Shown piece by piece: positions 1 through 64,000 of a stretch of DNA of 64,000 nt. The DNA is taken from assembly GCA_040766725.1 (NCBI GenBank), contig JAXGPZ010000001.1, positions 2,947,215 through 3,011,214 on the forward strand. Direction: 5' to 3'. Below the pieces are notes generated by a model. It was not told where the DNA came from. It saw nothing but the letters and a program-made list of their open reading frames with translations, and ran no database searches. Position 1 is the first letter of the stretch; every line of letters begins with the position of its first letter. Origin of the DNA: Anaerolineae bacterium (GTDB taxonomy: Bacteria; Chloroflexota; Anaerolineae; UBA1429). The position numbers and the translations under genes are program-made.

Positions 1-6
1 GATACG

Positions 7-2367
7 GTGCAGCGCTTTCTGGTGGACGCTCGCGGCGCCGACGGCCTCGAGATCGACCACCGTGAGATGTTCGTGGTGCAGGCCGGCGCCACCGTGGAGC
101 ATGTGGCCACGGTCAAGGTCACCGGCGAGGCGCCCTATGCCAAGGATAACGGCGATGCGCCCGCCGTGCGCTCGGTCATCACCTTTGGCCATGACGATGT
201 CGAGCTCTACTCGGGCATTCGCGCCCGCAAGCCGGTCGAGTTCTCGACCGATGTGCCCGAGCTGTCGTTGGCGCTCCAGCGACCCACAACCGTGACGCTG
301 CAGTTGCAGAACCGCCGGCCAGAGGCAGTGACAGGCGCCCTGCGCCTGTCTGGGGCAGAGGGCCTGTCGCTCTCGTGGCAAGAGCGCGAGGTAGAGGTCC
401 CCGCTCAAGGGTACGTGAGCCTGCCGGTGGAGGTGACCGCGGCGGGCGAGCGCGTCTACGCGCTCGAGGCGCGGCTGTTGCTGACAGGCAACGAAACTCC
501 TTTGACCGAAACCCTACGGCTCTTTAGCGTGGGCCCGGGCGGCCTGGTCTCGCAAGCCGACGAAAAGTCGGCGCGCATCGAGACCGACGGACTGCGCATC
601 AGTGTGGCCGCCAAGCGCGGCGAGATCACCCTCACCGACAAGGCCACGCGCAGCAAGCTGGTCAGCTTTGGCCCTGCCATGGGGCCGCCGTTTTACTATT
701 CTGAGGCACAACGCCGCGAGTTCACCGTGGCGCTGGAACAGGCCAATGGGCGCGTTTTGGTGAGCCTGACGGCCGAAAGCAAAGCGCAACCCGGCCTGAT
801 GCTACAGCAGCGCGTCGGCATCGCGCCCACGGGGCTGGTTGAGGCCACCGCCTGGCTCGAGAATCGCGGCAGCGTCAAGCGCGAGGCGACCATCCGCCAG
901 TGGTTCGACCGCGGCGATAGCGACACGCTGCGGGCGATGGTGCCGTTACCCGAGGGCATCATCAGCTCCAACGCCAACTGGTGGCCGCGCCTGGATGGCG
1001 ACCTGCCGCGCGACCCTGCCGCCTTTGCCGAGCCCTGGCAGGCCTGGCAAGGTCGTGGCGTGTCTGCCGGCGTGGCCTGGGGCAGTGGCGTGCGCGACGT
1101 GCGCCCTGGCCATGGGCTGACCGCCCGGGGTGCGCTGGAGCACCTCGAGGCTGGCGCCCGCTCAACGCCGCTGACGGTGGCCGTCTATGGCCATCACGGC
1201 GACTGGCCAGAGGTGCGCACCCGCCTGTGCGCCTGGGCGGGCACAGAGCCAAAGCCCTTGCGCGTACGTGAGGCGGCCGTGGCGACGGTCGAGCCTGGCC
1301 TGATCCTGACCGATCGGGATGAGGCCGAGGCCACGGTGCGCGCCTGCAGTGTGCTGAACCGCGCCTTTGATGGCCGCGTCACGCTGGCCTGTGAGCCGGC
1401 CTTGCGCGCCGATTGGACCGAGCTCGACACCCCCGCCCTCATTCAGGGGCAGGCGGTGGAGCGCGCTGTGCGACTGACCTTGCCCGCCAACCAGATCGGC
1501 GTGTTCGGCGGCGAGGCGCAGTTGGCGCTGCCCATGCTCCACAGCAGCTCTCCGTTCCATGTGGCCCGCCTGGGCCTGGGCGGCGACGTGCGCATCAGCC
1601 CCATGGTCGATGGCGGCTATGATGTCTGGCAGATCGATAACGGCCTGGGGCAGGTCAGAGTCTCGGCCGACTATGGCCCTTCGGCCTACTCCTGGCAGGT
1701 GCGCGGCGAGGAGCAGCTCACCAGCTTTTTCCCGGAGACGCGGGGCCTGGCGTGGATGCACCCCTTCTTTGGCGGCATCCATCCGATGTTGCTGCCCAAG
1801 GGGTCATGGTGCTTTGAGGGGTTCCTGCACACGGCCCCCCGCAGCGCGGCCCCGGTGCAGGCCACCGATCGCTGGGGGCTCAACTGGGTAGGGGTGCGCG
1901 TCACGGCGCGGCCCGAGCAGGAGGGGTTGCGCGACCTGCAGGTCGAGTTCGACGTGCTGACGCTGGGCCGCGCACCGCTGCTCAAGATCGTCTACCGACT
2001 GATCAACCTGCGAGCCGCAGCCCGCGAGTGCATTGCCGGGCTCAACGCCGTGCCCAACCTGGGCGGGCGTGTGCAGGACCTCGTGTTGGTGGGCGCCGAT
2101 AACTGGCATCAGGATACGCTGGTGGGGAACATGCGCTCGGGCCAGCGCTGGGGCGCGGTGGTCAACCCGCGCGACGGCCGAGCAGCATTGCTGGTCTGCA
2201 ATCGCGATGCCGTCGGACTCTGGGCCACCGCGCAGGCAGGCCGGCTATTCGCTGGCGGCTGTGAGGCGCGCCTGGCCGCGAACATGACTCATGAGACCAC
2301 CTACTATCTGGCGCTGGCCGACAATCTCGATAAGGCCAAACGCTATGTCGTGCTGCAAGACGCCTGA
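7..2367 (+). CDS. large hypothetical protein (786 aa as listed; frame stays open to the window edge, so it may be 5'-partial)
   Basis: Long ORF with GC3-rich codon usage consistent with neighbours; no family recognised by eye; nt 1-6 in-frame without stop. Confidence 0.5.
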   Translation: MQRFLVDARGADGLEIDHREMFVVQAGATVEHVATVKVTGEAPYAKDNGDAPAVRSVITFGHDDVELYSGIRARKPVEFSTDVPELSLALQRPTTVTLQLQNRRPEAVTGALRLSGAEGLSLSWQEREVEVPAQGYVSLPVEVTAAGERVYALEARLLLTGNETPLTETLRLFSVGPGGLVSQADEKSARIETDGLRISVAAKRGEITLTDKATRSKLVSFGPAMGPPFYYSEAQRREFTVALEQANGRVLVSLTAESKAQPGLMLQQRVGIAPTGLVEATAWLENRGSVKREATIRQWFDRGDSDTLRAMVPLPEGIISSNANWWPRLDGDLPRDPAAFAEPWQAWQGRGVSAGVAWGSGVRDVRPGHGLTARGALEHLEAGARSTPLTVAVYGHHGDWPEVRTRLCAWAGTEPKPLRVREAAVATVEPGLILTDRDEAEATVRACSVLNRAFDGRVTLACEPALRADWTELDTPALIQGQAVERAVRLTLPANQIGVFGGEAQLALPMLHSSSPFHVARLGLGGDVRISPMVDGGYDVWQIDNGLGQVRVSADYGPSAYSWQVRGEEQLTSFFPETRGLAWMHPFFGGIHPMLLPKGSWCFEGFLHTAPRSAAPVQATDRWGLNWVGVRVTARPEQEGLRDLQVEFDVLTLGRAPLLKIVYRLINLRAAARECIAGLNAVPNLGGRVQDLVLVGADNWHQDTLVGNMRSGQRWGAVVNPRDGRAALLVCNRDAVGLWATAQAGRLFAGGCEARLAANMTHETTYYLALADNLDKAKRYVVLQDA

Positions 2368-2379
2368 TCGCGGAGGCAT

Positions 2380-3465
2380 GTGATGATCAACTTGCGCATT
2401 CCCGGGCCCACGCCCTTGCCGCCCGACGTGCAGGCGTCCGTTGGGCAGCAGATGATCAACCATCGCGGCGCCGCGTTCGAGCAGCTCTTGCGCGAGACGA
2501 GCGGCTGGCTCAGGCTCTTTTTCGAGACTGAGCAACAGGTCTATATCCTCACCTCGTCGGGCACGGGCGCCATGGAGGCCAGCATCGCCAACACCCTCTC
2601 GCCAGGCGACCGAGTGCTGGCCATTTCCTGCGGCTCGTTTGGCGACCGCTATGACGAGATCGCGCGCGCCTATCGCGCCGACGTGACCAGCCTCAAGTTC
2701 GCCGCAGGGCGGGCCGTAGACCCCGACCGGGTGGGCGAGGCCGCCAGAGCAGAGGGGCCGTTCAAGGCAGCCATCCTGACTCACAACGAGACCTCGACGG
2801 GGGTGCTGAATGACGTGCAGGCCATCGCCGCTGCGGTGCGCGCAGCCGGGCCCGACACGCTCATCATGGTCGACAGCATCAGCGGCCTGGGCGGCGCCCG
2901 CCTGCAGATGGATGCCTGGGACGTAGATGTGGTGCTCACCGGCTCGCAGAAGGCCTGGATGGCCCCGCCGGGCCTGGCGATGATCGCGCTGAGCGCGCGC
3001 GCCTGGCGGGCCTATGAGACGGCGCAGAATCCGCGCTACTACTTTGACCTGGGGCTGGCCCGCCAGTATGCGGCCCGCGGGCAGACGCCGTCTACGCCGG
3101 CGCTGGCCACGCTCTATGGGCTGCACACCGCGCTGCAACGTATGGCCGCCGAGGGCGTGGCAGCGGTGGCCGCGCGCCACGAGGCCCTGGCCGCCCACTG
3201 CCGTGAGCGTGCCCTGGCACTCGGCATGGGGCTCTATGCCCAGGCCGGGCACTATTCGCCCACAGTGACGGCGCTCACTCTGCCTGCCGGGTATCAGCCC
3301 GACGCAGTGCTCAAGACTCTCGTCGAGCGGTACGACATTCACTGTGGCTCCACCAAAGACCCGCGGGTGGGCGTCATCCGCATCGGCCACATGGGCTATT
3401 GCAGCATCGCCGATCTCGACGCCGTGTTTGCTGCGCTGGGCGACATCCTGTCGACGGCATCGTGA
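2380..3465 (+). CDS. class V PLP-dependent aminotransferase (alanine-glyoxylate/serine-pyruvate aminotransferase type)
   Basis: N-terminal 'IPGPTP...', 'ILTSSGTGAMEA', 'LTGSQKAWMAPPGLAMI' (PLP-Lys region) typical of AGXT/SPT family; ~360 aa. Confidence 0.8.
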   Translation: MMINLRIPGPTPLPPDVQASVGQQMINHRGAAFEQLLRETSGWLRLFFETEQQVYILTSSGTGAMEASIANTLSPGDRVLAISCGSFGDRYDEIARAYRADVTSLKFAAGRAVDPDRVGEAARAEGPFKAAILTHNETSTGVLNDVQAIAAAVRAAGPDTLIMVDSISGLGGARLQMDAWDVDVVLTGSQKAWMAPPGLAMIALSARAWRAYETAQNPRYYFDLGLARQYAARGQTPSTPALATLYGLHTALQRMAAEGVAAVAARHEALAAHCRERALALGMGLYAQAGHYSPTVTALTLPAGYQPDAVLKTLVERYDIHCGSTKDPRVGVIRIGHMGYCSIADLDAVFAALGDILSTAS

Positions 3466-5069
3466 CGCAGACAGCCGGCATCGACGCGGGCGTCGACGTT
3501 CCGCCGCCTGGGGCGACGAGCACCGGGTCGGTAGCGCGCGACGCGGCCATCAACTCGGCGGGCAACATCGCCAGCCGCTTGCTCGGGCTGGTGCGCGAGG
3601 CGGTCATCGCCGGCTCGTTTGGCGCCTCGGGCGCCACCAGCGCCTTTGACGCCGTCAGCGCCGTCCCCAAGATGGTGTACGAGCTGCTGGTGGGCGGCAT
3701 GCTCTCGTCGGCGCTGGTCCCCGTGCTCAGCGAGTACACCACCCCTCAGCAAGAACGTGAGCGCGATCACGTGCTCTCGGTGCTCTTTACTCTGTGGGCG
3801 GCGGTGCTGCTGGTCGTGGTGCTGTTGCTCGAGATCGGCGCACCGTGGATTGCCCCGGCGCTGGTGGGCGGCTTTGACGCCGAGCTGTTGGCCACCACCA
3901 CCCTGCTCATCCGCCTGATCGTGCCGTCGATCCTGATCTATGGGCTCTCGGGCATCCTGCAGGCCTTTCACTATGCGCGCAAGCGCTTTGCCTATCCGGC
4001 GCTCGGCGCGCCAGCGCACAATCTGGGCGTCATCGTGGCCGTGCTGCTGCTGGCGACGCGGCTGGGCGTGCCAGCGTTGAGCCTGGCGATCGTGGTGGCC
4101 GCCGTCACGCAGCTCGTGGTGCAGCTTCCGGGGCTCAAAGGCGTGCGCCTGCGCCTCAGCCTCGACTGGCGACACCGCGTGATCCGCCGGCTGCTGGTGC
4201 TCTATGCGCCGGTGGTGCTCAGCATCGTCGTGCAGAACGTGGGCGTGATCATCGATCGCAACCTGGCCTCGCGCACCATCGCCGAGGCGATCACCTACAT
4301 GAACAAGGCCACGTTCCTCATCCAGTTGCCGCTGGGGCCGGTGTCGATGGCGGTCTCGTTGGCGGTGCTGCCCACCCTGTCGCAGCTCGACGCCGCCCGC
4401 GACGATACACGCTTCAAGGCCACGTTGGCCAGGGGGCTGCGGCTGGTGCTGGCGGTGATCATCCCCGCCGGCGTGGGCCTGGCGGCGCTGGGCCGGCCCA
4501 TCATCGAGCTGATCTATGAGCATGGCGCCTACACCGCCATCGACACGGCGCAGACGGTCCGCGCCCTGCAGCTCTACCTCGTAGGGTTGCCTTTTGCCGC
4601 CATCGACCTGCCGCTGGTCTTTAGCTTTTACGCGCAAAAGGACACCGTGCGCCCCGTGCTGGTGGGCATTGCCACGGTCCTGCTCTATCTGGTGGTGGCG
4701 CCCACCCTGGCCTTTGCGCTGGACTGGGGCTTTTACGGGCTGGTGGCGGCCAACTCGGTGCAGCTCACGGCCCATGCGTTGATCATGCTCTGGCTCTTTC
4801 GTCGGCGCTATGGCGGCCTGGCCGGGCTGGGCGTTGGTGCAGTGGCGCTCAAGGCGCTGGTCGGCTCGGCGCCGGTGGCCTTGCTGGCGGGTGGCAGCTA
4901 TGTGGGGCTGCGCAGCTTGCCCATAGGTGGCCTGCCTGGCGAGGTCGTGCGGGTGGGCGTGCCGTTGGTGCTCGGGGCTGCCGGCTATCTGCTCGCGGCG
5001 CGCTGGTTACACATCGCCGAGCTCGAGGAGCTCTGGAGCGCGGTTCGCCGCAAGGTGATGTCGCGCTAG
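3462..5069 (+). CDS. murJ: lipid II flippase MurJ/MviN (start moved to GTG 3462, which overlaps the upstream stop as GTGA)
   Basis: 'SAGNIASRLLGLVREAVIAGSFGASGATSAFDAVSAVPKMVYELLVGGMLSSALVPVL' matches conserved MurJ N-terminus; multi-TM; listed ATG 3399 lies inside the upstream gene. Confidence 0.8.
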   Translation: MTQTAGIDAGVDVPPPGATSTGSVARDAAINSAGNIASRLLGLVREAVIAGSFGASGATSAFDAVSAVPKMVYELLVGGMLSSALVPVLSEYTTPQQERERDHVLSVLFTLWAAVLLVVVLLLEIGAPWIAPALVGGFDAELLATTTLLIRLIVPSILIYGLSGILQAFHYARKRFAYPALGAPAHNLGVIVAVLLLATRLGVPALSLAIVVAAVTQLVVQLPGLKGVRLRLSLDWRHRVIRRLLVLYAPVVLSIVVQNVGVIIDRNLASRTIAEAITYMNKATFLIQLPLGPVSMAVSLAVLPTLSQLDAARDDTRFKATLARGLRLVLAVIIPAGVGLAALGRPIIELIYEHGAYTAIDTAQTVRALQLYLVGLPFAAIDLPLVFSFYAQKDTVRPVLVGIATVLLYLVVAPTLAFALDWGFYGLVAANSVQLTAHALIMLWLFRRRYGGLAGLGVGAVALKALVGSAPVALLAGGSYVGLRSLPIGGLPGEVVRVGVPLVLGAAGYLLAARWLHIAELEELWSAVRRKVMSR

Positions 5070-5671
5070 TCGCTGTTCAGCGCGCGGGCAGGCCGCACCT
5101 CACGCTCCACCCATTTGAGCGGCGCCTCGGGCGGCACATAGCCCTCGATATAGTCGAGCACCGCCGCCGGGGCAGCGCCGACATAGTAGCTGTCGCGATA
5201 GGCGGCATGGGCAAAGCGCTGGCTATAGAGCTGCTCGAAAAAGCGCAGCAGCCCATCGTAAAAGCCATGCGTGTTTACAAAGGCCACCGGGCCCTGGAGA
5301 TAGCGCAACTGTTTGAGGGTGATGACCTGGGCGATCTCTTCGAGGGTGCCAAAGCCGCCGGGCAAGGCCACAAAGGCTTCGGCCTCGCGCTCCATCAGCT
5401 CCTTGCGCTCGGCCATCGTCGCCGTGATGGTCAGCTCGTCGGCTGCTTCGTAGGCCACGCCGTGGTCGACCATCAACTGGGGGATGATGCCGTGCACCCT
5501 GGCGCCGGCCGCCTGAGCGGCACGCGCCAGCTCGCCCATCAGCCCCACGCAGCTGCCGCCGAACACGAGGCTGTGCCCGTGCTCGCCCAGCAGGCGCCCG
5601 AACTCGACGGTCGCGTGCACGTAAGCCTGGTCCACCGCGCCACTCGACGAACAGAATACGCAGATGCGCAT
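5066..5671 (-). CDS. LOG family protein (cytokinin riboside 5'-monophosphate phosphoribohydrolase-like, TIGR00730)
   Basis: 'MRICVFCSSSG...GHSLVFGGSCVGLMGELARAA...GIIP' and 'ALPGGFGTLEE' LOG/TIGR00730 signature. Confidence 0.75.
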   Translation of the reverse strand: MRICVFCSSSGAVDQAYVHATVEFGRLLGEHGHSLVFGGSCVGLMGELARAAQAAGARVHGIIPQLMVDHGVAYEAADELTITATMAERKELMEREAEAFVALPGGFGTLEEIAQVITLKQLRYLQGPVAFVNTHGFYDGLLRFFEQLYSQRFAHAAYRDSYYVGAAPAAVLDYIEGYVPPEAPLKWVEREVRPARALNSD

Positions 5672-5795
5672 CTTGGCCCCCTATCGTAAGGGGCAGCATA
5701 GTGAGCGGGCGCCAGGGTGTCAAAGCGTGCGCGTGCCCGTTGTGTGGCGTGGCCGGGGCGCGCTATACTAAAGGCGTCGAGCACAGGAGAGCGCC

Positions 5796-6881
5796 ATGAC
5801 CGATTGTGAGCTACCGCCCACCGATGCCCAAAACGCTATCCGTCTCACCAAGATGGCCAAGGCGGCGGGTTGAGGCGCCAAACGGGCCTCTGCGGCCCTG
5901 GCGCGGGTCACGCGTCAACTGAGCCAGGTCTTTGACGAGTCGCTCTACCCCGATCTGCTGGTAGGCCTGAGCGCCCCCGACGACGCCGCCGTCTGGCGGC
6001 TCGACGCGCAACGTGCGCTGGTCTTCACCGTCGACTTTTTCACGCCGGTGGTCGATGATCCTTACGACTGGGGAGCCATCGCTGCCGCCAACGCCCTCAG
6101 CGACATCTATGCAATGGGGGGGCGACCGTTCCTGGCGCTCAACCTGGCGGCCTTTCCCGCCACTCTGCCCGAGGAGATCATCGCGCGGGTGCTGCTGGGC
6201 AGCGCGGAGAAGGTGCGCGAGGCGGGGGCCATCGTGGCAGGCGGGCACACCATCGACGATGAAGAGCCCAAGTTCGGCCTGGCCGTGCTGGGCATGACCT
6301 CGCCCGAGCAGATCAGCACCAAAGCCGGCGCACAGCCGGGCGACGTGCTGGTGCTCACCAAACCTCTGGGCGTTGGCATTATCACCACGGCGTACAAGGG
6401 CGATGTCGCTGCGCCAGAGCACGTGGCTGCGGCGGTAGCCTCGATGAAACAGCTCAATCGCGCGGCTGCCGAGGCCCTTGCAGAGGTCAGGCCTCATGCT
6501 GTCACCGATATCACCGGCTTTGGCCTGCTGGGCCACGCCTACGAGGTGGCTCAGCAGGGCGGCGTGCGTCTGCGTCTGCAGTGGGGCACGCTCCCCTTTC
6601 TGCCGGGCGCACGGGCCTATGCGCAGGACCTGCTCTTTCCCGCCATGGCCAGCAAGAACATGAGCGACTATGGTCCCCAGGTGCGCTTTGACGACCGGCT
6701 GGAGTATGAGGACCGTTTGCTGCTCTTTTGCCCCGAGACGTCGGGGGGGCTATTCGTGAGCCTATCGCCGGCCGACGCCGAGCGCTATGTAGCGCGCTGC
6801 CGCGAACTGGGCCAGGCGGCCTGGGTCATCGGCCAGGTGTTGCCGGCCGATAGCGGCGAGCGGGCCATCGAGGTGATCTAG
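5796..6881 (+). CDS. selD: selenide, water dikinase SelD, selenocysteine-containing (in-frame UGA=Sec at 5871-5873); the ORF track shows only the post-UGA fragment 6048..6881
   Basis: ATG 5796 preceded by AGGAGA (5785-5790). Translation reads MTDCELPPTDAQNAIRLTKMAKAAG-U-GAKRASAALARV...FTVDFFTPVVDDPYDWGAIAAANALSDIYAMGG..., which aligns to the E. coli SelD N-terminus (IRLTQYSHGAGCGCKI...), with UGA exactly at the Cys17 position. The AIRS-domain remainder is clearly SelD. Confidence 0.85.
5874..5905 (+). promoter_or_regulatory. bacterial SECIS-like stem-loop immediately 3' of the selD UGA
   Basis: gcgcca(5875-5880)/aac bulge/gggcc(5884-5888)-loop tctgc-ggccc(5894-5898)/tggcgc(5899-5904): 11-bp interrupted stem starting 2 nt after UGA, apical loop ~16-20 nt downstream. 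Confidence 0.6.
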
Positions 6882-6956
6882 CGCGGCTGCCTCTACCGTG
6901 CAGCCCGCCGGTGTGATATACTGGTGTCGAGTGAGTAAAGGGTCTGGTGCACGACG

Positions 6957-8915
6957 ATGCCCCAGCTCAAGCCGCTGGTGCGCCCCAGGTCTGACCGCCG
7001 GCCGGCGAAAGACACCCGCCCGCCTGGGCAGGCGCTTTCGCCCGATGAGTTGGCCATGCTGCGCGCCAGGGGGCGCGCGGCGCCAGCCATGTTGTCGAAC
7101 GGGGGCCTTGCGGCCCTGGTGCGACAGATCGGCAACCGCGCCGCCGGCGCCTATGTGGCCCGTGTGCCGGGCGACGAGGACCTAGATGCCCTGCTGGGCG
7201 GCGGACCCACCGCCGCCCAGGCTCCCAGCACTGGGGTCGCCGCGCCACCGCCCTCTGAGACAGCCCCTGCGCCCGAGCCCGCCACAGCGGCGGGCCCTGA
7301 AGAGGCCGGGGCCGCGCCGCCCGAAGCTGCCGGCGCCCCTACGGCGGCTGAGGGCGAGCAGCCAACTGCCCCTGAAGCCAAGCCCACTCCGCCTGTACGT
7401 GTGTTGAGCCCGGTGCTCCCGCCTCGGAATATCACGGGCGGCGGCCCACAAGAGGGCCTCGTGCCCGCCGGGCCCGTGGCAGGCGTCAAGCCGCCTGCGG
7501 GCGCCTTTGAGCCCAAGAAGCAGCCCTGGCCGCCCAAGCCGGGCGCTGCAGGTGGTCAGCCCATGGAGGGCGGCCTCAAGGGGCCGGGCGCCATCAGCCG
7601 CCCCGAGGCGGTGCCCGCCATACCGGCCGCTCCGTCCACGGCCGCCGGGATGACGCCGTCGACCCAGACGCCGGCAGTCGGCGCAGCCGCGCCGGCTCCA
7701 GCAGGAGCCACAGCAGAGGCGGCACCCGCCGCGCCGGAGACCACTGCGGCCACGGGGCAGACCCCCGTCGAGGCCGAGACCAACGCTGCCACTCGCACCG
7801 CTGAGACGCAGGGTGCGACGCAGGCCGAGTCGGCAGGCCAGGCGGTCACGTCCGAGGCGCAGACGGCCGGGGCTGGCGTCGAGGAAGCGACTGCCGAGGC
7901 GCAGGCCACCGAGGCCGAGGCGCCCGCAGCGGCAGCAGCCGAGCGCGAGCCCTCGTGGATGGACGCGGCGCGGCAAACGCTGCAACGTGTGCTGGGCTAT
8001 GTCAGCGACCGCGCGCGGCAGGCCCTGCACCTGGTCGATGGCCTGGGCACGCGCATCGTCGACCTGGCCCGCCAGGGCGTGCAGGCGGCCACCAACGCCA
8101 TCCGCACAGCCGGTGCTATGATCTCGGGCTCCATCACCCGGCTGCTGGCCACCCTGAGCAGCACCATCTCAGCGCTCGTCTCGCGCGCCCAGGGCGTTGC
8201 CCGCGAGATCCGCGAGGCCGCTGGCCGCGCCGTTAACTGGGTGCTCTCGCTGATGGGCGATGTGGGCGAGCGCATCCGCAACGGCGTCACGTCGTTTCTG
8301 CAGGGCGCCTACCGGCGGTTGGTGCCCATGGTGCGCAACATGCGCCTGGGAGCCGAGCGAGCGTTGGCCACTCTCACCAACTATGTGGTGAGCGCGATCA
8401 GGCAGCGCGGCCAGCAACTGCGCCAGATGGTGCAGCGTCTGTTGATGCAGATCACCGAGCGGATCCGGCTGCTACGCCTCGCGATTCGCACCGCCATCGA
8501 GATATTGCTGAACGGCGAGCCGCCGGCGCCCGAGGCCGCGGCGCGTTGGGTGCGAGAGCGCTTGCGCCGCGTAGGCCTGCCGCCACTGCAGGCGCTCGGC
8601 CAGGCGCTGACCCGCGCTGCAAGAGCGGCCGGCCGGGGCATCCGCGAGGCGCTGCGAGCGGTCGTCGATCCCCTGGCCAGCGCCTACCGCAGTGCGGCAG
8701 GCTTTATGCGGATGAGCCTGGCGCCTATCCTCGAAGGCGCCCGCGAGTTTGCGCCCGAGATCGTCCAGGAGGCAGAGATCGGCGCCGGCCAGGGCGAGAG
8801 CGCCGTGCAGACGATCGGCAGTGCCATCGACGCGGAAGTGCTGAGCACCGAGGCCGCCGCTCAAGAAGGCGTCGCCACACTGGCGTCAGAGATCAACACC
8901 ATCGCCGAGGTCTAG
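6957..8915 (+). CDS. hypothetical protein: N-terminal conserved-looking segment, ~250-aa Ala/Pro/Glu/Thr-rich disordered acidic linker, C-terminal amphipathic helical-repeat region
   Basis: ORF 652 aa. N-term 'LAALVRQIGNRAAGAYVARV' resembles the LQRxIGNxAV motif I recall near the N-termini of DUF4157-family proteins (recalled from memory, unverified). The C-terminus is predicted all-helical repeats. The gene sits 75 nt downstream of selD on the same strand. Confidence 0.5.
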   Translation: MPQLKPLVRPRSDRRPAKDTRPPGQALSPDELAMLRARGRAAPAMLSNGGLAALVRQIGNRAAGAYVARVPGDEDLDALLGGGPTAAQAPSTGVAAPPPSETAPAPEPATAAGPEEAGAAPPEAAGAPTAAEGEQPTAPEAKPTPPVRVLSPVLPPRNITGGGPQEGLVPAGPVAGVKPPAGAFEPKKQPWPPKPGAAGGQPMEGGLKGPGAISRPEAVPAIPAAPSTAAGMTPSTQTPAVGAAAPAPAGATAEAAPAAPETTAATGQTPVEAETNAATRTAETQGATQAESAGQAVTSEAQTAGAGVEEATAEAQATEAEAPAAAAAEREPSWMDAARQTLQRVLGYVSDRARQALHLVDGLGTRIVDLARQGVQAATNAIRTAGAMISGSITRLLATLSSTISALVSRAQGVAREIREAAGRAVNWVLSLMGDVGERIRNGVTSFLQGAYRRLVPMVRNMRLGAERALATLTNYVVSAIRQRGQQLRQMVQRLLMQITERIRLLRLAIRTAIEILLNGEPPAPEAAARWVRERLRRVGLPPLQALGQALTRAARAAGRGIREALRAVVDPLASAYRSAAGFMRMSLAPILEGAREFAPEIVQEAEIGAGQGESAVQTIGSAIDAEVLSTEAAAQEGVATLASEINTIAEV

Positions 8916-9841
8916 CGGCTCCTCTCAGCGCGCTCGATGGTGGCCGGCTGTGCGGCCGCCATGCCCGGGCGCCAGACCCAGCCGCTGTCTGGGTGCACCC
9001 CCCAGCCCAATACGGCGGTGTTGCCGTCGCGATCGAGCGCAAAGATGGTCACCGAGCCCGCAAAAGTGGTGCTCAGCGCGTCGAGGTCGCGGGCGGCTTC
9101 GCGCAGGGCCTCGGGCAGCGTGAGCCCCATCTTTAGATAGAGCACCACGGCGCGCGCCGTGCCCGCACGAATGGTCAGCTCGCCATGGCCGATGCAGCCC
9201 GCCGCGCCATAGCGGTCGTCGGCATAGATGCCCGCGCCGATCACGGGCGAATCGCCCAGGCGGCCGGGGTATTTGAGCGCCCAGCCGCTGGTGCTCACGC
9301 CGGCGCCGATATGGCCGGCCTGGTCGAGCGCCAGAAAGACAGTGGTGCCATGCGCCTTTTGTGGATCGGTGGTCAGGCGCGCAAGGGGCGCCAGCGGCCC
9401 TGTTGGCCCGCAGAGCGTCATCTGCTGGGGCGCCCAGCGCTCAATCCAGGCGCGCCAGCGGGCGGTGATCTCGGGTGTGCGGTTGTCGCCCGCCTCGCCG
9501 CCGATCTCTTGGGCAAAGCGCTCGGCGCCACGGCCCACCAGCATCACGTGGGGCAGATCGGTCATCACGCGCCGGGCCAGGCTGATGGGGTGTAGCTGGC
9601 CGATCACCGCGCCCACCGCGCCAGCGTTCAGCGTGGCGCCGTCCATGATGGCCGCATCCAGCTCCACCTGCCCCAGCAGGTTGGGCCAGCCGCTCTTGCC
9701 TACCGAGTGGTTGGTCTCGTCGTCCTCGACCAGCCGGATGCCCTGCTCGATGGCATCGAGGGCCGGCGCGCCCTGAGACAGCAGCTCCCACGAGCGCCCG
9801 ATGCCCACATTGCCGCCGCCGTTGGTCAGAATAACGGTCAC
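8912..9841 (-). CDS. isoaspartyl peptidase / L-asparaginase (Ntn-hydrolase, asparaginase_2 family)
   Basis: 'HGTTVFLALDQAGHIGAGVSTSG' (Thr nucleophile after autocleavage site), 'GAGIYADDRYGAAGCIGHGE' typical of plant-type asparaginase/glycosylasparaginase family. Confidence 0.75.
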   Translation of the reverse strand: MTVILTNGGGNVGIGRSWELLSQGAPALDAIEQGIRLVEDDETNHSVGKSGWPNLLGQVELDAAIMDGATLNAGAVGAVIGQLHPISLARRVMTDLPHVMLVGRGAERFAQEIGGEAGDNRTPEITARWRAWIERWAPQQMTLCGPTGPLAPLARLTTDPQKAHGTTVFLALDQAGHIGAGVSTSGWALKYPGRLGDSPVIGAGIYADDRYGAAGCIGHGELTIRAGTARAVVLYLKMGLTLPEALREAARDLDALSTTFAGSVTIFALDRDGNTAVLGWGVHPDSGWVWRPGMAAAQPATIERAERSR

Positions 9842-9844
9842 TAC

Positions 9845-10591
9845 TCAGCCCTCCCGACAGATGTGATCGAGGCAGAACTGCGCAGCCGCGGGCACCTGCG
9901 CGTCCCAGGTAAAGTCATCATGCGCACCGGGATGGACGACCCACTCGTGCGCCCGCCCCAGGCCCAGCAGGTGCTCGTGCCAGGCGAGGTTGGTGCGCCA
10001 CAAAAAGTCCTCGGTGCCGCAGCTCTGACGAATGGCGGGCGCAGGCGCCGGACTCGCCGCCACACGTTCGGCCAGCACAAACAGGTCGTTGTCGGGGGGC
10101 AACGCCGCGCCGAGCCGGCCTACGTCGTCGTCAGCGTGTCGTTCAGAGGGCTCGTGGGCAAAGTAGGTCGAGCCAGACACCGATGCGCAAGCGCCAAACA
10201 GGTCGGGGTGGCGCAGCGCCAGCAAGAGCGCGCCGTAGCCGCCCATCGACAGCCCCATCACGGCGCGAGATTCGCGACGCCGCTGCGTGGGAAAGACCCG
10301 TTCGACATAGCCCAGGGCGTCTTGCCAGATGGCGTCCTCCCAGCGGATGCCGCCCGACCAGGGCTCGTTGCAGTAGAACGACCGCCCGCCGTCGGGCATC
10401 ACCACCAGGGCGTCGGCATTGCGCAAGAGCCGCGCGGCCTGATGGTGGCGCACCATGCTGGCGTAGCTGCCGGTGAGGCCGTGCAGCATGAACAGCACCG
10501 GCCAGGGGCCGGGCGCCTCGGGCACGATGACGTTCATCTCGGCTTCGCGGCCCAACGCGGGGCTGTAGTAGCTGATGGCGCACAGCGACAT
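9845..10591 (-). CDS. esterase (esterase D / S-formylglutathione hydrolase-like alpha/beta hydrolase)
   Basis: 'PVLFMLHGLTGS', 'GLSMGGYGAL' nucleophile elbow; start set at ATG 10591 preceded by GGGAGG. Confidence 0.7.
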   Translation of the reverse strand: MSLCAISYYSPALGREAEMNVIVPEAPGPWPVLFMLHGLTGSYASMVRHHQAARLLRNADALVVMPDGGRSFYCNEPWSGGIRWEDAIWQDALGYVERVFPTQRRRESRAVMGLSMGGYGALLLALRHPDLFGACASVSGSTYFAHEPSERHADDDVGRLGAALPPDNDLFVLAERVAASPAPAPAIRQSCGTEDFLWRTNLAWHEHLLGLGRAHEWVVHPGAHDDFTWDAQVPAAAQFCLDHICREG

Positions 10592-10653
10592 GGCATCCTC
10601 CCTGCGAGCGAGACTGGGCAGGATGCTAGGCCGGTATCGCGCACAGCGCAAAC

Positions 10654-11577
10654 TCAGTCGAGCAGTCTGGCCATCTCAAGCGGCAGGCTCTCCGCAGGGT
10701 CGAACAGATGGACGTCGAGGGGCGTGGGCTTGGTCGCGTCGCGCTCGAGTTGCAGTGCGCCCGCCGGACAGAGGTTGACGCAGGCTCCGCAGCCCATGCA
10801 GGCGGCCGCGTTCACCTGCGCCGCGCCTTGCACGTGGATGGCAGCAAAGGCGCAGGTGCGCTCGCAAAGGCCACAGGCGATGCAGGTCGTTGTGTCTACG
10901 CGGGCCACATAGCCCGATGAGATGAGCATGGGGGTGCCATTGCGGTGAGCGCTGATGGCGCCGCAACAGCAAGAGCAGCAGTTGCAGATGGCATAGAACC
11001 GGCCGAGCATGGCCTGCTTGAAAAAGGCATGGTGCACATGACCGCGGCGCGCTTCGGCGGCGACGATGTCTATGGCCTCCTCGCGGGCGATGGCGCGGGC
11101 GTGAGCGGGATGGTGCTCGAGCACAAACGACGCAAAGGGCTCGCCCACGATCAGGCAGACGTCGACGGGCGAGCAAGGATGCTTCCTCGCCAGACGACAG
11201 GGGCAGTCGAGCGCCACAAAGGGCCCCTGGCCCGCGAGCATCAGGTGGCGCGCTGCCTCAAACGGGATGACCTGCTCGGGGAGATCAAGCGCTACCGGCT
11301 CGTCGACGGCCAGCAAGCGCGTGACCGCGGCGGTGGGCAGCACCTTGCCGTGATACTCGGCCGCCCAGCGCCGTGGCGACAGGGCGCGGGCCAGAAAGGG
11401 CGCGAACAGCAGCCGCTTCCGGCGCAGGTCGCGCCGCTCGCCGATGCCCGCCCCGATATAGCCATAGGCCCAGCGGGTGTAGACATAGCCGTGCAGGAAG
11501 GTGTAGAGGGGGCGCCTGGACTGGCGGGCCAACCGCCAAAAGGCGCGCGTGCTGGGCCGGGCGCGTGGCCGCTTCAT
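10654..11577 (-). CDS. Cys-rich 4Fe-4S dicluster-domain protein (uncharacterised family)
   Basis: Two ferredoxin motifs 'CIACGLCERTCAF' and 'CMGCGACVNLCPAGA', plus 'DCPCRLARKHPCSPVDVC' and an unusual 'NCCSCCCGA' cluster. Start set to ATG 11577 (GGAGGA RBS, 5-nt spacer); the listed ATG 11598 sits inside the RBS. Confidence 0.6.
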   Translation of the reverse strand: MKRPRARPSTRAFWRLARQSRRPLYTFLHGYVYTRWAYGYIGAGIGERRDLRRKRLLFAPFLARALSPRRWAAEYHGKVLPTAAVTRLLAVDEPVALDLPEQVIPFEAARHLMLAGQGPFVALDCPCRLARKHPCSPVDVCLIVGEPFASFVLEHHPAHARAIAREEAIDIVAAEARRGHVHHAFFKQAMLGRFYAICNCCSCCCGAISAHRNGTPMLISSGYVARVDTTTCIACGLCERTCAFAAIHVQGAAQVNAAACMGCGACVNLCPAGALQLERDATKPTPLDVHLFDPAESLPLEMARLLD

Positions 11578-11666
11578 GTCGGTCCTCCTCCCCACCACCG
11601 TCCAAACGATGGGGCCACAGCGGCCCTGGCTTCTCCCCAGGGCCGCTGCCTGGCCAGGTGTTACCG

Positions 11667-12230
11667 TCAGCGCTTGAGGTCGGCGCGCAGGCCGCGCACC
11701 TCATCCACCAGCGTGGCCAGCAGTTCGCCTTCCGAGCCCACGGGCAGCGTCCTTGGCTGGCGCGGCGCAGTATACAGGTGCTGGATGATCGCCTGGCGCA
11801 GTTCCTCGTAGCTGGCCATGCCGCTGACGGTGGCCTCGGCGTTGCTGCTGGCCGAATAGCCGGCGGTGTGCACCCTGAGCGTGCCCAGCCCCAGCGCCCG
11901 CGCCACCGGCCCGCGCCGCAGGGCCACGTTGGTGATCATGTGGTAGGGCACCACATCGGTCGCCTTGGTGATGATGCCCCTGCGCACGATCAACTCTTGG
12001 GCGCCCAGTTCGTAGCTGATCGAGCGCACATACGGGCCGATCAGCAGCAAGACCGTAATCACCCACACGGCGTTGGCGGCAAAGAACCAGGCCAGAAAGC
12101 CAGCGCCGATTTCGGGGACCAGGGCCAGCAGGGCCCAGGGCGCAAAGAAGACGACAAAGATCAGCAGTACGGTCACCGCCAACAGCGTGCGGTAACGGGG
12201 ATCGGGGGTATAGACCTGTGGCGTTTGCAT
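11667..12230 (-). CDS. membrane-flanked PH-domain protein (bPH_2 / YdbS-like)
   Basis: Two N-terminal TM helices followed by ~100-aa soluble domain with bPH_2-like pattern ('ELIVRRGIITKATDVVPYHMITNVALRRGP'). Confidence 0.55.
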   Translation of the reverse strand: MQTPQVYTPDPRYRTLLAVTVLLIFVVFFAPWALLALVPEIGAGFLAWFFAANAVWVITVLLLIGPYVRSISYELGAQELIVRRGIITKATDVVPYHMITNVALRRGPVARALGLGTLRVHTAGYSASSNAEATVSGMASYEELRQAIIQHLYTAPRQPRTLPVGSEGELLATLVDEVRGLRADLKR

Positions 12231-12320
12231 CGCGATCGCTCCTCTCTGTCACACCACAGCCACAATACGCCCGATGCGCATCATGGTTGCGCTGCCGCCA
12301 CTCACACGAGCTGCACGATC

Positions 12321-12701
12321 TCACTCATCTTCCACAGGCAATAGCAGCCGCACAAAGCGCCTTAGCGCCGGCCACAGGCTGCCATGCCGTCGCGTCGGGG
12401 GCCGCGCAACGCTGGCGGGCCGGCCGGCGCCCTGCAGATGGGCGGCAAGCAGCGCCACCACCTCGTCATGGCCGCGCAGGCCACGCCCCCGTCGCAGCTC
12501 GCCGACCACCTCGGCCCAGGTGTCCATCACCAGGTCCTCGGCATCGTCGGGCGCCAGGCCCTTGGGCAGCGCCGCCCTGATCAGAGGATCATAGTGGCGA
12601 TAGAGGCGCTCGAGGGCCTGCTGACCGGCAGGGTCGCTCGACCGCGCCTCGGCCAGCAGACGGCGCACTGTGGCGGCATCGCGAGACGTTGGCGCAGCCA
12701 T
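12321..12701 (-). CDS. small sigma-70 region-2-like protein (no region 4; sigma fragment or mimic)
   Basis: 'QALERLYRHYDPLIRAALPKGLAPDDAEDLVMDTWAEV' resembles ECF sigma region 2; only 126 aa; ATG overlaps upstream EamA stop as ATGA (12698-12704). Confidence 0.45.
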   Translation of the reverse strand: MAAPTSRDAATVRRLLAEARSSDPAGQQALERLYRHYDPLIRAALPKGLAPDDAEDLVMDTWAEVVGELRRGRGLRGHDEVVALLAAHLQGAGRPASVARPPTRRHGSLWPALRRFVRLLLPVEDE

Positions 12702-13654
12702 CAGGCGGCCTCCCGAGCGGGTTCGGGCGCAGGGCGCGGCCGGCGCGCGCTGATCCACACGCCGCCCAGCGCCAACACGCCGCCGAGGGCCTGCCACAGC
12801 GACACGCTGTCGCCGGCCAGCAGGGCAATGCCCAGGCCCATCACCGGCACCAGGTTGACAAAGGTGGTGGCGGTGCTGGCCTCGAGCACCTGCACGCCCA
12901 TGTTCCAGAACCACATCGTCAGCCCCGAAGCCGCCACACTGAGATAGAGCACGGCGCCCACCGCCAGCAGATCGGGCTGCGGCAGCCCGGCGGCCACCGT
13001 CTCCCAGATGGCAAAGGGCAACACCATCAGGATGCCCGCGCCAAAGCTGCCCACCGTCACACACAGGATATCGCGGCCCGCCGGCACCCGCTTGAGCAGC
13101 AGGGTGTAGGCCGCCCAAGCGCCCACACAGCCGAGCATGAGCAGGTTGCCCAGCGCAGGATTGGTCGCCGTCGTCGCCTGCTGGGCGCCGCCGACCATGG
13201 CCGTGCCCAGGACCGCCAGTGAGATGCCCAGCCATTGCGTGCGGCGCAGCCGTTGCCGTTGCACCAGCGCCTCGAGCAGCGCCGTGGCGATGGGCACGCC
13301 GGCCAGAATCAGCGACGCGCTGGCCGCACTTGTATAGGCCAGCCCCAGGTTCTGCAGCATGTAAAAGAGCGCCAGGCCGGTCAGCCCCAGCAGCAGGCTG
13401 TCGGGCTGCAGGGCATGCCGCCACCTGAAACCGCGTCGCCAGGCCAACGGCAGGAGCAGCACAAAGGCGATGCCAAACCGCAACAACACCAGTAGCACCG
13501 GCCCAAAGTGGCGCATCGCCGCCTGGGTCACAACCAGCGTCGAGCCCCAGATGAGCACGGTAATGGAGAGATAGAGCGCGCCACGGCCGCGGCTAATGGC
13601 GAACCTCCTCGGGCCACTGGGTGCAACCCACCGGCGCCCCGCGCTGCTGATCAT
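12701..13654 (-). CDS. EamA/DMT-family transporter (start uncertain: ATG 13654 or 13699, both overlap the upstream gene)
   Basis: 10-TM profile with duplicated EamA halves ('LIWGSTLVV', 'LGLAYTSAASASLI', second half 'VTVGSFGAGILM'); no clean RBS at either candidate start. Confidence 0.65.
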   Translation of the reverse strand: MISSAGRRWVAPSGPRRFAISRGRGALYLSITVLIWGSTLVVTQAAMRHFGPVLLVLLRFGIAFVLLLPLAWRRGFRWRHALQPDSLLLGLTGLALFYMLQNLGLAYTSAASASLILAGVPIATALLEALVQRQRLRRTQWLGISLAVLGTAMVGGAQQATTATNPALGNLLMLGCVGAWAAYTLLLKRVPAGRDILCVTVGSFGAGILMVLPFAIWETVAAGLPQPDLLAVGAVLYLSVAASGLTMWFWNMGVQVLEASTATTFVNLVPVMGLGIALLAGDSVSLWQALGGVLALGGVWISARRPRPAPEPAREAA

Positions 13655-14552
13655 CAGAGCAAGCACCGCACTTGATGCAACGCACGATCTCATGCTCACG
13701 CCCAGCGCGCACTTTGGCGGGCCAGTCGGGGTCGGCGATCAGGCCACGGCCGACGGCGACCAGATGGGCGCGGCCCTCGCGCAACACCTCGACGGCGCGG
13801 GGCACGACGTCGAGGTCATTGACCGCGATGACCGGCACGCCAAGCCGGACGAACGGCGCTGCCAGGTCGCCGGGCGCATCGATCGACGAGGGTGATAGGT
13901 CCAGGATGTCGACACCGGCCGCCACCAGGCGGCGCGCCAGCTCGAGGCTGTCGTCAACGCCATAGCCCTGCCCCTGCGGCGTGTGCCGATAGAGCAGCAG
14001 CATCGCGTCGCCACACACGGGCCGCAACGCCGTGACCACGCGCTCGGCCAGCCGCGCGCGCGTGGCGAGGCTGTGCCCGCCGTAGGCATCGCGGCGCTCA
14101 TTCTGCAGCGGCGAGAAAAAGCGGTTCAGCAGGTATCCGTGGGCGCCGTGCGGCTCGATGGCGTCGAACCCCGCCTCTCGACAGACCTGACCAACGCGCC
14201 CATAGGCCGACACCAACTCCTCGATATCGGCCATAGACAGCTCGTGGGGCTGGCGCAGGCGGTTGGCGAGCATGGGGTAGAGCTGAATGGCCGCCATGGC
14301 GCCACCGCCGTGGATGGCAGCGACCAGCGGGCGCAGGTTGGCCGCGGTCAACTCCTCATCGAACTGGAACAGGCGCGTGGCCTCGACGATGACCAGCGCA
14401 GCCCCACCATGCGCCCGCTCGCCATACCACGCTATCGCAGCGGGCGAGGTCAGCGGGCGATTGGCCATCATCGGCGGCAGCACAATACGGTTGCGCAGCG
14501 TCTGGCCGCGCACCGTCAGCGGCTCAAAGAGCCGCTCGATGTCGGTCGTCAT
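13593..14552 (-). CDS. NADH:flavin oxidoreductase, Old Yellow Enzyme family
   Basis: 'FEPLTVRGQTLRNRIVLPPM', 'GFDAIEPHGAHGYLLNRFFSP' OYE signatures; start ATG 14552 overlaps upstream stop (TGATG). Confidence 0.75.
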   Translation of the reverse strand: MTTDIERLFEPLTVRGQTLRNRIVLPPMMANRPLTSPAAIAWYGERAHGGAALVIVEATRLFQFDEELTAANLRPLVAAIHGGGAMAAIQLYPMLANRLRQPHELSMADIEELVSAYGRVGQVCREAGFDAIEPHGAHGYLLNRFFSPLQNERRDAYGGHSLATRARLAERVVTALRPVCGDAMLLLYRHTPQGQGYGVDDSLELARRLVAAGVDILDLSPSSIDAPGDLAAPFVRLGVPVIAVNDLDVVPRAVEVLREGRAHLVAVGRGLIADPDWPAKVRAGREHEIVRCIKCGACSDDQQRGAPVGCTQWPEEVRH

Positions 14553-15505
14553 CAGAAATCCACCCTCCCCCAGATGCGCTCGCGGTACCAACGCACTGTC
14601 TCGGCCAGGCCCTCGCGCGGCAGAGTCTTGGGCTCATAGCCCAACAGGCGCCTGGCCTTGGCGATATCGGCGTGGGTGCGCAGCTGGTCCCCACTGCGCC
14701 TAGGCCTCATGACGATGCGCGCCTCTTGGCCGATGATCTCTTGCACCAGATCAATACCCTCGCCCGTGGTGATGGCGGTGTCGGTGCCGATGTTCAGAAT
14801 CTCACCTAACACCGCGTCGCGGTGCTCGAGCACGCTGCAAAAACCGTCGATGATGTCGCTCACATAGGTAAAGCTGCGCAGATGGTCGCGGCTGCCCTCG
14901 AACAGCGGGAACTCTTGCTCCTCGAGGATGGCCCGGATCAGCTTGGGATAGAGCTTTTCGGGGCGCTCGCGCGGGCCGTACACCGAGAAAAGGCGCAACG
15001 AGCAGGCGGGAAAGCCCTTGTCACGGCAGAGCGCCAACGCCAACTGCTCGGCAGCCAACTTGGTGACGCCATAGTAAGAGGTGGGCGCCGGCGCTGTCGT
15101 CTCGTCGCGGGTGGCGTCGGCGCCATAGATCGACGAGGTGCCCACGTTGACGAACAGCTCTATGCTACGAGAGCCGCGCAGCGCATCGAGCAGGCGGTGA
15201 GTGGCCTGCACGTTGTTCCGCTCATAGTCGTAGAAGGACACGTGCTCGGCGATGCCCGGCTGCGCCGCCAGATGGTACACAGCGTCGACCCCCTCGACGG
15301 CGCCGGCCAGGTCATCGGCGGCCAGGTCCAGCTCGAGCAGGGTGGCGCCGGCGGCGCGCACGTCTTGTGCGTTCAGTTCTTTGAGCGCGCGAGCATAGTA
15401 GGGACTAAAGCAGTCCAGCCCCAGCACCTCATGCCCAAGCACGCAAAGCCGCTCGCACAGGTGCGAGCCGATAAAGCCGGCCGCGCCCGTAACCAGGATT
15501 CTCAT
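14552..15505 (-). CDS. NAD-dependent epimerase/dehydratase (SDR-e, UDP-sugar epimerase/decarboxylase-like)
   Basis: 'MRILVTGAAGFIGSHL' Rossmann; 'YGVTK' catalytic YxxxK. Confidence 0.8.
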   Translation of the reverse strand: MRILVTGAAGFIGSHLCERLCVLGHEVLGLDCFSPYYARALKELNAQDVRAAGATLLELDLAADDLAGAVEGVDAVYHLAAQPGIAEHVSFYDYERNNVQATHRLLDALRGSRSIELFVNVGTSSIYGADATRDETTAPAPTSYYGVTKLAAEQLALALCRDKGFPACSLRLFSVYGPRERPEKLYPKLIRAILEEQEFPLFEGSRDHLRSFTYVSDIIDGFCSVLEHRDAVLGEILNIGTDTAITTGEGIDLVQEIIGQEARIVMRPRRSGDQLRTHADIAKARRLLGYEPKTLPREGLAETVRWYRERIWGRVDF

Positions 15506-15523
15506 GACAGGGCCTCCCTGGGG

Positions 15524-15925
15524 CTAGGCCAGATACGGCTTTTGCTTGCTGGTCTCGGTGTAGCCGTGAAGCTCGATACGGTTGCCGTCGGGATCGGTGA
15601 TCCACGCCTGCCAAGCGTTGTCGCCACCGAGCTTGGCGTCTGAGACCTCGACGCCCTGAGCGCGCAGCTCTTGGACCGTCTGGTGGACGTCGTCGACTTC
15701 GAGGCAGAGATGCTGATAGGACTGCTTCTCGGCGCGCGGAGCCAGCTCGCGCTGGAACAGCTCGATAAAGTTGCGGCCGCCGGCATGGACATACTGGCCA
15801 AAGCGCGTGCCGTCGTCTCTGTAAAAGCCAAAGGCCTCTTGCAGCCCGAGCTTGCCGCAGTAGAAATCCAGGGCGGCATCCAGATCGGCGACGACGTAAC
15901 AGACGTGCGCGATTCCGACGATCAT
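15524..15925 (-). CDS. VOC-family (glyoxalase/bleomycin-resistance fold) protein
   Basis: 133 aa, 'IAHVCYVVADLDAALDFY...LGL' / 'QHLCLEVDDV' VOC pattern. Confidence 0.7.
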   Translation of the reverse strand: MIVGIAHVCYVVADLDAALDFYCGKLGLQEAFGFYRDDGTRFGQYVHAGGRNFIELFQRELAPRAEKQSYQHLCLEVDDVHQTVQELRAQGVEVSDAKLGGDNAWQAWITDPDGNRIELHGYTETSKQKPYLA

Positions 15926-16088
15926 GCTTCCTCCTGATGCGGGTTGCGAGCCCCGCCCTCGTAGATGCCCGCCGGCAGACTGGCGCCGGCAGACGTGCCG
16001 CTATTATAGTACAAGTGGGGCGCGCGAGCACCGCGCCGCCTCACGAGGCAGGCATACGTTCTGGCTGCACTTGAGGCGCGCGCAAGAC

Positions 16089-16098
16089 GTGCTACAAT
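16089..16098 (+). promoter_or_regulatory. extended -10 promoter element (TGcTACAAT) upstream of LysM gene
   Basis: tgcTACAAT at 16090-16098, ~35 nt before ATG 16132; GGGAGG RBS at 16122-16127. Confidence 0.35.
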
Positions 16099-16131
16099 GC
16101 GCCCCAGGCAGAGCCGTATGCGGGAGGCCGG

Positions 16132-16962
16132 ATGCCAGCATCTACAACGCGCCGAATCACACTTGTAGCTCTCGTGGCGTTGACTCTGGCGCTACAGAGC
16201 GGTTGCGCGCGCAGCAAGCCTGCGCGCGAGTTGCCCCCGGTCGAAGAGGTGTTTGCGCAGGGCGCGCTGGCGGCACAGGCCGAGCAACAAGCCGAGCCCC
16301 AGCCAGCGGCCGAGGCCACGCCGACGCCAGCCGCCGCTTTGACGATCGTGGCCGCCACGGCCACCGCCATGGCGGCGCCTTACTCGACCACGCCAACGCT
16401 GGCTGCCACGCCCACAGCCATGGCAAGTGTATCGCCAACGCCGGGCGTCGGCGCCACGGCCACGCCGACCACGGCTCCCTTGGCCACGGTTCTGGTGGCC
16501 GAAGGCGACACGCTCTATTCACTGGCCAAACGCCACGGCACCACTGTCGAGGCGCTGCAAGCGGCGAACGGGTTGGGCGCCTCTGACCACATCGAGTTCG
16601 GGCAAGTGCTCTGCTTGCCGGCCGATGCCTCGCCCGATAGCGGCCCCCAAGTTCGCACCACCGACTACTGGGTGCGGCAGGGCGAGAACCTGAGTATGAT
16701 CGCGCGCCGCTACAAGACGACGGTCGACGAGATCATGGCGGCCAACCCGGGCATCTCTGATGAGGACCAGATCTATCCGGGCATGCGCATGGTGGTGCCG
16801 GTAAACACGGCCCCTCAGCGAACGCATCAGGTGCGCTACGGAGAGTCATTGAGCGGCATCGCGGCCCGCTATGGCGTCACGGTGCGCAGCATCGTGCAGG
16901 CCAATGGGCTGCGCAACGCCAACCAGATCTATGCCGGACAGGTCCTGATCATTCCCGAGTAG
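16132..16962 (+). CDS. secreted lipoprotein with three LysM peptidoglycan-binding domains
   Basis: Lipobox 'LQSGC'; three repeats of '...EGDTLYSLAKRHGTTVEALQAANGL...' LysM consensus. Confidence 0.8.
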   Translation: MPASTTRRITLVALVALTLALQSGCARSKPARELPPVEEVFAQGALAAQAEQQAEPQPAAEATPTPAAALTIVAATATAMAAPYSTTPTLAATPTAMASVSPTPGVGATATPTTAPLATVLVAEGDTLYSLAKRHGTTVEALQAANGLGASDHIEFGQVLCLPADASPDSGPQVRTTDYWVRQGENLSMIARRYKTTVDEIMAANPGISDEDQIYPGMRMVVPVNTAPQRTHQVRYGESLSGIAARYGVTVRSIVQANGLRNANQIYAGQVLIIPE

Positions 16963-17173
16963 CCAGAGCTGAGCCTCTTTATGGACGCGCCCCATTGTGC
17001 GTTTGGCAATAACAGCCTATAATAGTCGACAAGTGCTGCCGGATGGCCCGGGGGCGAGACGCCCGGGCGGGTATGGGTAGTGCCAAGCAGGCAAGGGGTG
17101 GGGGCAACAGCCACAGTCTCGGGCTGGTCACAACCTACCTGCGTCGTAGTTTCCGAGTACTTCAGGAGGAAAG

Positions 17174-18829
17174 ATGTTGCGGAAAAAGTCGTTGTTCGCA
17201 GTGCTGGCGGTCTTGATGGCGCTGGCAATCGTCCTCAGCGGCTGTGCCAAGGGCGGCGCCACGGGCCCCGAGCTCAACATGAACCTGAACACCGAGCCGC
17301 CGACGGCCGACCCCTCGTTGGCCACCGACACCACCTCGGTGCAGGTCGATGAGCTGCTGTTCCTCGGTCTGACCGACTTTGATGACCAGACGCTCGAGGT
17401 CATCCCCGAGTTGGCCACCGAGTGGAGCGTCTCGGCCGACGGTCTCGAGTGGACCTTCAAGATGCGCGATGACGTGTTCTGGGTCCGCTACAACCCCGAG
17501 AACGGCAAGGTCGAAAAGCTCGACAAGGTCACCGCCCATGACGTGGTCTATGGCGTCAAGCGCACCATCGACCCCAACACGGCTTCGGACTATGCCTACG
17601 TCGACTATATCATCAAGAATGCCTATGCCGTGAACACGGGCGAGTCGACCGATCTCGACTCGGTGGGCGTTGAGGCGGTGGACGACTTTACAGTCAAGTT
17701 CACCCTCGAGCAGCCGGCCGGTTACTTCCCCGGCATCGCCGGCATGTGGGTCAACCGCGCGCAGCCGCGCGAGGCCATCGAGACCTACGCCGAAAAGTGG
17801 ACGGAGCCCGGCAACATCGTCACCAACGGCTCGTACGTGATGACCGAATGGGCGCACGAGAGCCACATGACGATGATCAAGAACCCGCACTATTTCGATG
17901 CCAAGAACGTCCAGATCGGCAAGATCAACTGGGCCATGGTCGTCGAGGAATCGACCTCCTTTGCCATGTACGAGAACGGCGAACTGGATGTGGCGGCCGC
18001 GCCGCTGGCCGACATCGACCGCATCAAGGCCGACGCGACGCTGTCTGCCGAGCTGTACATTGCGCCGAACCTGTGCACCTACTACTACGGGTTCAACAAC
18101 ACCAAGCCGCCCTTTGACAACAAGCTGGTGCGTCAGGCCTTCTCGGCGGCCATCGACCGTCAGAAGTTGATCGACACGGTGCTCAAGGGCGAGCAGAAGC
18201 CGGCCAAGACCTTTGCATGCCCGGGCATCTTTGGCAGCCCCGCTGAAGACCCCAACTTTGAGGGTATCACGTTTGACCCGGCCAGGGCCAAGCAGCTCCT
18301 CTCGGACGCTGGCTTCCCCAACGGCGAGGGCCTGCCCGAGATCACCCTCATGATCAACACGTCCGAAGGCCACCAGAAGATCGCCGAGTTCATCCAGGCA
18401 TCCTGGAAGGAGAACCTGGGCGTCGAAGTGCAGCTCGCCAACCAAGAGTGGGCGGTCTACCTGAAGACGGTGCATGAGGATGCGCCGCAGGTCTACCGCA
18501 TGGGTTGGTGCGCCGACTACCCCGACGAGAACAACTGGGTCGGCGAGGTCTTTCACCCGATCAAGGGCTCCAACGAGCCCAAGTGGGACCCCGAGTCAGA
18601 GTCGGCCAAGCGCTACATGCAGCTGGTGGAAGACGCTGCTGCCTCTTCCGATCCCGAAGAGCGTCAACAGCTCTACCATGAGGCCGAGCAGATTCTGACT
18701 GTGGATGAGGCCGTTATCGCGCCGATCTACTACTACACCCGCGTTGTGCTCACCAAGCCGTATGTGAACCGCACCTATGCCCCGTTGGGCGGCGAGCATA
18801 TCGACAAGTGGAGCATCGAGGGCAAGTAG
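17174..18829 (+). CDS. ABC transporter substrate-binding lipoprotein, family 5 (oligopeptide/dipeptide type)
   Basis: Lipobox 'LSGCAKG'; family-5 SBP motifs ('WEFKMRDDVFW', 'YRMGWCADYPDENNW'). Confidence 0.85.
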   Translation: MLRKKSLFAVLAVLMALAIVLSGCAKGGATGPELNMNLNTEPPTADPSLATDTTSVQVDELLFLGLTDFDDQTLEVIPELATEWSVSADGLEWTFKMRDDVFWVRYNPENGKVEKLDKVTAHDVVYGVKRTIDPNTASDYAYVDYIIKNAYAVNTGESTDLDSVGVEAVDDFTVKFTLEQPAGYFPGIAGMWVNRAQPREAIETYAEKWTEPGNIVTNGSYVMTEWAHESHMTMIKNPHYFDAKNVQIGKINWAMVVEESTSFAMYENGELDVAAAPLADIDRIKADATLSAELYIAPNLCTYYYGFNNTKPPFDNKLVRQAFSAAIDRQKLIDTVLKGEQKPAKTFACPGIFGSPAEDPNFEGITFDPARAKQLLSDAGFPNGEGLPEITLMINTSEGHQKIAEFIQASWKENLGVEVQLANQEWAVYLKTVHEDAPQVYRMGWCADYPDENNWVGEVFHPIKGSNEPKWDPESESAKRYMQLVEDAAASSDPEERQQLYHEAEQILTVDEAVIAPIYYYTRVVLTKPYVNRTYAPLGGEHIDKWSIEGK

Positions 18830-18848
18830 CCCCTGCGCGTCAGTGCCA

Positions 18849-18890
18849 AAGAGACACGTGGCCGCAGGGCCACGTGTCTCTTCTTTTGTT
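18849..18890 (+). terminator. rho-independent terminator/attenuator between SBP and permease genes
   Basis: aagagacacgtggcc-gcag-ggccacgtgtctctt (15-bp perfect stem) followed by cttttgtt. Confidence 0.7.
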
Positions 18891-18995
18891 GTCAACTCGC
18901 TCTTTGGTGCTATACTGCACACATTATCGATCTGGCCGCGATGGGCGCCCGGGCCACACGACGTCTCCCATCGCGTTGGCTGAAGGAATGGTGCG

Positions 18996-19943
18996 ATGAG
19001 CCGCTTCATCATTCGACGTCTGCTATGGACCATACCCGTCATACTGTTCATCTCGATTGTGACGTTTTTGCTGGTGCATTCGGTGCCTGGGGGCCCTTTT
19101 GACAAGGAAAAGCCGCGTCCGGCCGAGATCCAGGCCAACTTGATGCGGCACTATGGCCTCGACCAGCCCCTGTGGAAGCAGTACACCGACTATATGGGTG
19201 TGACGCGCAACCCCAGCGGCAAGTTCGCGGGCATCTTGCAGTGGGATTTCGGGCCCTCGATTGCGCAGCGCAGCCGCACCGTCAATGAGATCTTTAAAGC
19301 CCATCTCCCTGTTTCGGCAGTGCTGGGCGTGGCCGCCTTGGCGATTGCTGTCGGACTGGGAGTGCCTCTGGGCATCGTTGCGGCCCTGAAACAGAACTCG
19401 CTGTGGGACTATTTGAGCATGGCCATCGCGATCGTGGGCGTCTCTGTGCCCAGCATCGTCATTGGTCCTTTGCTGATTCTCGTGTTCGCCCTCACGTTGG
19501 GGTGGCTGCCGGTGGCGGGGTGGGGCACGTTCAGACACATCATCATGCCCGCCCTGGCCCTGGGGCTCGGCTCCTCGGCCATCATCGCGCGGCTCACGCG
19601 AGCGAGCATGCTGCAGGTCATCCGCGAAGACTATATTCGCACCGCGCGCTCCAAGGGCCTCAGTGAAAAGGTCGTCATCGTGCGCCATGCGCTCAAGAAC
19701 GCCTTTATTCCCGTGGCCACGGTGCTGGGGCCGATGTTTGCGGCGCTGGTGACCGGGACCTTTGTGGTCGAGCAGATCTTTGCCATCCCGGGGTTGGGCA
19801 AGTACTTTATCAGCAGCATCACCAACCGCGACTATTCGGTGGTGATGGGCACCACCCTGCTCTATGCCCTCTTCCTGGTGGCCTCGAACCTGTTCGTCGA
19901 CATCACGTACGCATTCCTCGATCCTCGCATCCAGTACGAGTGA
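18996..19943 (+). CDS. ABC transporter permease (DppB/OppB-like)
   Basis: 6-TM permease with 'EAA-like' loop 'IREDYIRTARSKGL'; N-term 'MSRFIIRRLLWTIPVILFISIVTFLLVH'. Confidence 0.85.
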   Translation: MSRFIIRRLLWTIPVILFISIVTFLLVHSVPGGPFDKEKPRPAEIQANLMRHYGLDQPLWKQYTDYMGVTRNPSGKFAGILQWDFGPSIAQRSRTVNEIFKAHLPVSAVLGVAALAIAVGLGVPLGIVAALKQNSLWDYLSMAIAIVGVSVPSIVIGPLLILVFALTLGWLPVAGWGTFRHIIMPALALGLGSSAIIARLTRASMLQVIREDYIRTARSKGLSEKVVIVRHALKNAFIPVATVLGPMFAALVTGTFVVEQIFAIPGLGKYFISSITNRDYSVVMGTTLLYALFLVASNLFVDITYAFLDPRIQYE

Positions 19944-19959
19944 AAAGAAGGCTAGCGCG

Positions 19960-21036
19960 ATGACCAAGCAAGAAACCGCTGTGCGAGCCCTGGCCTCAGG
20001 CCGAGTTGACGCGCAGACCCCCGCCGGCGTGGGTCAGCAAAAAGTCACCAACCTCTGGCAAGATGCTCTTTACCGTTTGACTCGTAACCGTGCCGCTGTG
20101 TTGGGCCTGATCTTGATCGTCCTGCTCATCTTGATGTCGACCTTTGCCCATGTGGTGGCGCCGATGCACTTTACTGCCGGAGATGCCGCCCTCAACAACG
20201 CCGTGCCGCTGTGGCTCACCAAAGTGCTGCCGGGCCACATGGAGACCTACGCCCAGATCAGCAGTATCTACCCCGTTGGTGCAGACTATCTGGGGCGAGA
20301 CCTGCTTAGCCGCGTGATCTATGGCACGCGAGTGTCGCTGCCGGTCGGCTTTGTGGGCGCTATCACCGCGCTCATCATCGGGCTGATCTATGGCTCGATC
20401 TCTGGGTACTATGGCGGCAGGGTGGACAATGTGATGATGCGCATCGTCGACATCATGTACGCCTTTCCCACCATGCTGCTGATCATTTTGATGATGGCGT
20501 TCTTCAAGAGCAGTTTTGGCGGGGCTGCCCGGCCTGGCTCGCTGGCCTACGAGTTCAACCGCATCAACGCTGTGGTTGACAAGATCCTGGGCCTGCAGAG
20601 CGGCGGCATGCTCTTTATCTTTATCGGCATCGGCCTCACGGCCTGGATGGGCATCGCCAGGTTGGCGCGTGGCCAGATCCTGTCGCTCAAAGAGAAAGAG
20701 TTCATCCTCGCGTCGCACATGATCGGGGCCCGCGATGGCCGCATCATCTGGCGGCATATTCTGCCGAACATCATCGGCCCTATCCTCGTGTCGATCACCC
20801 TCGCCATTCCTGGGTACATTTCGACCGAAGTGTTCCTGAGCTTTATCGGACTGGGCGTCGATCCGCCGGCCCCGAGCTGGGGGTCGATGATCTCTGACGG
20901 CGCCAAAGCCTTGCGCTCATACCCGCACCAGGTGTTGCTGCCGGCGTTGTTCCTGGCCGTCACCATGTTCGCGTTCAACTTTCTGGGCGACGGCCTGCGT
21001 GACGCGCTCGATCCGCGTATGCGCGGCACCAAGTAG
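19960..21036 (+). CDS. ABC transporter permease (DppC/OppC-like)
   Basis: 'LGRDLLSRVIYGTRVSL' / 'ASHMIGARDGRIIWRHILPNI' OppC-type; start set at ATG 19960 just after upstream stop. Confidence 0.85.
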   Translation: MTKQETAVRALASGRVDAQTPAGVGQQKVTNLWQDALYRLTRNRAAVLGLILIVLLILMSTFAHVVAPMHFTAGDAALNNAVPLWLTKVLPGHMETYAQISSIYPVGADYLGRDLLSRVIYGTRVSLPVGFVGAITALIIGLIYGSISGYYGGRVDNVMMRIVDIMYAFPTMLLIILMMAFFKSSFGGAARPGSLAYEFNRINAVVDKILGLQSGGMLFIFIGIGLTAWMGIARLARGQILSLKEKEFILASHMIGARDGRIIWRHILPNIIGPILVSITLAIPGYISTEVFLSFIGLGVDPPAPSWGSMISDGAKALRSYPHQVLLPALFLAVTMFAFNFLGDGLRDALDPRMRGTK

Positions 21037-21098
21037 GGTCGGCGTCGCACGCATCGGGGCAACCTGAGCGTTGCGGCCTGGAGACAGGCGAGAGGTCT

Positions 21099-22769
21099 AT
21101 GTCGCGCAAGGGCTGGATCATTACCGCAGTCATCGTATCAGCGTTGCTGACGCTCATCTTGTGTGGCGGCGTGGCGGCGGTGGTGGCCTATCGCTCCATG
21201 GGTAGTGGCCAGGGCGCTCAAGGCGCAGCGCCAACGGCCACGGCGCCGGCGGCAGTCATCCCGGCAGGGGCCGGCGGCGGCCAGGTGCGCCTGGTAGGCA
21301 GCATGCCGCCCACCCTCGATCCAGCGCTGGTGCAGGATAGCACCTCGGGCGAGTACGTGGTGCACCTGTTCAGTGGCCTGGTGGCGCTGAATGCCGATCT
21401 AGAGGTGATCCCCGCGCTGGCCGAGCGCTGGGACACCAGTGCAGACGGTTGCACCTTTACATTCTACCTGCATCCTGAGGCTGCGTTTGGCGATGGCAAA
21501 CCGCTTGACGCGGCAGCGGTGGTGGCGTCGCTCGAACGCGCCTGCAGCCCCGAGCTGGCGTCGCCGGTGGCGCTCAGCTATCTGGACGACATCGTGGGCG
21601 CTGCCGCCTATCACTACGGTCAAGCCGACAGCATCGCCGGCCTCGAGGTGGTAGACGGGCACACGGTGCGCATCACCATCGATAGCCCCAAGAGCTACTT
21701 TTTGCCCAAGCTGACCTATCCTACGGCAGCGGTGATCGACGTCGAGCAGGCCGAGCGCAATCCGCAGACCTGGTTCGTCGAGCCCAACCCGAGCGGCCCC
21801 TTTGCGCTCGAAGAGATCTCGCGCGACCGCATCGTGCTGGTGCGCAACGAGCGCTATGTGGGCCGCCAGGCCAGCATCACGCGGGCCACGTACGACCTGA
21901 CGCCCAGGCTGCCGATCACCCAATACGAGATGGGCGAGATCGACATCACCCAGTTCGGCGGCTCTGAGCTCGACCGGGTGCTCGACCCCTACAATCCGCT
22001 GCATGACGAGTATCTGGCCGTGCCAGAGTTGAGCGTGCAATACCTGGGCTTTAACCTGGATGCGCCCCCGTTCGATGATCCGCTGGTGCGTCAGGCCCTG
22101 GCCCATGCGGTCGACCGCGAAAAGCTGGCCACGCTGGTGCTCAATCGCTCGGCCGTGGCCGCCTACACCGTGTTGCCGCCCAACATGCCCGGCTACGTGG
22201 CCGCAACGCCCGGCGCCGTGCCCATGTATGACCCTGAGAAGGCACGGCAACTGCTCGCGGCGTCGTCGTACGGCGGCCCCGAACAGTTGCCGCCTATCGT
22301 CCTCACCGTGGCCGGCACCACCGGCCACATGAGCGCAGTCGACCGGGCCCTGCTGGCCATGTTCGAAGAGACCCTGGGCATCAAGATGACCGTCGAGCAG
22401 GTCGAGTGGGCCGACATGCTGCAAGATATGAACGAACGACGTTTTCAGGTATACTCGGCTGGCTGGATCGCGGATTTTCCCGACCCGCAGAACTTTATCG
22501 ATGTGCAGTTTCACAGCGCCAGTCCGCACAATGACACGGGCTATGCTAACGCAGAGGTCGATCGACTGCTGGAGCAGGCCCGCGTAGAGCAAGATCAGGC
22601 GCAGCGGATGGCCCTCTACGCCGAAGCAGAGCGGCTCATCCTCAGTGATGCTCCGTGGGTCACCCTGACCCACGGCTATGCTTATTATCTCGTCAAACCG
22701 TACGTCCGGGGGTTCAGAGGCAACGCTGCCCTCCACCCCTGGTTGTGTGATATCTACATCTTTAATTAG
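21099..22769 (+). CDS. second family-5 ABC substrate-binding protein, N-terminal TM-anchored (not lipobox)
   Basis: N-terminal TM helix 'IITAVIVSALLTLILCGGVAAVVAY'; family-5 SBP body ('AGWIADFPDPQNF'). Confidence 0.8.
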   Translation: MSRKGWIITAVIVSALLTLILCGGVAAVVAYRSMGSGQGAQGAAPTATAPAAVIPAGAGGGQVRLVGSMPPTLDPALVQDSTSGEYVVHLFSGLVALNADLEVIPALAERWDTSADGCTFTFYLHPEAAFGDGKPLDAAAVVASLERACSPELASPVALSYLDDIVGAAAYHYGQADSIAGLEVVDGHTVRITIDSPKSYFLPKLTYPTAAVIDVEQAERNPQTWFVEPNPSGPFALEEISRDRIVLVRNERYVGRQASITRATYDLTPRLPITQYEMGEIDITQFGGSELDRVLDPYNPLHDEYLAVPELSVQYLGFNLDAPPFDDPLVRQALAHAVDREKLATLVLNRSAVAAYTVLPPNMPGYVAATPGAVPMYDPEKARQLLAASSYGGPEQLPPIVLTVAGTTGHMSAVDRALLAMFEETLGIKMTVEQVEWADMLQDMNERRFQVYSAGWIADFPDPQNFIDVQFHSASPHNDTGYANAEVDRLLEQARVEQDQAQRMALYAEAERLILSDAPWVTLTHGYAYYLVKPYVRGFRGNAALHPWLCDIYIFN

Positions 22770-22803
22770 GGGGAGCACTTTCCCCTCAGGAGGCAGCGAT
22801 TCT

Positions 22804-23792
<989 letters not shown>

Positions 23793-23796
<4 letters not shown>

Positions 23797-24800
23797 CGCA
23801 GGAAGCACTTTTGCAGGTTCGCGACCTAAAGATGTACTTTCCGATCACCCGAGGCATTCTGGTGCAGCGCCACGTGGGCGACATCAAGGCTGTCGACGGT
23901 GTGAGTTTTGATGTGTTCCGCGGCGAGACGCTGGGCCTGGTGGGCGAGAGCGGTTGCGGCAAGTCGACCACAGGTCGCGCCATCTTGCAGCTCTACCGGC
24001 CCACCGCCGGCCAAGTGCTGTTCCAGGGCCAGAACCTCACCGAACTCAAGGGTGAGCCGCTCCGCAAGATGCGTCGCAGCATGCAGATGATCTTTCAGGA
24101 TCCCTACGCCTCGCTGAACCCGCGCATGACGGTGGGTGGCATCGTGGGCGAGCCGTTCGAGGTGCACAACATCTTGCCCAAGAGCCAGCGCCGGCAGCGC
24201 GTCCAAGAGCTGCTCGAGATCGTGGGGCTCAACCCGTATTTCATCAACCGCTATCCCCACGAGTTCTCAGGGGGGCAGCGCCAGCGCATCGGTGTGGCGC
24301 GCGCCCTGGCTGTGAACCCCGATTTCATCGTCTGCGACGAGCCGATCTCGGCGCTCGACGTGTCGATTCAGGCGCAGGTGATCAACCTTCTGGAAGAGCT
24401 CCAGGAGCAGTTCAACCTGACCTATCTGTTCATCGCCCATGACCTCTCGGTGGTGCGGCACATCAGCACCCGCATCGCGGTGATGTATCTTGGCAAGATT
24501 GTCGAGCTGGCCAGCCGCCGTGAGCTGTACACCGAGCCCATGCACCCCTACACGCAGGCGTTGCTCTCAGCCGTGCCCATCCCCGACCCGGAAGTCGAGG
24601 ACCATCGCCAGCGCATCATCTTGCAGGGCGATGTGCCCAGCCCGGCAAACCCGCCCTTGGGCTGCAACTTTTGCACGCGTTGCCCCGTCAAGCTGGAGAT
24701 GTGCGACACGGTCGAGCCGGACTTTGTCGAGTACAAGCCGGGGCACTTTTGCGCCTGCCATCGCGTCGAACGCGAGCTGGGGCGCCCCACGGCCAGCTGA
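23793..24800 (+). CDS. ABC transporter ATP-binding protein (OppF/DppF-like)
   Basis: Walker A 'GESGCGKST', '[15 protein letters not shown]', '[11 protein letters not shown]'; ATGA overlap with upstream gene. Confidence 0.85.
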
Positions 24801-24821
24801 ACCGGGCAGAGGTAAGACTCA

Positions 24822-24850
24822 AGAGGGAGAGCGCCAGGCGCTCTCCCTCT
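24822..24850. terminator. hairpin between convergent ABC ATPase (+) and anti-sigma (-) genes; likely bidirectional terminator
   Basis: agagggagagcgcc..ggcgctctccctct inverted repeat followed by cttcatt on + strand. Confidence 0.5.
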
Positions 24851-24852
24851 CT

Positions 24853-25185
24853 TCATTGGCGGGCCACGCGTCGCATCAGCAGCGCCACGCCCGTGAGGCT
24901 CAATGCGATGGCCACGGCAGAGGTCAAGATCAACCAGCGGCTGGGCGCAGGGGCGCGCTGCACCGTCACGCCGATGCTGCGCGTACGAGCGGCCATGTCG
25001 AGCCTCTCGGCCAACTGGCGTCGAAAGGGCTCGGGCGGGCGCACCTGAGTGACGGCCCCGTGCAGGGCGCACTCGAGTTGGGTCACCTCTTCGGGCGCCG
25101 GCGCCCCGCTCAGCGCGCGCCTCAACCTATACCAGCCAGATGCGAGCTCTTGCCGAAATCGAGCCCTAAGGTCGACTCTCATCAC
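24853..25185 (-). CDS. putative membrane-anchored anti-sigma factor
   Basis: 110 aa, single C-terminal TM ('WLILTSAVAIALSLTGVALLM'), immediately downstream of and overlapping ECF sigma gene. Confidence 0.5.
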   Translation of the reverse strand: MMRVDLRARFRQELASGWYRLRRALSGAPAPEEVTQLECALHGAVTQVRPPEPFRRQLAERLDMAARTRSIGVTVQRAPAPSRWLILTSAVAIALSLTGVALLMRRVARQ

Positions 25186-25750
25186 CCAACATCCCCCGCT
25201 TTTCTATCTCGCGGCGCAACTGCAGCAGCGTGCGGTGGTACAATGACTTGATGGCGCCTTCGGTGCGCCCCATGATGCGCCCCACCTCGGCGTTCGACAG
25301 CTCCTCGTGGAACTTGAGATAAAGCAACTCCTGCCGCGTCGCGTCGAGGGTGGCCATCAGTTCACCCAGCAGGCGCGCCTCGTCACTGCTGGCCGCAAGA
25401 TGCTCCGGGTGCAACTGCGGATCGCTGTGGATAACCAGGTCATCGAGCGCCACCATCTGACGCCGTTTGCTATCTCGATACCAGTTGGCCACCAGATTGT
25501 GCGCAATGCGATAGAGCCAGGCTGAAAAGGCAAAACCCTTGTCCTGGTAATCATCGAGGTGAGCAAAGGCGCGGAAAAAGGTGCGTGAGGTCAGATCCTC
25601 AGCGTCGTGCGCATTGCCCACGCGATGGTAGATATAGTTGTAGATGCGATCGACATAGTGCTCATAGATGGCGCCAAAAGCCGCCGGATCGGCCTGCGCC
25701 GCCCGCACGCGCTCCTGGTCTTGCCACTCGTGCACGTCCGGCTCGTTCAA
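25166..25750 (-). CDS. RNA polymerase ECF-type sigma-70 factor
   Basis: Region 2 'YEHYVDRIYNYIYHRVGNAHDAEDLTSRTFFRAF', region 4 'LSNAEVGRIMGRTEGAIKSLYHRTLLQLR'. Confidence 0.8.
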   Translation of the reverse strand: MNEPDVHEWQDQERVRAAQADPAAFGAIYEHYVDRIYNYIYHRVGNAHDAEDLTSRTFFRAFAHLDDYQDKGFAFSAWLYRIAHNLVANWYRDSKRRQMVALDDLVIHSDPQLHPEHLAASSDEARLLGELMATLDATRQELLYLKFHEELSNAEVGRIMGRTEGAIKSLYHRTLLQLRREIEKRGMLGDESRP

Positions 25751-25883
25751 CAGTCAGTAACACCTCGCGCAAGTTCAGGTTGCGGCCCCTCAATCAGGCC
25801 TACGCCGACAACTTAGTCTATGGGCATCGCCATCTGAACGCAAAGACGGCTGGCCAGAGCCAGCCGTCGCATTGGGGGGGATG

Positions 25884-26078
25884 TCAGTGTCGCCTGGGCG
25901 CAAGCAGCATCGACAGGTGGCGGCGATGCAACCACAAGAGCAATGCCGCCGGCGCTCCCAGGCCCAGCAGCACCGGCACAACGATGGGTATGTTCACACA
26001 GCCACGCGCCGAAGCGCAGATCAGCGGCAGAAAGAGGCCCAGCCAGATCGTCATACCCCAACCCACTCTGCTATCCAT
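25884..26078 (-). CDS. small (65 aa) two-TM membrane protein, first gene of the sigma/anti-sigma operon
   Basis: Perfect GAGGAGG RBS 7 nt before ATG 26078; 'MDSRVGWGMTIWLGLFLPLICAS...IVVPVLLGLGAPAALLLWL'; the ORF track lists a 5'-extended version. Confidence 0.45.
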   Translation of the reverse strand: MDSRVGWGMTIWLGLFLPLICASARGCVNIPIVVPVLLGLGAPAALLLWLHRRHLSMLLAPRRH

Positions 26079-26284
26079 GACAGCACCTCCTCGAGAGCAG
26101 GCCGCAACCGGCACGACGCATGACGCGGGCCGACTGGGTGCGACCAAGGCTCAACCCGCTCTCACTTACAACATAACATAATCCAGGGGTGTCGTCAATA
26201 GTGTGTCGGCGGCTGGCAACCTAGCCAGTCTCCATCCGCCGGTTGCCGGCAAGGCGCGGGGTGCAGCATCCGCCTCAACGCTGC

Positions 26285-26290
26285 TATAAT
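26285..26290 (+). promoter_or_regulatory. TATAAT -10 hexamer 6 nt upstream of the histidine-kinase ATG (possible leaderless transcript)
   Basis: gcTATAATgagacgATG at 26283-26299. Confidence 0.3.
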
Positions 26291-26296
26291 GAGACG

Positions 26297-28165
26297 ATGA
26301 AAGCACGTCAGCAGCTCATCGAGCCCACCGAGGCGAACCGACCGGCGTGGTCGGCCGGCAGTGCCCTGCCGCCATGGCGCTGGCTGCAACGCGCCGGCCT
26401 ACGGGCGCAACTGCTGGCCACCACAGCGTTGCCGCTGCTGATTCTGATGGCGATCGTGGCGGTGGTGGGCCTGACGACCTATACGCACATGACGCAGTCT
26501 CTCGTCCAGGATCGTGACGCCGAGCTGGCAGGGCTCTCGGCGCGTCAGGTGGCCGACCACTGGGCCGAGACATTGCTGCTCCTCTCGCAAGTGGCCGGCT
26601 CCAATGAGTTGCGCAGCGGCGATCCTGTCAGCGCCGGGCAGATTCTGGCCGCCAACGATGCGCTGCTCCGTCGCTTTGACGACCTGCTGGCCACCAATGC
26701 CAGTGGCGAGGTGATGGCCAGCACCGGCGCCACCCCTCTGCCCACGCTCGCCGATCAGCCCGTGTTCGTGCGGGCGCGCGACGATCGCCGTCCGGTGCGC
26801 TCGACGGTCTTGCGCTCAGAGCAGGGCGCCGACGTGATCCTGGTAGCGGTGCCGGTCTATGACCAGAACCGGCGCTTTGGCGGCTGCCTGGTGGGCGTGT
26901 GGGAGCTGGGTGGCGACGGCATCGCTGCGCCCCTCAGGCTCGTCAGAGCGGGCTCGGCTGCTTTCTCCTATCTGGTCGATGAAGAGGGGCGCGTCTTGTG
27001 GCACCCGCAGGCCGCCCTGGTGGGGCAGGTGGTCGCCGACCACCCCGCTGTGGCGCGAGCGCTCTCTGGGGCCACGGGCGCCGAAACAGTGGCCGATGGC
27101 GGCCGCACCCTGGTGGTGGGCTATGGGCCCATCCCTGCCAACGCGCTCAGCAGCTCGCTCTTTGCCGACCCGAGCTGGCAGGGGTGGATGCTGTTCGTCA
27201 GCGAACGCTGGGAGGACATCACGGCGCCCTTCCGCCCCTTCTTGGTGCTGGTGTCGTTGCTGATCACGCTGATGGTGCTGGTGCCACTGTTGCTGCTCGC
27301 CTTTAGCAGCCAGCAGGTGATCGCCCCGCTACAATCGTTGGTGGCGCAGGTCGACCGGGTGGCGGCTGGCGAGTTCAGCACGCAGGTCTCGGTCAACCGT
27401 GGGCCGAGCGAGGTGCGCAACCTCGAGCTCAAGTTCAACGAGATGGTGGCGCAACTGCGGCGCTACCAGGCCGACATCCAGAACTATGTCACCTCGGTGC
27501 TGAACGGCCAGGAAGAGGAGCGCAAGCGCATTGCCCGCGAGCTGCATGACGAGACGGCGCAGATGTTGATCGTCATCGGTCGGCGCATCGAGGATGCCCA
27601 GGAGCAGGCCACCGACGCGCCCCTCAAGGCCTCGTTGGGCGAGCTACGCGACATGGTCGACAACACCCTCGAGGGCGTGCGTCGCTTTACCAGCGACCTG
27701 CGCCCGCCCTTGCTTGAGGAGCTGGGACTGGCCAACACCATCGAGATCCTCGGGCGACGCACAGCCCGCGAAGACAACCTCGATGTGGAGGTCGAGATCA
27801 GCGGCGAGCCACAGGCCTTGCCGCCTGAACATGAGCTGGCGCTGTATCGGCTGGCGCAAGAGGGCCTCAGCAACGTGCGCCGCCATGCCAGTGCCACCCG
27901 GGTCGACATGGCGCTGCGCTACGAGCCCGCAGCCGTCACCCTGACCATCACCGACGACGGCGTCGGCTTTAGCGTGCCGCAAGACACCTCGGCGCTGGTG
28001 GCAGGCGGGCGTCTGGGGCTCATGGGCATCTATGAGCGCGCCCGTCTGTTGGGCGGCACCGCGAAAATCACTTCAGCCGAGGGCCAAGGCACCACCATCC
28101 GGGTCACCTTGCCGATGGACGCGGCCGCTAGCAGAGCGGCCTCGGCCCACCAGGGTCAGGCTTGA
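26297..28165 (+). CDS. sensor histidine kinase (NarL-partner type: Cache-like sensor, HAMP, HisKA_3, HATPase_c)
   Basis: TM1, then a periplasmic domain and TM2. HAMP-like 'LQSLVAQVDRVAAGEF'. 'RKRIARELHDETAQML' HisKA_3 His box. C-terminal 'GVGF...GGRLGLMGIYERARLLGG' ATPase G-boxes. Confidence 0.8.
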   Translation: MKARQQLIEPTEANRPAWSAGSALPPWRWLQRAGLRAQLLATTALPLLILMAIVAVVGLTTYTHMTQSLVQDRDAELAGLSARQVADHWAETLLLLSQVAGSNELRSGDPVSAGQILAANDALLRRFDDLLATNASGEVMASTGATPLPTLADQPVFVRARDDRRPVRSTVLRSEQGADVILVAVPVYDQNRRFGGCLVGVWELGGDGIAAPLRLVRAGSAAFSYLVDEEGRVLWHPQAALVGQVVADHPAVARALSGATGAETVADGGRTLVVGYGPIPANALSSSLFADPSWQGWMLFVSERWEDITAPFRPFLVLVSLLITLMVLVPLLLLAFSSQQVIAPLQSLVAQVDRVAAGEFSTQVSVNRGPSEVRNLELKFNEMVAQLRRYQADIQNYVTSVLNGQEEERKRIARELHDETAQMLIVIGRRIEDAQEQATDAPLKASLGELRDMVDNTLEGVRRFTSDLRPPLLEELGLANTIEILGRRTAREDNLDVEVEISGEPQALPPEHELALYRLAQEGLSNVRRHASATRVDMALRYEPAAVTLTITDDGVGFSVPQDTSALVAGGRLGLMGIYERARLLGGTAKITSAEGQGTTIRVTLPMDAAASRAASAHQGQA

Positions 28166-28333
28166 GCGCTAACATCGGCATAAATGCGGATATCGAATGG
28201 CTAATTTGGCGGATGGTTCCCAGGTCGATCCCCGGTATGATAGGGTCGTGGCGGGAAGGAGACGACGGCTTTCCTGCAACAAGCTGAATTCCATCCGGCG
28301 TGGGATCAGCACTCTTCTCCTCCTTGGTTTGGC

Positions 28334-28373
28334 GGGCCTCGATGACCGCATTGGGCGGCGGTCATCGAGGCCC
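28334..28373 (+). promoter_or_regulatory. perfect 14-bp inverted repeat hairpin in the 318-nt HK-RR spacer
   Basis: gggcctcgatgacc(28334-28347)-12 nt loop-ggtcatcgaggccc(28360-28373); no downstream T-tract. Confidence 0.4.
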
Positions 28374-28446
28374 GTCAGCGTGTTGGCCCAAGGCGCCCCA
28401 GCTCTACGCGCTCTCGGGCGCTCCTTGCGGAGCATGTGCCCCGACC

Positions 28447-28452
28447 TATAAT
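28447..28452 (+). promoter_or_regulatory. TATAAT -10 hexamer upstream of response-regulator gene
   Basis: ccTATAATgcacc ~30 nt before ATG 28484. Confidence 0.3.
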
Positions 28453-28483
28453 GCACCTGACTATCTTCAGGGGTGGGTCAGCG

Positions 28484-29152
28484 ATGGAACCGATCCGCAT
28501 TCTGATTGCCGATGACCATGCCGTGGTGCGCGAGGGTACGCGTCAGATCCTCGATCGCGAGGCAGACATGCGCGTGGTTGCCCAGGCCGCCGACGGCCAG
28601 GAGGCCATCGACCTGGCGGTGAAAGAGCAGCCGCGCGTGGCGGTGCTCGATATCAGCATGCCGGGCGTCAACGGCATCGAGGCGACCCGCAAGATCAAAG
28701 AGCTGTTGCCCTCTACCGCGGTGCTGGTCTTTACCGCCTATGACTATGACGAGTATGTCTTTGCCATCCTCGAAGCGGGCGCAGCAGGATACCTGCTCAA
28801 GAACTCGCGCGGGTCGGAGCTGATCGAGGCCGTGCGACGGGTGGCTGCCGGCGAGTCGGTGCTCCACCCGGCCATCGCCGCCAAGGTGCTCAACCGCGTG
28901 TCGCGACGCGAAAGCCCTGCCGAGGAGACGCCCGTCGAGTCGCTGACCGAACGTGAGCTCGAGGTGCTGCGCCTGGCAGCGCTGGGCCACTCGAACCGCG
29001 AGATCGCCGACCAGCTTTATGTCAGCCCGCGCACGGTGCAGTCTCACATGGCCAACATCTTTGGCAAGCTGAACGTGGGCTCACGCACCGAGGCGGTGAT
29101 GGTGGGGCTCAAGCGCGGCTGGATCCACCTGGGCGACCTGACCGAGGAGTAG
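28484..29152 (+). CDS. NarL/FixJ-family response regulator (REC + LuxR-type HTH)
   Basis: '[13 protein letters not shown]...[13 protein letters not shown]' receiver; C-terminal '[43 protein letters not shown]' LuxR HTH. Confidence 0.85.
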
Positions 29153-29231
29153 GCTGCCAGCGCCACGACCTTGGAGCCGGCCCCGGCGTCGTCTATAATA
29201 GGACAATGTCCCCATACCCCGGTGGCTGTGC

Positions 29232-29936
29232 ATGAAAATCCTGGCCGTCAGCGATCAAGTGGTAGGCCAACTCACCGCCTCGGTCGTGTCCGAGCGCTTC
29301 CGCGATGTCGATGTGATCCTGAGCTGCGGCGACCTGCCCCTGGACTATATGGAGTACCTAGTCACGCGCATCGGCAAGGGCACGCTCTATTATGTGAATG
29401 GCAACCATGTGCAAAAGCAGGTGCTCCAGAGCGATGGCACCCGCAAGACCGAGGCCGAAGGTTGCACCAACCTGCACCGGCGCGTGGTCAACCACAAGGG
29501 GCTGTTGATCGGCGGGCTCGAGGGGTCGATGGAATACAATAACGGCCTGCACCAGTACAGCGAGTTGCACATGCGCGCCCTGGCCCGCACGATGGCGCCA
29601 GCGCTGCTCTACAACCGCCTGCGCTATGGGCGCGACATCGACATCATGATCAGCCATGCGCCCCCGCGCGGCATTCACGACCAGCCCGATCGCTGCCATC
29701 GTGGCTTTGGCACCTTCTTGCGCTTTATCAGGCGGCATCGCCCGCTCTACTGGCTGCACGGACACATCCACATCTACCGCCCCGATACCGTGCGCGTCAC
29801 GCGCTATCTGGATACGACGGTGATGAACGTGTTCGGGTACCAGCTCATCGAGATCGACGAGGCCGCGCTGGCGCGCCGCAGGCGACCCCGCCTGCCGAGC
29901 CGCGACACAACCTCACCTACCCAGCCCGGAGGCTAA
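29232..29936 (+). CDS. metallophosphoesterase (calcineurin-like)
   Basis: 'MKILAVSDQ', 'ILSCGDLP', 'VNGNHV', 'SHAPP' phosphoesterase motifs. Confidence 0.65.
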   Translation: MKILAVSDQVVGQLTASVVSERFRDVDVILSCGDLPLDYMEYLVTRIGKGTLYYVNGNHVQKQVLQSDGTRKTEAEGCTNLHRRVVNHKGLLIGGLEGSMEYNNGLHQYSELHMRALARTMAPALLYNRLRYGRDIDIMISHAPPRGIHDQPDRCHRGFGTFLRFIRRHRPLYWLHGHIHIYRPDTVRVTRYLDTTVMNVFGYQLIEIDEAALARRRRPRLPSRDTTSPTQPGG

Positions 29937-29937
29937 C

Positions 29938-31134
29938 ATGGACCAGAGCGAACTGCAGCGCCTTGCACAGGCCAATCGCGAGCGCATCATCGCCTTCTGT
30001 CGCGAGCTGGTGCGCACGCCCAGCCTGACCGGCGAAGAGGGTCGCCTAGCCGAGTTCGTGCTCGAGACGATGGAGGCCCTCGGCTATGACGAGGCGCTCA
30101 TCGACTCGGCCGGCAACGTCATCGGCCACATCCGCGGGGGATCGGGGCGCTCGACGCTGCTGCACGCCCACCTCGACATCGTCGACCCGGGCGATCCACG
30201 CCGCTGGACCGACGGCCCCTACAGCGGCGCGCTGCGCGACGGCTACATCTGGGGGCGCGGCGCCTCAGACGACAAGGGCTGCCTGGCCGCCCAGGTGTTT
30301 GCAGCCGCGCTCCTCAAAGAGGCTGGGCTGGCGCCTGCTGGCGACGTGTATGTGGCGGCGGTGGTCGGAGAAGAGATCGGCGGGCTGGGCTCGCGCTACC
30401 TGGCGGGCTCGTTCCACCCCGATCTGGCCATCATCGGCGAGCCCTCGGCCAACACGCTGCGGCGCGGACATCGCGGGCGCTGCGAGTTCATCGTCACGCT
30501 GCAGGGCCGCTCGGCCCACGCTTCGGTGCCGGCGCAGGCCATCAACCCGCATTACGACCTGGCAAGACTGGTGCTGGCCCTGCGCGAACTCGACATGCAC
30601 CATGAGCCGGTGACGGGCGGCTCTACCGTGGCGCCCACCCTGCTGCGCTCTGACCAGCGCAGCGCCAACGTCATCCCCGGCCAGCTGACGCTGCATCTCG
30701 ACTGGCGCAACGCACCTGGCGAGTCTCCCGAGGATGCCATGGAGCGCCTGCAGGCGCTGCTGGACGACACGCTCGGCGGTGAGACCATCTATAGCCTGTC
30801 GGTGCGCACCGACCATGTGGTCAGCTACACTGGCTATGAGCAGGATGTGCGCCAGGCTGTGGCCCCCTTCTGGATGGAAGAGGATGATCCTTTGTTGCTC
30901 GCTGCGCGCGCGCAGCTCCAGCAGGCGCTGGGCCGCGAGGTGGGCGTGGATGTGTGGCAGTTCTACACCGACGGCGGCTTTTTGTACGGGGCAGGCGTGC
31001 CCTGCATCGGCTTTGGCCCCGGAGATCCGCGCATGGCGCACGTGTTCGACGAGCGCCTGGCGGTGGACGAGCTGATCGAGGGTGTGGTGGGCTACATGGC
31101 GTTGGCCATGCATATGGGGGCTGTCGGGGGCTGA
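29938..31134 (+). CDS. M20-family metallopeptidase (ArgE/DapE/YgeY-like)
   Basis: 'LLHAHLDIVDPGD', 'WGRGASDDKG', 'VVGEEIGGLG' M20 metal-binding motifs. Confidence 0.75.
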   Translation: MDQSELQRLAQANRERIIAFCRELVRTPSLTGEEGRLAEFVLETMEALGYDEALIDSAGNVIGHIRGGSGRSTLLHAHLDIVDPGDPRRWTDGPYSGALRDGYIWGRGASDDKGCLAAQVFAAALLKEAGLAPAGDVYVAAVVGEEIGGLGSRYLAGSFHPDLAIIGEPSANTLRRGHRGRCEFIVTLQGRSAHASVPAQAINPHYDLARLVLALRELDMHHEPVTGGSTVAPTLLRSDQRSANVIPGQLTLHLDWRNAPGESPEDAMERLQALLDDTLGGETIYSLSVRTDHVVSYTGYEQDVRQAVAPFWMEEDDPLLLAARAQLQQALGREVGVDVWQFYTDGGFLYGAGVPCIGFGPGDPRMAHVFDERLAVDELIEGVVGYMALAMHMGAVGG

Positions 31135-31156
31135 GCCTCCCCCGTGGAGGTGGGCG

Positions 31157-31915
31157 GTGTCGAGCAGGCGCCGGTCTATCCGTCGCGGTCTCATCATCGG
31201 CTCATTGCTGCTGTTTCCGGTCACCTTTTACTACTTTTCGCCCTATGTGATCATCGCCGGCGCGCTGGCGGGCGTGGCTGCGGGCAGCATGCTGCTGTTC
31301 GCGCTGCAGTTCCTCAGTGGGATGGTGCTGGGGCGAGCATTCTGTGGCTGGGCGTGCCCGGCCGGCGGCCTGGCAGAGTGTCTGGTCCTCGCCCAGGCCA
31401 AGCCAGCCCGCGGGCGGCGCGCCAATTGGATCAGGCACGGACTCTGGGCCGTCTGGCTGGCCGCCGTAGCGTTGGCCCTCGTGGCGGGGGGCGGCCTGCG
31501 GGCGGTCGAGCCTTTCTTTATGACCGAGCGCGGCGTCTCGTTGGCCGCGCCCGAGGCGTATATCGTCTACTACCTCGTCATCGGCCTGATCGTCACGTTG
31601 TCGCTGGTGGCCGGTCGGCGTGCCTTTTGCCACTATGTGTGCTGGATGGCGCCCTTTATGATCCTGGGCACGCGGCTGGGCCGGGCGTTGCGCGCGCCGA
31701 TGCTCCACCTGGCCGCCGACGCCATGCGCTGCAGCGACTGCCAGCGCTGCAACGGCGCCTGCTCGATGAGCCTGGACGTTCACAGCATGGTGCGCGCCGG
31801 CAAGCTCTACGATGACGAGTGCATCCTCTGCGGCGCCTGCGCCGATGTTTGCCCCAACGGCGTGCTGCGCCTGGCCATGCGTCGGCCCCCCAGGCGGGCC
31901 CAAGGCGCGGGCTGA
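31157..31915 (+). CDS. membrane-bound 4Fe-4S binding protein (NapH/MauN-like ferredoxin-type)
   Basis: TM helices, 'AFCGWACPAGG' and 'RAFCHYVCWMAP' motifs, and a C-terminal 'CSDCQRCNGAC ... CILCGACADVCPNG' dicluster. Start set at GTG 31157 (GGAGG RBS 31146-31150); the listed ATG 31082 lies inside the upstream gene. Confidence 0.6.
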   Translation: MSSRRRSIRRGLIIGSLLLFPVTFYYFSPYVIIAGALAGVAAGSMLLFALQFLSGMVLGRAFCGWACPAGGLAECLVLAQAKPARGRRANWIRHGLWAVWLAAVALALVAGGGLRAVEPFFMTERGVSLAAPEAYIVYYLVIGLIVTLSLVAGRRAFCHYVCWMAPFMILGTRLGRALRAPMLHLAADAMRCSDCQRCNGACSMSLDVHSMVRAGKLYDDECILCGACADVCPNGVLRLAMRRPPRRAQGAG

Positions 31916-32069
31916 TCCACGGTCACGGGCGGGTCGCTGGCTTGGCTGCCCATCTACATCCTCGGCGCAGCCCTGACCGCTGGTAGGCGCGACGGCCCCG
32001 ACTTGCGCCCTTTTCATACGCTTCTATAATCACCCGGCTTTTGTCCACTGCCGCACCACGAGCGAACCA

Positions 32070-33053
32070 ATGCCACAGATCATCGTCCAGGACCTCTGCA
32101 AGACCTTTAGCGTCGCCGAACGCGACCCGGGCGCCTGGGGCGCCGTCAAGGGCCTGGTTCGGCGACGCTATCGCCATGTGCCGGCACTGGACCACATCTC
32201 TTTCACCATCGAGACGGGCGAGCTGGTGGGCTATATCGGCCCCAACGGCGCCGGCAAGTCCACCACCGTCAAGGTGCTGGCGGGCATCTTGGTGCCCGAT
32301 AGCGGCACCTGCCAGGTGATGGGGCGCACGCCCTGGAAGCAGCGCGTGGCCCACGTGGCGCACATCGGCGTCGTCTTTGGGCAACGCACGCAGCTCTGGT
32401 GGGATCTGCCGGTGATCGAGTCGTTCGAGCTGCTGCGCGAGATCTACCGCATCCCCCCTGCTGTCTATCGCGCCAACGTGGACGAGATGGTGGCGCTCTT
32501 GGGGCTGAGCGAGCTGCTCGATACACCGGTGCGGCAGCTCAGCCTGGGCCAGCGCATGCGCTGCGACCTGGCCGCCGCACTGCTGCACAGCCCTGCGCTG
32601 CTCTACCTCGACGAGCCCACCATCGGCCTCGACGCCGTCTCCAAGCTCGCCGTGCGCCAGTTCATCAAGCGGCTCAACAAAGAGCGAGACATCACCGTCC
32701 TGCTCACCACCCACGACATGGACGACGTCGAGGCGCTCTGCCGGCGCATCCTGCTCATCAACAAGGGCAAGATACTGCTGGACGGCACCGTGGCCGACCT
32801 GCGGGCGCAAGTCTCTCGTCTGCGCAGGCTGGTGGTGGTGCTCCGCGAGGAAAAGGACTGGATCGAAACCGACAAGGCGCGCGTCATCGGGCGCCAGGGC
32901 CCGCAGGTGACGCTGGAGTTCGACCCCGAGCGCATCTCGGCGCCGGACTTGATTCATCACCTCACCAGCGCCTATGGCGTGCGTGACCTTTACGTCGAGA
33001 ACCTGCCCATCGAGGAGATCGTGGCCGAGGTCTACCAGGGGGCAGGGCTGTGA
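32070..33053 (+). CDS. ABC-2 type exporter ATP-binding protein
   Basis: Walker A 'GPNGAGKST', signature 'LSLGQRMR', Walker B 'LLYLDEPTIGLD'. Confidence 0.8.
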   Translation: MPQIIVQDLCKTFSVAERDPGAWGAVKGLVRRRYRHVPALDHISFTIETGELVGYIGPNGAGKSTTVKVLAGILVPDSGTCQVMGRTPWKQRVAHVAHIGVVFGQRTQLWWDLPVIESFELLREIYRIPPAVYRANVDEMVALLGLSELLDTPVRQLSLGQRMRCDLAAALLHSPALLYLDEPTIGLDAVSKLAVRQFIKRLNKERDITVLLTTHDMDDVEALCRRILLINKGKILLDGTVADLRAQVSRLRRLVVVLREEKDWIETDKARVIGRQGPQVTLEFDPERISAPDLIHHLTSAYGVRDLYVENLPIEEIVAEVYQGAGL

Positions 33054-33868
33054 GCGCCCTGGCCACGGCCAAGGGCTGGCGAGCCTACCGTGCCGTCATG
33101 TCGGCGCGTCTGCGCGAGATGCTCCAGTATCGCACCGCGGCGGTGGCCGGCATGGTGACGCAGGTGTTCTGGGGGTTGATCCGCCTGATGATCTTTCAGG
33201 CGTTCTACCGCTCTTCGACGACGGCCCAGCCGATGAGCCTGCCCGAGACGGTGGACTATCTCTGGCTGGTGCAGGCGCTGCTGCTGCTGACCCCCTGGCG
33301 CATCGACATCGAGCTTCAGAACATGATCCGTTCAGGCAACGTGGCCTATGAGCTGGCCAAGCCGGCGGACCTGTATGGCCTGTGGTTCGCACGCATCCTG
33401 GGCGGGCGGGCCGCGCCGATGCTGTTGCGGTTGCCGCTGATCTATGGCCTGGCGGCGCTCTTTTTTGGGCTGCGTCTGCCGCCCAGCCTGGCCGCTGCGG
33501 GCGCGTTTGTGCTCTCGGTGCTGGCGGCCTTTCTGCTGAGCGCAGCCATCAGCGCACTGATGACCATCTCGCTGATGTGGACGTTGGCGGGCGATGGCCT
33601 TTCGCGCCTGACGGCCACCGTGGCCACCGTGCTCTCGGGCAGCATCATCCCCCTGCCGCTCTTTCCCGACAGCATGCAGCCTGTGCTGAACATATTGCCG
33701 TTTCGCGGCCTGATGGACATCCCCTTTCGGCTCTACAGTGGCAACATTCCGCTGGCGGCCTTTCCTCGCGAGCTGGCCTTTCAGCTCGGCTGGGCGCTGG
33801 CCCTGATGGTGCTGGGGCGTGCGCTGCTGGGGCGCGGGCTGCGGCGCCTGGTGCTGCAGGGGGGCTAG
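33050..33868 (+). CDS. ABC-2 family transporter permease
   Basis: 6-TM hydrophobic protein directly coupled (ATGA-type overlap) to ATPase. Confidence 0.6.
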   Translation: MSALATAKGWRAYRAVMSARLREMLQYRTAAVAGMVTQVFWGLIRLMIFQAFYRSSTTAQPMSLPETVDYLWLVQALLLLTPWRIDIELQNMIRSGNVAYELAKPADLYGLWFARILGGRAAPMLLRLPLIYGLAALFFGLRLPPSLAAAGAFVLSVLAAFLLSAAISALMTISLMWTLAGDGLSRLTATVATVLSGSIIPLPLFPDSMQPVLNILPFRGLMDIPFRLYSGNIPLAAFPRELAFQLGWALALMVLGRALLGRGLRRLVLQGG

Positions 33869-33869
33869 C

Positions 33870-34673
33870 ATGGGCAGCACGTTGCGGCTCTACTGGGCCT
33901 ACACGCGGGCCTCGATTCGCGGCCAGATGGCCTATCGGGCCTCGTTCATCATGCTGACGCTGGGCAACTTTGTGGCCACCGGCATCGAGTTTGTGGCGCT
34001 GTGGGCCCTCTTTGGGCGTTTTGGGCAGATCGCCGGCTGGACGCTGCCCGAGGTGGCGCTCTTTTACGGGCTGGGCAATGTCGCCTTTGCCATCGCCGAG
34101 GGCGTCGGCCGCGGCTTTGACACCTTTGCTGCTCTCGTCAAGCGGGGCGACTTTGACCGCATCCTGTTGCGGCCGCGTAGCACCCTGCTGCAGATCGGCG
34201 CCAGCGAGTTCCAGATCATGCGCATCGGCCGACTGAGCCAGGGGCTGGCCGCGCTCATTTGGGGCGCCGCCGCGCTCAACCTGGTGTGGGCGTCCTGGCG
34301 CATCGCTCTGCTGCTCTGGACGCTGCTGTGCGGCGCCGCGCTGTTCACCGGCCTGTTCGTGCTGCAGGCCACCAGCGCCTTTTGGACCACCGAGTCGCTC
34401 GAGGTGTGGAACACCCTCACCTACGGCGGCGTGCAGACCGCCCAGTTCCCGCTGACACTGTATGAGGATTGGTTCCGCAAGTTCTTTACCTACGCGGTGC
34501 CCCTGGCCGCCATCACCTATTTCCCAGCGGTGGCCATCCTGGCCAAGGACGATCCGCTGGGCACGTCGCGACTGTTTCAGGCCATCGTGCCGGCGGCAGG
34601 GTTGGCATTTCTGGCAGGGGCAACGCTCTTTTGGCAGGTGGGCGTGCGGCACTATCATTCCACCGGAAGCTGA
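33870..34673 (+). CDS. ABC-2 family transporter permease (second subunit)
   Basis: 6-TM protein; ATG 33870 two nt after upstream TAG. Confidence 0.6.
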   Translation: MGSTLRLYWAYTRASIRGQMAYRASFIMLTLGNFVATGIEFVALWALFGRFGQIAGWTLPEVALFYGLGNVAFAIAEGVGRGFDTFAALVKRGDFDRILLRPRSTLLQIGASEFQIMRIGRLSQGLAALIWGAAALNLVWASWRIALLLWTLLCGAALFTGLFVLQATSAFWTTESLEVWNTLTYGGVQTAQFPLTLYEDWFRKFFTYAVPLAAITYFPAVAILAKDDPLGTSRLFQAIVPAAGLAFLAGATLFWQVGVRHYHSTGS

Positions 34674-34747
34674 GCCTGCCGCGCCGGTGACGGCCCTCTG
34701 TCTGCCCGCCCGGCACAGGCGGGTCGCGACTCGAAAGGGAGCAAGCC

Positions 34748-36337
34748 ATGTCCACTCTTGACGTGCGTGGCCCCCTCACAGCAGCAGAATGCCTGGCCTT
34801 GGCTCGGGCGTTAGGCGAGCGTTCGGAGTTCACCATCGCGCGGCACCACCTGTTGCGCGGTTCGTGCACGGCCTATTGCGTGGGCAACCCGGATGGCCCC
34901 GTGGCCGCATTGGTGCAGCCGTATGACGCCGTCATCGAGCCGACCGGCATCGGCAGCGACGCCGGGGCCTTGCACACGCTGTTGCGGGCGGCGCAGGGTT
35001 GGGCCTGCGTCGAGGTGGAACGCGATGTAGCCGAGGCGCTCGCAGATCTGCTCTCTGCTCAGACGGGGCAACCCTGCCGCCTGTATGGCGGCGTCTACTA
35101 TACCCTGACCAGGCCCGCCAACGTGTTCGAGCACCCCGACGTGCGGCTGTTGACGCCCGACGATCTGCCCCTGCTGACGGCGGCGCCCGATGACCTGCAG
35201 GGCACCGGCTTTGGCGACCCCGAAAGACTGTTGCGCCAGGGGGCGCTGGCCGCAGCCATCGTTGCCGGCGAGATTGTCGCGACCGCCTTTACCGTCGCCA
35301 TCACCGCGCAGTATGCCGAGATCGGCGTCGAGACGCTGGAGGGCCACCGCGAGCGAGGCTATGCGAGCGCCGCCGCTGCGCTGGTGGCCCGGTGGATCCA
35401 GGCGCGCGGCCTGACGCCCAGCTGGAGCACCGGCGAGGATAACTGGGCCTCGCAGCGCGTGGCTGAGAAGCTGGGCTTTGTACGCTGCCTGGAGCGCACC
35501 TACGTCATCCCGCGCCGCGAGACCGCGAGCCAGGCCGAGGCGCTCGCCGAGGTGGCCGACTGGGCGCTGCCCACTGACGACCGACCATTGCTCGACCGTG
35601 TTGAGGCCATGGTCGAGCCCGCGCTTTGGCGCGGCCTGTTCGGCGAGAGCGCCACGTTACAGGTGGCCGGGCTGCAGTATCACCTCTGCGGCGTCGGCGA
35701 CACCCGCGAGCTGGCACAGTTGGCCGCCATCGGCCCCGATGATCACGTGCTCGATGTGGCCTGCTTTCTGGGCGGGCCGGCGATGCAGCTCGCCCTCGAG
35801 CGCAGGTGCCACGTCACTGGCGTCGACATCTCGCCCGTAGCCATCGCCGGCGCACGGCGCATCGCCGCCCTGGGCGGCCTGACGGAGCATCTCGACTATG
35901 TCGTGGCCGATGCGGCGGCGCTGCCATTCGACGAAGCAAGCTTTGACGTGGTGTGGAACCAGGCCTCGCTCTCTCACGAGGACGCCTGGCTCGATGAGAT
36001 GGCCCGCGTGCTCAAGCCCGGAGGCCGCCTGGCCATCACCTTTGAGGCTCGGCCGGGCGCGGCCCAGGCGGGCTCGCCCCGCTGGTCCATCGCCGAGATG
36101 GCCGCCCAGTGGCAGCGGCGCGGGCTGCGCATCGTGCACTGCGCTGACCTGACGGAGCGCGAGATCGCCCACGGCTGGGGCGGCCTGCTGGCCCGGCTCG
36201 ACGCACGCGAAGAAGATTACGCCGCGGTGCGCGGCCATGCCTGGGTTTCGGCCGCGCGCGCCGAGTTTGCCGACGAGATCGTCGCCATGCAGGCCGGCCG
36301 CTGGACCAACGCCCGTCTGCTCGCCATCAAGGAATGA
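34748..36337 (+). CDS. fusion protein: N-terminal GNAT-like acyltransferase-fold region(s) + C-terminal class I SAM-dependent methyltransferase
   Basis: C-terminal 'VLDVACFLGGPAMQLA...VTGVDISP...LKPGGRL' MTase motifs I/post-I/III; N-terminal ~300 aa with tandem GNAT-like segments. Confidence 0.55.
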   Translation: MSTLDVRGPLTAAECLALARALGERSEFTIARHHLLRGSCTAYCVGNPDGPVAALVQPYDAVIEPTGIGSDAGALHTLLRAAQGWACVEVERDVAEALADLLSAQTGQPCRLYGGVYYTLTRPANVFEHPDVRLLTPDDLPLLTAAPDDLQGTGFGDPERLLRQGALAAAIVAGEIVATAFTVAITAQYAEIGVETLEGHRERGYASAAAALVARWIQARGLTPSWSTGEDNWASQRVAEKLGFVRCLERTYVIPRRETASQAEALAEVADWALPTDDRPLLDRVEAMVEPALWRGLFGESATLQVAGLQYHLCGVGDTRELAQLAAIGPDDHVLDVACFLGGPAMQLALERRCHVTGVDISPVAIAGARRIAALGGLTEHLDYVVADAAALPFDEASFDVVWNQASLSHEDAWLDEMARVLKPGGRLAITFEARPGAAQAGSPRWSIAEMAAQWQRRGLRIVHCADLTEREIAHGWGGLLARLDAREEDYAAVRGHAWVSAARAEFADEIVAMQAGRWTNARLLAIKE

Positions 36338-37104
36338 GCATGTACACCTACGAGCAGTTGCGCGCCATCGCCGCAGGGGTGCAGGCGCGTCACGGCTGGG
36401 ATTACGGCGTGGTGTGTGACGATCGCGCCCCCGTGCCGTGGGACTATGAAGCCTACACGGCCGCCCTGTTGCACCCCGGGCAGCGCGTGCTGGATATCGG
36501 CATGGGCGGCGCCGAAAAGTTGCTGCGGCTGGCAGCGTCGCCGCGCTTCAGCTGGGGCCTGGGCATCGACCCTGCCCCCGAGATGGTGGCCGACGCCTGC
36601 GAGAACCGTGCCGCCAGCGCAGCAGCAGATCGCGTGTGGCTGGCCCAGATGCCCGCCGAGGCGCTAGCGCTGGCCGATGGCGTGTTTGATCTGGTGCTCT
36701 GCCGCCACGCCAACCTGGACGTGGACGAGGCGCTGCGGGTGCTGGCCACTGGCGGCCAGTTGGTGACGCAGCAGGTGGGGGCACGCAACCTGCAGAACAT
36801 CTGCCAGGCCTTTGGCTGTGGCCCAGGCGGGGAGTATGTCTGGGATGAGCTCGATGTCTACGCCCTGGCCGACCGCTTTCGGGCGCGCGGCTGCCGGGTG
36901 CTGGTGGCAGCCGAGTACGATGTGCCCTACCGCCTGCTCGACGTCTCCTCGCTGCTCTTTTTGCTCCAGGGCGTGGGCATCCCCGAGGACTATGATCTAG
37001 AGCGACACTGGCCCGTGGTGGCCGCGATCATCGCCGAACACAGCGACGCGCGGGGCATCGTCAGCAATGAACACCGCGAGCTGCTCCACATCGTCAAGCC
37101 CTAG
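36334..37104 (+). CDS. class I SAM-dependent methyltransferase
   Basis: 'VLDIGMGGAEKLLRLA' motif I, 'LATGGQLV' ; ATGA overlap with upstream gene. Confidence 0.65.
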   Translation: MSMYTYEQLRAIAAGVQARHGWDYGVVCDDRAPVPWDYEAYTAALLHPGQRVLDIGMGGAEKLLRLAASPRFSWGLGIDPAPEMVADACENRAASAAADRVWLAQMPAEALALADGVFDLVLCRHANLDVDEALRVLATGGQLVTQQVGARNLQNICQAFGCGPGGEYVWDELDVYALADRFRARGCRVLVAAEYDVPYRLLDVSSLLFLLQGVGIPEDYDLERHWPVVAAIIAEHSDARGIVSNEHRELLHIVKP

Positions 37105-37125
37105 TGGCGTGGCCGACAAGGACGC

Positions 37126-38283
37126 TTACTCGGCAGCCGTCGCAGCCGGCGCATGGGGCGTGCGCACGCGCCGCATGGTAAAGGCGAAAAAGGCGAGCGA
37201 CAGCATCACCAGGCCCGCGTCGATGGTGTACATCATCGTGCCGCCCAGAGCCTGAAAGAGCATCCCGCCCACCAGGGCGGCCACCGCCGAGCCGACGCCC
37301 ATCGACACCGACCCAAAGATGCCCTGCGCCGTAGCGCCCATGCCTTCGGGCGCCATCGCGGCCACCAGACTGATGCTCGCCACCCACATGGCCGAGAAGG
37401 ATGGGCCATGCAGCAGTTGGATGACGAGGATGAGCCAGGGCGTGCGCATCCAGCCCACCGCCACCAGCATGATCGCCGTCGAGATCATGCTCACCAGCAA
37501 CAGGCGCCTGGGCCCCATGTGCACGAGCAGCCGGTCAGACCAAAAGTAGATGGGCAGCTCGCTCAGCGAGGCCACGGCCAGCGAAAAGCCCATCAAGCTC
37601 TGAGGCACACCGATGGCGTCGAGGTGCAGAAAGAGAAAGCCGTCGAGCGTCGAGCGCCCGGCGGTAAAGAGGAACATGGTCGTCAGAAAGAGCAGCCAAC
37701 CGCGATTGCGCGCCAGTTGGCGAAAGCCGCTCCAGTACGAGGTCCTCAGCCGGGCCGCCTGAATGGGCATGGCGGCCGCCAGCAGCAGGCCGACGCCCAG
37801 CAGCAACCAGTAGCCGTAGAACGCCCAACCCAGTGAGTAGCGCTCGACCAGCACACCCACCAGCGGCCCCATGATGCCCCAGCCCACGGCGCCCCATAGG
37901 CGCAGGCGTCCATAGCGTGCGCGTTCGCCCTTGAGCATGGCCACCACCGAGCTGTCGACCAGCGACATCACCGGCGCGGCAAAGACGGCATACAGCATCA
38001 CCACCGGCACCAGCGCCCAAAAGCTGCGCGCCAGATACATCAAGCCGGCCATCGAGAGGGTGCCGCTCATCGCCAGCACCAGCAGGCGCTTGTGCTGATG
38101 GGTCGCGTCGGCCAGGCCGGCCCACACTGGCGCCACCAGCAGGGTAAAGAGCGAGGGGATGGCCCTCAGCAAGCCGATCTGTTCACCGCCCAGGCCGAGG
38201 CTCTGATAGTACAGGGCCAGAAAGGGCGAAAGCGAGGCCCCTGCTCCAAAGAAGGCAAAGTAGAATCCTTTGGACAGGGTCAT
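37126..38283 (-). CDS. MFS transporter
   Basis: 12-TM profile starting 'MTLSKGFYFAFFGAGASLSPFLALYY'; listed ORF is 5'-extended through the neighbouring gene in another frame. Confidence 0.7.
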   Translation of the reverse strand: MTLSKGFYFAFFGAGASLSPFLALYYQSLGLGGEQIGLLRAIPSLFTLLVAPVWAGLADATHQHKRLLVLAMSGTLSMAGLMYLARSFWALVPVVMLYAVFAAPVMSLVDSSVVAMLKGERARYGRLRLWGAVGWGIMGPLVGVLVERYSLGWAFYGYWLLLGVGLLLAAAMPIQAARLRTSYWSGFRQLARNRGWLLFLTTMFLFTAGRSTLDGFLFLHLDAIGVPQSLMGFSLAVASLSELPIYFWSDRLLVHMGPRRLLLVSMISTAIMLVAVGWMRTPWLILVIQLLHGPSFSAMWVASISLVAAMAPEGMGATAQGIFGSVSMGVGSAVAALVGGMLFQALGGTMMYTIDAGLVMLSLAFFAFTMRRVRTPHAPAATAAE

Positions 38284-38413
38284 CCATCGAGCGCTGTTCT
38301 TCACGTCGGCAACCGCCCCCCACGCAGAGTCGTTCAGGGCGAGAGTATACCGCAGCGGCTTCGCCCGACCGAAACAGCGTCGCCGGCGTGTGGCGGCCCT
38401 TCGAGCGCGCGGG

Positions 38414-39202
38414 CTAGGCCATGCGCGCCACCCACACCTGCTCGCCGCCGGCGACAAAGGGCCCGCCCTCGAAATCGCCGTAGAGCGCCTCGACGGTGAA
38501 CCCACAGCGCGCCAGCAGATGCTCCATCTCGTGGCGGTAGATCCAGCGCAGGCGTAGATCGGTATAGGCCCGCGAGAGCACAAAGCCGTCGTCGCCCAGC
38601 TCGTCGTATAGCCAGCGCACATGCACCATCTGCGCCGCCAGGTCATAGTGCAGCGACTCCCAGACCACCACCTGATGCCCGTTATCAGGCCGGGTGAACT
38701 CGCCCGCATGGGTGAGCGCCTGGCCGATCTGACTGCTGCGTTCGACGATGATGCGCAGGTTGGGGTCGAACACGTTGAGCACCAGCCGGCCGCCCGGCGA
38801 CAGATGCCGGCCGATGGCCTGCAGCGCCGCCAGTTGGTCGTCCACCGTCAGGTTGTGCAAAAAGGCGCGGTAGGGGATGATCACCAGCGGAAAGCGCTGC
38901 CCCAGGTCGAACGAGCGCATATCGCCCTGCACCAGCGTGATCCGCTCACGCACCTCGACGGGCAGAGCAGGCAGCTTGGCCTCGAAACGGGCCAGCATCT
39001 GCGGCGACAGGTCGAGCCCCACCACCTGCGCGCCAGCCTCGGCGATGGCGATGGTGACACGGCCTGTGCCACAGGCCAGCTCGAGCACCGGCGACCCGGC
39101 CGCCTGTGCCTGCGCCACGTAAAAGGCCACATCGCCGGGCAGGCCCGTGCTGAACAGGTCATAGAAGCCGGGCCCCACGCCGGTGTAGTAATCTATTGCC
39201 AT
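38414..39202 (-). CDS. class I SAM-dependent methyltransferase
   Basis: 'VLELACGTGRVTIAIAEAGAQVVGLDLSPQM', 'LSPGGRLVLNV' motifs; ATG at 39202. Confidence 0.7.
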   Translation of the reverse strand: MAIDYYTGVGPGFYDLFSTGLPGDVAFYVAQAQAAGSPVLELACGTGRVTIAIAEAGAQVVGLDLSPQMLARFEAKLPALPVEVRERITLVQGDMRSFDLGQRFPLVIIPYRAFLHNLTVDDQLAALQAIGRHLSPGGRLVLNVFDPNLRIIVERSSQIGQALTHAGEFTRPDNGHQVVVWESLHYDLAAQMVHVRWLYDELGDDGFVLSRAYTDLRLRWIYRHEMEHLLARCGFTVEALYGDFEGGPFVAGGEQVWVARMA

Positions 39203-39284
39203 GGTCACACCTCCATTGCCAGGCTGCCGATGGGTCTGGCTCGATCGTCGCAGTGTAGCCCGCGGGACGTGGGTGGCGCAAGGC

Positions 39285-40580
39285 CTAGCGCGGCACGATG
39301 CGCAGGATGCGGTCGTCTTCAGCCGCCGGCCGGCCACGACCATCCCGGTTGCTGGTGGTGAGGTAGACGTATCCGTCTGGCCCCTGAGCCACATCGCGGA
39401 TGCGACCCAGCTCGCCCACGAATAGCCGCTCGACGGCCACCACGGTGACGCCATCGTCGGCCAACTCGACGCGCTGCAGATGCTGGCCGCGCAATGCTCC
39501 AAACAAGAGGCTGCCTCGCCAGGGGGCCAGCGCCTCGCCGTCATACACCAACAGGCCGGCGGGCGCCCAGGTGTCGTCGCCGCTGTGCAGCAGCGGGTCT
39601 AGATAGCCTGCCTCGCCCGGTGCGGCGGTGACCAGCGGCCAGCCATAGTTGCCTCTCGGCTCGATGCGGTTCAGCTCATCGCGACAGCAGAGGCTCTGCT
39701 CGCCGCTGGGGCCGTGTTCGGTGCTGTACAGTGCACCGGTGTTGACATCCCAGGCGAGCCCCTGCGGGTTGCGATGCCCCAGCGAGTAGACCGGCGAGCC
39801 TGGAAAAGGGTTGTCGACGGGCACCGTGCCATCGGGGTTCAGCCGCAGGATCTTGCCGGCCAGCGAGTCGGCTTCCTGGGCCAGAGCGGGCACGCGCGCA
39901 TCGCCTGTGGTGATATAGAGTTTGCCATCGGGGCCAAAGGCCAGCCGACCGCCATCGTGCACCTGCGCGCCGGGGATGCCCTCGAGCAGCACCTGCTCAG
40001 GGCCCAGGCCAGCGGCGGTCACCTCATAGCGGGCCACGCGGTTCCAGCTCGCTCCCCCTGCGCGGTAGGTGTAGACGGCATAGAGCAGGGCGTTGTGGTC
40101 GAAATCGGGGTCGAGGGCGATGCCGAGCAGCCCGCCCTCTCCTGCGTCGACCACCTCAAACGTGGCCAACGGCGCGGGCTGCAGCACGCCGTCGACGATC
40201 AACCGCAGCCTGCCGGGCCGTTCAGTGAAGAACAGGCGTCCGTCGGGCGCAAAGGCGAGCGACCAGGGCACCTCGAGGCCGGCGGCCACCGCCTCGATGC
40301 GCGGCGCAAAGGGCAGCGGAGTGGGCGTCGACTCCCGCTCGAACTCGGCAGCGCCGGCTGCGGGCTCAGCTGGCCGCGTAGGAGCCGTCGGCGCTGTCGA
40401 CGTCGCCGAATCGGTCGGGGCCATGGGGATGGTCGGCACGGCCTGAGTAGGCGTCGCATCGTGGGGCGTCGGGCGAGCAGTCGTAGGCGTCATCGCCCCC
40501 TCGGCCGCCGGCGTCGCAGACGGTGCACAGCCAGCCATCAAGAGGGCTAGAGTTAGCAGCAATAGGGCTAGGGCTTTCAT
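39285..40580 (-). CDS. PQQ-dependent sugar (glucose/sorbosone) dehydrogenase-like beta-propeller lipoprotein
   Basis: Lipobox 'LMAGC'; Thr/Pro linker; 'GGLLGIALDPDF', 'RYEV', 'GKLYITTGD', 'HRNPQGLAWD' sGDH family motifs. Confidence 0.7.
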   Translation of the reverse strand: MKALALLLLTLALLMAGCAPSATPAAEGAMTPTTARPTPHDATPTQAVPTIPMAPTDSATSTAPTAPTRPAEPAAGAAEFERESTPTPLPFAPRIEAVAAGLEVPWSLAFAPDGRLFFTERPGRLRLIVDGVLQPAPLATFEVVDAGEGGLLGIALDPDFDHNALLYAVYTYRAGGASWNRVARYEVTAAGLGPEQVLLEGIPGAQVHDGGRLAFGPDGKLYITTGDARVPALAQEADSLAGKILRLNPDGTVPVDNPFPGSPVYSLGHRNPQGLAWDVNTGALYSTEHGPSGEQSLCCRDELNRIEPRGNYGWPLVTAAPGEAGYLDPLLHSGDDTWAPAGLLVYDGEALAPWRGSLLFGALRGQHLQRVELADDGVTVVAVERLFVGELGRIRDVAQGPDGYVYLTTSNRDGRGRPAAEDDRILRIVPR

Positions 40581-40654
40581 CAGGGCCTCCGAAAGATGCA
40601 GACACCCTGATGATAGCAAATCTTGACCAATTCAGTCAAAAATGCCGTCTGCCC

Positions 40655-41704
40655 CTAGCGGTAAAAGACAAAGCTGGCGCCCACCAGATCAAAGAGCTCG
40701 CGGGCGAGCATCGCCTGCTCGCCGGCGCCAGGCGGCAGATGAGGCGCAAACACCACCCGATAGGCGCTGTCTTTGTGCACAAAGAACACCTGGCGCGTGG
40801 GCTCATCGCCCGGGACAGGCACCACCACCGCGGCCGGCTGCTCGGCAAAGGTCGTTTCGCTCCAGGCATCGGCCGGTATGTCGTCCATGCTCTCGGCCAG
40901 AGTGCGCTCTGCCCACTCGCGCGGGCTGAGCTCGGTGGCCGGGCCCAGGCTGTAGATGCGCACCTCGCCGATGAGCGGCACGGGCACGTCGCTGCGTTGG
41001 CGGGCCGTCACCAGCACCCCGACGCCGGTGTCGGTGGCCGTATAGTCCTCGGGATACAGGAAGCAATACGCCTCCTCGTCAGACTCAAAGCGGCCTTGCT
41101 TCTGTCCTTTGGCGGCGGTGGCGCACAGCAGATCGGGGTTGTGCGTTTCGAGCATGCCCAGCTTGAGGCTGAGCTGCCCGGCGACGCCGTTGACCGTCAC
41201 GGTATACTCGCCTACGTCGAGCATGCTGATGTCGAGGGGCGCCTCGAACTCGTAGGGTCTGACGGCGGCCTCACACACCTGCTCCAGGGAGTGTACCGCG
41301 TAGACGCCCACGGCCAGTCCTTGGGCCGTGCGGGTCTGCGTCACACGCCCCACCTCGCTGCAGTCGTCGTCGAACTCGCCCCGCACGACGAGGGTGACCG
41401 GCACCGGAAAGCCCTCGCCATAGACCACGTCGAACGACGCGACACGGGCTGGCGCGATCGCCATCGGCTCGGGCGTGGGCGCCGGCGTGGCGGGCGCTGC
41501 CGTAGGCGTGGATGCGTTGATGGTCGGCGCGGCCGTAGCCGTGGGGGCCGACGTCGCGGTGGGCTCGGGGACGATGGTGATCTGAATGAGTTGGGGCAGA
41601 GCGGGCCGCTCGGCCGCCTCACCGGTGGGCGCGGCGCCGGCACAGCCGCTCAGCGTCAGCAGCGCCAGCCCCACCAGGGCAACCCATATGTGCTGGCGGC
41701 TCAT
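40655..41704 (-). CDS. hypothetical lipoprotein with Thr/Pro/Ala linker
   Basis: Lipobox 'LTLSGC'; no recognisable family; ATG overlaps upstream ABC-F stop (ATGA). Confidence 0.55.
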   Translation of the reverse strand: MSRQHIWVALVGLALLTLSGCAGAAPTGEAAERPALPQLIQITIVPEPTATSAPTATAAPTINASTPTAAPATPAPTPEPMAIAPARVASFDVVYGEGFPVPVTLVVRGEFDDDCSEVGRVTQTRTAQGLAVGVYAVHSLEQVCEAAVRPYEFEAPLDISMLDVGEYTVTVNGVAGQLSLKLGMLETHNPDLLCATAAKGQKQGRFESDEEAYCFLYPEDYTATDTGVGVLVTARQRSDVPVPLIGEVRIYSLGPATELSPREWAERTLAESMDDIPADAWSETTFAEQPAAVVVPVPGDEPTRQVFFVHKDSAYRVVFAPHLPPGAGEQAMLARELFDLVGASFVFYR

Positions 41705-43356
41705 CGCCCCACCCCCTGACCTATGCGGGCAGATTCATAGTCGCTATAGCCGCCGATGAACTCGGTGAGACAGCCGCCATCCAGCTCAACCACGCGATCG
41801 GCCACACGGTCCAAAAAGTAGCGGTCGTGAGAGATCACCAGCACCGTCCCATTGAAATCTTCCAGGGCATCTTCGAGCACCTCGGCCGAGGCGATGTCCA
41901 GATTGTTGGTGGGCTCGTCGAGCAGCAGCAGGTTGGCCCCGCCGAGCATCAGCAAAGCCATCTGCAGGCGGCTGCGCTCGCCGCCCGACAGCGTGCGCAC
42001 CGGCGAGCGGGCCTGCTCATAGGTGAACATGAAACGGTTGAGGTGTGCCATGGCTGGCGACTCGGGCAGGTTGGCCTGTCGCGCCAGAGTGTCGAACAAC
42101 GTCAGATCCCCGTCGAGCGTCTCGTGCTGCTGGGCATAGTAGCCAGCCACCACGCTGGGCCCGATGTAGACCGTGCCAGCGCTCGGAGCCTCCTGGCCGC
42201 GGATGATGCGAAACAGCACCGACTTGCCGGCGCCGTTGGGCCCCACCAGCCCCACCCGCTCGCCATGCCACACCAGCAGGTTGACGCCTTCGAGCACGCG
42301 GTTCTCGCCCTCATCCGCCTCAAACGCCTTGGCGATGCCCTGCAGCTCGAGCACCTTGCTGCTGCCGCGCCAGCCTTCGAGCCGCAAGCCCATCCGTCGC
42401 CGCTCGAGGGTGGGCCGCTCGATGCGTTCGATCTTGTCGAGCCGCTTCATAATCGCCTGCCCGCGCCGCGAGAACTTGGCGTTGTCGTAGACCTTGCCCC
42501 ACATCATCAGGCGCTTGGCCGATTGCTCCAGGCGGGTGATCTCGCGCTGCTGCACCTGAAAGAGGGTCTGCTGTCGCAAGAGCGCCTGCTGCTTTTCGAC
42601 CACAAACTCGGAATAGTTGCCCCGGTAGCGCTTGAGGCGGCCATCCTCGAGGTCGACGATCTCGTCGGCCACCATATCGAGCAGGTAGCGGTCGTGCGAG
42701 ACCACCACCACGCCCCCCTTGAACCCGCGGATAAAGCGCTCGAGCATGGCCTTGCCGGCGAGGTCCAGGTGGTTGTCAGGCTCGTCGAGCAGCAAGAGGC
42801 CGGGCTGGCGGATCACCTGCCGGGCGATGCCGAGCAGCTTTTGCTGTCCGCCGCTGAGGGCAGGGGTGGGCAGCCCAAAGGTGGATTCGTCGAGCCCCAA
42901 CTCGATCAGCGTCGAGCGCACCCGCCCCTCATAGCTGGGGCCGCCGGCCTGTTCAAAGGCCACCAGCAGACGTTCCTGTTCGGCCAGGGCTCGCGTCAAG
43001 AGGCGCTCGTCGCTGTACACCGCCGGATCAGTCAGGCGACGCTCCACCTCGTGCAGGCGACGATCGAGCGTCGCCACCCTCTCGGAAGCGCCCAACGCCT
43101 CTTGCCACACGGTGTGCTGCGGGTCAAAGCGCGGCTCTTGGGCGAGATAGCCGATGGTGAGGCCACTGGCGATCACCCGCACGCCTTCGAGCGGCGTCAG
43201 CTCGCCGGCGATGAGGCGCAGCAGGGTCGACTTGCCGCTGCCGTTGGGCCCAACGAGCCCTACGACACGGTCGTCGTGCACCTCCCAGTTCAGGCCGCTA
43301 AAGATCGGCTGGGTCAGATAGGTGTAGCTGGCCTGCGCCAGGCTTGCGGCGATGAT
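41701..43356 (-). CDS. ABC-F family ATPase (tandem ABC cassettes, no TMD; translation-factor type) - start codon unresolved
   Basis: Two ABC cassettes: Walker A 'GPNGSGKST' and 'GPNGAGKSV', signature 'LSGGQQKLL' and 'LSGGERSRL', and an inter-domain linker. No ATG/GTG/TTG lies between the GGGAGG RBS at ~43370 and the first cassette; the listed ATG 43455 gives a Pro/Arg-rich extension. Confidence 0.7.
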   Translation of the reverse strand: MIAASLAQASYTYLTQPIFSGLNWEVHDDRVVGLVGPNGSGKSTLLRLIAGELTPLEGVRVIASGLTIGYLAQEPRFDPQHTVWQEALGASERVATLDRRLHEVERRLTDPAVYSDERLLTRALAEQERLLVAFEQAGGPSYEGRVRSTLIELGLDESTFGLPTPALSGGQQKLLGIARQVIRQPGLLLLDEPDNHLDLAGKAMLERFIRGFKGGVVVVSHDRYLLDMVADEIVDLEDGRLKRYRGNYSEFVVEKQQALLRQQTLFQVQQREITRLEQSAKRLMMWGKVYDNAKFSRRGQAIMKRLDKIERIERPTLERRRMGLRLEGWRGSSKVLELQGIAKAFEADEGENRVLEGVNLLVWHGERVGLVGPNGAGKSVLFRIIRGQEAPSAGTVYIGPSVVAGYYAQQHETLDGDLTLFDTLARQANLPESPAMAHLNRFMFTYEQARSPVRTLSGGERSRLQMALLMLGGANLLLLDEPTNNLDIASAEVLEDALEDFNGTVLVISHDRYFLDRVADRVVELDGGCLTEFIGGYSDYESARIGQGVGR

Positions 43357-43426
43357 GGTAGCACCTCCCGTTGCGCCCCCAGGCCCAGATGATAGCCGTG
43401 GACAAGATGGGCGCCAAAAGCGGGCG

Positions 43427-44515
43427 CTAGTACCGGTAGGCCACCTCGGCGGCATAGTCCAGATAGAGCTTGATGGCGGCCGGCGGCGTGTTCCAGGGGA
43501 TGTGGTTGCCGATGCACATCATATAGCCCGAGCACATGCGGCCCGTCTCCACCATGCGATCCACCATGGCGCGGATCTCGTCGGAGCGGTTGCCCATCAG
43601 CACGCGATTATCGCCCTCGCCCGCCAAAAAGGCGTTGGGGTAGCGCCGGGCCAGCGCTTTCCAGTCGGTGTAGGGCTCACTGATGATGCCACGGGCGCCA
43701 CAGGCCATCACGTCGTCGGCATAGGCGTCCATGTTGCCATCGGACATGAACAAGACCTCGATGCCCGCCTGCTCTAGGATGGCCCAGTACTCCTCATAGC
43801 GTGGAAACACGTACTTGTGCATCCAGCGGGGCGAGCAGACCGGACCGCGCGTGCAGACGATGTCGTCGTGGCACACGCAAAAGTTGATCGGCAGCCGGCT
43901 AAAGGCGCGGAAGACGCGCCGGTTGATCTCGGCGAACTCGTCCATGATGCGCTCAAAGCGGGCATCGAGACAGCAGCGCAGAAACATCTCCCAGCCAAAG
44001 GTGAGCAGCGGCCACATGAAGGTCGTGTTGTAAAAGCCCACCGTCGCCGCCTGGTCCTGGGGGGCGCGCTCCCACTCGGCGGGGTACAGGGCACGATAGT
44101 GTTGGTAGATGGCCTCTTCGGTGCGGAAGTCCAGATTCTCGACCACCTCGCCCTGGCGCCGGTCGGCGTTGGCCAGTGGGCTGTAGGCGAACACGTCCTC
44201 GGGGTCGAGAAAGCGCGACTGGCCGTGCTCGAATGTCCACGATTCACCATCGCCCCATCGTACGGTTTGCCGCTCGGGGTTGGCGCTGACGCCCACCAGG
44301 TCCATGGCAGGCCGCGCAATCGGGGCGTCGCTCACGGGGATGGGCAGGTCGAGCTGCGGATAGAGCTCGGCCAGCCGTTGGCGACAGAGGCGCGGGTGGG
44401 CGTAATAGTCGATGCCGGTCAGATAGGTCTCGGCATCGGGACAGGACCAGTGCTCCCAGTGCGCCAGGCGGCGCGGGCCGAGGCCCATAAAGCTCTGATA
44501 GCGCAGATCGGCCAT
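43427..44515 (-). CDS. uroporphyrinogen-decarboxylase (URO-D)-like fold protein (family assignment tentative)
   Basis: C-terminal half 'VLFMSDGNMDAYADDVMACGARGIISEP...FLAGEGDNRVLMGNRSDEIRAMVDRMVE' follows the URO-D/MtaA-like pattern. Confidence 0.4.
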   Translation of the reverse strand: MADLRYQSFMGLGPRRLAHWEHWSCPDAETYLTGIDYYAHPRLCRQRLAELYPQLDLPIPVSDAPIARPAMDLVGVSANPERQTVRWGDGESWTFEHGQSRFLDPEDVFAYSPLANADRRQGEVVENLDFRTEEAIYQHYRALYPAEWERAPQDQAATVGFYNTTFMWPLLTFGWEMFLRCCLDARFERIMDEFAEINRRVFRAFSRLPINFCVCHDDIVCTRGPVCSPRWMHKYVFPRYEEYWAILEQAGIEVLFMSDGNMDAYADDVMACGARGIISEPYTDWKALARRYPNAFLAGEGDNRVLMGNRSDEIRAMVDRMVETGRMCSGYMMCIGNHIPWNTPPAAIKLYLDYAAEVAYRY

Positions 44516-44657
44516 GCTCCCTCCAGTCTGAGCGAGAGTGTAGCCCAGAGGCCGTTGCCGTTCAACCTGAGGGGCCCTCTCGTTGACGGTGGCCGCGCTC
44601 CCGTGCTATAACCACGTCAAAGCGGAAGGGCCGCTCAGCACGCGAGAGGAGCATGCC

Positions 44658-45305
44658 ATGAAGAGGGCGTTGATCGTACAGGGGGGCTGGCAGGGGCATG
44701 AGCCCAAGCAGGTGTCGTGCATTCTGGCCGGGGCGTTGACACGCAACGGCTTTGAGGTGGTCATGTCAGACACCCTCGACAGCTTTCAAGATGTCGAGTA
44801 TCTGCGTACCTTTGACCTGCTGGTGCCCGAGTGGACCATGGGCAAGATCACGAATGCCCAGCTCAAGGGGCTGCTCGACGCCATCAAGGGCGGCATCGGC
44901 GTGGCCGGGTTGCACGGCGGCCTGGGCGATTCTTTCCGCGAGGCCACCGACTATCAGTTCATGGTGGGCGGCCAGTGGGTGGCTCATCCGGGCAACGACG
45001 GCATCACCTACGAGGTCAACATCTGCGACATCGACGACCCGCTCGTCGAGGGCCTGCACGACATGACCATCGTCTCTGAGCAGTATTATATGCACGTGGA
45101 CCCCAGCAACCGCGTGCTGATGACCACCACCTTCCACACCGAGAACGGCGACGTGGTCATGCCAGTGGCCTGGAAGCGCTCCTATGGCGAGGGCCGCGTC
45201 TTTTACTGCTCGCTGGGCCACGTGGCGCAGGTGTTCGACCAGGATCCACAGGTGATCGAGATCATGGCGCGCGGCATGCTGTGGGCCGCACGCGTCACCG
45301 ACTAG
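44658..45305 (+). CDS. ThuA-like (trehalose-utilisation, class-I glutamine amidotransferase-like) protein
   Basis: 'ALIVQGGWQGHEP', 'GGIGVAGLHGG', 'VAWKRSYGEGRVFYCSLGH' ThuA family pattern. Confidence 0.6.
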   Translation: MKRALIVQGGWQGHEPKQVSCILAGALTRNGFEVVMSDTLDSFQDVEYLRTFDLLVPEWTMGKITNAQLKGLLDAIKGGIGVAGLHGGLGDSFREATDYQFMVGGQWVAHPGNDGITYEVNICDIDDPLVEGLHDMTIVSEQYYMHVDPSNRVLMTTTFHTENGDVVMPVAWKRSYGEGRVFYCSLGHVAQVFDQDPQVIEIMARGMLWAARVTD

Positions 45306-45417
45306 CCGTCAGACAGAGTCAAAGCCTTGCCCGGCTCGACCCTTCTCAGGTGGAGCCGGGCAGGCCTCTGAGCGTTCAGGTTGCCTCTGGGGCCCGGCAG
45401 AGCCGTCGTGTTCGCCT

Positions 45418-46995
45418 CTAGAGCCGTCCCTGCATCCGCCGCCGCAAACGCGCGATCTCCTCGGCCGTCAGCCGCTCGCCATGGGCCTGCAGCCACTCCT
45501 CGAGCGATCCACGCGGTGACCTAAAGTTACGCTGGTCTGGCTGGGCGGGCACCACATCGCAGGTCTCCAGGTACCAGCGCAACATGCGCTGCTGCAGCGC
45601 CGCTTTGACCTCGGCCAGAGTGGGGTCGTCGATGCGGTTGTGGAGCTCGCCCGGGTCGGCCTCGAGCTCATACAGCTCGTCCTGCTCATAGAGCCGCTGC
45701 ACGTACTTGAACCGCTCGGTGCGGCACATGGCCGCCTTGGTATGCTCGGGGCCGTCGCCCGCCTGCCACACCAGGCGCGGCCAGTAAAAGTCGCTGGGCT
45801 CTTGGCCCGTAAACGACTCGAGCTCCATGGCCTGCTCCTCGCCGGCCAGCCGGCCGCCCTCGCAGAAGACCGCGTCGCGGTGCACGTCGCTCTCACCGGC
45901 GATGACCGGCAGCAGCGAACGGCCGAAATGTGTGTGCTGCGGGCGAAAACCCGCCAGATCCTCAACAGTGGCGGGGAAATCGATCAGTTCGACCAGCGCA
46001 TGGCGCACGCCGGGCTGGCAGGGCACGCCCTTGGGCGGCTTGATGATGAACGGCACCCGCGAGAGACAGTCCTCAAAGGTGTTCTGCGTCTTTTCCACCA
46101 GCCCATAGTCACCGGTGAAATCGCCATGGTCGGAAAAGAGAAAGATAGCCGTGTCGTCATAGATGCCCTTGTCGCGCAGGGCCTGCAGAATCAAGCCGAA
46201 CTGGTGATCGACGCGCGAACACATGCCATAGTAGGTGGCGCGCAGCTCGTCCCAGGTCTCCTCGGGCAGGCCCATCAGGTGCTGCTTCTCATGGATACCC
46301 TTGAGGATGCTGGGCTTGCCCGTCCAGTCATCGGGCGCCGGGATGCGCGGCGGCAGCTTGGCACGATCGGTGATGCTGAACCAGGGCTCTTCGACGGCAT
46401 ACGGCGGATGGGGATAGGTCAATGGCAGGTAGATGCACAACGGCCGATCGTCGGGCGCGTTCGCGATCATCTCCACAGCGCCCAGCACGTGCGCCCAGTC
46501 GCCGTCATAGTAGGGCTCTTCTTCCTCGGTCTCGAGCCTGCCCCGCAGGAAAGAGTAATACCGTGACCCCTGAGGATCGCCGCGCCATTCGTTGGCGCGA
46601 TGCACCTCCCAGGGCGGGCGCGGACGCCGCTCGGCCACATGGTACACGTCGCAGAAGGCGTCTGGCCCGTCTTGCCCGGGCACCAGGTCGTTCTTGCCGC
46701 CCCACCAGACCAGGTAGCCTTCCTCTTTGAGCGTGCGCAAGAGCACCGGCTCGTCGGGGTGCATCATGTGGAACATGGTGCGGTGCCCGCGCACATGTGG
46801 GTACCACCCCGACATGAAGGAGCAGCGGCTGGGCGTGCAGACCGTGTTCTGGCAGAAGGCGTTGCTGAACGAGACGGCCTCGTTCTCGACCCAGCGGTCG
46901 AGCACCGGCGTGTAGGCGGCAGGGTTGCCCATGTGGCCCATCACGTCGCTGCGCCACTGATCGGGGTTGAAAATGACGATGTGCGGTCTCTTCAT
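45418..46995 (-). CDS. sulfatase (formylglycine-dependent arylsulfatase family)
   Basis: 'NAFCQNTVCTPSRCSFMSGWYPHVRG' = C-x-P-x-R FGly motif; 'LFSDHGD'. Confidence 0.85.
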   Translation of the reverse strand: MKRPHIVIFNPDQWRSDVMGHMGNPAAYTPVLDRWVENEAVSFSNAFCQNTVCTPSRCSFMSGWYPHVRGHRTMFHMMHPDEPVLLRTLKEEGYLVWWGGKNDLVPGQDGPDAFCDVYHVAERRPRPPWEVHRANEWRGDPQGSRYYSFLRGRLETEEEEPYYDGDWAHVLGAVEMIANAPDDRPLCIYLPLTYPHPPYAVEEPWFSITDRAKLPPRIPAPDDWTGKPSILKGIHEKQHLMGLPEETWDELRATYYGMCSRVDHQFGLILQALRDKGIYDDTAIFLFSDHGDFTGDYGLVEKTQNTFEDCLSRVPFIIKPPKGVPCQPGVRHALVELIDFPATVEDLAGFRPQHTHFGRSLLPVIAGESDVHRDAVFCEGGRLAGEEQAMELESFTGQEPSDFYWPRLVWQAGDGPEHTKAAMCRTERFKYVQRLYEQDELYELEADPGELHNRIDDPTLAEVKAALQQRMLRWYLETCDVVPAQPDQRNFRSPRGSLEEWLQAHGERLTAEEIARLRRRMQGRL

Positions 46996-47137
46996 GCTGC
47001 TCTCCTGGCCAGGGTTCCTGTGGGTTTGACCGGCACGAGCATAGCATGCCGACCCCGTCAGAGCCAGCGTCCTTTCGCAAGTGCGGCGGGGCGGCTATAC
47101 TGAGCTCGGCAAGCTGAAACGCGAGTGAGGTCGAGCG

Positions 47138-49507
47138 ATGACAAAGCGAACGGCAGACATCCTCTGGTATCGCGCCCCGGCCGACGACTGGCTGCGGGCG
47201 TTGCCCATCGGCAACGGGCGGTTGGGCGCGATGGTCTTTGGCGGCCGTGAGCGTGAAACGCTGCAACTCAATGAGGATACGCTCTGGTCTGGCGGGCCAC
47301 GCGAGACGGTGGCGCCCGACGGCGGCGCCAGCCTGCGCGAGATTCGCCGACTGGTGCAGGCCGGGCGCTATGCCGAGGCCGGCGAGGTCACCCGTCGGCT
47401 GCAGGGGCCATACAACGAGTCGTATCAGCCGCTGGGCTATCTCCACCTCGACCTGTGCCACGCCAAGGTGAGCGACTATCGGCGCGAGTTGGATATGGCC
47501 AGCGGCGTCCTGCGGGTCAGCTATCGGCTGGGCGAGGCGTGCCTGGCGCGCGAGGCCTTTGCCAGCTATCCCGACCAGGTCATCGCCCTGCGCCTGACGG
47601 CCGACCGGCCGGGCGCGCTCTCGTTCACGTTGCGGCTCGATTCGCTGCTGCGCCACGAGGTGGCCTGCGTCGGCTGGCAGACCTTGCGGCTGCACGGGCG
47701 CTGCCCGGTCCACGTCGAGCCCAGCTACCTGGGCGCTGTGCCCAACGCGGTCCTGTTCGACGACGGCGATGACGCCGCCGGCATGCGCGCCGCGTGTTGG
47801 GTGCGCCTGTTGACGCGCGGCGGCAGCGTCACCAGCGAGGGCGCGACGTTGACCGTCGCAGGGGCCGACGAGGTGACGCTGCTGCTGGCTGCGGCCAGCA
47901 GTTTTCGCGGGCCCGACCAGGAGCCCGGGCGCTCCTTTGAGCCGCTCGATGCCGCCTGCCGCGACACGCTCGACCGAGCGGCTGAGCTGGGTTGGGAGGC
48001 GTTGCGCGCCCGGCATGTGGCCGACCACCGCCGGCTCTATGGCGCCATGGCGCTCGACCTGGGGGGCGATCCTGGCGAGGACCTGGCCACCGACGAGCGC
48101 CTGGAGCGCGTCATCGCCGGCGCCGACGACGCCCTGCTGGCCGCTCAGTATCTGCAGTTCGGGCGCTACCTGTTGATCGCCAGCTCGCGGCCGGGCAGCC
48201 AACCTGCCAACCTGCAGGGCATCTGGGCCCAGGAGCTGCGCCCTGCCTGGAGCGCCAACTGGACGCTCAACATCAACGCCGAGATGAACTATTGGCATGC
48301 GCAGAGCACCGGCCTGCTAGAGTGTTTCGAGCCCTTTGTCGACATGGTGAGCGAGCTGGCCAGCGAGGGCGCCCGCATGGCCCGGCGCCTGTATGGCCTG
48401 CCTGGCTGGACGGCCCACCACAACACCGACATCTGGCGCACCGCGGCGCCCGTGGGCGGCGGCGACGGCGATCCCGTCTGGTCGATGTGGCCCATGGCCG
48501 GCGCCTGGCTCTGCCAGAACCTGTGGGATCAGTACGCCTTTACCGGCGACCGCGGCTACTTGCAGAGCCGGGCCTACCCGCTGCTCAAGGGCGCTGCGCT
48601 GTTCATGCTGGCCTGGCTCTATGAGGATGCGGACGGGCGCCTGATCACCTGCCCCTCGACATCGCCCGAGAACAAGTTCCTGGACGCCGAGGGGCGCCGC
48701 TGCGCCGTGACGCGCGCCAGCGCTATGGACATGGCCCTGGCCTGGGAGCTACTGACCCACACGGCGCAGGCTGCCGAGGTCCTGGGCGTCGACCAGCCTT
48801 TGCGCGACCGGTGCCTGGCAGCGCGCGAGCGGCTGGCGCCCTATCAGATCGGCAGCCGCGGCCAACTGCAGGAATGGGATCAGGATTTCGGCGAGGCCGA
48901 GCCAGGCCATCGCCACATCTCGCATCTCTACGGGGTCTATCCGGGGCACCAGATCACGCCCGATGGCACGCCGGAGCTGGCGGCCGCTGTCGAGCGCTCG
49001 CTGGAGCTGCGCCTGGCCAACGGGGGCGGCCACACCGGCTGGAGCTGCTCCTGGATCATCAACCAGTGGGCGCGGTTGCACAGGGCCGAGCGGGCCCATG
49101 AACAGCTCAACATCCTGCTGCGGCGCTCGACCTACCCCAACCTGTTCGACGTCCACCCGCCGTTCCAGATCGACGGCAACTTTGGTGGAGCTGCGGGCAT
49201 CGTCGAGATGCTGCTGCAGAGCCACGACGGCGTCGTACGGCTGTTGCCGGCGCTGCCCGCAGCGTGGCCCCAGGGTAGCGTGAGGGGCCTGCGCGCCCGC
49301 GGCGGCTTGATCGTCGACCTGGCGTGGCGCCAGGGGCAGATCGAGCGGGCCGAGCTGCGCGCCACCGTCGATGGCGCCTGCTCTCTGTGGTCGCCTCACG
49401 CCTGCACGGCCGTGCACCGTGGCGCAGAGGTCGCGGTGGCGGCCCGCGCGGCCAGATCGTTCGAACTGCTGGCAGGTGAGCGGCTCACCATCGAACGGCC
49501 ACGCTAG
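47138..49507 (+). CDS. glycoside hydrolase family 95 (alpha-L-fucosidase-type)
   Basis: '[28 protein letters not shown]...[13 protein letters not shown]' canonical GH95 N-terminus; ~790 aa. Confidence 0.8.
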
Positions 49508-49604
49508 GCCGAATTGGCGCCCATACCTCTACATGGTATACTGGTCGCTAATGTGCATACCCCGGGTGCATAGCGCCCGGGGTGCTCTTGTTTACAAGGA
49601 GTGC

Positions 49605-50150
49605 ATGATGGCCGTCACTGTTCAGGACAACTGGGTCGTTAGCATGGACTATACGTTGCGCCTTGCCAACGGCGAGGTAGTGGACACTTCCGAAGGCCGC
49701 GAGCCGCTCGAGTTCATCCAGGGTCAGGGGCAGATCATCCCCGGCCTCGAGAAGGCTCTGCTGGGCATGGTCGTTGGCGAGGAAAAGGACATCACCGTGG
49801 CGCCCGCCGAGGGCTATGGCGAGGCCGAGCCGGGCCTCACAGAGAGCCTGCCGCGCGACGTCTTTCCCCCCGATGTCGAGGAAGGCGACTCGTTCCGCAT
49901 GCGCACCGAATCGGGGCATACGGTGATCGTCTATGTCGATAGCGTCACCGACGACACGGTGGTGGTGGACCTGAACCATCCGCTGGCCGGCGAGACGCTG
50001 CACTTTCATGTCAAGATCGTGGATGCGCGTGAGGCCACCGACGAAGACCTGGCCAGTTGCGCCGGGTGCAGCGGCTGCTCGTGCGGCGACCAAGAGTGCG
50101 ACTGCGAAGACGAGGGGTGCGATTGCGGCCATCACGGCCACAGCCACTGA
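49605..50150 (+). CDS. slyD: FKBP-type peptidyl-prolyl isomerase SlyD with Cys/His-rich metal-binding tail
   Basis: 'VVSMDYTLRLANGEVVDTS...LEFIQGQGQIIPGLEKALLGM' FKBP+IF domain; tail 'CAGCSGCSCGDQECDCEDEGCDCGHHGHSH'; AAGGA RBS before ATGATG. Confidence 0.75.
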   Translation: MMAVTVQDNWVVSMDYTLRLANGEVVDTSEGREPLEFIQGQGQIIPGLEKALLGMVVGEEKDITVAPAEGYGEAEPGLTESLPRDVFPPDVEEGDSFRMRTESGHTVIVYVDSVTDDTVVVDLNHPLAGETLHFHVKIVDAREATDEDLASCAGCSGCSCGDQECDCEDEGCDCGHHGHSH

Positions 50151-50156
50151 ACTCAC

Positions 50157-50191
50157 GAGCCCCCTGGCCTTGCCAGGGGGCTCTTTTTGTT
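50157..50191. terminator. rho-independent terminator shared by convergent slyD (+) and CYTH-CHAD (-) genes
   Basis: gagccccctgg-ccttg-ccagggggctc followed by tttttgtt. Confidence 0.7.
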
Positions 50192-52361
50192 ATGCTGCGC
50201 CTTTGCCACTCACCAGGCGCCTGAGCAGCCGCCGGCTGCGCTGAGCCCGAAAGGCGCCCCACACCTCGGCAAAGGAACCCGCCAGCGTCTCCTGGCGGAC
50301 CACACAGGCCTCGCGATAGGCCAGCGCCCCGGCGCTGGAACGCGAGCGCTCGTGGCCGCGCAGCGTGTCGTCGATCATCATGGCGGCCACATGCTGATCG
50401 TGCAGCTCGCCCAGATGATCCTGCAGCCGCACCACGGCCGGAATCAGCGCCTGCACCTCGTCGGGCAGCACCTCGCGAAAGAACTCGAGCCCATAGCGCA
50501 GCCGTTTGGCGTCGATGCGCAGCGCGTGCAGCATCTGCACCGGCGCGTCGGCGAGCACAGCATCATAGCTGGCCACGACGGCGTTCTGCACATACAGCAT
50601 CTTGGGCGCGAGCTGCCCGACGGCCTGAGCGCCCTCGGCCCACGCGTCTTCAACCGCAAGACTGGCCAGCAGCTCGGCCATGCTCTGCTGAAAACGCGTG
50701 TACTCGCGGCCATCGAGATAGCGCACCAGCGCCTGGCGGGCGCGGTCGCGTTGGCGGCGCCAACGCCTCAACAGGGGCTCCAGGTCGACGGTGTCATGGT
50801 CGGCGGCAAAGGTCTCGGCCCTGGCGATGGCCACATCGAGGTCGCGCACGGCCCCCAGGACATTGCCAGCCCTGCGCAGCCGCTCGTTGCAGCGGGCCAC
50901 CGCTGCACCGCTCAGATAGCCGCGAAACAGCCCCAGCGCCGAACGCATGCGCCGGGTCGCCACGCGCATGTCGTGAAGCTCTTCGGGGTCCTCGCCCAGG
51001 CGCGTGCCCGCCTCATGGGCGCGCATCTGCCGATACCAGTAGCCCAGCACCTTGCGCGCGGCGGTAGGCATAGCATCCCAGGGGTTGAGGCCCAACAGCT
51101 TCTGGCCCGCTGACGCCGAGAGCACCACGTCGCCGTCGGCCGAGAGCAGCCCCCACTCGAGCCGCGCGGCATGGAGCATGGCCCACAGGTCGCCGCGCCG
51201 GCTAGCACGGCTCGCTGCCTGCTCGTTGCCCGCGCCGGCCAGCAAGATGCGCATGGCGCCATCGACCGGGCGGATGTCGGCAATCGACACCTGAGGCTGG
51301 CGACCGATGGCAACGGCCAGACGCACCAACGCCGCCACGGCCAAAGCCCGTCGGCGCATCTCTGCGCCAAAAGTGCCCGGCAGCGCCTCGACGATGCGGT
51401 CTGGAGAGACTGCCTGACGCTGCAAAAAGAGCGCGGCAGCCACCACCTGCTCGTCTTCGTCGCAGAGCCCCACCAGCCGGTGGCGCAGGGCCAGGTCGCG
51501 CGCCACCAGATGGCCCGGCTGTTGTAACGCGACGCCGCTGAGCGCCGTCAGCAGCGCAGCGGTCTCCACGAGGCCTCGCGCGCCCTCGTCGAGCCCATGG
51601 GCCGTCTGCAGCCCGTCATAGAGCTGCAAGGCCAGCCTGGCGACGGCCTCGGCCTCGGCCAGGTCGGCCCCATAGCGCGCCAGCAGCTCGCGCGAAGTCA
51701 CCGGGCGCAGCCGTTCGCGCAGATCGATCTCGGGCAGGCCACCGCGCTCGATCAGCTCCAGCGCGCGGCGCAGCTTGCTGCGGGGCTCGGGCAGCAGGTC
51801 ATAGTCAGCCACCAGCAGCGCGTCGAGCCTGTGGAGGTCGTCCAGGGCGCCATCGGGCTCGAGCTCGCATTCGAGCATATAGCTCTGGTGATGCAGCCCG
51901 CGGCCCTGGCAGCGCACGCGATCGAGCGATAGCGTCGCCACCACCCGATCGCCGTCGAGCACGGTCAGGGCGCGCCGGCGCTGCCTGATGACGAGCAGTG
52001 TGCCCAGCGGGCTGCCGCCACACAGCTCGCCCACTCTGTCGCGCAGTTCGCCCTGAGGCCACTGGGCATAGTCGCGGATGGCGCCGGGCAGCGTGATCTC
52101 GATCTCGGGGCGCGTGTGCACCGCGCCCTCGCCGGTGCGCGGCCCCTTGAGTGTGGCCAACCAGCGCATGCCGTCGTGGCGCAGGCGGCAGGCCCAGCCC
52201 TGCCTCGTGAGGGCGCGGCCCTGCGAGTCGAGGTATTCGTCGGTCGTGCGGGTCTCACCCCGGGGCTTGAGGGTATAGGCGCCCAGAGCCCGCAGCGCGG
52301 CCAGGCGGGCGACCAGCAACCGATCGGGTACGATATAGCGAGACTCGACCTCGTCGTTCAT
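50190..52361 (-). CDS. CYTH-domain (triphosphate tunnel) + CHAD-domain protein
   Basis: N-terminal 'ESRYIVPDRLL...' CYTH-like; C-terminal 'HDMRVATRRMRSALGLFRGYL' CHAD motif. Confidence 0.65.
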   Translation of the reverse strand: MNDEVESRYIVPDRLLVARLAALRALGAYTLKPRGETRTTDEYLDSQGRALTRQGWACRLRHDGMRWLATLKGPRTGEGAVHTRPEIEITLPGAIRDYAQWPQGELRDRVGELCGGSPLGTLLVIRQRRRALTVLDGDRVVATLSLDRVRCQGRGLHHQSYMLECELEPDGALDDLHRLDALLVADYDLLPEPRSKLRRALELIERGGLPEIDLRERLRPVTSRELLARYGADLAEAEAVARLALQLYDGLQTAHGLDEGARGLVETAALLTALSGVALQQPGHLVARDLALRHRLVGLCDEDEQVVAAALFLQRQAVSPDRIVEALPGTFGAEMRRRALAVAALVRLAVAIGRQPQVSIADIRPVDGAMRILLAGAGNEQAASRASRRGDLWAMLHAARLEWGLLSADGDVVLSASAGQKLLGLNPWDAMPTAARKVLGYWYRQMRAHEAGTRLGEDPEELHDMRVATRRMRSALGLFRGYLSGAAVARCNERLRRAGNVLGAVRDLDVAIARAETFAADHDTVDLEPLLRRWRRQRDRARQALVRYLDGREYTRFQQSMAELLASLAVEDAWAEGAQAVGQLAPKMLYVQNAVVASYDAVLADAPVQMLHALRIDAKRLRYGLEFFREVLPDEVQALIPAVVRLQDHLGELHDQHVAAMMIDDTLRGHERSRSSAGALAYREACVVRQETLAGSFAEVWGAFRAQRSRRLLRRLVSGKGAA

Positions 52362-52459
52362 CGCCGCCTCACCTCCTGGGGCCCCTGCGGCAAAACGAGC
52401 GTTGCGATCAACGGATTATCGTCCGCTTGCGGGCGTCTGTCCACCGCGTTGTGCAACCG

Positions 52460-53539
52460 TTAGGGCTCGAGGATCACCTTGATCGACTCGTCGCCGGCGT
52501 GCGCCAGATCGAGCCCGCGTTGAAACTCGGCCAGCGGCAGACGGTGCGTTGCCAGCGCCTCGCCATCGAGCTGGCCCTTGAGCAGATAGTCGATGGCCAG
52601 CGGATAGCAGTAGGGTCCCAAGTGCGAGCCGTGGATGTTGAGCTCTTTCTGGTCGCCGATGATCGACCAGTCGACGGCCACCGGCCCGGCATGCACGCTG
52701 AACTCGACAAAGGTGCCCAGGCGGCGGATCATCTGCAGCCCCTGGCCCACAGCGGGCCCGGCGCCGGTGGCCTCAATGTAGACGTCGCAGCCATAGCCCT
52801 CGGTGAGGCCCTTGATACGCGCGATGGCGTCCTCTGCGGCCACGTTGATGGCCAGGTCGGCGCCCATATACTCGGCCAGACGCAGCCGATGGGGCTTGAC
52901 ATCGAGGGCGATCAGCAAGCCAGGGCTCTTGAGCCGCGCCACGGCCAGCATGCCCAGCCCGATGGGCCCCATGCCCGCCACCACCACCGTGTCGCCCAAC
53001 CCGATCTCGGCGCGATCGACGGCATGGATGGCGCAGGCCATCGGCTCGATCAGCGCGGCATGGTGGGCCGGCAGCTCGCGAGGCACGCGGTGGTTGATGG
53101 CGCCTGCCGGAAAGAGCATGTACTCGGCCCAGGAGCCTTCGGCCAGGCCCCGTTTGAAGCCATAGATGGCATGGCGCTCGCACATCCAGTATTGCCCGCG
53201 CCGGCAGAAGCGACACTGCCAGCAGGGCACGATCTGCTCAGAGATGGCATGGTCGCCGATCTGCAGGCCATACTTTTCGGTGGCGCCCTCGCCCAGCGCC
53301 ACCACCTCACCCACAAACTCGTGCCCCGGCGTCACCGGCACGTCGATATAGGACGCGATCTCGTCGCTGCCCCACACGCGGTGTCCCTCATACGTCTTGA
53401 CGTCGGATGCGCAGATGCCCGTCGCCAGCACCCTGACCAGCACCTCGCCCGGCCCCGGCTGCGGCACGGGCACCTCTTCGAGGCGATAGTCGCGAACGCC
53501 ATGCACGCGCACGGCCTTCATCGTCTTGGGGATTGCCAT
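52460..53539 (-). CDS. zinc-dependent medium-chain alcohol/threonine/sorbitol-type dehydrogenase
   Basis: 'ATGICASDVKTYEGH' catalytic Zn, 'GHEFVGEVV', structural Zn Cys cluster 'CWQCRFCRRGQYWMC', 'VVVAGMGPIGL' Rossmann; AGGAGG RBS. Confidence 0.8.
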   Translation of the reverse strand: MAIPKTMKAVRVHGVRDYRLEEVPVPQPGPGEVLVRVLATGICASDVKTYEGHRVWGSDEIASYIDVPVTPGHEFVGEVVALGEGATEKYGLQIGDHAISEQIVPCWQCRFCRRGQYWMCERHAIYGFKRGLAEGSWAEYMLFPAGAINHRVPRELPAHHAALIEPMACAIHAVDRAEIGLGDTVVVAGMGPIGLGMLAVARLKSPGLLIALDVKPHRLRLAEYMGADLAINVAAEDAIARIKGLTEGYGCDVYIEATGAGPAVGQGLQMIRRLGTFVEFSVHAGPVAVDWSIIGDQKELNIHGSHLGPYCYPLAIDYLLKGQLDGEALATHRLPLAEFQRGLDLAHAGDESIKVILEP

Positions 53540-53610
53540 CGACACTCCTCCTTGCAGGTTGTGCCGGCATAGCCCGGCCCGCATGTCATCTTTGTCTATC
53601 GGCGCTGCCT

Positions 53611-55689
<2,079 letters not shown>

Positions 55690-55816
55690 GGTGACCTCCC
55701 ACCTCGGCATGGGCGAATTGTACCCTTGCGCCTGCGGCGGGCCAAAGCGTCTGCCCGCTTGCTGCAGGACCGGGCTATGGCGATAATGTCGCCAGCCCGC
55801 CGCACAGGAGTGAGCG

Positions 55817-57238
55817 ATGCCCAAGACCAAGATCGTGGCGACCATCGGCCCCGCCTCTAGCACGCCCGAGCGCATCGGCGCGCTGCTGCGCGCCGGCATG
55901 AACGTGGCGCGGCTGAACCTCTCGCATGGCTCTCACGCCGAGCATGCGCGCAACATCACCATGTTGCGGGCCTGCGCGCAAGAGGCCGATACGCCGCTGG
56001 CGATCTTGCTCGACCTGCAGGGCCCCAAAATCCGCACGGGCGCCCTGGCAGGGGGCGGGCCCGTGCCGTTGGTGGATGGTGACACGCTCACCATCACCAC
56101 GCGCGAAGTGGTGGGCACAGCGCACACTGTGAGCACCACCTACGCCTCGCTGCCCCACGACGTGTCGCCAGGGGCACGCATCCTCATCTCTGACGGGCTC
56201 ATCGAACTGCGCGTCGTGGCCGTCGATAGTGAACAGGTGCGCTGCGAGGTGGTGCACGGCGGCGAACTGCGCGAGCATCAGGGCATCAACCTGCCGGGCG
56301 CGCCTCTGAGCACGCCCGCAGTGACCGACAAAGACCTCGAGGACCTGATGTTCGGGCTCGAGCAAGAGGTGGACTATGTCGCCATCTCGTTCGTGCGGCG
56401 CGCCAGCGACGTCACGCAGGTGCGCGACCTGATCGCGCGCCAGGGCCACGACACGCCGGTGATCGCCAAGCTCGAAAAGCCGGAAGCGGTGCACGCCCTC
56501 GACGAAATCCTCAAGGTGTGCGACGCCGTCATGGTGGCACGCGGCGATATGGGCGTAGAGATGGCGCCCGAAACCGTGCCCGCGGTGCAAAAGGAGATCA
56601 TCCGCAAGGCCAACCACTATGGGCGGCCGGTCATCACGGCCACGCAGATGCTACAGTCGATGATCGAGAGCCCGCAGCCCACTCGCGCCGAGGTCAGCGA
56701 CGTGGCCAACGCCATCATCGATGGCAGCGACGCTATCATGCTCAGTGGCGAGACGGCCATCGGCCACTATCCCGTCGCGGCCGTTGAGATGATGGTGCGC
56801 ATCGCCGAGGAAGTGGAGCGGCGTGGCCTGGTGCCCACCTCGGCCGATGACACGCTGTTCGAGGATGTGCCATCGATGCCCGAGGCGATCGCGGCGGCGG
56901 TCAGTGCGCTGGTCAGAGCGCTGCCAACGCGAGCGATCTGCGTCGTCACCAAGACCGGCAACACAGCTCGGCTGCTCTCGCAGCGGCGCCCCCACGTGCC
57001 CATCCTCGCGTTCACGCCCATCGAGGCCACCTACCGACGGCTGAGCCTGATGTGGGGTGTGACACCGCTGAAGAACGCCTACGCCTACACCGAAGAGGAC
57101 TATTACCAGCAGATCCAGACCGCCCTGGTGGCGGGGGGCTATGCCGCCGAGGGCGATTGTGTGGTGGTCACGGGGGGGCACCCCATCGTGCAGGGCGGGC
57201 CGACGAACTTTCTCAAGATCATGGCGGTGCTGGGCTAG
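55817..57238 (+). CDS. pyk: pyruvate kinase
   Basis: 'MPKTKIVATIGPAS', 'MNVARLNLSHG', 'VMVARGDMGVE' canonical PK motifs. Confidence 0.9.
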   Translation: MPKTKIVATIGPASSTPERIGALLRAGMNVARLNLSHGSHAEHARNITMLRACAQEADTPLAILLDLQGPKIRTGALAGGGPVPLVDGDTLTITTREVVGTAHTVSTTYASLPHDVSPGARILISDGLIELRVVAVDSEQVRCEVVHGGELREHQGINLPGAPLSTPAVTDKDLEDLMFGLEQEVDYVAISFVRRASDVTQVRDLIARQGHDTPVIAKLEKPEAVHALDEILKVCDAVMVARGDMGVEMAPETVPAVQKEIIRKANHYGRPVITATQMLQSMIESPQPTRAEVSDVANAIIDGSDAIMLSGETAIGHYPVAAVEMMVRIAEEVERRGLVPTSADDTLFEDVPSMPEAIAAAVSALVRALPTRAICVVTKTGNTARLLSQRRPHVPILAFTPIEATYRRLSLMWGVTPLKNAYAYTEEDYYQQIQTALVAGGYAAEGDCVVVTGGHPIVQGGPTNFLKIMAVLG

Positions 57239-58506
57239 CCACGCCGGATGCCGTGCAGGCCGCGCGGGCCATCGGGTTCGGCGGCGCGCGGCGCCGATTG
57301 GGCGGCGTTGGTGGCGGCTGCCACCTGGGTCATTTCGAGCTGCAGCGCCTCGGGCGACGCAAAGAGCTGCCAGGCTGGCGCTTCGCACGGCGGCGAAGGC
57401 TGTCTGTTGGCCAGGCGACGCAGCATGGCGGTGCGCTCGCCGAGGGGCGGGTGTGCGTCGGCCGGTGGCTCGCTGGCCCGCAGCGCCGCCTGATAGCGCT
57501 GTTCAAAGGTCGGGTCAGCTCCAGCGCTGGGCTCGGGCAGGCGGTAGAGGTTGCGCACCGGCCGGCCCGTCACGGCCGCCTCTGTCAGCTCGGCCTCGGC
57601 CAACGCCAGGTGCACCGCGCTGTTATGCACCTGCTTGTTGATGGCCGCCAGCGCCCTTTCGGCGCCATAGAGCGCCGCATAGCGATCGGCGACCACCTCG
57701 CGATAGCGGTCAACCGCCAGCGTCAGCCTCCGACCCAGGCGCTCGTATTGGCCCAGGATGACCCAGGCCGGGTGCCACGACCCCGCCAGCCCGCGTTCGC
57801 GCAGCGCATCCTGGCCCTTTTGGATCTGCTCGCGCAGATGCCAGGCAAGGTGTCCGCCGACCAGGTCGCGTTCGAGCAGGTGCGCCAGCTCGTGGGCCAG
57901 GATCGGCCGCAGTTCGGCCACGTCCAGGTTGCGCAGGGCGCCCAGGCCGATGATCAGGTAGCGCTCTTCGGCGCCGCGCAGGGCCCGTCTGAGGCTTTTC
58001 CCGCGCACCACGCCGATCTCTGACCAGGGGGATACATAGATGGCATCCACCGGGCGGGCGCCCAGTCGGTTCGCGACGGCGTCCACCTCGGCCCACAGGC
58101 CAGGCGCCTCCAGGCGCGAAAGGGGCCGGCCCGGAGGGCGCAGAGGCGCTCGCCGGGCTATGGCCGCCAGCCACGACCACAGCGTGTAGACGAGATAGAC
58201 CAGCAGCAGCGTGCCCGCCGTAGAGACATGCCCGCTCAGGCGATAGGCGCGCCACACGAGGCCGGCGACCAGCGCCGCCAGCAGGATGCCGCAGGGCACG
58301 GCGCAGTGCATGTGCGCCGTCACCGCCACGATGGCGGCGTGATGAGCCGTCAAGAGGGCGCGTTCGGCGGTGGTGGTGCGTTCAGCGGGTAGCCGATCGG
58401 ACACTGCGGGGTGTCGCTCGGCTGCTCTGCTCAGCGCCAGCACGGCCAGCCAGAGCAGGGCCAGGCCGACCAGCCAGCCACCGATGGCCCAGGCGATGAC
58501 GATCAT
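57235..58506 (-). CDS. M48-family zinc metalloprotease (HtpX-like), membrane
   Basis: N-terminal TMs; 'ILAHELAHLLERD' HEXXH. Confidence 0.75.
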   Translation of the reverse strand: MIVIAWAIGGWLVGLALLWLAVLALSRAAERHPAVSDRLPAERTTTAERALLTAHHAAIVAVTAHMHCAVPCGILLAALVAGLVWRAYRLSGHVSTAGTLLLVYLVYTLWSWLAAIARRAPLRPPGRPLSRLEAPGLWAEVDAVANRLGARPVDAIYVSPWSEIGVVRGKSLRRALRGAEERYLIIGLGALRNLDVAELRPILAHELAHLLERDLVGGHLAWHLREQIQKGQDALRERGLAGSWHPAWVILGQYERLGRRLTLAVDRYREVVADRYAALYGAERALAAINKQVHNSAVHLALAEAELTEAAVTGRPVRNLYRLPEPSAGADPTFEQRYQAALRASEPPADAHPPLGERTAMLRRLANRQPSPPCEAPAWQLFASPEALQLEMTQVAAATNAAQSAPRAAEPDGPRGLHGIRRG

Positions 58507-58570
58507 CGCGCCCGCATCCCCATGCGCATCTCCCCAGACCGATAGCCCGTGGCGCCTGCCTCACCGCCAC

Positions 58571-59908
58571 TCACGCGGGTTGCTGTGTGGCGCCGCCGGG
58601 CTCGTGACGCTCCTCGTAGCTCCAGTCGAATGCACCCCGCAGATACATCGCCAGGAACATCAACGCAGCGGCGCCGCGGCCCGCCGCCGAGAGCAGCAGG
58701 TTGGCGCGAAAGCCATAGGCCTCATAGATCCAGCCTGCCGGGATGGGCACGATGATCGCCGCGATGGCGCTGACGGCGTTGGCCAGGGCGATGAACTGGG
58801 CGCGGTGCTCGCGCGGCGTGATGCTCAGGATGAGCGGCAAGCCAGCCACATGCACACAGGCCCAGGCAACGACGCCATACGCCTTGGCGGCCAACACACC
58901 CCAGGCCGACTGGGCCAGGTACCATGCCAGCGGCATAAAGGGCACGAGCAGCATGCCCAGGGCCGTCATCTTGGCATAGTTCCTGTCATTGACCAGCCTG
59001 CCGGCGGCCGTGAGGGCAAACACGTTGACCACCGCCGTGGCCGTGGCCAAGAGGGCGATGGTGTCCACGCTCAGCCCCAGGTTCTCGCGCATGTGCACAG
59101 TGAAAAAGGGGGCCGAGATCTGGATGCCAAACTGCCACACGAACTGCACCCCGCAGTAGAGCAAAAAGCGCCGGTCGCCCAGGAATAGCGCCAGACCGCC
59201 TCTGGACTTGGCCTGCACCCTGGAAGAGCGCTCTGCGCTCTCAGGCTCGGGGATCTGGGCATAGAACCAGGTGGCCACAAAACCCAGCACGGCGGCGATG
59301 AGCATCGTCACCTGGTAGCCGGCTGCGCCCGAGATCAGCCGGATGATGTAGCCGGCCAGGGGCACCACGCCGACGACGATCACATTGCCGGCCACCATAG
59401 CCAGGGAGTTCCAGCGGCTGCGTATGCCGGGCGGGAACACGTCGCCCTGAAGCGACTGCGCGGGCGGACCTGAGATCGACCCGGCGAGAGAGCGGATGCA
59501 CATCAGCACAATGACGATGATGACGGCGGTGAGCCCGTTGAAGAGCAGCGGCACCACCGCCGATAGCGCCAGCGTGAGCCGCCCCAGGCCGCCAGAGCTC
59601 AGCACCACCCAGATCTTGCGTTTGCCTGTGCGCGCCACCAGCATGGCGCCGATGAGCGGCCCCAGCAACGTCATGGCGTTGTTGAAGGAGCTCATCGTGC
59701 CGATCATGCCGCTGGTGCCGCCCAGCTCGAGGATAAAGAGCGTCACGAACTCGGCATAGAAGGCGACGCTCATGTTGGCAAAGAGCAGGTCCCACCACAG
59801 GTACTTGATGCCTTCGCGTTGCTGCGCTGTGGTGCCGGCAATAGGGTAAGGGTGGGTAATGCTATGACGGATGTGTCGCAGGACGCGTCGAAGCGTTCCC
59901 TTGTTCAC
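58571..59908 (-). CDS. MFS transporter (start uncertain; GTG ~59908 after AAGGA)
   Basis: 12-TM profile; 'ARTGKRKIWVV' MFS loop 2-3 motif; listed ATG 60010 gives implausible leader. Confidence 0.6.
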   Translation of the reverse strand: MNKGTLRRVLRHIRHSITHPYPIAGTTAQQREGIKYLWWDLLFANMSVAFYAEFVTLFILELGGTSGMIGTMSSFNNAMTLLGPLIGAMLVARTGKRKIWVVLSSGGLGRLTLALSAVVPLLFNGLTAVIIVIVLMCIRSLAGSISGPPAQSLQGDVFPPGIRSRWNSLAMVAGNVIVVGVVPLAGYIIRLISGAAGYQVTMLIAAVLGFVATWFYAQIPEPESAERSSRVQAKSRGGLALFLGDRRFLLYCGVQFVWQFGIQISAPFFTVHMRENLGLSVDTIALLATATAVVNVFALTAAGRLVNDRNYAKMTALGMLLVPFMPLAWYLAQSAWGVLAAKAYGVVAWACVHVAGLPLILSITPREHRAQFIALANAVSAIAAIIVPIPAGWIYEAYGFRANLLLSAAGRGAAALMFLAMYLRGAFDWSYEERHEPGGATQQPA

Positions 59909-59987
59909 GCACACCGATCCTTCTCGTGGTGTTGGCTGCGTCTCGGCCACTCTGACGCTGAGGCAGTATATCGCGGGGAAGCAGCAA

Positions 59988-60019
59988 GGCCAAGCCATGG
60001 CATGCGCCATGGCCTGGCC
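59988..60019. promoter_or_regulatory. near-perfect 32-bp palindrome between the PA14 gene stop and the MFS gene start
   Basis: GGCCAAGCCATGGCATGCGCCATGGCCTGGCC (14-bp arms, 13/14 complementary, GCATGC core). Confidence 0.4.
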
Positions 60020-60032
60020 TCAACGATCGGGG

Positions 60033-62936
60033 CTAGGACCCCTCAGGCGCCGACCTGAAGGGCCACGTCGGGAGTCTTCTAAAGAGCGGCCCTGAAGCCA
60101 CAGGCGTTGGCGTGGGCGTCAGGGTGAGCCAGGCAGGCCGCGCCCAAACCACCGTGATGGAAGCTGGGCCAGAGACATTCATGTACTCGATCACGATGGG
60201 ATACTGGCCGGCCGGCAAGACGCCGCGCACAAACTCGCGGTGCATGCCATGCGCCCAATCATCCACCACCAGCGTCTCGCCGATATACATGCGCACGCCG
60301 CCCTGAGCCACGATGGAAACAGCGTAGCGCGTAGCGGGCTCGTCCAGATCGAGCAGCAGCGTCCAGCGCGCGCCAAAGCCATCGGTCGGCAGGGCGGGGT
60401 CAGGCGCGCCCGCCTCCCAGTCATAGTCGATGCTCGTGGTGCGATCCACCAGCACCGGTTCGCCCGTCAGTTCGACGTTGTCAAAGTAGGCGACGTCCCA
60501 CCAGAGAGGCTCTGGGGTGGCGGTAGGCGTGGGCGTCGACGTGGGTGTCGACGTCGAGGTCGGCGTCGGTGTATTGGTCGGCGTATCCGTCGGCGTCGGT
60601 GTATCCGTCGGCGTTGGCGTGTCGGTGGGCGTGTTGGTGGCCGTCGGTGTGTTGGTTGGCGTCGGTGTGTTCGTGGGCGTTGCCGTGTTCGTCGACGTTG
60701 GTGTGCTCGTCGGCGTGTGGGTGGCCGTGGGCGTCGACGTCGGCGTCAGCGTGCCGGTGGGGGTGTTGGTCGGCGTGTGGGTCGACGTCGGCGTATGGGT
60801 CGCTGTGGGCGTCGACGTGTGGGTCGCGGTCGGCGTCACCGTCGACGTGCTGGTGGGCGTGGCCTCGGCGCCCGACACTCGAGACCACTCCAGAGCGACC
60901 TCGGCATTGCCTCCCGCGTCAAAGTACTCGACCGTGATGCGGTGGTTGCCCGCGGGCAGCACGATATCGCCACTGTGTTCGCTCGCCGCCGAGACAACCC
61001 AGTGATCGACGACGCGCACGCCATCGACATAGACGCGCACGCCATCGTCGGCCCTGGCCGTGAAGCGGTGCGTGCCCGCCTCGGTGTACACATCCTTGAT
61101 CCAGCGGGCCGACCAGTTGTCGGCCGGCATGTTGGGCGCAAGCTGAGCAGCGCCCCAGTCAAAGTCGATGGCCGCGTCGTCGCGCACCAGGCGCGGGTTG
61201 CCGGTCAGCTCACGGTTCGGATAGTAGGCGCCCTGCCACCCTCGGAAGGTGGGGATGATGCCCCCCTGCAGCGAGACGGTGGCATTCAAGGTGTACTCCA
61301 CGTACTCGAGCACGATGGTGTGCTTGCCGGCCGACAGCCAGGCGTGCCCTGCAAAACTGCGCACGCTCTGAGTGCGCCATTCGTCGAGCACCAGCAGGCC
61401 ATCGACATACAGCCGCACGCCATCATCGGCGCGCACGTCAAAGCGGTAGGGCCCCTCGGGCAGATCATAGGTGCGCGTCCACCGCACCGAGAAGTTGTCG
61501 CTGGGCAAGCTGCTGTGCGGTTTACCGAGCCCCCAGTCAAAGTCGATGCGTTCGTCGTTGCGCACCAGCTTGGGCGTTCCCTTGAGTTCGTTGTTGGCGA
61601 AATACTCGCCGCGCCACTCGGTGATCTGCACAGTGGGCGTGGCGCTGGGCACGGGCGTCTTGGGCGGGTAGAGCTTTTCCCAGGTCATGCGAGCCCGGGC
61701 GATGCCCGCGAGCTCAAAGTACTCGACCACGATCTCGTGCTCGCCGGCGCCGATGTAGCGTTTGACGACGTCCTCGGTATAGCCGCCATACCAGCGATCG
61801 AGGATCAGCACGCCGTCGACATACACCCTCACACCGTCATCGGCGCGCACCTTCCAGTTATAGTCGCCGGCGCTAAAGCTCGCCCGTCGCGACCATCGCA
61901 CTGAAAAGTGGTCGGCAGGCAGGCCAGCGGCCGGGCTGCCATAGCCCCAGTCATAGTCGATCCAATCCTCATTGCGCACCAGCAGCGGGTAGCCCATGAG
62001 CTGGTCGTTGGCATAGTATTCGGCGCGCCAGTAGCCGGTGGGCGCCGGGGCGCGAGTGGGCGCCGGCGTCGATGCGGGCGTCCACGTGGGCGCAGGCTGC
62101 GTCGTGGGCCAGACGTAGGGCGTGGCCGTGGGACCAGCAGTGGGTGAAACGGCAGCCGTGGGCAAGGCCGGCGCGGCCAGCGCCAGCACCAGGCCGTGCT
62201 CATCGGCGCGGTACTCGTAGGTGTCGTCGCCGGCGCCGAGCATGATGCGGTAGCCCGGCGTCTGCGTTGGCGTGCAAGACTGCCCCTGCCCTGCGATGCC
62301 AAGGCACGCATCGGGCCAGGTGGTCTCTTCAACGGCGAGCACCGCGATCGACTCGGCGTCGACCTGGAGCGCATTCGCGAGCTGCGCGCGCGCCGCAGCA
62401 ACCGCGGTCGAGCGTTGCTCCTGGGCCTGCAGCCGTTCGAAAACCGTCTGCGCCCAGAACATGATCGCCTCTTGCTCGATGGAGGTCGGCGCACGGTCGC
62501 CCTCGCCAGACAGGCGCAGGCTCAGCCGCAGGTTGGCGTCGGCGGGGTCGGCAATGTCATAGCTAAAGTCGGCGTGCCGAGCAATGTAGGCCTGATAGCG
62601 CCGCAGTTCGTCCTCGGTTAGCTCGGCCAACTGCATGCCGGCGTCACAGGTGCCAAAGTGCACCTGCCCCTCGGCGTCCACCGCCAGCCGGTCGCAACTC
62701 GCCTGCCGACCGCCGTTGCGCTCCCACTGCAGCGAGGCCGGGCCGGGCGTCGACGTGGCGGGCTGCTCGCCCGGCTGCGCCGCAGGCGTGATGGTGCTGA
62801 CCGCCGTGGGCGTGGTTGCAGGCTCGACGGGGCGCTCGATCAGGCCTCGGGCCGGGCCCATCAGAGCGGCCGCGACCACAATCAAGGCAGCACCGACGCC
62901 GCCCGAAATCCAAACCAGCTTGCGCATGTCCATCAC
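60033..62936 (-). CDS. large secreted protein with four PA14 domains, an N-terminal unknown domain and a Thr-Pro repeat linker
   Basis: N-terminal TM/signal '[19 protein letters not shown]'; four PA14-like repeats ('W.GEYF.N..L.G.P.LVR.D..IDFDWG...P...P.D.FS.RW.R') and a ~115-aa (T-P-x)n linker. Confidence 0.7.
60500..60870 (-). repeat. tandem degenerate 6-9 nt DNA repeats encoding the (Thr-Pro-X)n linker
   Basis: Runs of ggcgtcggtgt / gtcggcgtc units on + strand. Confidence 0.6.
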
Positions 62937-63060
62937 TAACCTCTACTCACACTCGCCGTTATGCCAAGATACGCTATCAACATGACGATCTGGGTCGGCG
63001 ATAGGTTCCCGGGCCCAACGCGGCCAGAGAACGCGCTACAGGCTGCAGAGTGTCGAAGGA

Positions 63061-63567
63061 TCAGAGGGCCTGGCCGTAGGTGTCGCGCGAAAAGACCTGT
63101 CCCCAGTCTTTGCGCGCGCGCGCGGGCGGGTTGCTGTCGGGCACGCCCAGCGGCGCGCAGACGACCACCTGCGCATCGTCGGGGATGCCACAGACCTGGC
63201 GCACGGCAGCGGCATCAAAGGCGCCGATCCAGCAGGTGCCATAGCCCAGGGCATGGGCAGCCAGCACCATGTTCTGCATGGCAATGGCCACATCCACCTG
63301 GAACCACTTGGCGCTGACCTGTGGCAGGCCGCACGCGACCAGGATGTAGGCCGCATCACTCAACCACATCTGCCCATTGCAGGCCTGAGCGAGGCGCTGC
63401 TTGGCTTCGGCCTCGCCCACCACCACAAAGTGCCATGGCTGCCGATTGGCCGCCGACGGCGCCTGGCGCACGGCTTCGAGGATGGTGCGCAGATCTGCCT
63501 CGGAGATCGGCTCGGGCCGAAAGCGACGGATACTGCGTCGTGACATGATCGTCTGTATCGTGTCCAT
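63061..63567 (-). CDS. nitroreductase-family (FMN-dependent) protein
   Basis: 'IMSRRSIRRFRPEPISEADLRTILEAVRQAPSAANRQPWHFVVV' canonical nitroreductase N-terminus; start at MDTIQ (63567). Confidence 0.75.
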   Translation of the reverse strand: MDTIQTIMSRRSIRRFRPEPISEADLRTILEAVRQAPSAANRQPWHFVVVGEAEAKQRLAQACNGQMWLSDAAYILVACGLPQVSAKWFQVDVAIAMQNMVLAAHALGYGTCWIGAFDAAAVRQVCGIPDDAQVVVCAPLGVPDSNPPARARKDWGQVFSRDTYGQAL

Positions 63568-63627
63568 CAAACCTCCCCCAAAAGATCTGGTGGTCGCCGA
63601 GAGCATACCTCAGAGTGGCTGTGGCGT

Positions 63628-64000
63628 CTATCCGCCGGCGGCTGCCCTGCCGGCGAGCACACCTGAGGTCCAGGCCCACTGTAGATTGTAGCCGCCGCAG
63701 GGGCCCACCACATCGAGCACCTCGCCGCAGGCGTACAGACCGGGCGCTCGTAGTGAGGCCATCGTCAACGGCTCGATCTCGGTAAGCGGCACACCGCCGC
63801 TCGACAGTTGCGCCTCTTTGAGGTCGCGCGTGCCCTTGGCCTGCAACCGCAACAGGCCGATGTCGGCGAGCAGGTCGCCATCGAGCAGCACGCTGGCGCG
63901 TGCCTCACCTGACAGCCCATGCAGCCCGGGCAGCGCCTGTGCGAGCTTGAGCGGCAGCAACCCTGCCAGGGCCAACGAAAGCGGCGCCGCGGGCCGCGCC
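63628..64000 (-). CDS. C-terminal part of HI0933/BaiN-like NAD(P)/FAD flavoprotein (gene continues beyond window)
   Basis: 'GLYACGEVLDVVGPCGGYNLQWAWTSG' conserved C-terminal motif of aminoacetone-oxidase/HI0933 family. Confidence 0.55.
   Translation of the reverse strand, partial: ARPAAPLSLALAGLLPLKLAQALPGLHGLSGEARASVLLDGDLLADIGLLRLQAKGTRDLKEAQLSSGGVPLTEIEPLTMASLRAPGLYACGEVLDVVGPCGGYNLQWAWTSGVLAGRAAAGG

Follow-up and report, generated by a model that had tools for sequence, protein, structure and literature searches.

Whether the selD gene of this locus is a broken gene, a truncated gene or an intact selenoprotein gene depends on how a single in-frame TGA is read. The window, which is the whole 64,000-nt stretch of DNA that was analyzed, carries this gene at positions 5796-6881, and the ORF list for the region contained only the part from 6048..6881 (277 aa), as the first-pass annotation had stated. 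From the sequence evidence described below, we consider that 5796-6881 encodes the full-length, intact SelD (selenide, water dikinase / selenophosphate synthetase) of a Chloroflexota bacterium and that its catalytic residue is a UGA-encoded selenocysteine (Sec), with a probability of roughly 0.93.

Reading frame and start signals of selD

Direct reading of the sequence placed the start codon ATG at 5796-5798. The sequence and its translation agreed with the earlier proposal that this ATG lies behind an AGGAGA ribosome-binding site and that the frame stays open past the TGA into the 277-aa fragment. Translation revealed a single in-frame TGA (5871-5873), and the next stop was the TAG at 6879-6881. 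The features of the start region and the complete coding sequence are as follows.

5764..5769, + strand: candidate -10 box TATACT of selD; GCTATACT is kept between the window and L004, an 82% relative
5785..5790, + strand: AGGAGA as ribosome-binding site, with 5 nt between it and the ATG, from direct sequence reading; a GGAGA block stands at the same place in L004
5796..6881, + strand: full selD coding sequence of 361 codons including Sec26, with the TAG stop at 6879-6881, from translation and family matches

The block GCTATACT was the sole conserved part of the selD 5' leader, the remainder being unconserved (the window and L004 agree at 26 of 80 nt). A sigma-70 scan called no + strand promoter at 5764..5769, and the -10 box is given here as a candidate that we infer.

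SelD identity and the catalytic loop

The first-pass annotation had suggested comparing the TGA-read-through product with TIGR00476, and this comparison gave an end-to-end SelD match. With the TGA translated as Cys, the 361-aa product matched TIGR00476 selD with E = 1.9e-108 (362.4 bits, cut-off 125; positions 1-310 of the 311-position profile) and NF002098 with E = 9.1e-101 (337.2 bits, cut-off 299; positions 3-346 of the 347-position profile). These family matches covered residues 12-360 of the window SelD. The AIRS (PF00586) and AIRS_C (PF02769) domains were both precomputed in a 99% identical protein (P0001) and in all 120 listed relatives.

Activity of E. coli SelD needs both Cys17 and Lys20, as is known from mutagenesis. 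Alignment of the window product with E. coli SelD (PDB 3u0o; E = 7.5e-73 across residues 11-360) placed codon 26 on Cys17 and Lys29 on Lys20, in agreement with the catalytic position that had been assigned to the TGA at the outset. Alignment with the structure of Aquifex aeolicus SelD likewise placed the UGA on the catalytic Cys/Sec. The codons concerned are as follows.

5805..5807, + strand: codon TGT of Cys4, a residue of the short N-terminal tail that is conserved across the closest clade
5871..5873, + strand: Sec codon UGA (codon 26), catalytic residue and equivalent of E. coli Cys17
5880..5882, + strand: Lys29 codon AAA, equivalent of E. coli Lys20 in the 3u0o alignment, completing the UxxK motif

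The catalytic loop of the window protein reads A-A-G-U-G-A-K and lies in the glycine-rich N-terminal loop; U-G-A-K is a form of UxxK, the motif of Sec-containing SelD (PMC13188914). The closest clade lacks the Cys that comes second in the CGCK motif of E. coli and has a Cys in its 15-residue N-terminal tail instead. This tail Cys was present in the window, in L004, L005, L089, L090, L092, L164, L166 and L167, and in P0055, which has the Cys form of the catalytic codon.

TGA and Cys codons among relatives

When the same codon was compared across 148 homologous loci, the catalytic position was TGA in 79 and TGC or TGT in 69. The loci with the TGA form included members of Chloroflexota, Acidimicrobiia/Actinomycetota, Bacillales, Gemmatimonadota and Planctomycetota. 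P0055, a full-length close relative of 61% identity, has a Cys codon at the UGA site, and it was the lone entry covering that site among the 120 best database relatives. The other 119 start downstream of the UGA and are truncated SelD entries of 269-381 aa, which is the truncation that had been predicted for standard annotators.

Selection around the UGA

Comparison of the window with L004 revealed purifying selection on both sides of the UGA. The 25 codons before it showed 12 synonymous and 2 non-synonymous changes, and the 58 codons from the UGA to GTG 6048 showed 16 and 4, respectively. The first-pass annotation had held that a lack of conservation of 5796-5870 in relatives would speak against its reading; the 12:2 ratio indicates that this segment is conserved. 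Purifying selection was stronger over the N-terminal part of selD than over the rest of the gene. Of the 16 codons that follow the UGA, 15 were identical to those of L004 and 1 carried a synonymous change, compared with 34 identical codons and 27 synonymous changes in the flanks (p = 0.007 by Fisher's test). This suppression of synonymous change supports a probable constraint at the RNA level over the 16 post-UGA codons.

These results bear on the possibility that the UGA is a true stop, leaving either a pseudogene or a functional N-terminally truncated SelD made from a downstream start, e.g. GTG 6048. Gene callers yield exactly such truncated forms, as in the 119 database matches described above, and no Sec machinery was seen in the 64-kb window. 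However, the truncated product would be without the glycine-rich loop that bears the Cys17 and Lys20 equivalents, and selection has acted on the codons before the UGA as well as on those between it and GTG 6048. In addition, 79 loci drawn from several phyla share the TGA at this codon, where the only alternatives are Cys codons, and a hairpin of SECIS type is a specific feature of the TGA forms (see the next section). We regard a true stop as very unlikely. A decayed selD was rejected as a candidate on account of the one stop only, its occurrence in 79 loci and the stronger purifying selection on the N-terminal part.

Hairpins downstream of the UGA

Hairpins were judged by the bSECIS criteria, namely an apical loop of 3-9 nt with G in the first two loop positions, an upper stem of 4-16 bp, a UGA-to-loop spacing of 16-37 nt and an energy of -7.5 kcal/mol or lower (PMC13188914). 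Two hairpins follow the UGA.

5884..5898, + strand: hairpin 1, GGGCC-ucugc-GGCCC, 5 bp, -10.4 kcal/mol
5899..5917, + strand: hairpin 2, UGGCGCG-gguca-CGCGUCA, 7 bp, -11.6 kcal/mol, candidate SelB-binding SECIS apex

Hairpin 2 lay within the limits on all four counts, with a 5-nt loop opening with GG, 7 bp, a distance of 32 nt from the UGA and -11.6 kcal/mol; hairpin 1 of the window lay outside them, both for the G of the loop and for its 15-nt spacing. Hairpin 1 occupies the place of the E. coli minimal SECIS, and hairpin 2, at 32 nt, is close to the upper limit of the accepted range (16-37 nt).

Folding of each sequence separately revealed a hairpin at the position of hairpin 1 in every one of the 63 distinct homologues with TGA; counted from the U of the UGA, its loop was centred on column 21.1 +/- 1.0. 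The mean energy at this position was -8.6 kcal/mol in TGA homologues versus -4.1 kcal/mol in Cys-codon homologues (p = 1e-15). Compensatory changes in hairpin 1 of the close relatives L005 and L089 were read from the alignment. Pair counting in a fixed register found just 39.7% of cells paired for hairpin 1 over the 63 sequences, because the stem register shifts between lineages. For hairpin 2, 80.7% of cells were paired and 7 of 7 pairs had changed on both sides in the 63 sequences, which is covariation. A hairpin passing the bSECIS criteria followed the codon in 57 of the 63 distinct TGA homologues, versus 6 of 66 homologues with a Cys codon and 7% of shuffled sequences; the passing element was hairpin 1 itself in 12 relatives.

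These observations suggest that hairpin 2 (5899-5917, loop GGUCA) is most likely the best candidate for the SelB-binding apex, rather than the hairpin at 5875-5904 that the first-pass annotation had proposed. The arms of the latter are present (GCGCC at 5875-5879 with GGCGC at 5900-5904, and GGGCC at 5884-5888 with GGCCC at 5894-5898) and its upper, inner stem is conserved, but its lower, outer stem is unconserved and mutually exclusive with the conserved hairpin 5899-5917. The lower stem (5875-5879/5900-5904) was rejected: it is not kept in L005, L089 and L090, and the fold containing it (-19.3 kcal/mol) is less stable than the fold with hairpins 1 and 2 (-22.0 kcal/mol). The 50-nt stretch concerned was not unusually stable by itself (z = -1.28). 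The minimum free energy hairpin of RNAfold, which includes the UGA itself (columns 2-20), was also rejected because it is impossible with a ribosome on the UGA; when columns 1-13 were held single-stranded, hairpins 1 and 2 were obtained. Rfam searches of the whole window at the gathering threshold and of 5750-6000 at E <= 10 returned only chance-level matches and no curated family for this SECIS.

In the set examined, 44 sequences had two hairpins with the putative apex in the second, and 12 had a G-rich loop in the first hairpin. A tentative model, which we regard as less likely than not, is that the SECIS in this SelD branch is a two-hairpin element with its GGUC-loop apex at 5899-5917 and with hairpin 5884-5898 as a folded spacer, which would leave an effective single-stranded spacing of ~10-11 nt. 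The relatives would then have switched between this layout and one with a G-rich loop on the first hairpin and no second hairpin, and the tail Cys that replaces the second Cys of CGCK might pair with Sec.

Sec machinery and gene neighborhood

Pfam and NCBIfam scans of ~58 ORFs, together with ARAGORN and Rfam, found no selA, selB or tRNA-Sec in the 64-kb window, in which ARAGORN called zero tRNAs of any kind. Gene tables listed none of the three within 10 kb of selD in the Chloroflexota relatives L164, L166 and L167, and among all loci whose titles name Chloroflexota or a class within it, ARAGORN found no tRNA-Sec. tRNA-Sec adjoins TGA-selD in seven more distant loci (L017, L021, L022, L105-L107 and L119).

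The neighbors of selD encode MurJ, a LOG-family protein, an unknown 652-aa protein, an asparaginase and similar proteins. A class-V aminotransferase gene (2380-3465) stays upstream of selD in L001, L002 and L164. This enzyme was considered as a Sec lyase or selenium delivery protein and rejected, as its best matches were transaminases of the aspartate/serine-glyoxylate type and the cysteine desulfurase model gave 26 bits only. A GC3-based scan for further genes with an in-frame TGA returned off-frame artefacts and one adjacent gene pair sharing a frame (9845-9847); the GC3 filter missed selD itself and is therefore uninformative in this 67% GC sequence.

The UGA might alternatively be decoded as Cys, or as another standard amino acid, by a selC*-type tRNA-Cys(UCA) or by near-cognate read-through. 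A selC*-type tRNA-Cys with a UCA anticodon has been described for some deltaproteobacteria. Mukai et al. showed that the opal codon of Desulfomonile tiedjei selD is readable as Cys by such a tRNA and that the SelD so made is active, and they noted unusual (8/4) tRNA-Sec structures in Chloroflexi (PMC5389517). In the present case, however, the conserved hairpin fits the consensus of SECIS elements that depend on SelB and is similar to the apex of E. coli fdhF, and a canonical tRNA-Sec adjoins selD in related TGA-selD loci. UGA is also the ordinary stop of 14 of 38 genes in the window, indicating that the genetic code is not reassigned. Decoding as a standard amino acid thus appears highly improbable. 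Sequencing or assembly might have introduced the TGA by mistake into a Cys-type selD, from whose TGC or TGT it differs by one base, but this is already refuted because independent assemblies share the TGA, which is identical with its flanks in four further public metagenome contigs from this species (L001-L003, from three sequencing runs, and L088) and is kept in the 82% relatives L004 and L084-L087.

Sec-containing SelD missed by ORF calling, as the first-pass annotation had read this gene, is supported by the family match, the pairing of TGA with Cys codons, the selection and the conserved SECIS-type hairpin.

Proposed decoding and implications

For a Sec-containing SelD, the ribosome would initiate at ATG 5796. 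With the UGA in the A site, the SECIS hairpin, most likely 5899-5917 with its GGUCA loop, would hold SelB-GTP-Sec-tRNA(Sec) on the mRNA, and hairpin 5884-5898 would serve as a folded spacer or lower element. Delivery of Sec by SelB would compete with RF2, and translation would terminate after 25 residues when selenium or the Sec machinery is lacking. The SelD product is predicted from its family to convert selenide and ATP to selenophosphate, so that synthesis of SelD would depend on its own product.

The existence of Sec-containing SelD in some bacteria, mentioned in the first-pass annotation, is well documented: only one prokaryotic selenoprotein family is more widespread (PMC13188914, PMC1794560), and Sec-SelD has been experimentally verified (PMC13188914). 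The window case is therefore correct but ordinary. SelD with a UGA-encoded Sec is already known, and the present gene is a textbook case that raises no new question. The sole mildly new angle is a SECIS that alternates between two hairpin positions within one protein family. Published surveys found Sec-SelD in Sec-decoding organisms only and considered that SelD or FdhA may maintain the trait (PMC1794560); the Sec-SelD described here very probably marks its organism as able to decode Sec. The gene should be annotated as 361 aa with Sec26, neither as a 277-aa fragment nor as a pseudogene, and public protein sets contain many truncated SelD entries from Chloroflexota that need the same correction; 119 of the best 120 matches start past the UGA.

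Comparison with known systems

E. coli SelD (3u0o) has a Cys codon and no SECIS, whereas the window gene has UGA for Sec. The SECIS of E. coli fdhF, which serves as the bacterial reference, is likewise a coding-region stem-loop just after the UGA, and the apices are alike: GCAGGUCUGC in fdhF, GCAGGUnCUGC in the consensus of the SelD family, and GCGGGUCACGC with its GGUCA loop in the window. The fdhF-type GU apical loop (G23, U24) on a short upper stem has its counterpart in the window GGUCA on a 7-bp stem. A bulged U17 is a feature of the E. coli fdhF SECIS, for which no counterpart is evident in the window. The spacing also differs. In fdhF, the upper stem-loop lies ~11 nt and the GGUC loop ~18 nt after the UGA within one long stem, whereas hairpin 2 of the window starts 25 nt after the UGA, with its loop at 32 nt, and a separate 15-nt hairpin fills the fdhF position.

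The closest known systems are the Sec-SelD proteins, such as Aquifex aeolicus SelD and the product of Desulfomonile tiedjei selD, which belong to the same enzyme family and have the same order of AIRS and AIRS_C domains. Structures of Aquifex aeolicus SelD (PDB 2ZOD/2YYE) were solved as the Cys variant, and the opal codon of D. tiedjei selD is at position 15. Shared with this family are Sec in the N-terminal glycine-rich loop, 3 residues before the conserved Lys, a coding-region SECIS directly 3' of the UGA and self-dependent synthesis. The window loop, A-A-G-U-G-A-K, is without the second Cys at +2, which is present in E. coli (C-G-C-K) and in many Sec forms (U-A-C-K or U-G-C-K). Apart from this loop +2 Cys and the tail Cys, the window SelD departs from the Sec-SelD family in nothing.

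Reading frame and identity of SelD

We re-read the selD (selenophosphate synthetase) region, 5796-6881 on the + strand, in the sequence and in translation, and the following elements were recorded.

5785-5790, + strand: AGGAGA upstream of the start codon
5796-5798, + strand: start codon ATG
5871-5873, + strand: in-frame TGA, the sole interruption of the frame
6879-6881, + strand: stop codon TAG of the frame

The mechanical ORF list reports only 6048..6881 (277 aa) here. The first-pass annotation had extended this fragment through the TGA, and its sequence facts (ATG, AGGAGA, TGA, frame and ORF fragment) were all correct. With the TGA taken as Cys, the 361-aa product matched the NCBIfam equivalog TIGR00476 (selD) nearly end to end (E = 1.9e-108; 362 bits vs a cut-off of 125; profile positions 1-310 of 311, from residue 16), and residues 12-360 also matched NF002098. 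The top solved-structure match was E. coli SelD (3u0o, 7.5e-73, residues 11-360). AQNAIRLTKMAKAAG-U-GAK of the window aligned to its SENSIRLTQYSHGAGCGCK, so that codon 26 corresponds to Cys17 and Lys29 to Lys20. The alignment with Aquifex aeolicus SelD agreed on both residues, and the catalytic position claimed earlier for the TGA was borne out. The local motif U-G-A-K agrees with UxxK, the motif given for selenoproteins of the selenophosphate synthetase family (PMC13188914).

The earlier expectation that annotators truncate such genes also held: 119 of the 120 best database relatives begin downstream of the UGA (269-381 aa; e.g. MARVTRHL…, VFDESLYP…). The sole full-length entry among them, P0055 (61% identity, 367 aa), is complete because it carries Cys at the UGA position.

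In the closest SelD clade the loop reads AKAAG-U-G[A/G]-KR, and the second Cys found in CGCK of E. coli is absent. All members carry instead a Cys in the short N-terminal tail, 20-23 residues upstream of Sec (MTDCELPP, MVTCQLPD, MNCVLGAL, MTVCEPRV and others). In the window this is Cys4 (codon 5805-5807, + strand); it also occurs in P0055 and in the homologous loci L004, L005, L089, L090, L092, L164, L166 and L167. Elsewhere among Sec forms, a Cys lies at +2 in 31 sequences or at -3 in 14. The tail Cys may act as the thiol that pairs with Sec.

Conservation of the TGA and its surroundings

The aligned codon was TGA in 79 and TGC/TGT in 69 of 148 homologous loci, drawn from genome and metagenome collections, and the in-frame peptide upstream of it (…RLT…AG) was kept throughout. 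Since UGA terminates 14 of the window's 38 confidently coding ORFs, it has not been reassigned. Its decoding as Cys through a selC*-type tRNA-Cys(UCA), described for some deltaproteobacteria with a selD opal codon as reporter (PMC5389517), is improbable, and nothing here supports it.

The pattern of selection, like the spread of the TGA across phyla, contradicts a true stop or a selD pseudogene. Compared with L004, a Chloroflexota MAG, the window showed 12 synonymous and 2 non-synonymous changes in the 25 codons upstream of the TGA, and 16 and 4 in the 58 codons from the TGA to GTG 6048, vs 87 and 60 in the remainder of selD. What the gene caller discards is therefore the portion of SelD under the strongest constraint, and 5796-5870, whose lack of conservation would have counted against the first-pass reading, is conserved. 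The 5' leader is unconserved (26/80 nt) except for a TATACT block and GGAGA. TGA forms occurred among Chloroflexota, Anaerolineae, Acidimicrobiia/Actinomycetota, Planococcus, Virgibacillus, Gemmatimonadota and Planctomycetota; Cys forms were mainly from Actinomycetes.

An assembly error is excluded by independent assemblies: the TGA with identical surroundings is present in four more public same-species metagenome contigs (L001-L003, from three sequencing runs, and L088), and also in L004 and L084-L087, relatives that share 82% amino-acid identity.

SECIS-type hairpins downstream of the UGA

In a gap-free alignment of 63 distinct TGA homologues, covering 60 nt from the UGA, two adjacent hairpins were recurrent.

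5884-5898, + strand: hairpin 1, GGGCC-ucugc-GGCCC, -10.4 kcal/mol
5899-5917, + strand: hairpin 2, UGGCGCG-gguca-CGCGUCA, -11.6 kcal/mol

Hairpin 1 was predicted in 63/63 homologues, its loop centre 21.1 +/- 1.0 nt from the U of the UGA, with a stem register that varies among lineages. Its segment averaged -8.6 kcal/mol in TGA forms vs -4.1 in Cys-codon forms of similar G+C (Mann-Whitney p = 1e-15). Hairpin 2 keeps a single register with 80.7% of cells paired. All seven of its pairs are changed on both sides somewhere among the 63 homologues, and its covariation score exceeded all shuffles and all slid controls. Codons 27-42 showed 1 synonymous change and 15 identical codons against L004, vs 27 and 34 in flanking codons (Fisher p = 0.007); judged from sequence, this suppression is a signature of selection on the RNA itself.

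Published bacterial SECIS criteria ask for a 3-9 nt loop with a G within its first two positions, a 4-16 bp stem, a UGA-to-loop distance of 16-37 nt and an energy no higher than -7.5 kcal/mol (PMC13188914). Hairpin 2 of the window passes on every point (loop GGUCA, 7 bp, 32 nt, -11.6 kcal/mol), and hairpin 1 fails, with G at the fourth loop position and a spacing of 15 nt. A passing hairpin was found in 57/63 TGA homologues (hairpin 2 only in 44, hairpin 1 only in 12, both in 1), 6/66 Cys-codon homologues and 7% of shuffled TGA sequences. Within this one protein family it thus lies at two alternative positions: a far type (44 sequences; loop GUN or GGUCN, 32-33 nt past the UGA) and a near type (12 sequences; loop GGC or CGGGU, 16-17 nt past the UGA), in which the far hairpin is lost.

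The first-pass annotation had proposed one hairpin at 5875-5904, which consists of hairpin 1 and an outer stem (5875-5879 with 5900-5904). The inner part stands as conserved hairpin 1, but the outer stem is broken without compensation in L005, L089 and L090, and the whole is less stable than hairpins 1 and 2 together (-19.3 vs -22.0 kcal/mol) and mutually incompatible with hairpin 2. In the RNAfold minimum-energy structure of the isolated 50-mer the UGA itself is base-paired; when the first 13 nt were kept single-stranded, as inside the ribosome, the fold was hairpin 1 plus hairpin 2.

Sec machinery and neighbouring genes

The window holds an intact SelD frame, a conserved UGA at the catalytic residue and a conserved SECIS-type element. 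By the established bacterial pathway (PMC13188914, PMC1794560), SelB with GTP and Sec-tRNA(Sec) would bind the SECIS apex and, competing with RF2, insert Sec once the UGA is in the A site. The enzyme would produce the selenophosphate that SelA requires for Sec-tRNA(Sec), so SelD synthesis would depend on SelD activity.

No tRNA gene or Rfam match was found in the window, no SelA or SelB domain among its ~58 scanned ORFs, and no Sec-related gene within 10 kb of selD in three Chloroflexota relatives (L164, L166, L167). tRNA-Sec lies near TGA-form selD in seven more distant loci (L017, L021, L022, L105-L107, L119). The comparative evidence as a whole makes a genome without selA, selB and selC unlikely. 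With L113 and L118 added, tRNA-Sec lies within a few kb of selD in these Planococcus, Virgibacillus and other non-Chloroflexota loci; in L118 it immediately follows a Cys-form selD.

Upstream of selD (2380-5671) lie genes for a FixG_C/GNAT protein, a class-V aminotransferase, MurJ and a divergent LOG-family protein, in an order compared in L001, L002 and L164 and kept even in L164 (SelD 65% identical). No selenium link of these genes is evident; the aminotransferase was rejected as a cysteine desulfurase/Sec lyase, being of the aspartate/serine-glyoxylate type. A sigma-70-like promoter in the selD/LOG intergenic region (5695-5723, - strand; TTGACA, 17 nt spacer, TATGCT; 10/12 matches) is directed at the LOG-family gene (5066-5671). 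Directly downstream of selD, a 652-aa ORF (6957-8915, + strand), conserved at this position in L001-L003, had no above-threshold Pfam match and no NCBIfam match. Farther on are a complete Opp/Dpp-type peptide ABC transporter cluster (17174-24800; two family-5 solute-binding proteins, two permeases, two ATPases) and a Cache-HAMP histidine kinase with a LuxR-type response regulator (26243-29152).

Comparison with known systems

The hairpin 2 family consensus, GCAGGUnCUGC, is close to the SECIS apex of E. coli fdhF, GCAGGUCUGC (taken from the MG1655 genome), whereas hairpin 1 occupies the exact position of the E. coli minimal SECIS element. This E. coli-like position, and its being the passing element in 12 relatives, make hairpin 1 an alternative candidate SelB site. 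Loop sequence, agreement with the criteria and likeness to fdhF favour hairpin 2 as the probable SelB-binding hairpin; hairpin 1 would then be a folded spacer.

[quoted passage not shown] In a 2026 review, selenophosphate synthetase (TIGR00476, UxxK) appears among the experimentally verified selenoproteins, as the second most widespread family (PMC13188914). Selenoproteins and tRNA-Sec of Chloroflexi are likewise on record. The finding thus correctly rescues the annotation of a known kind of gene; its value lies in annotation quality and in inference of the organism's selenium trait, and it is no discovery. Slightly beyond the textbook are the two alternating SECIS positions in one family and the conserved tail Cys in a clade without the +2 Cys.
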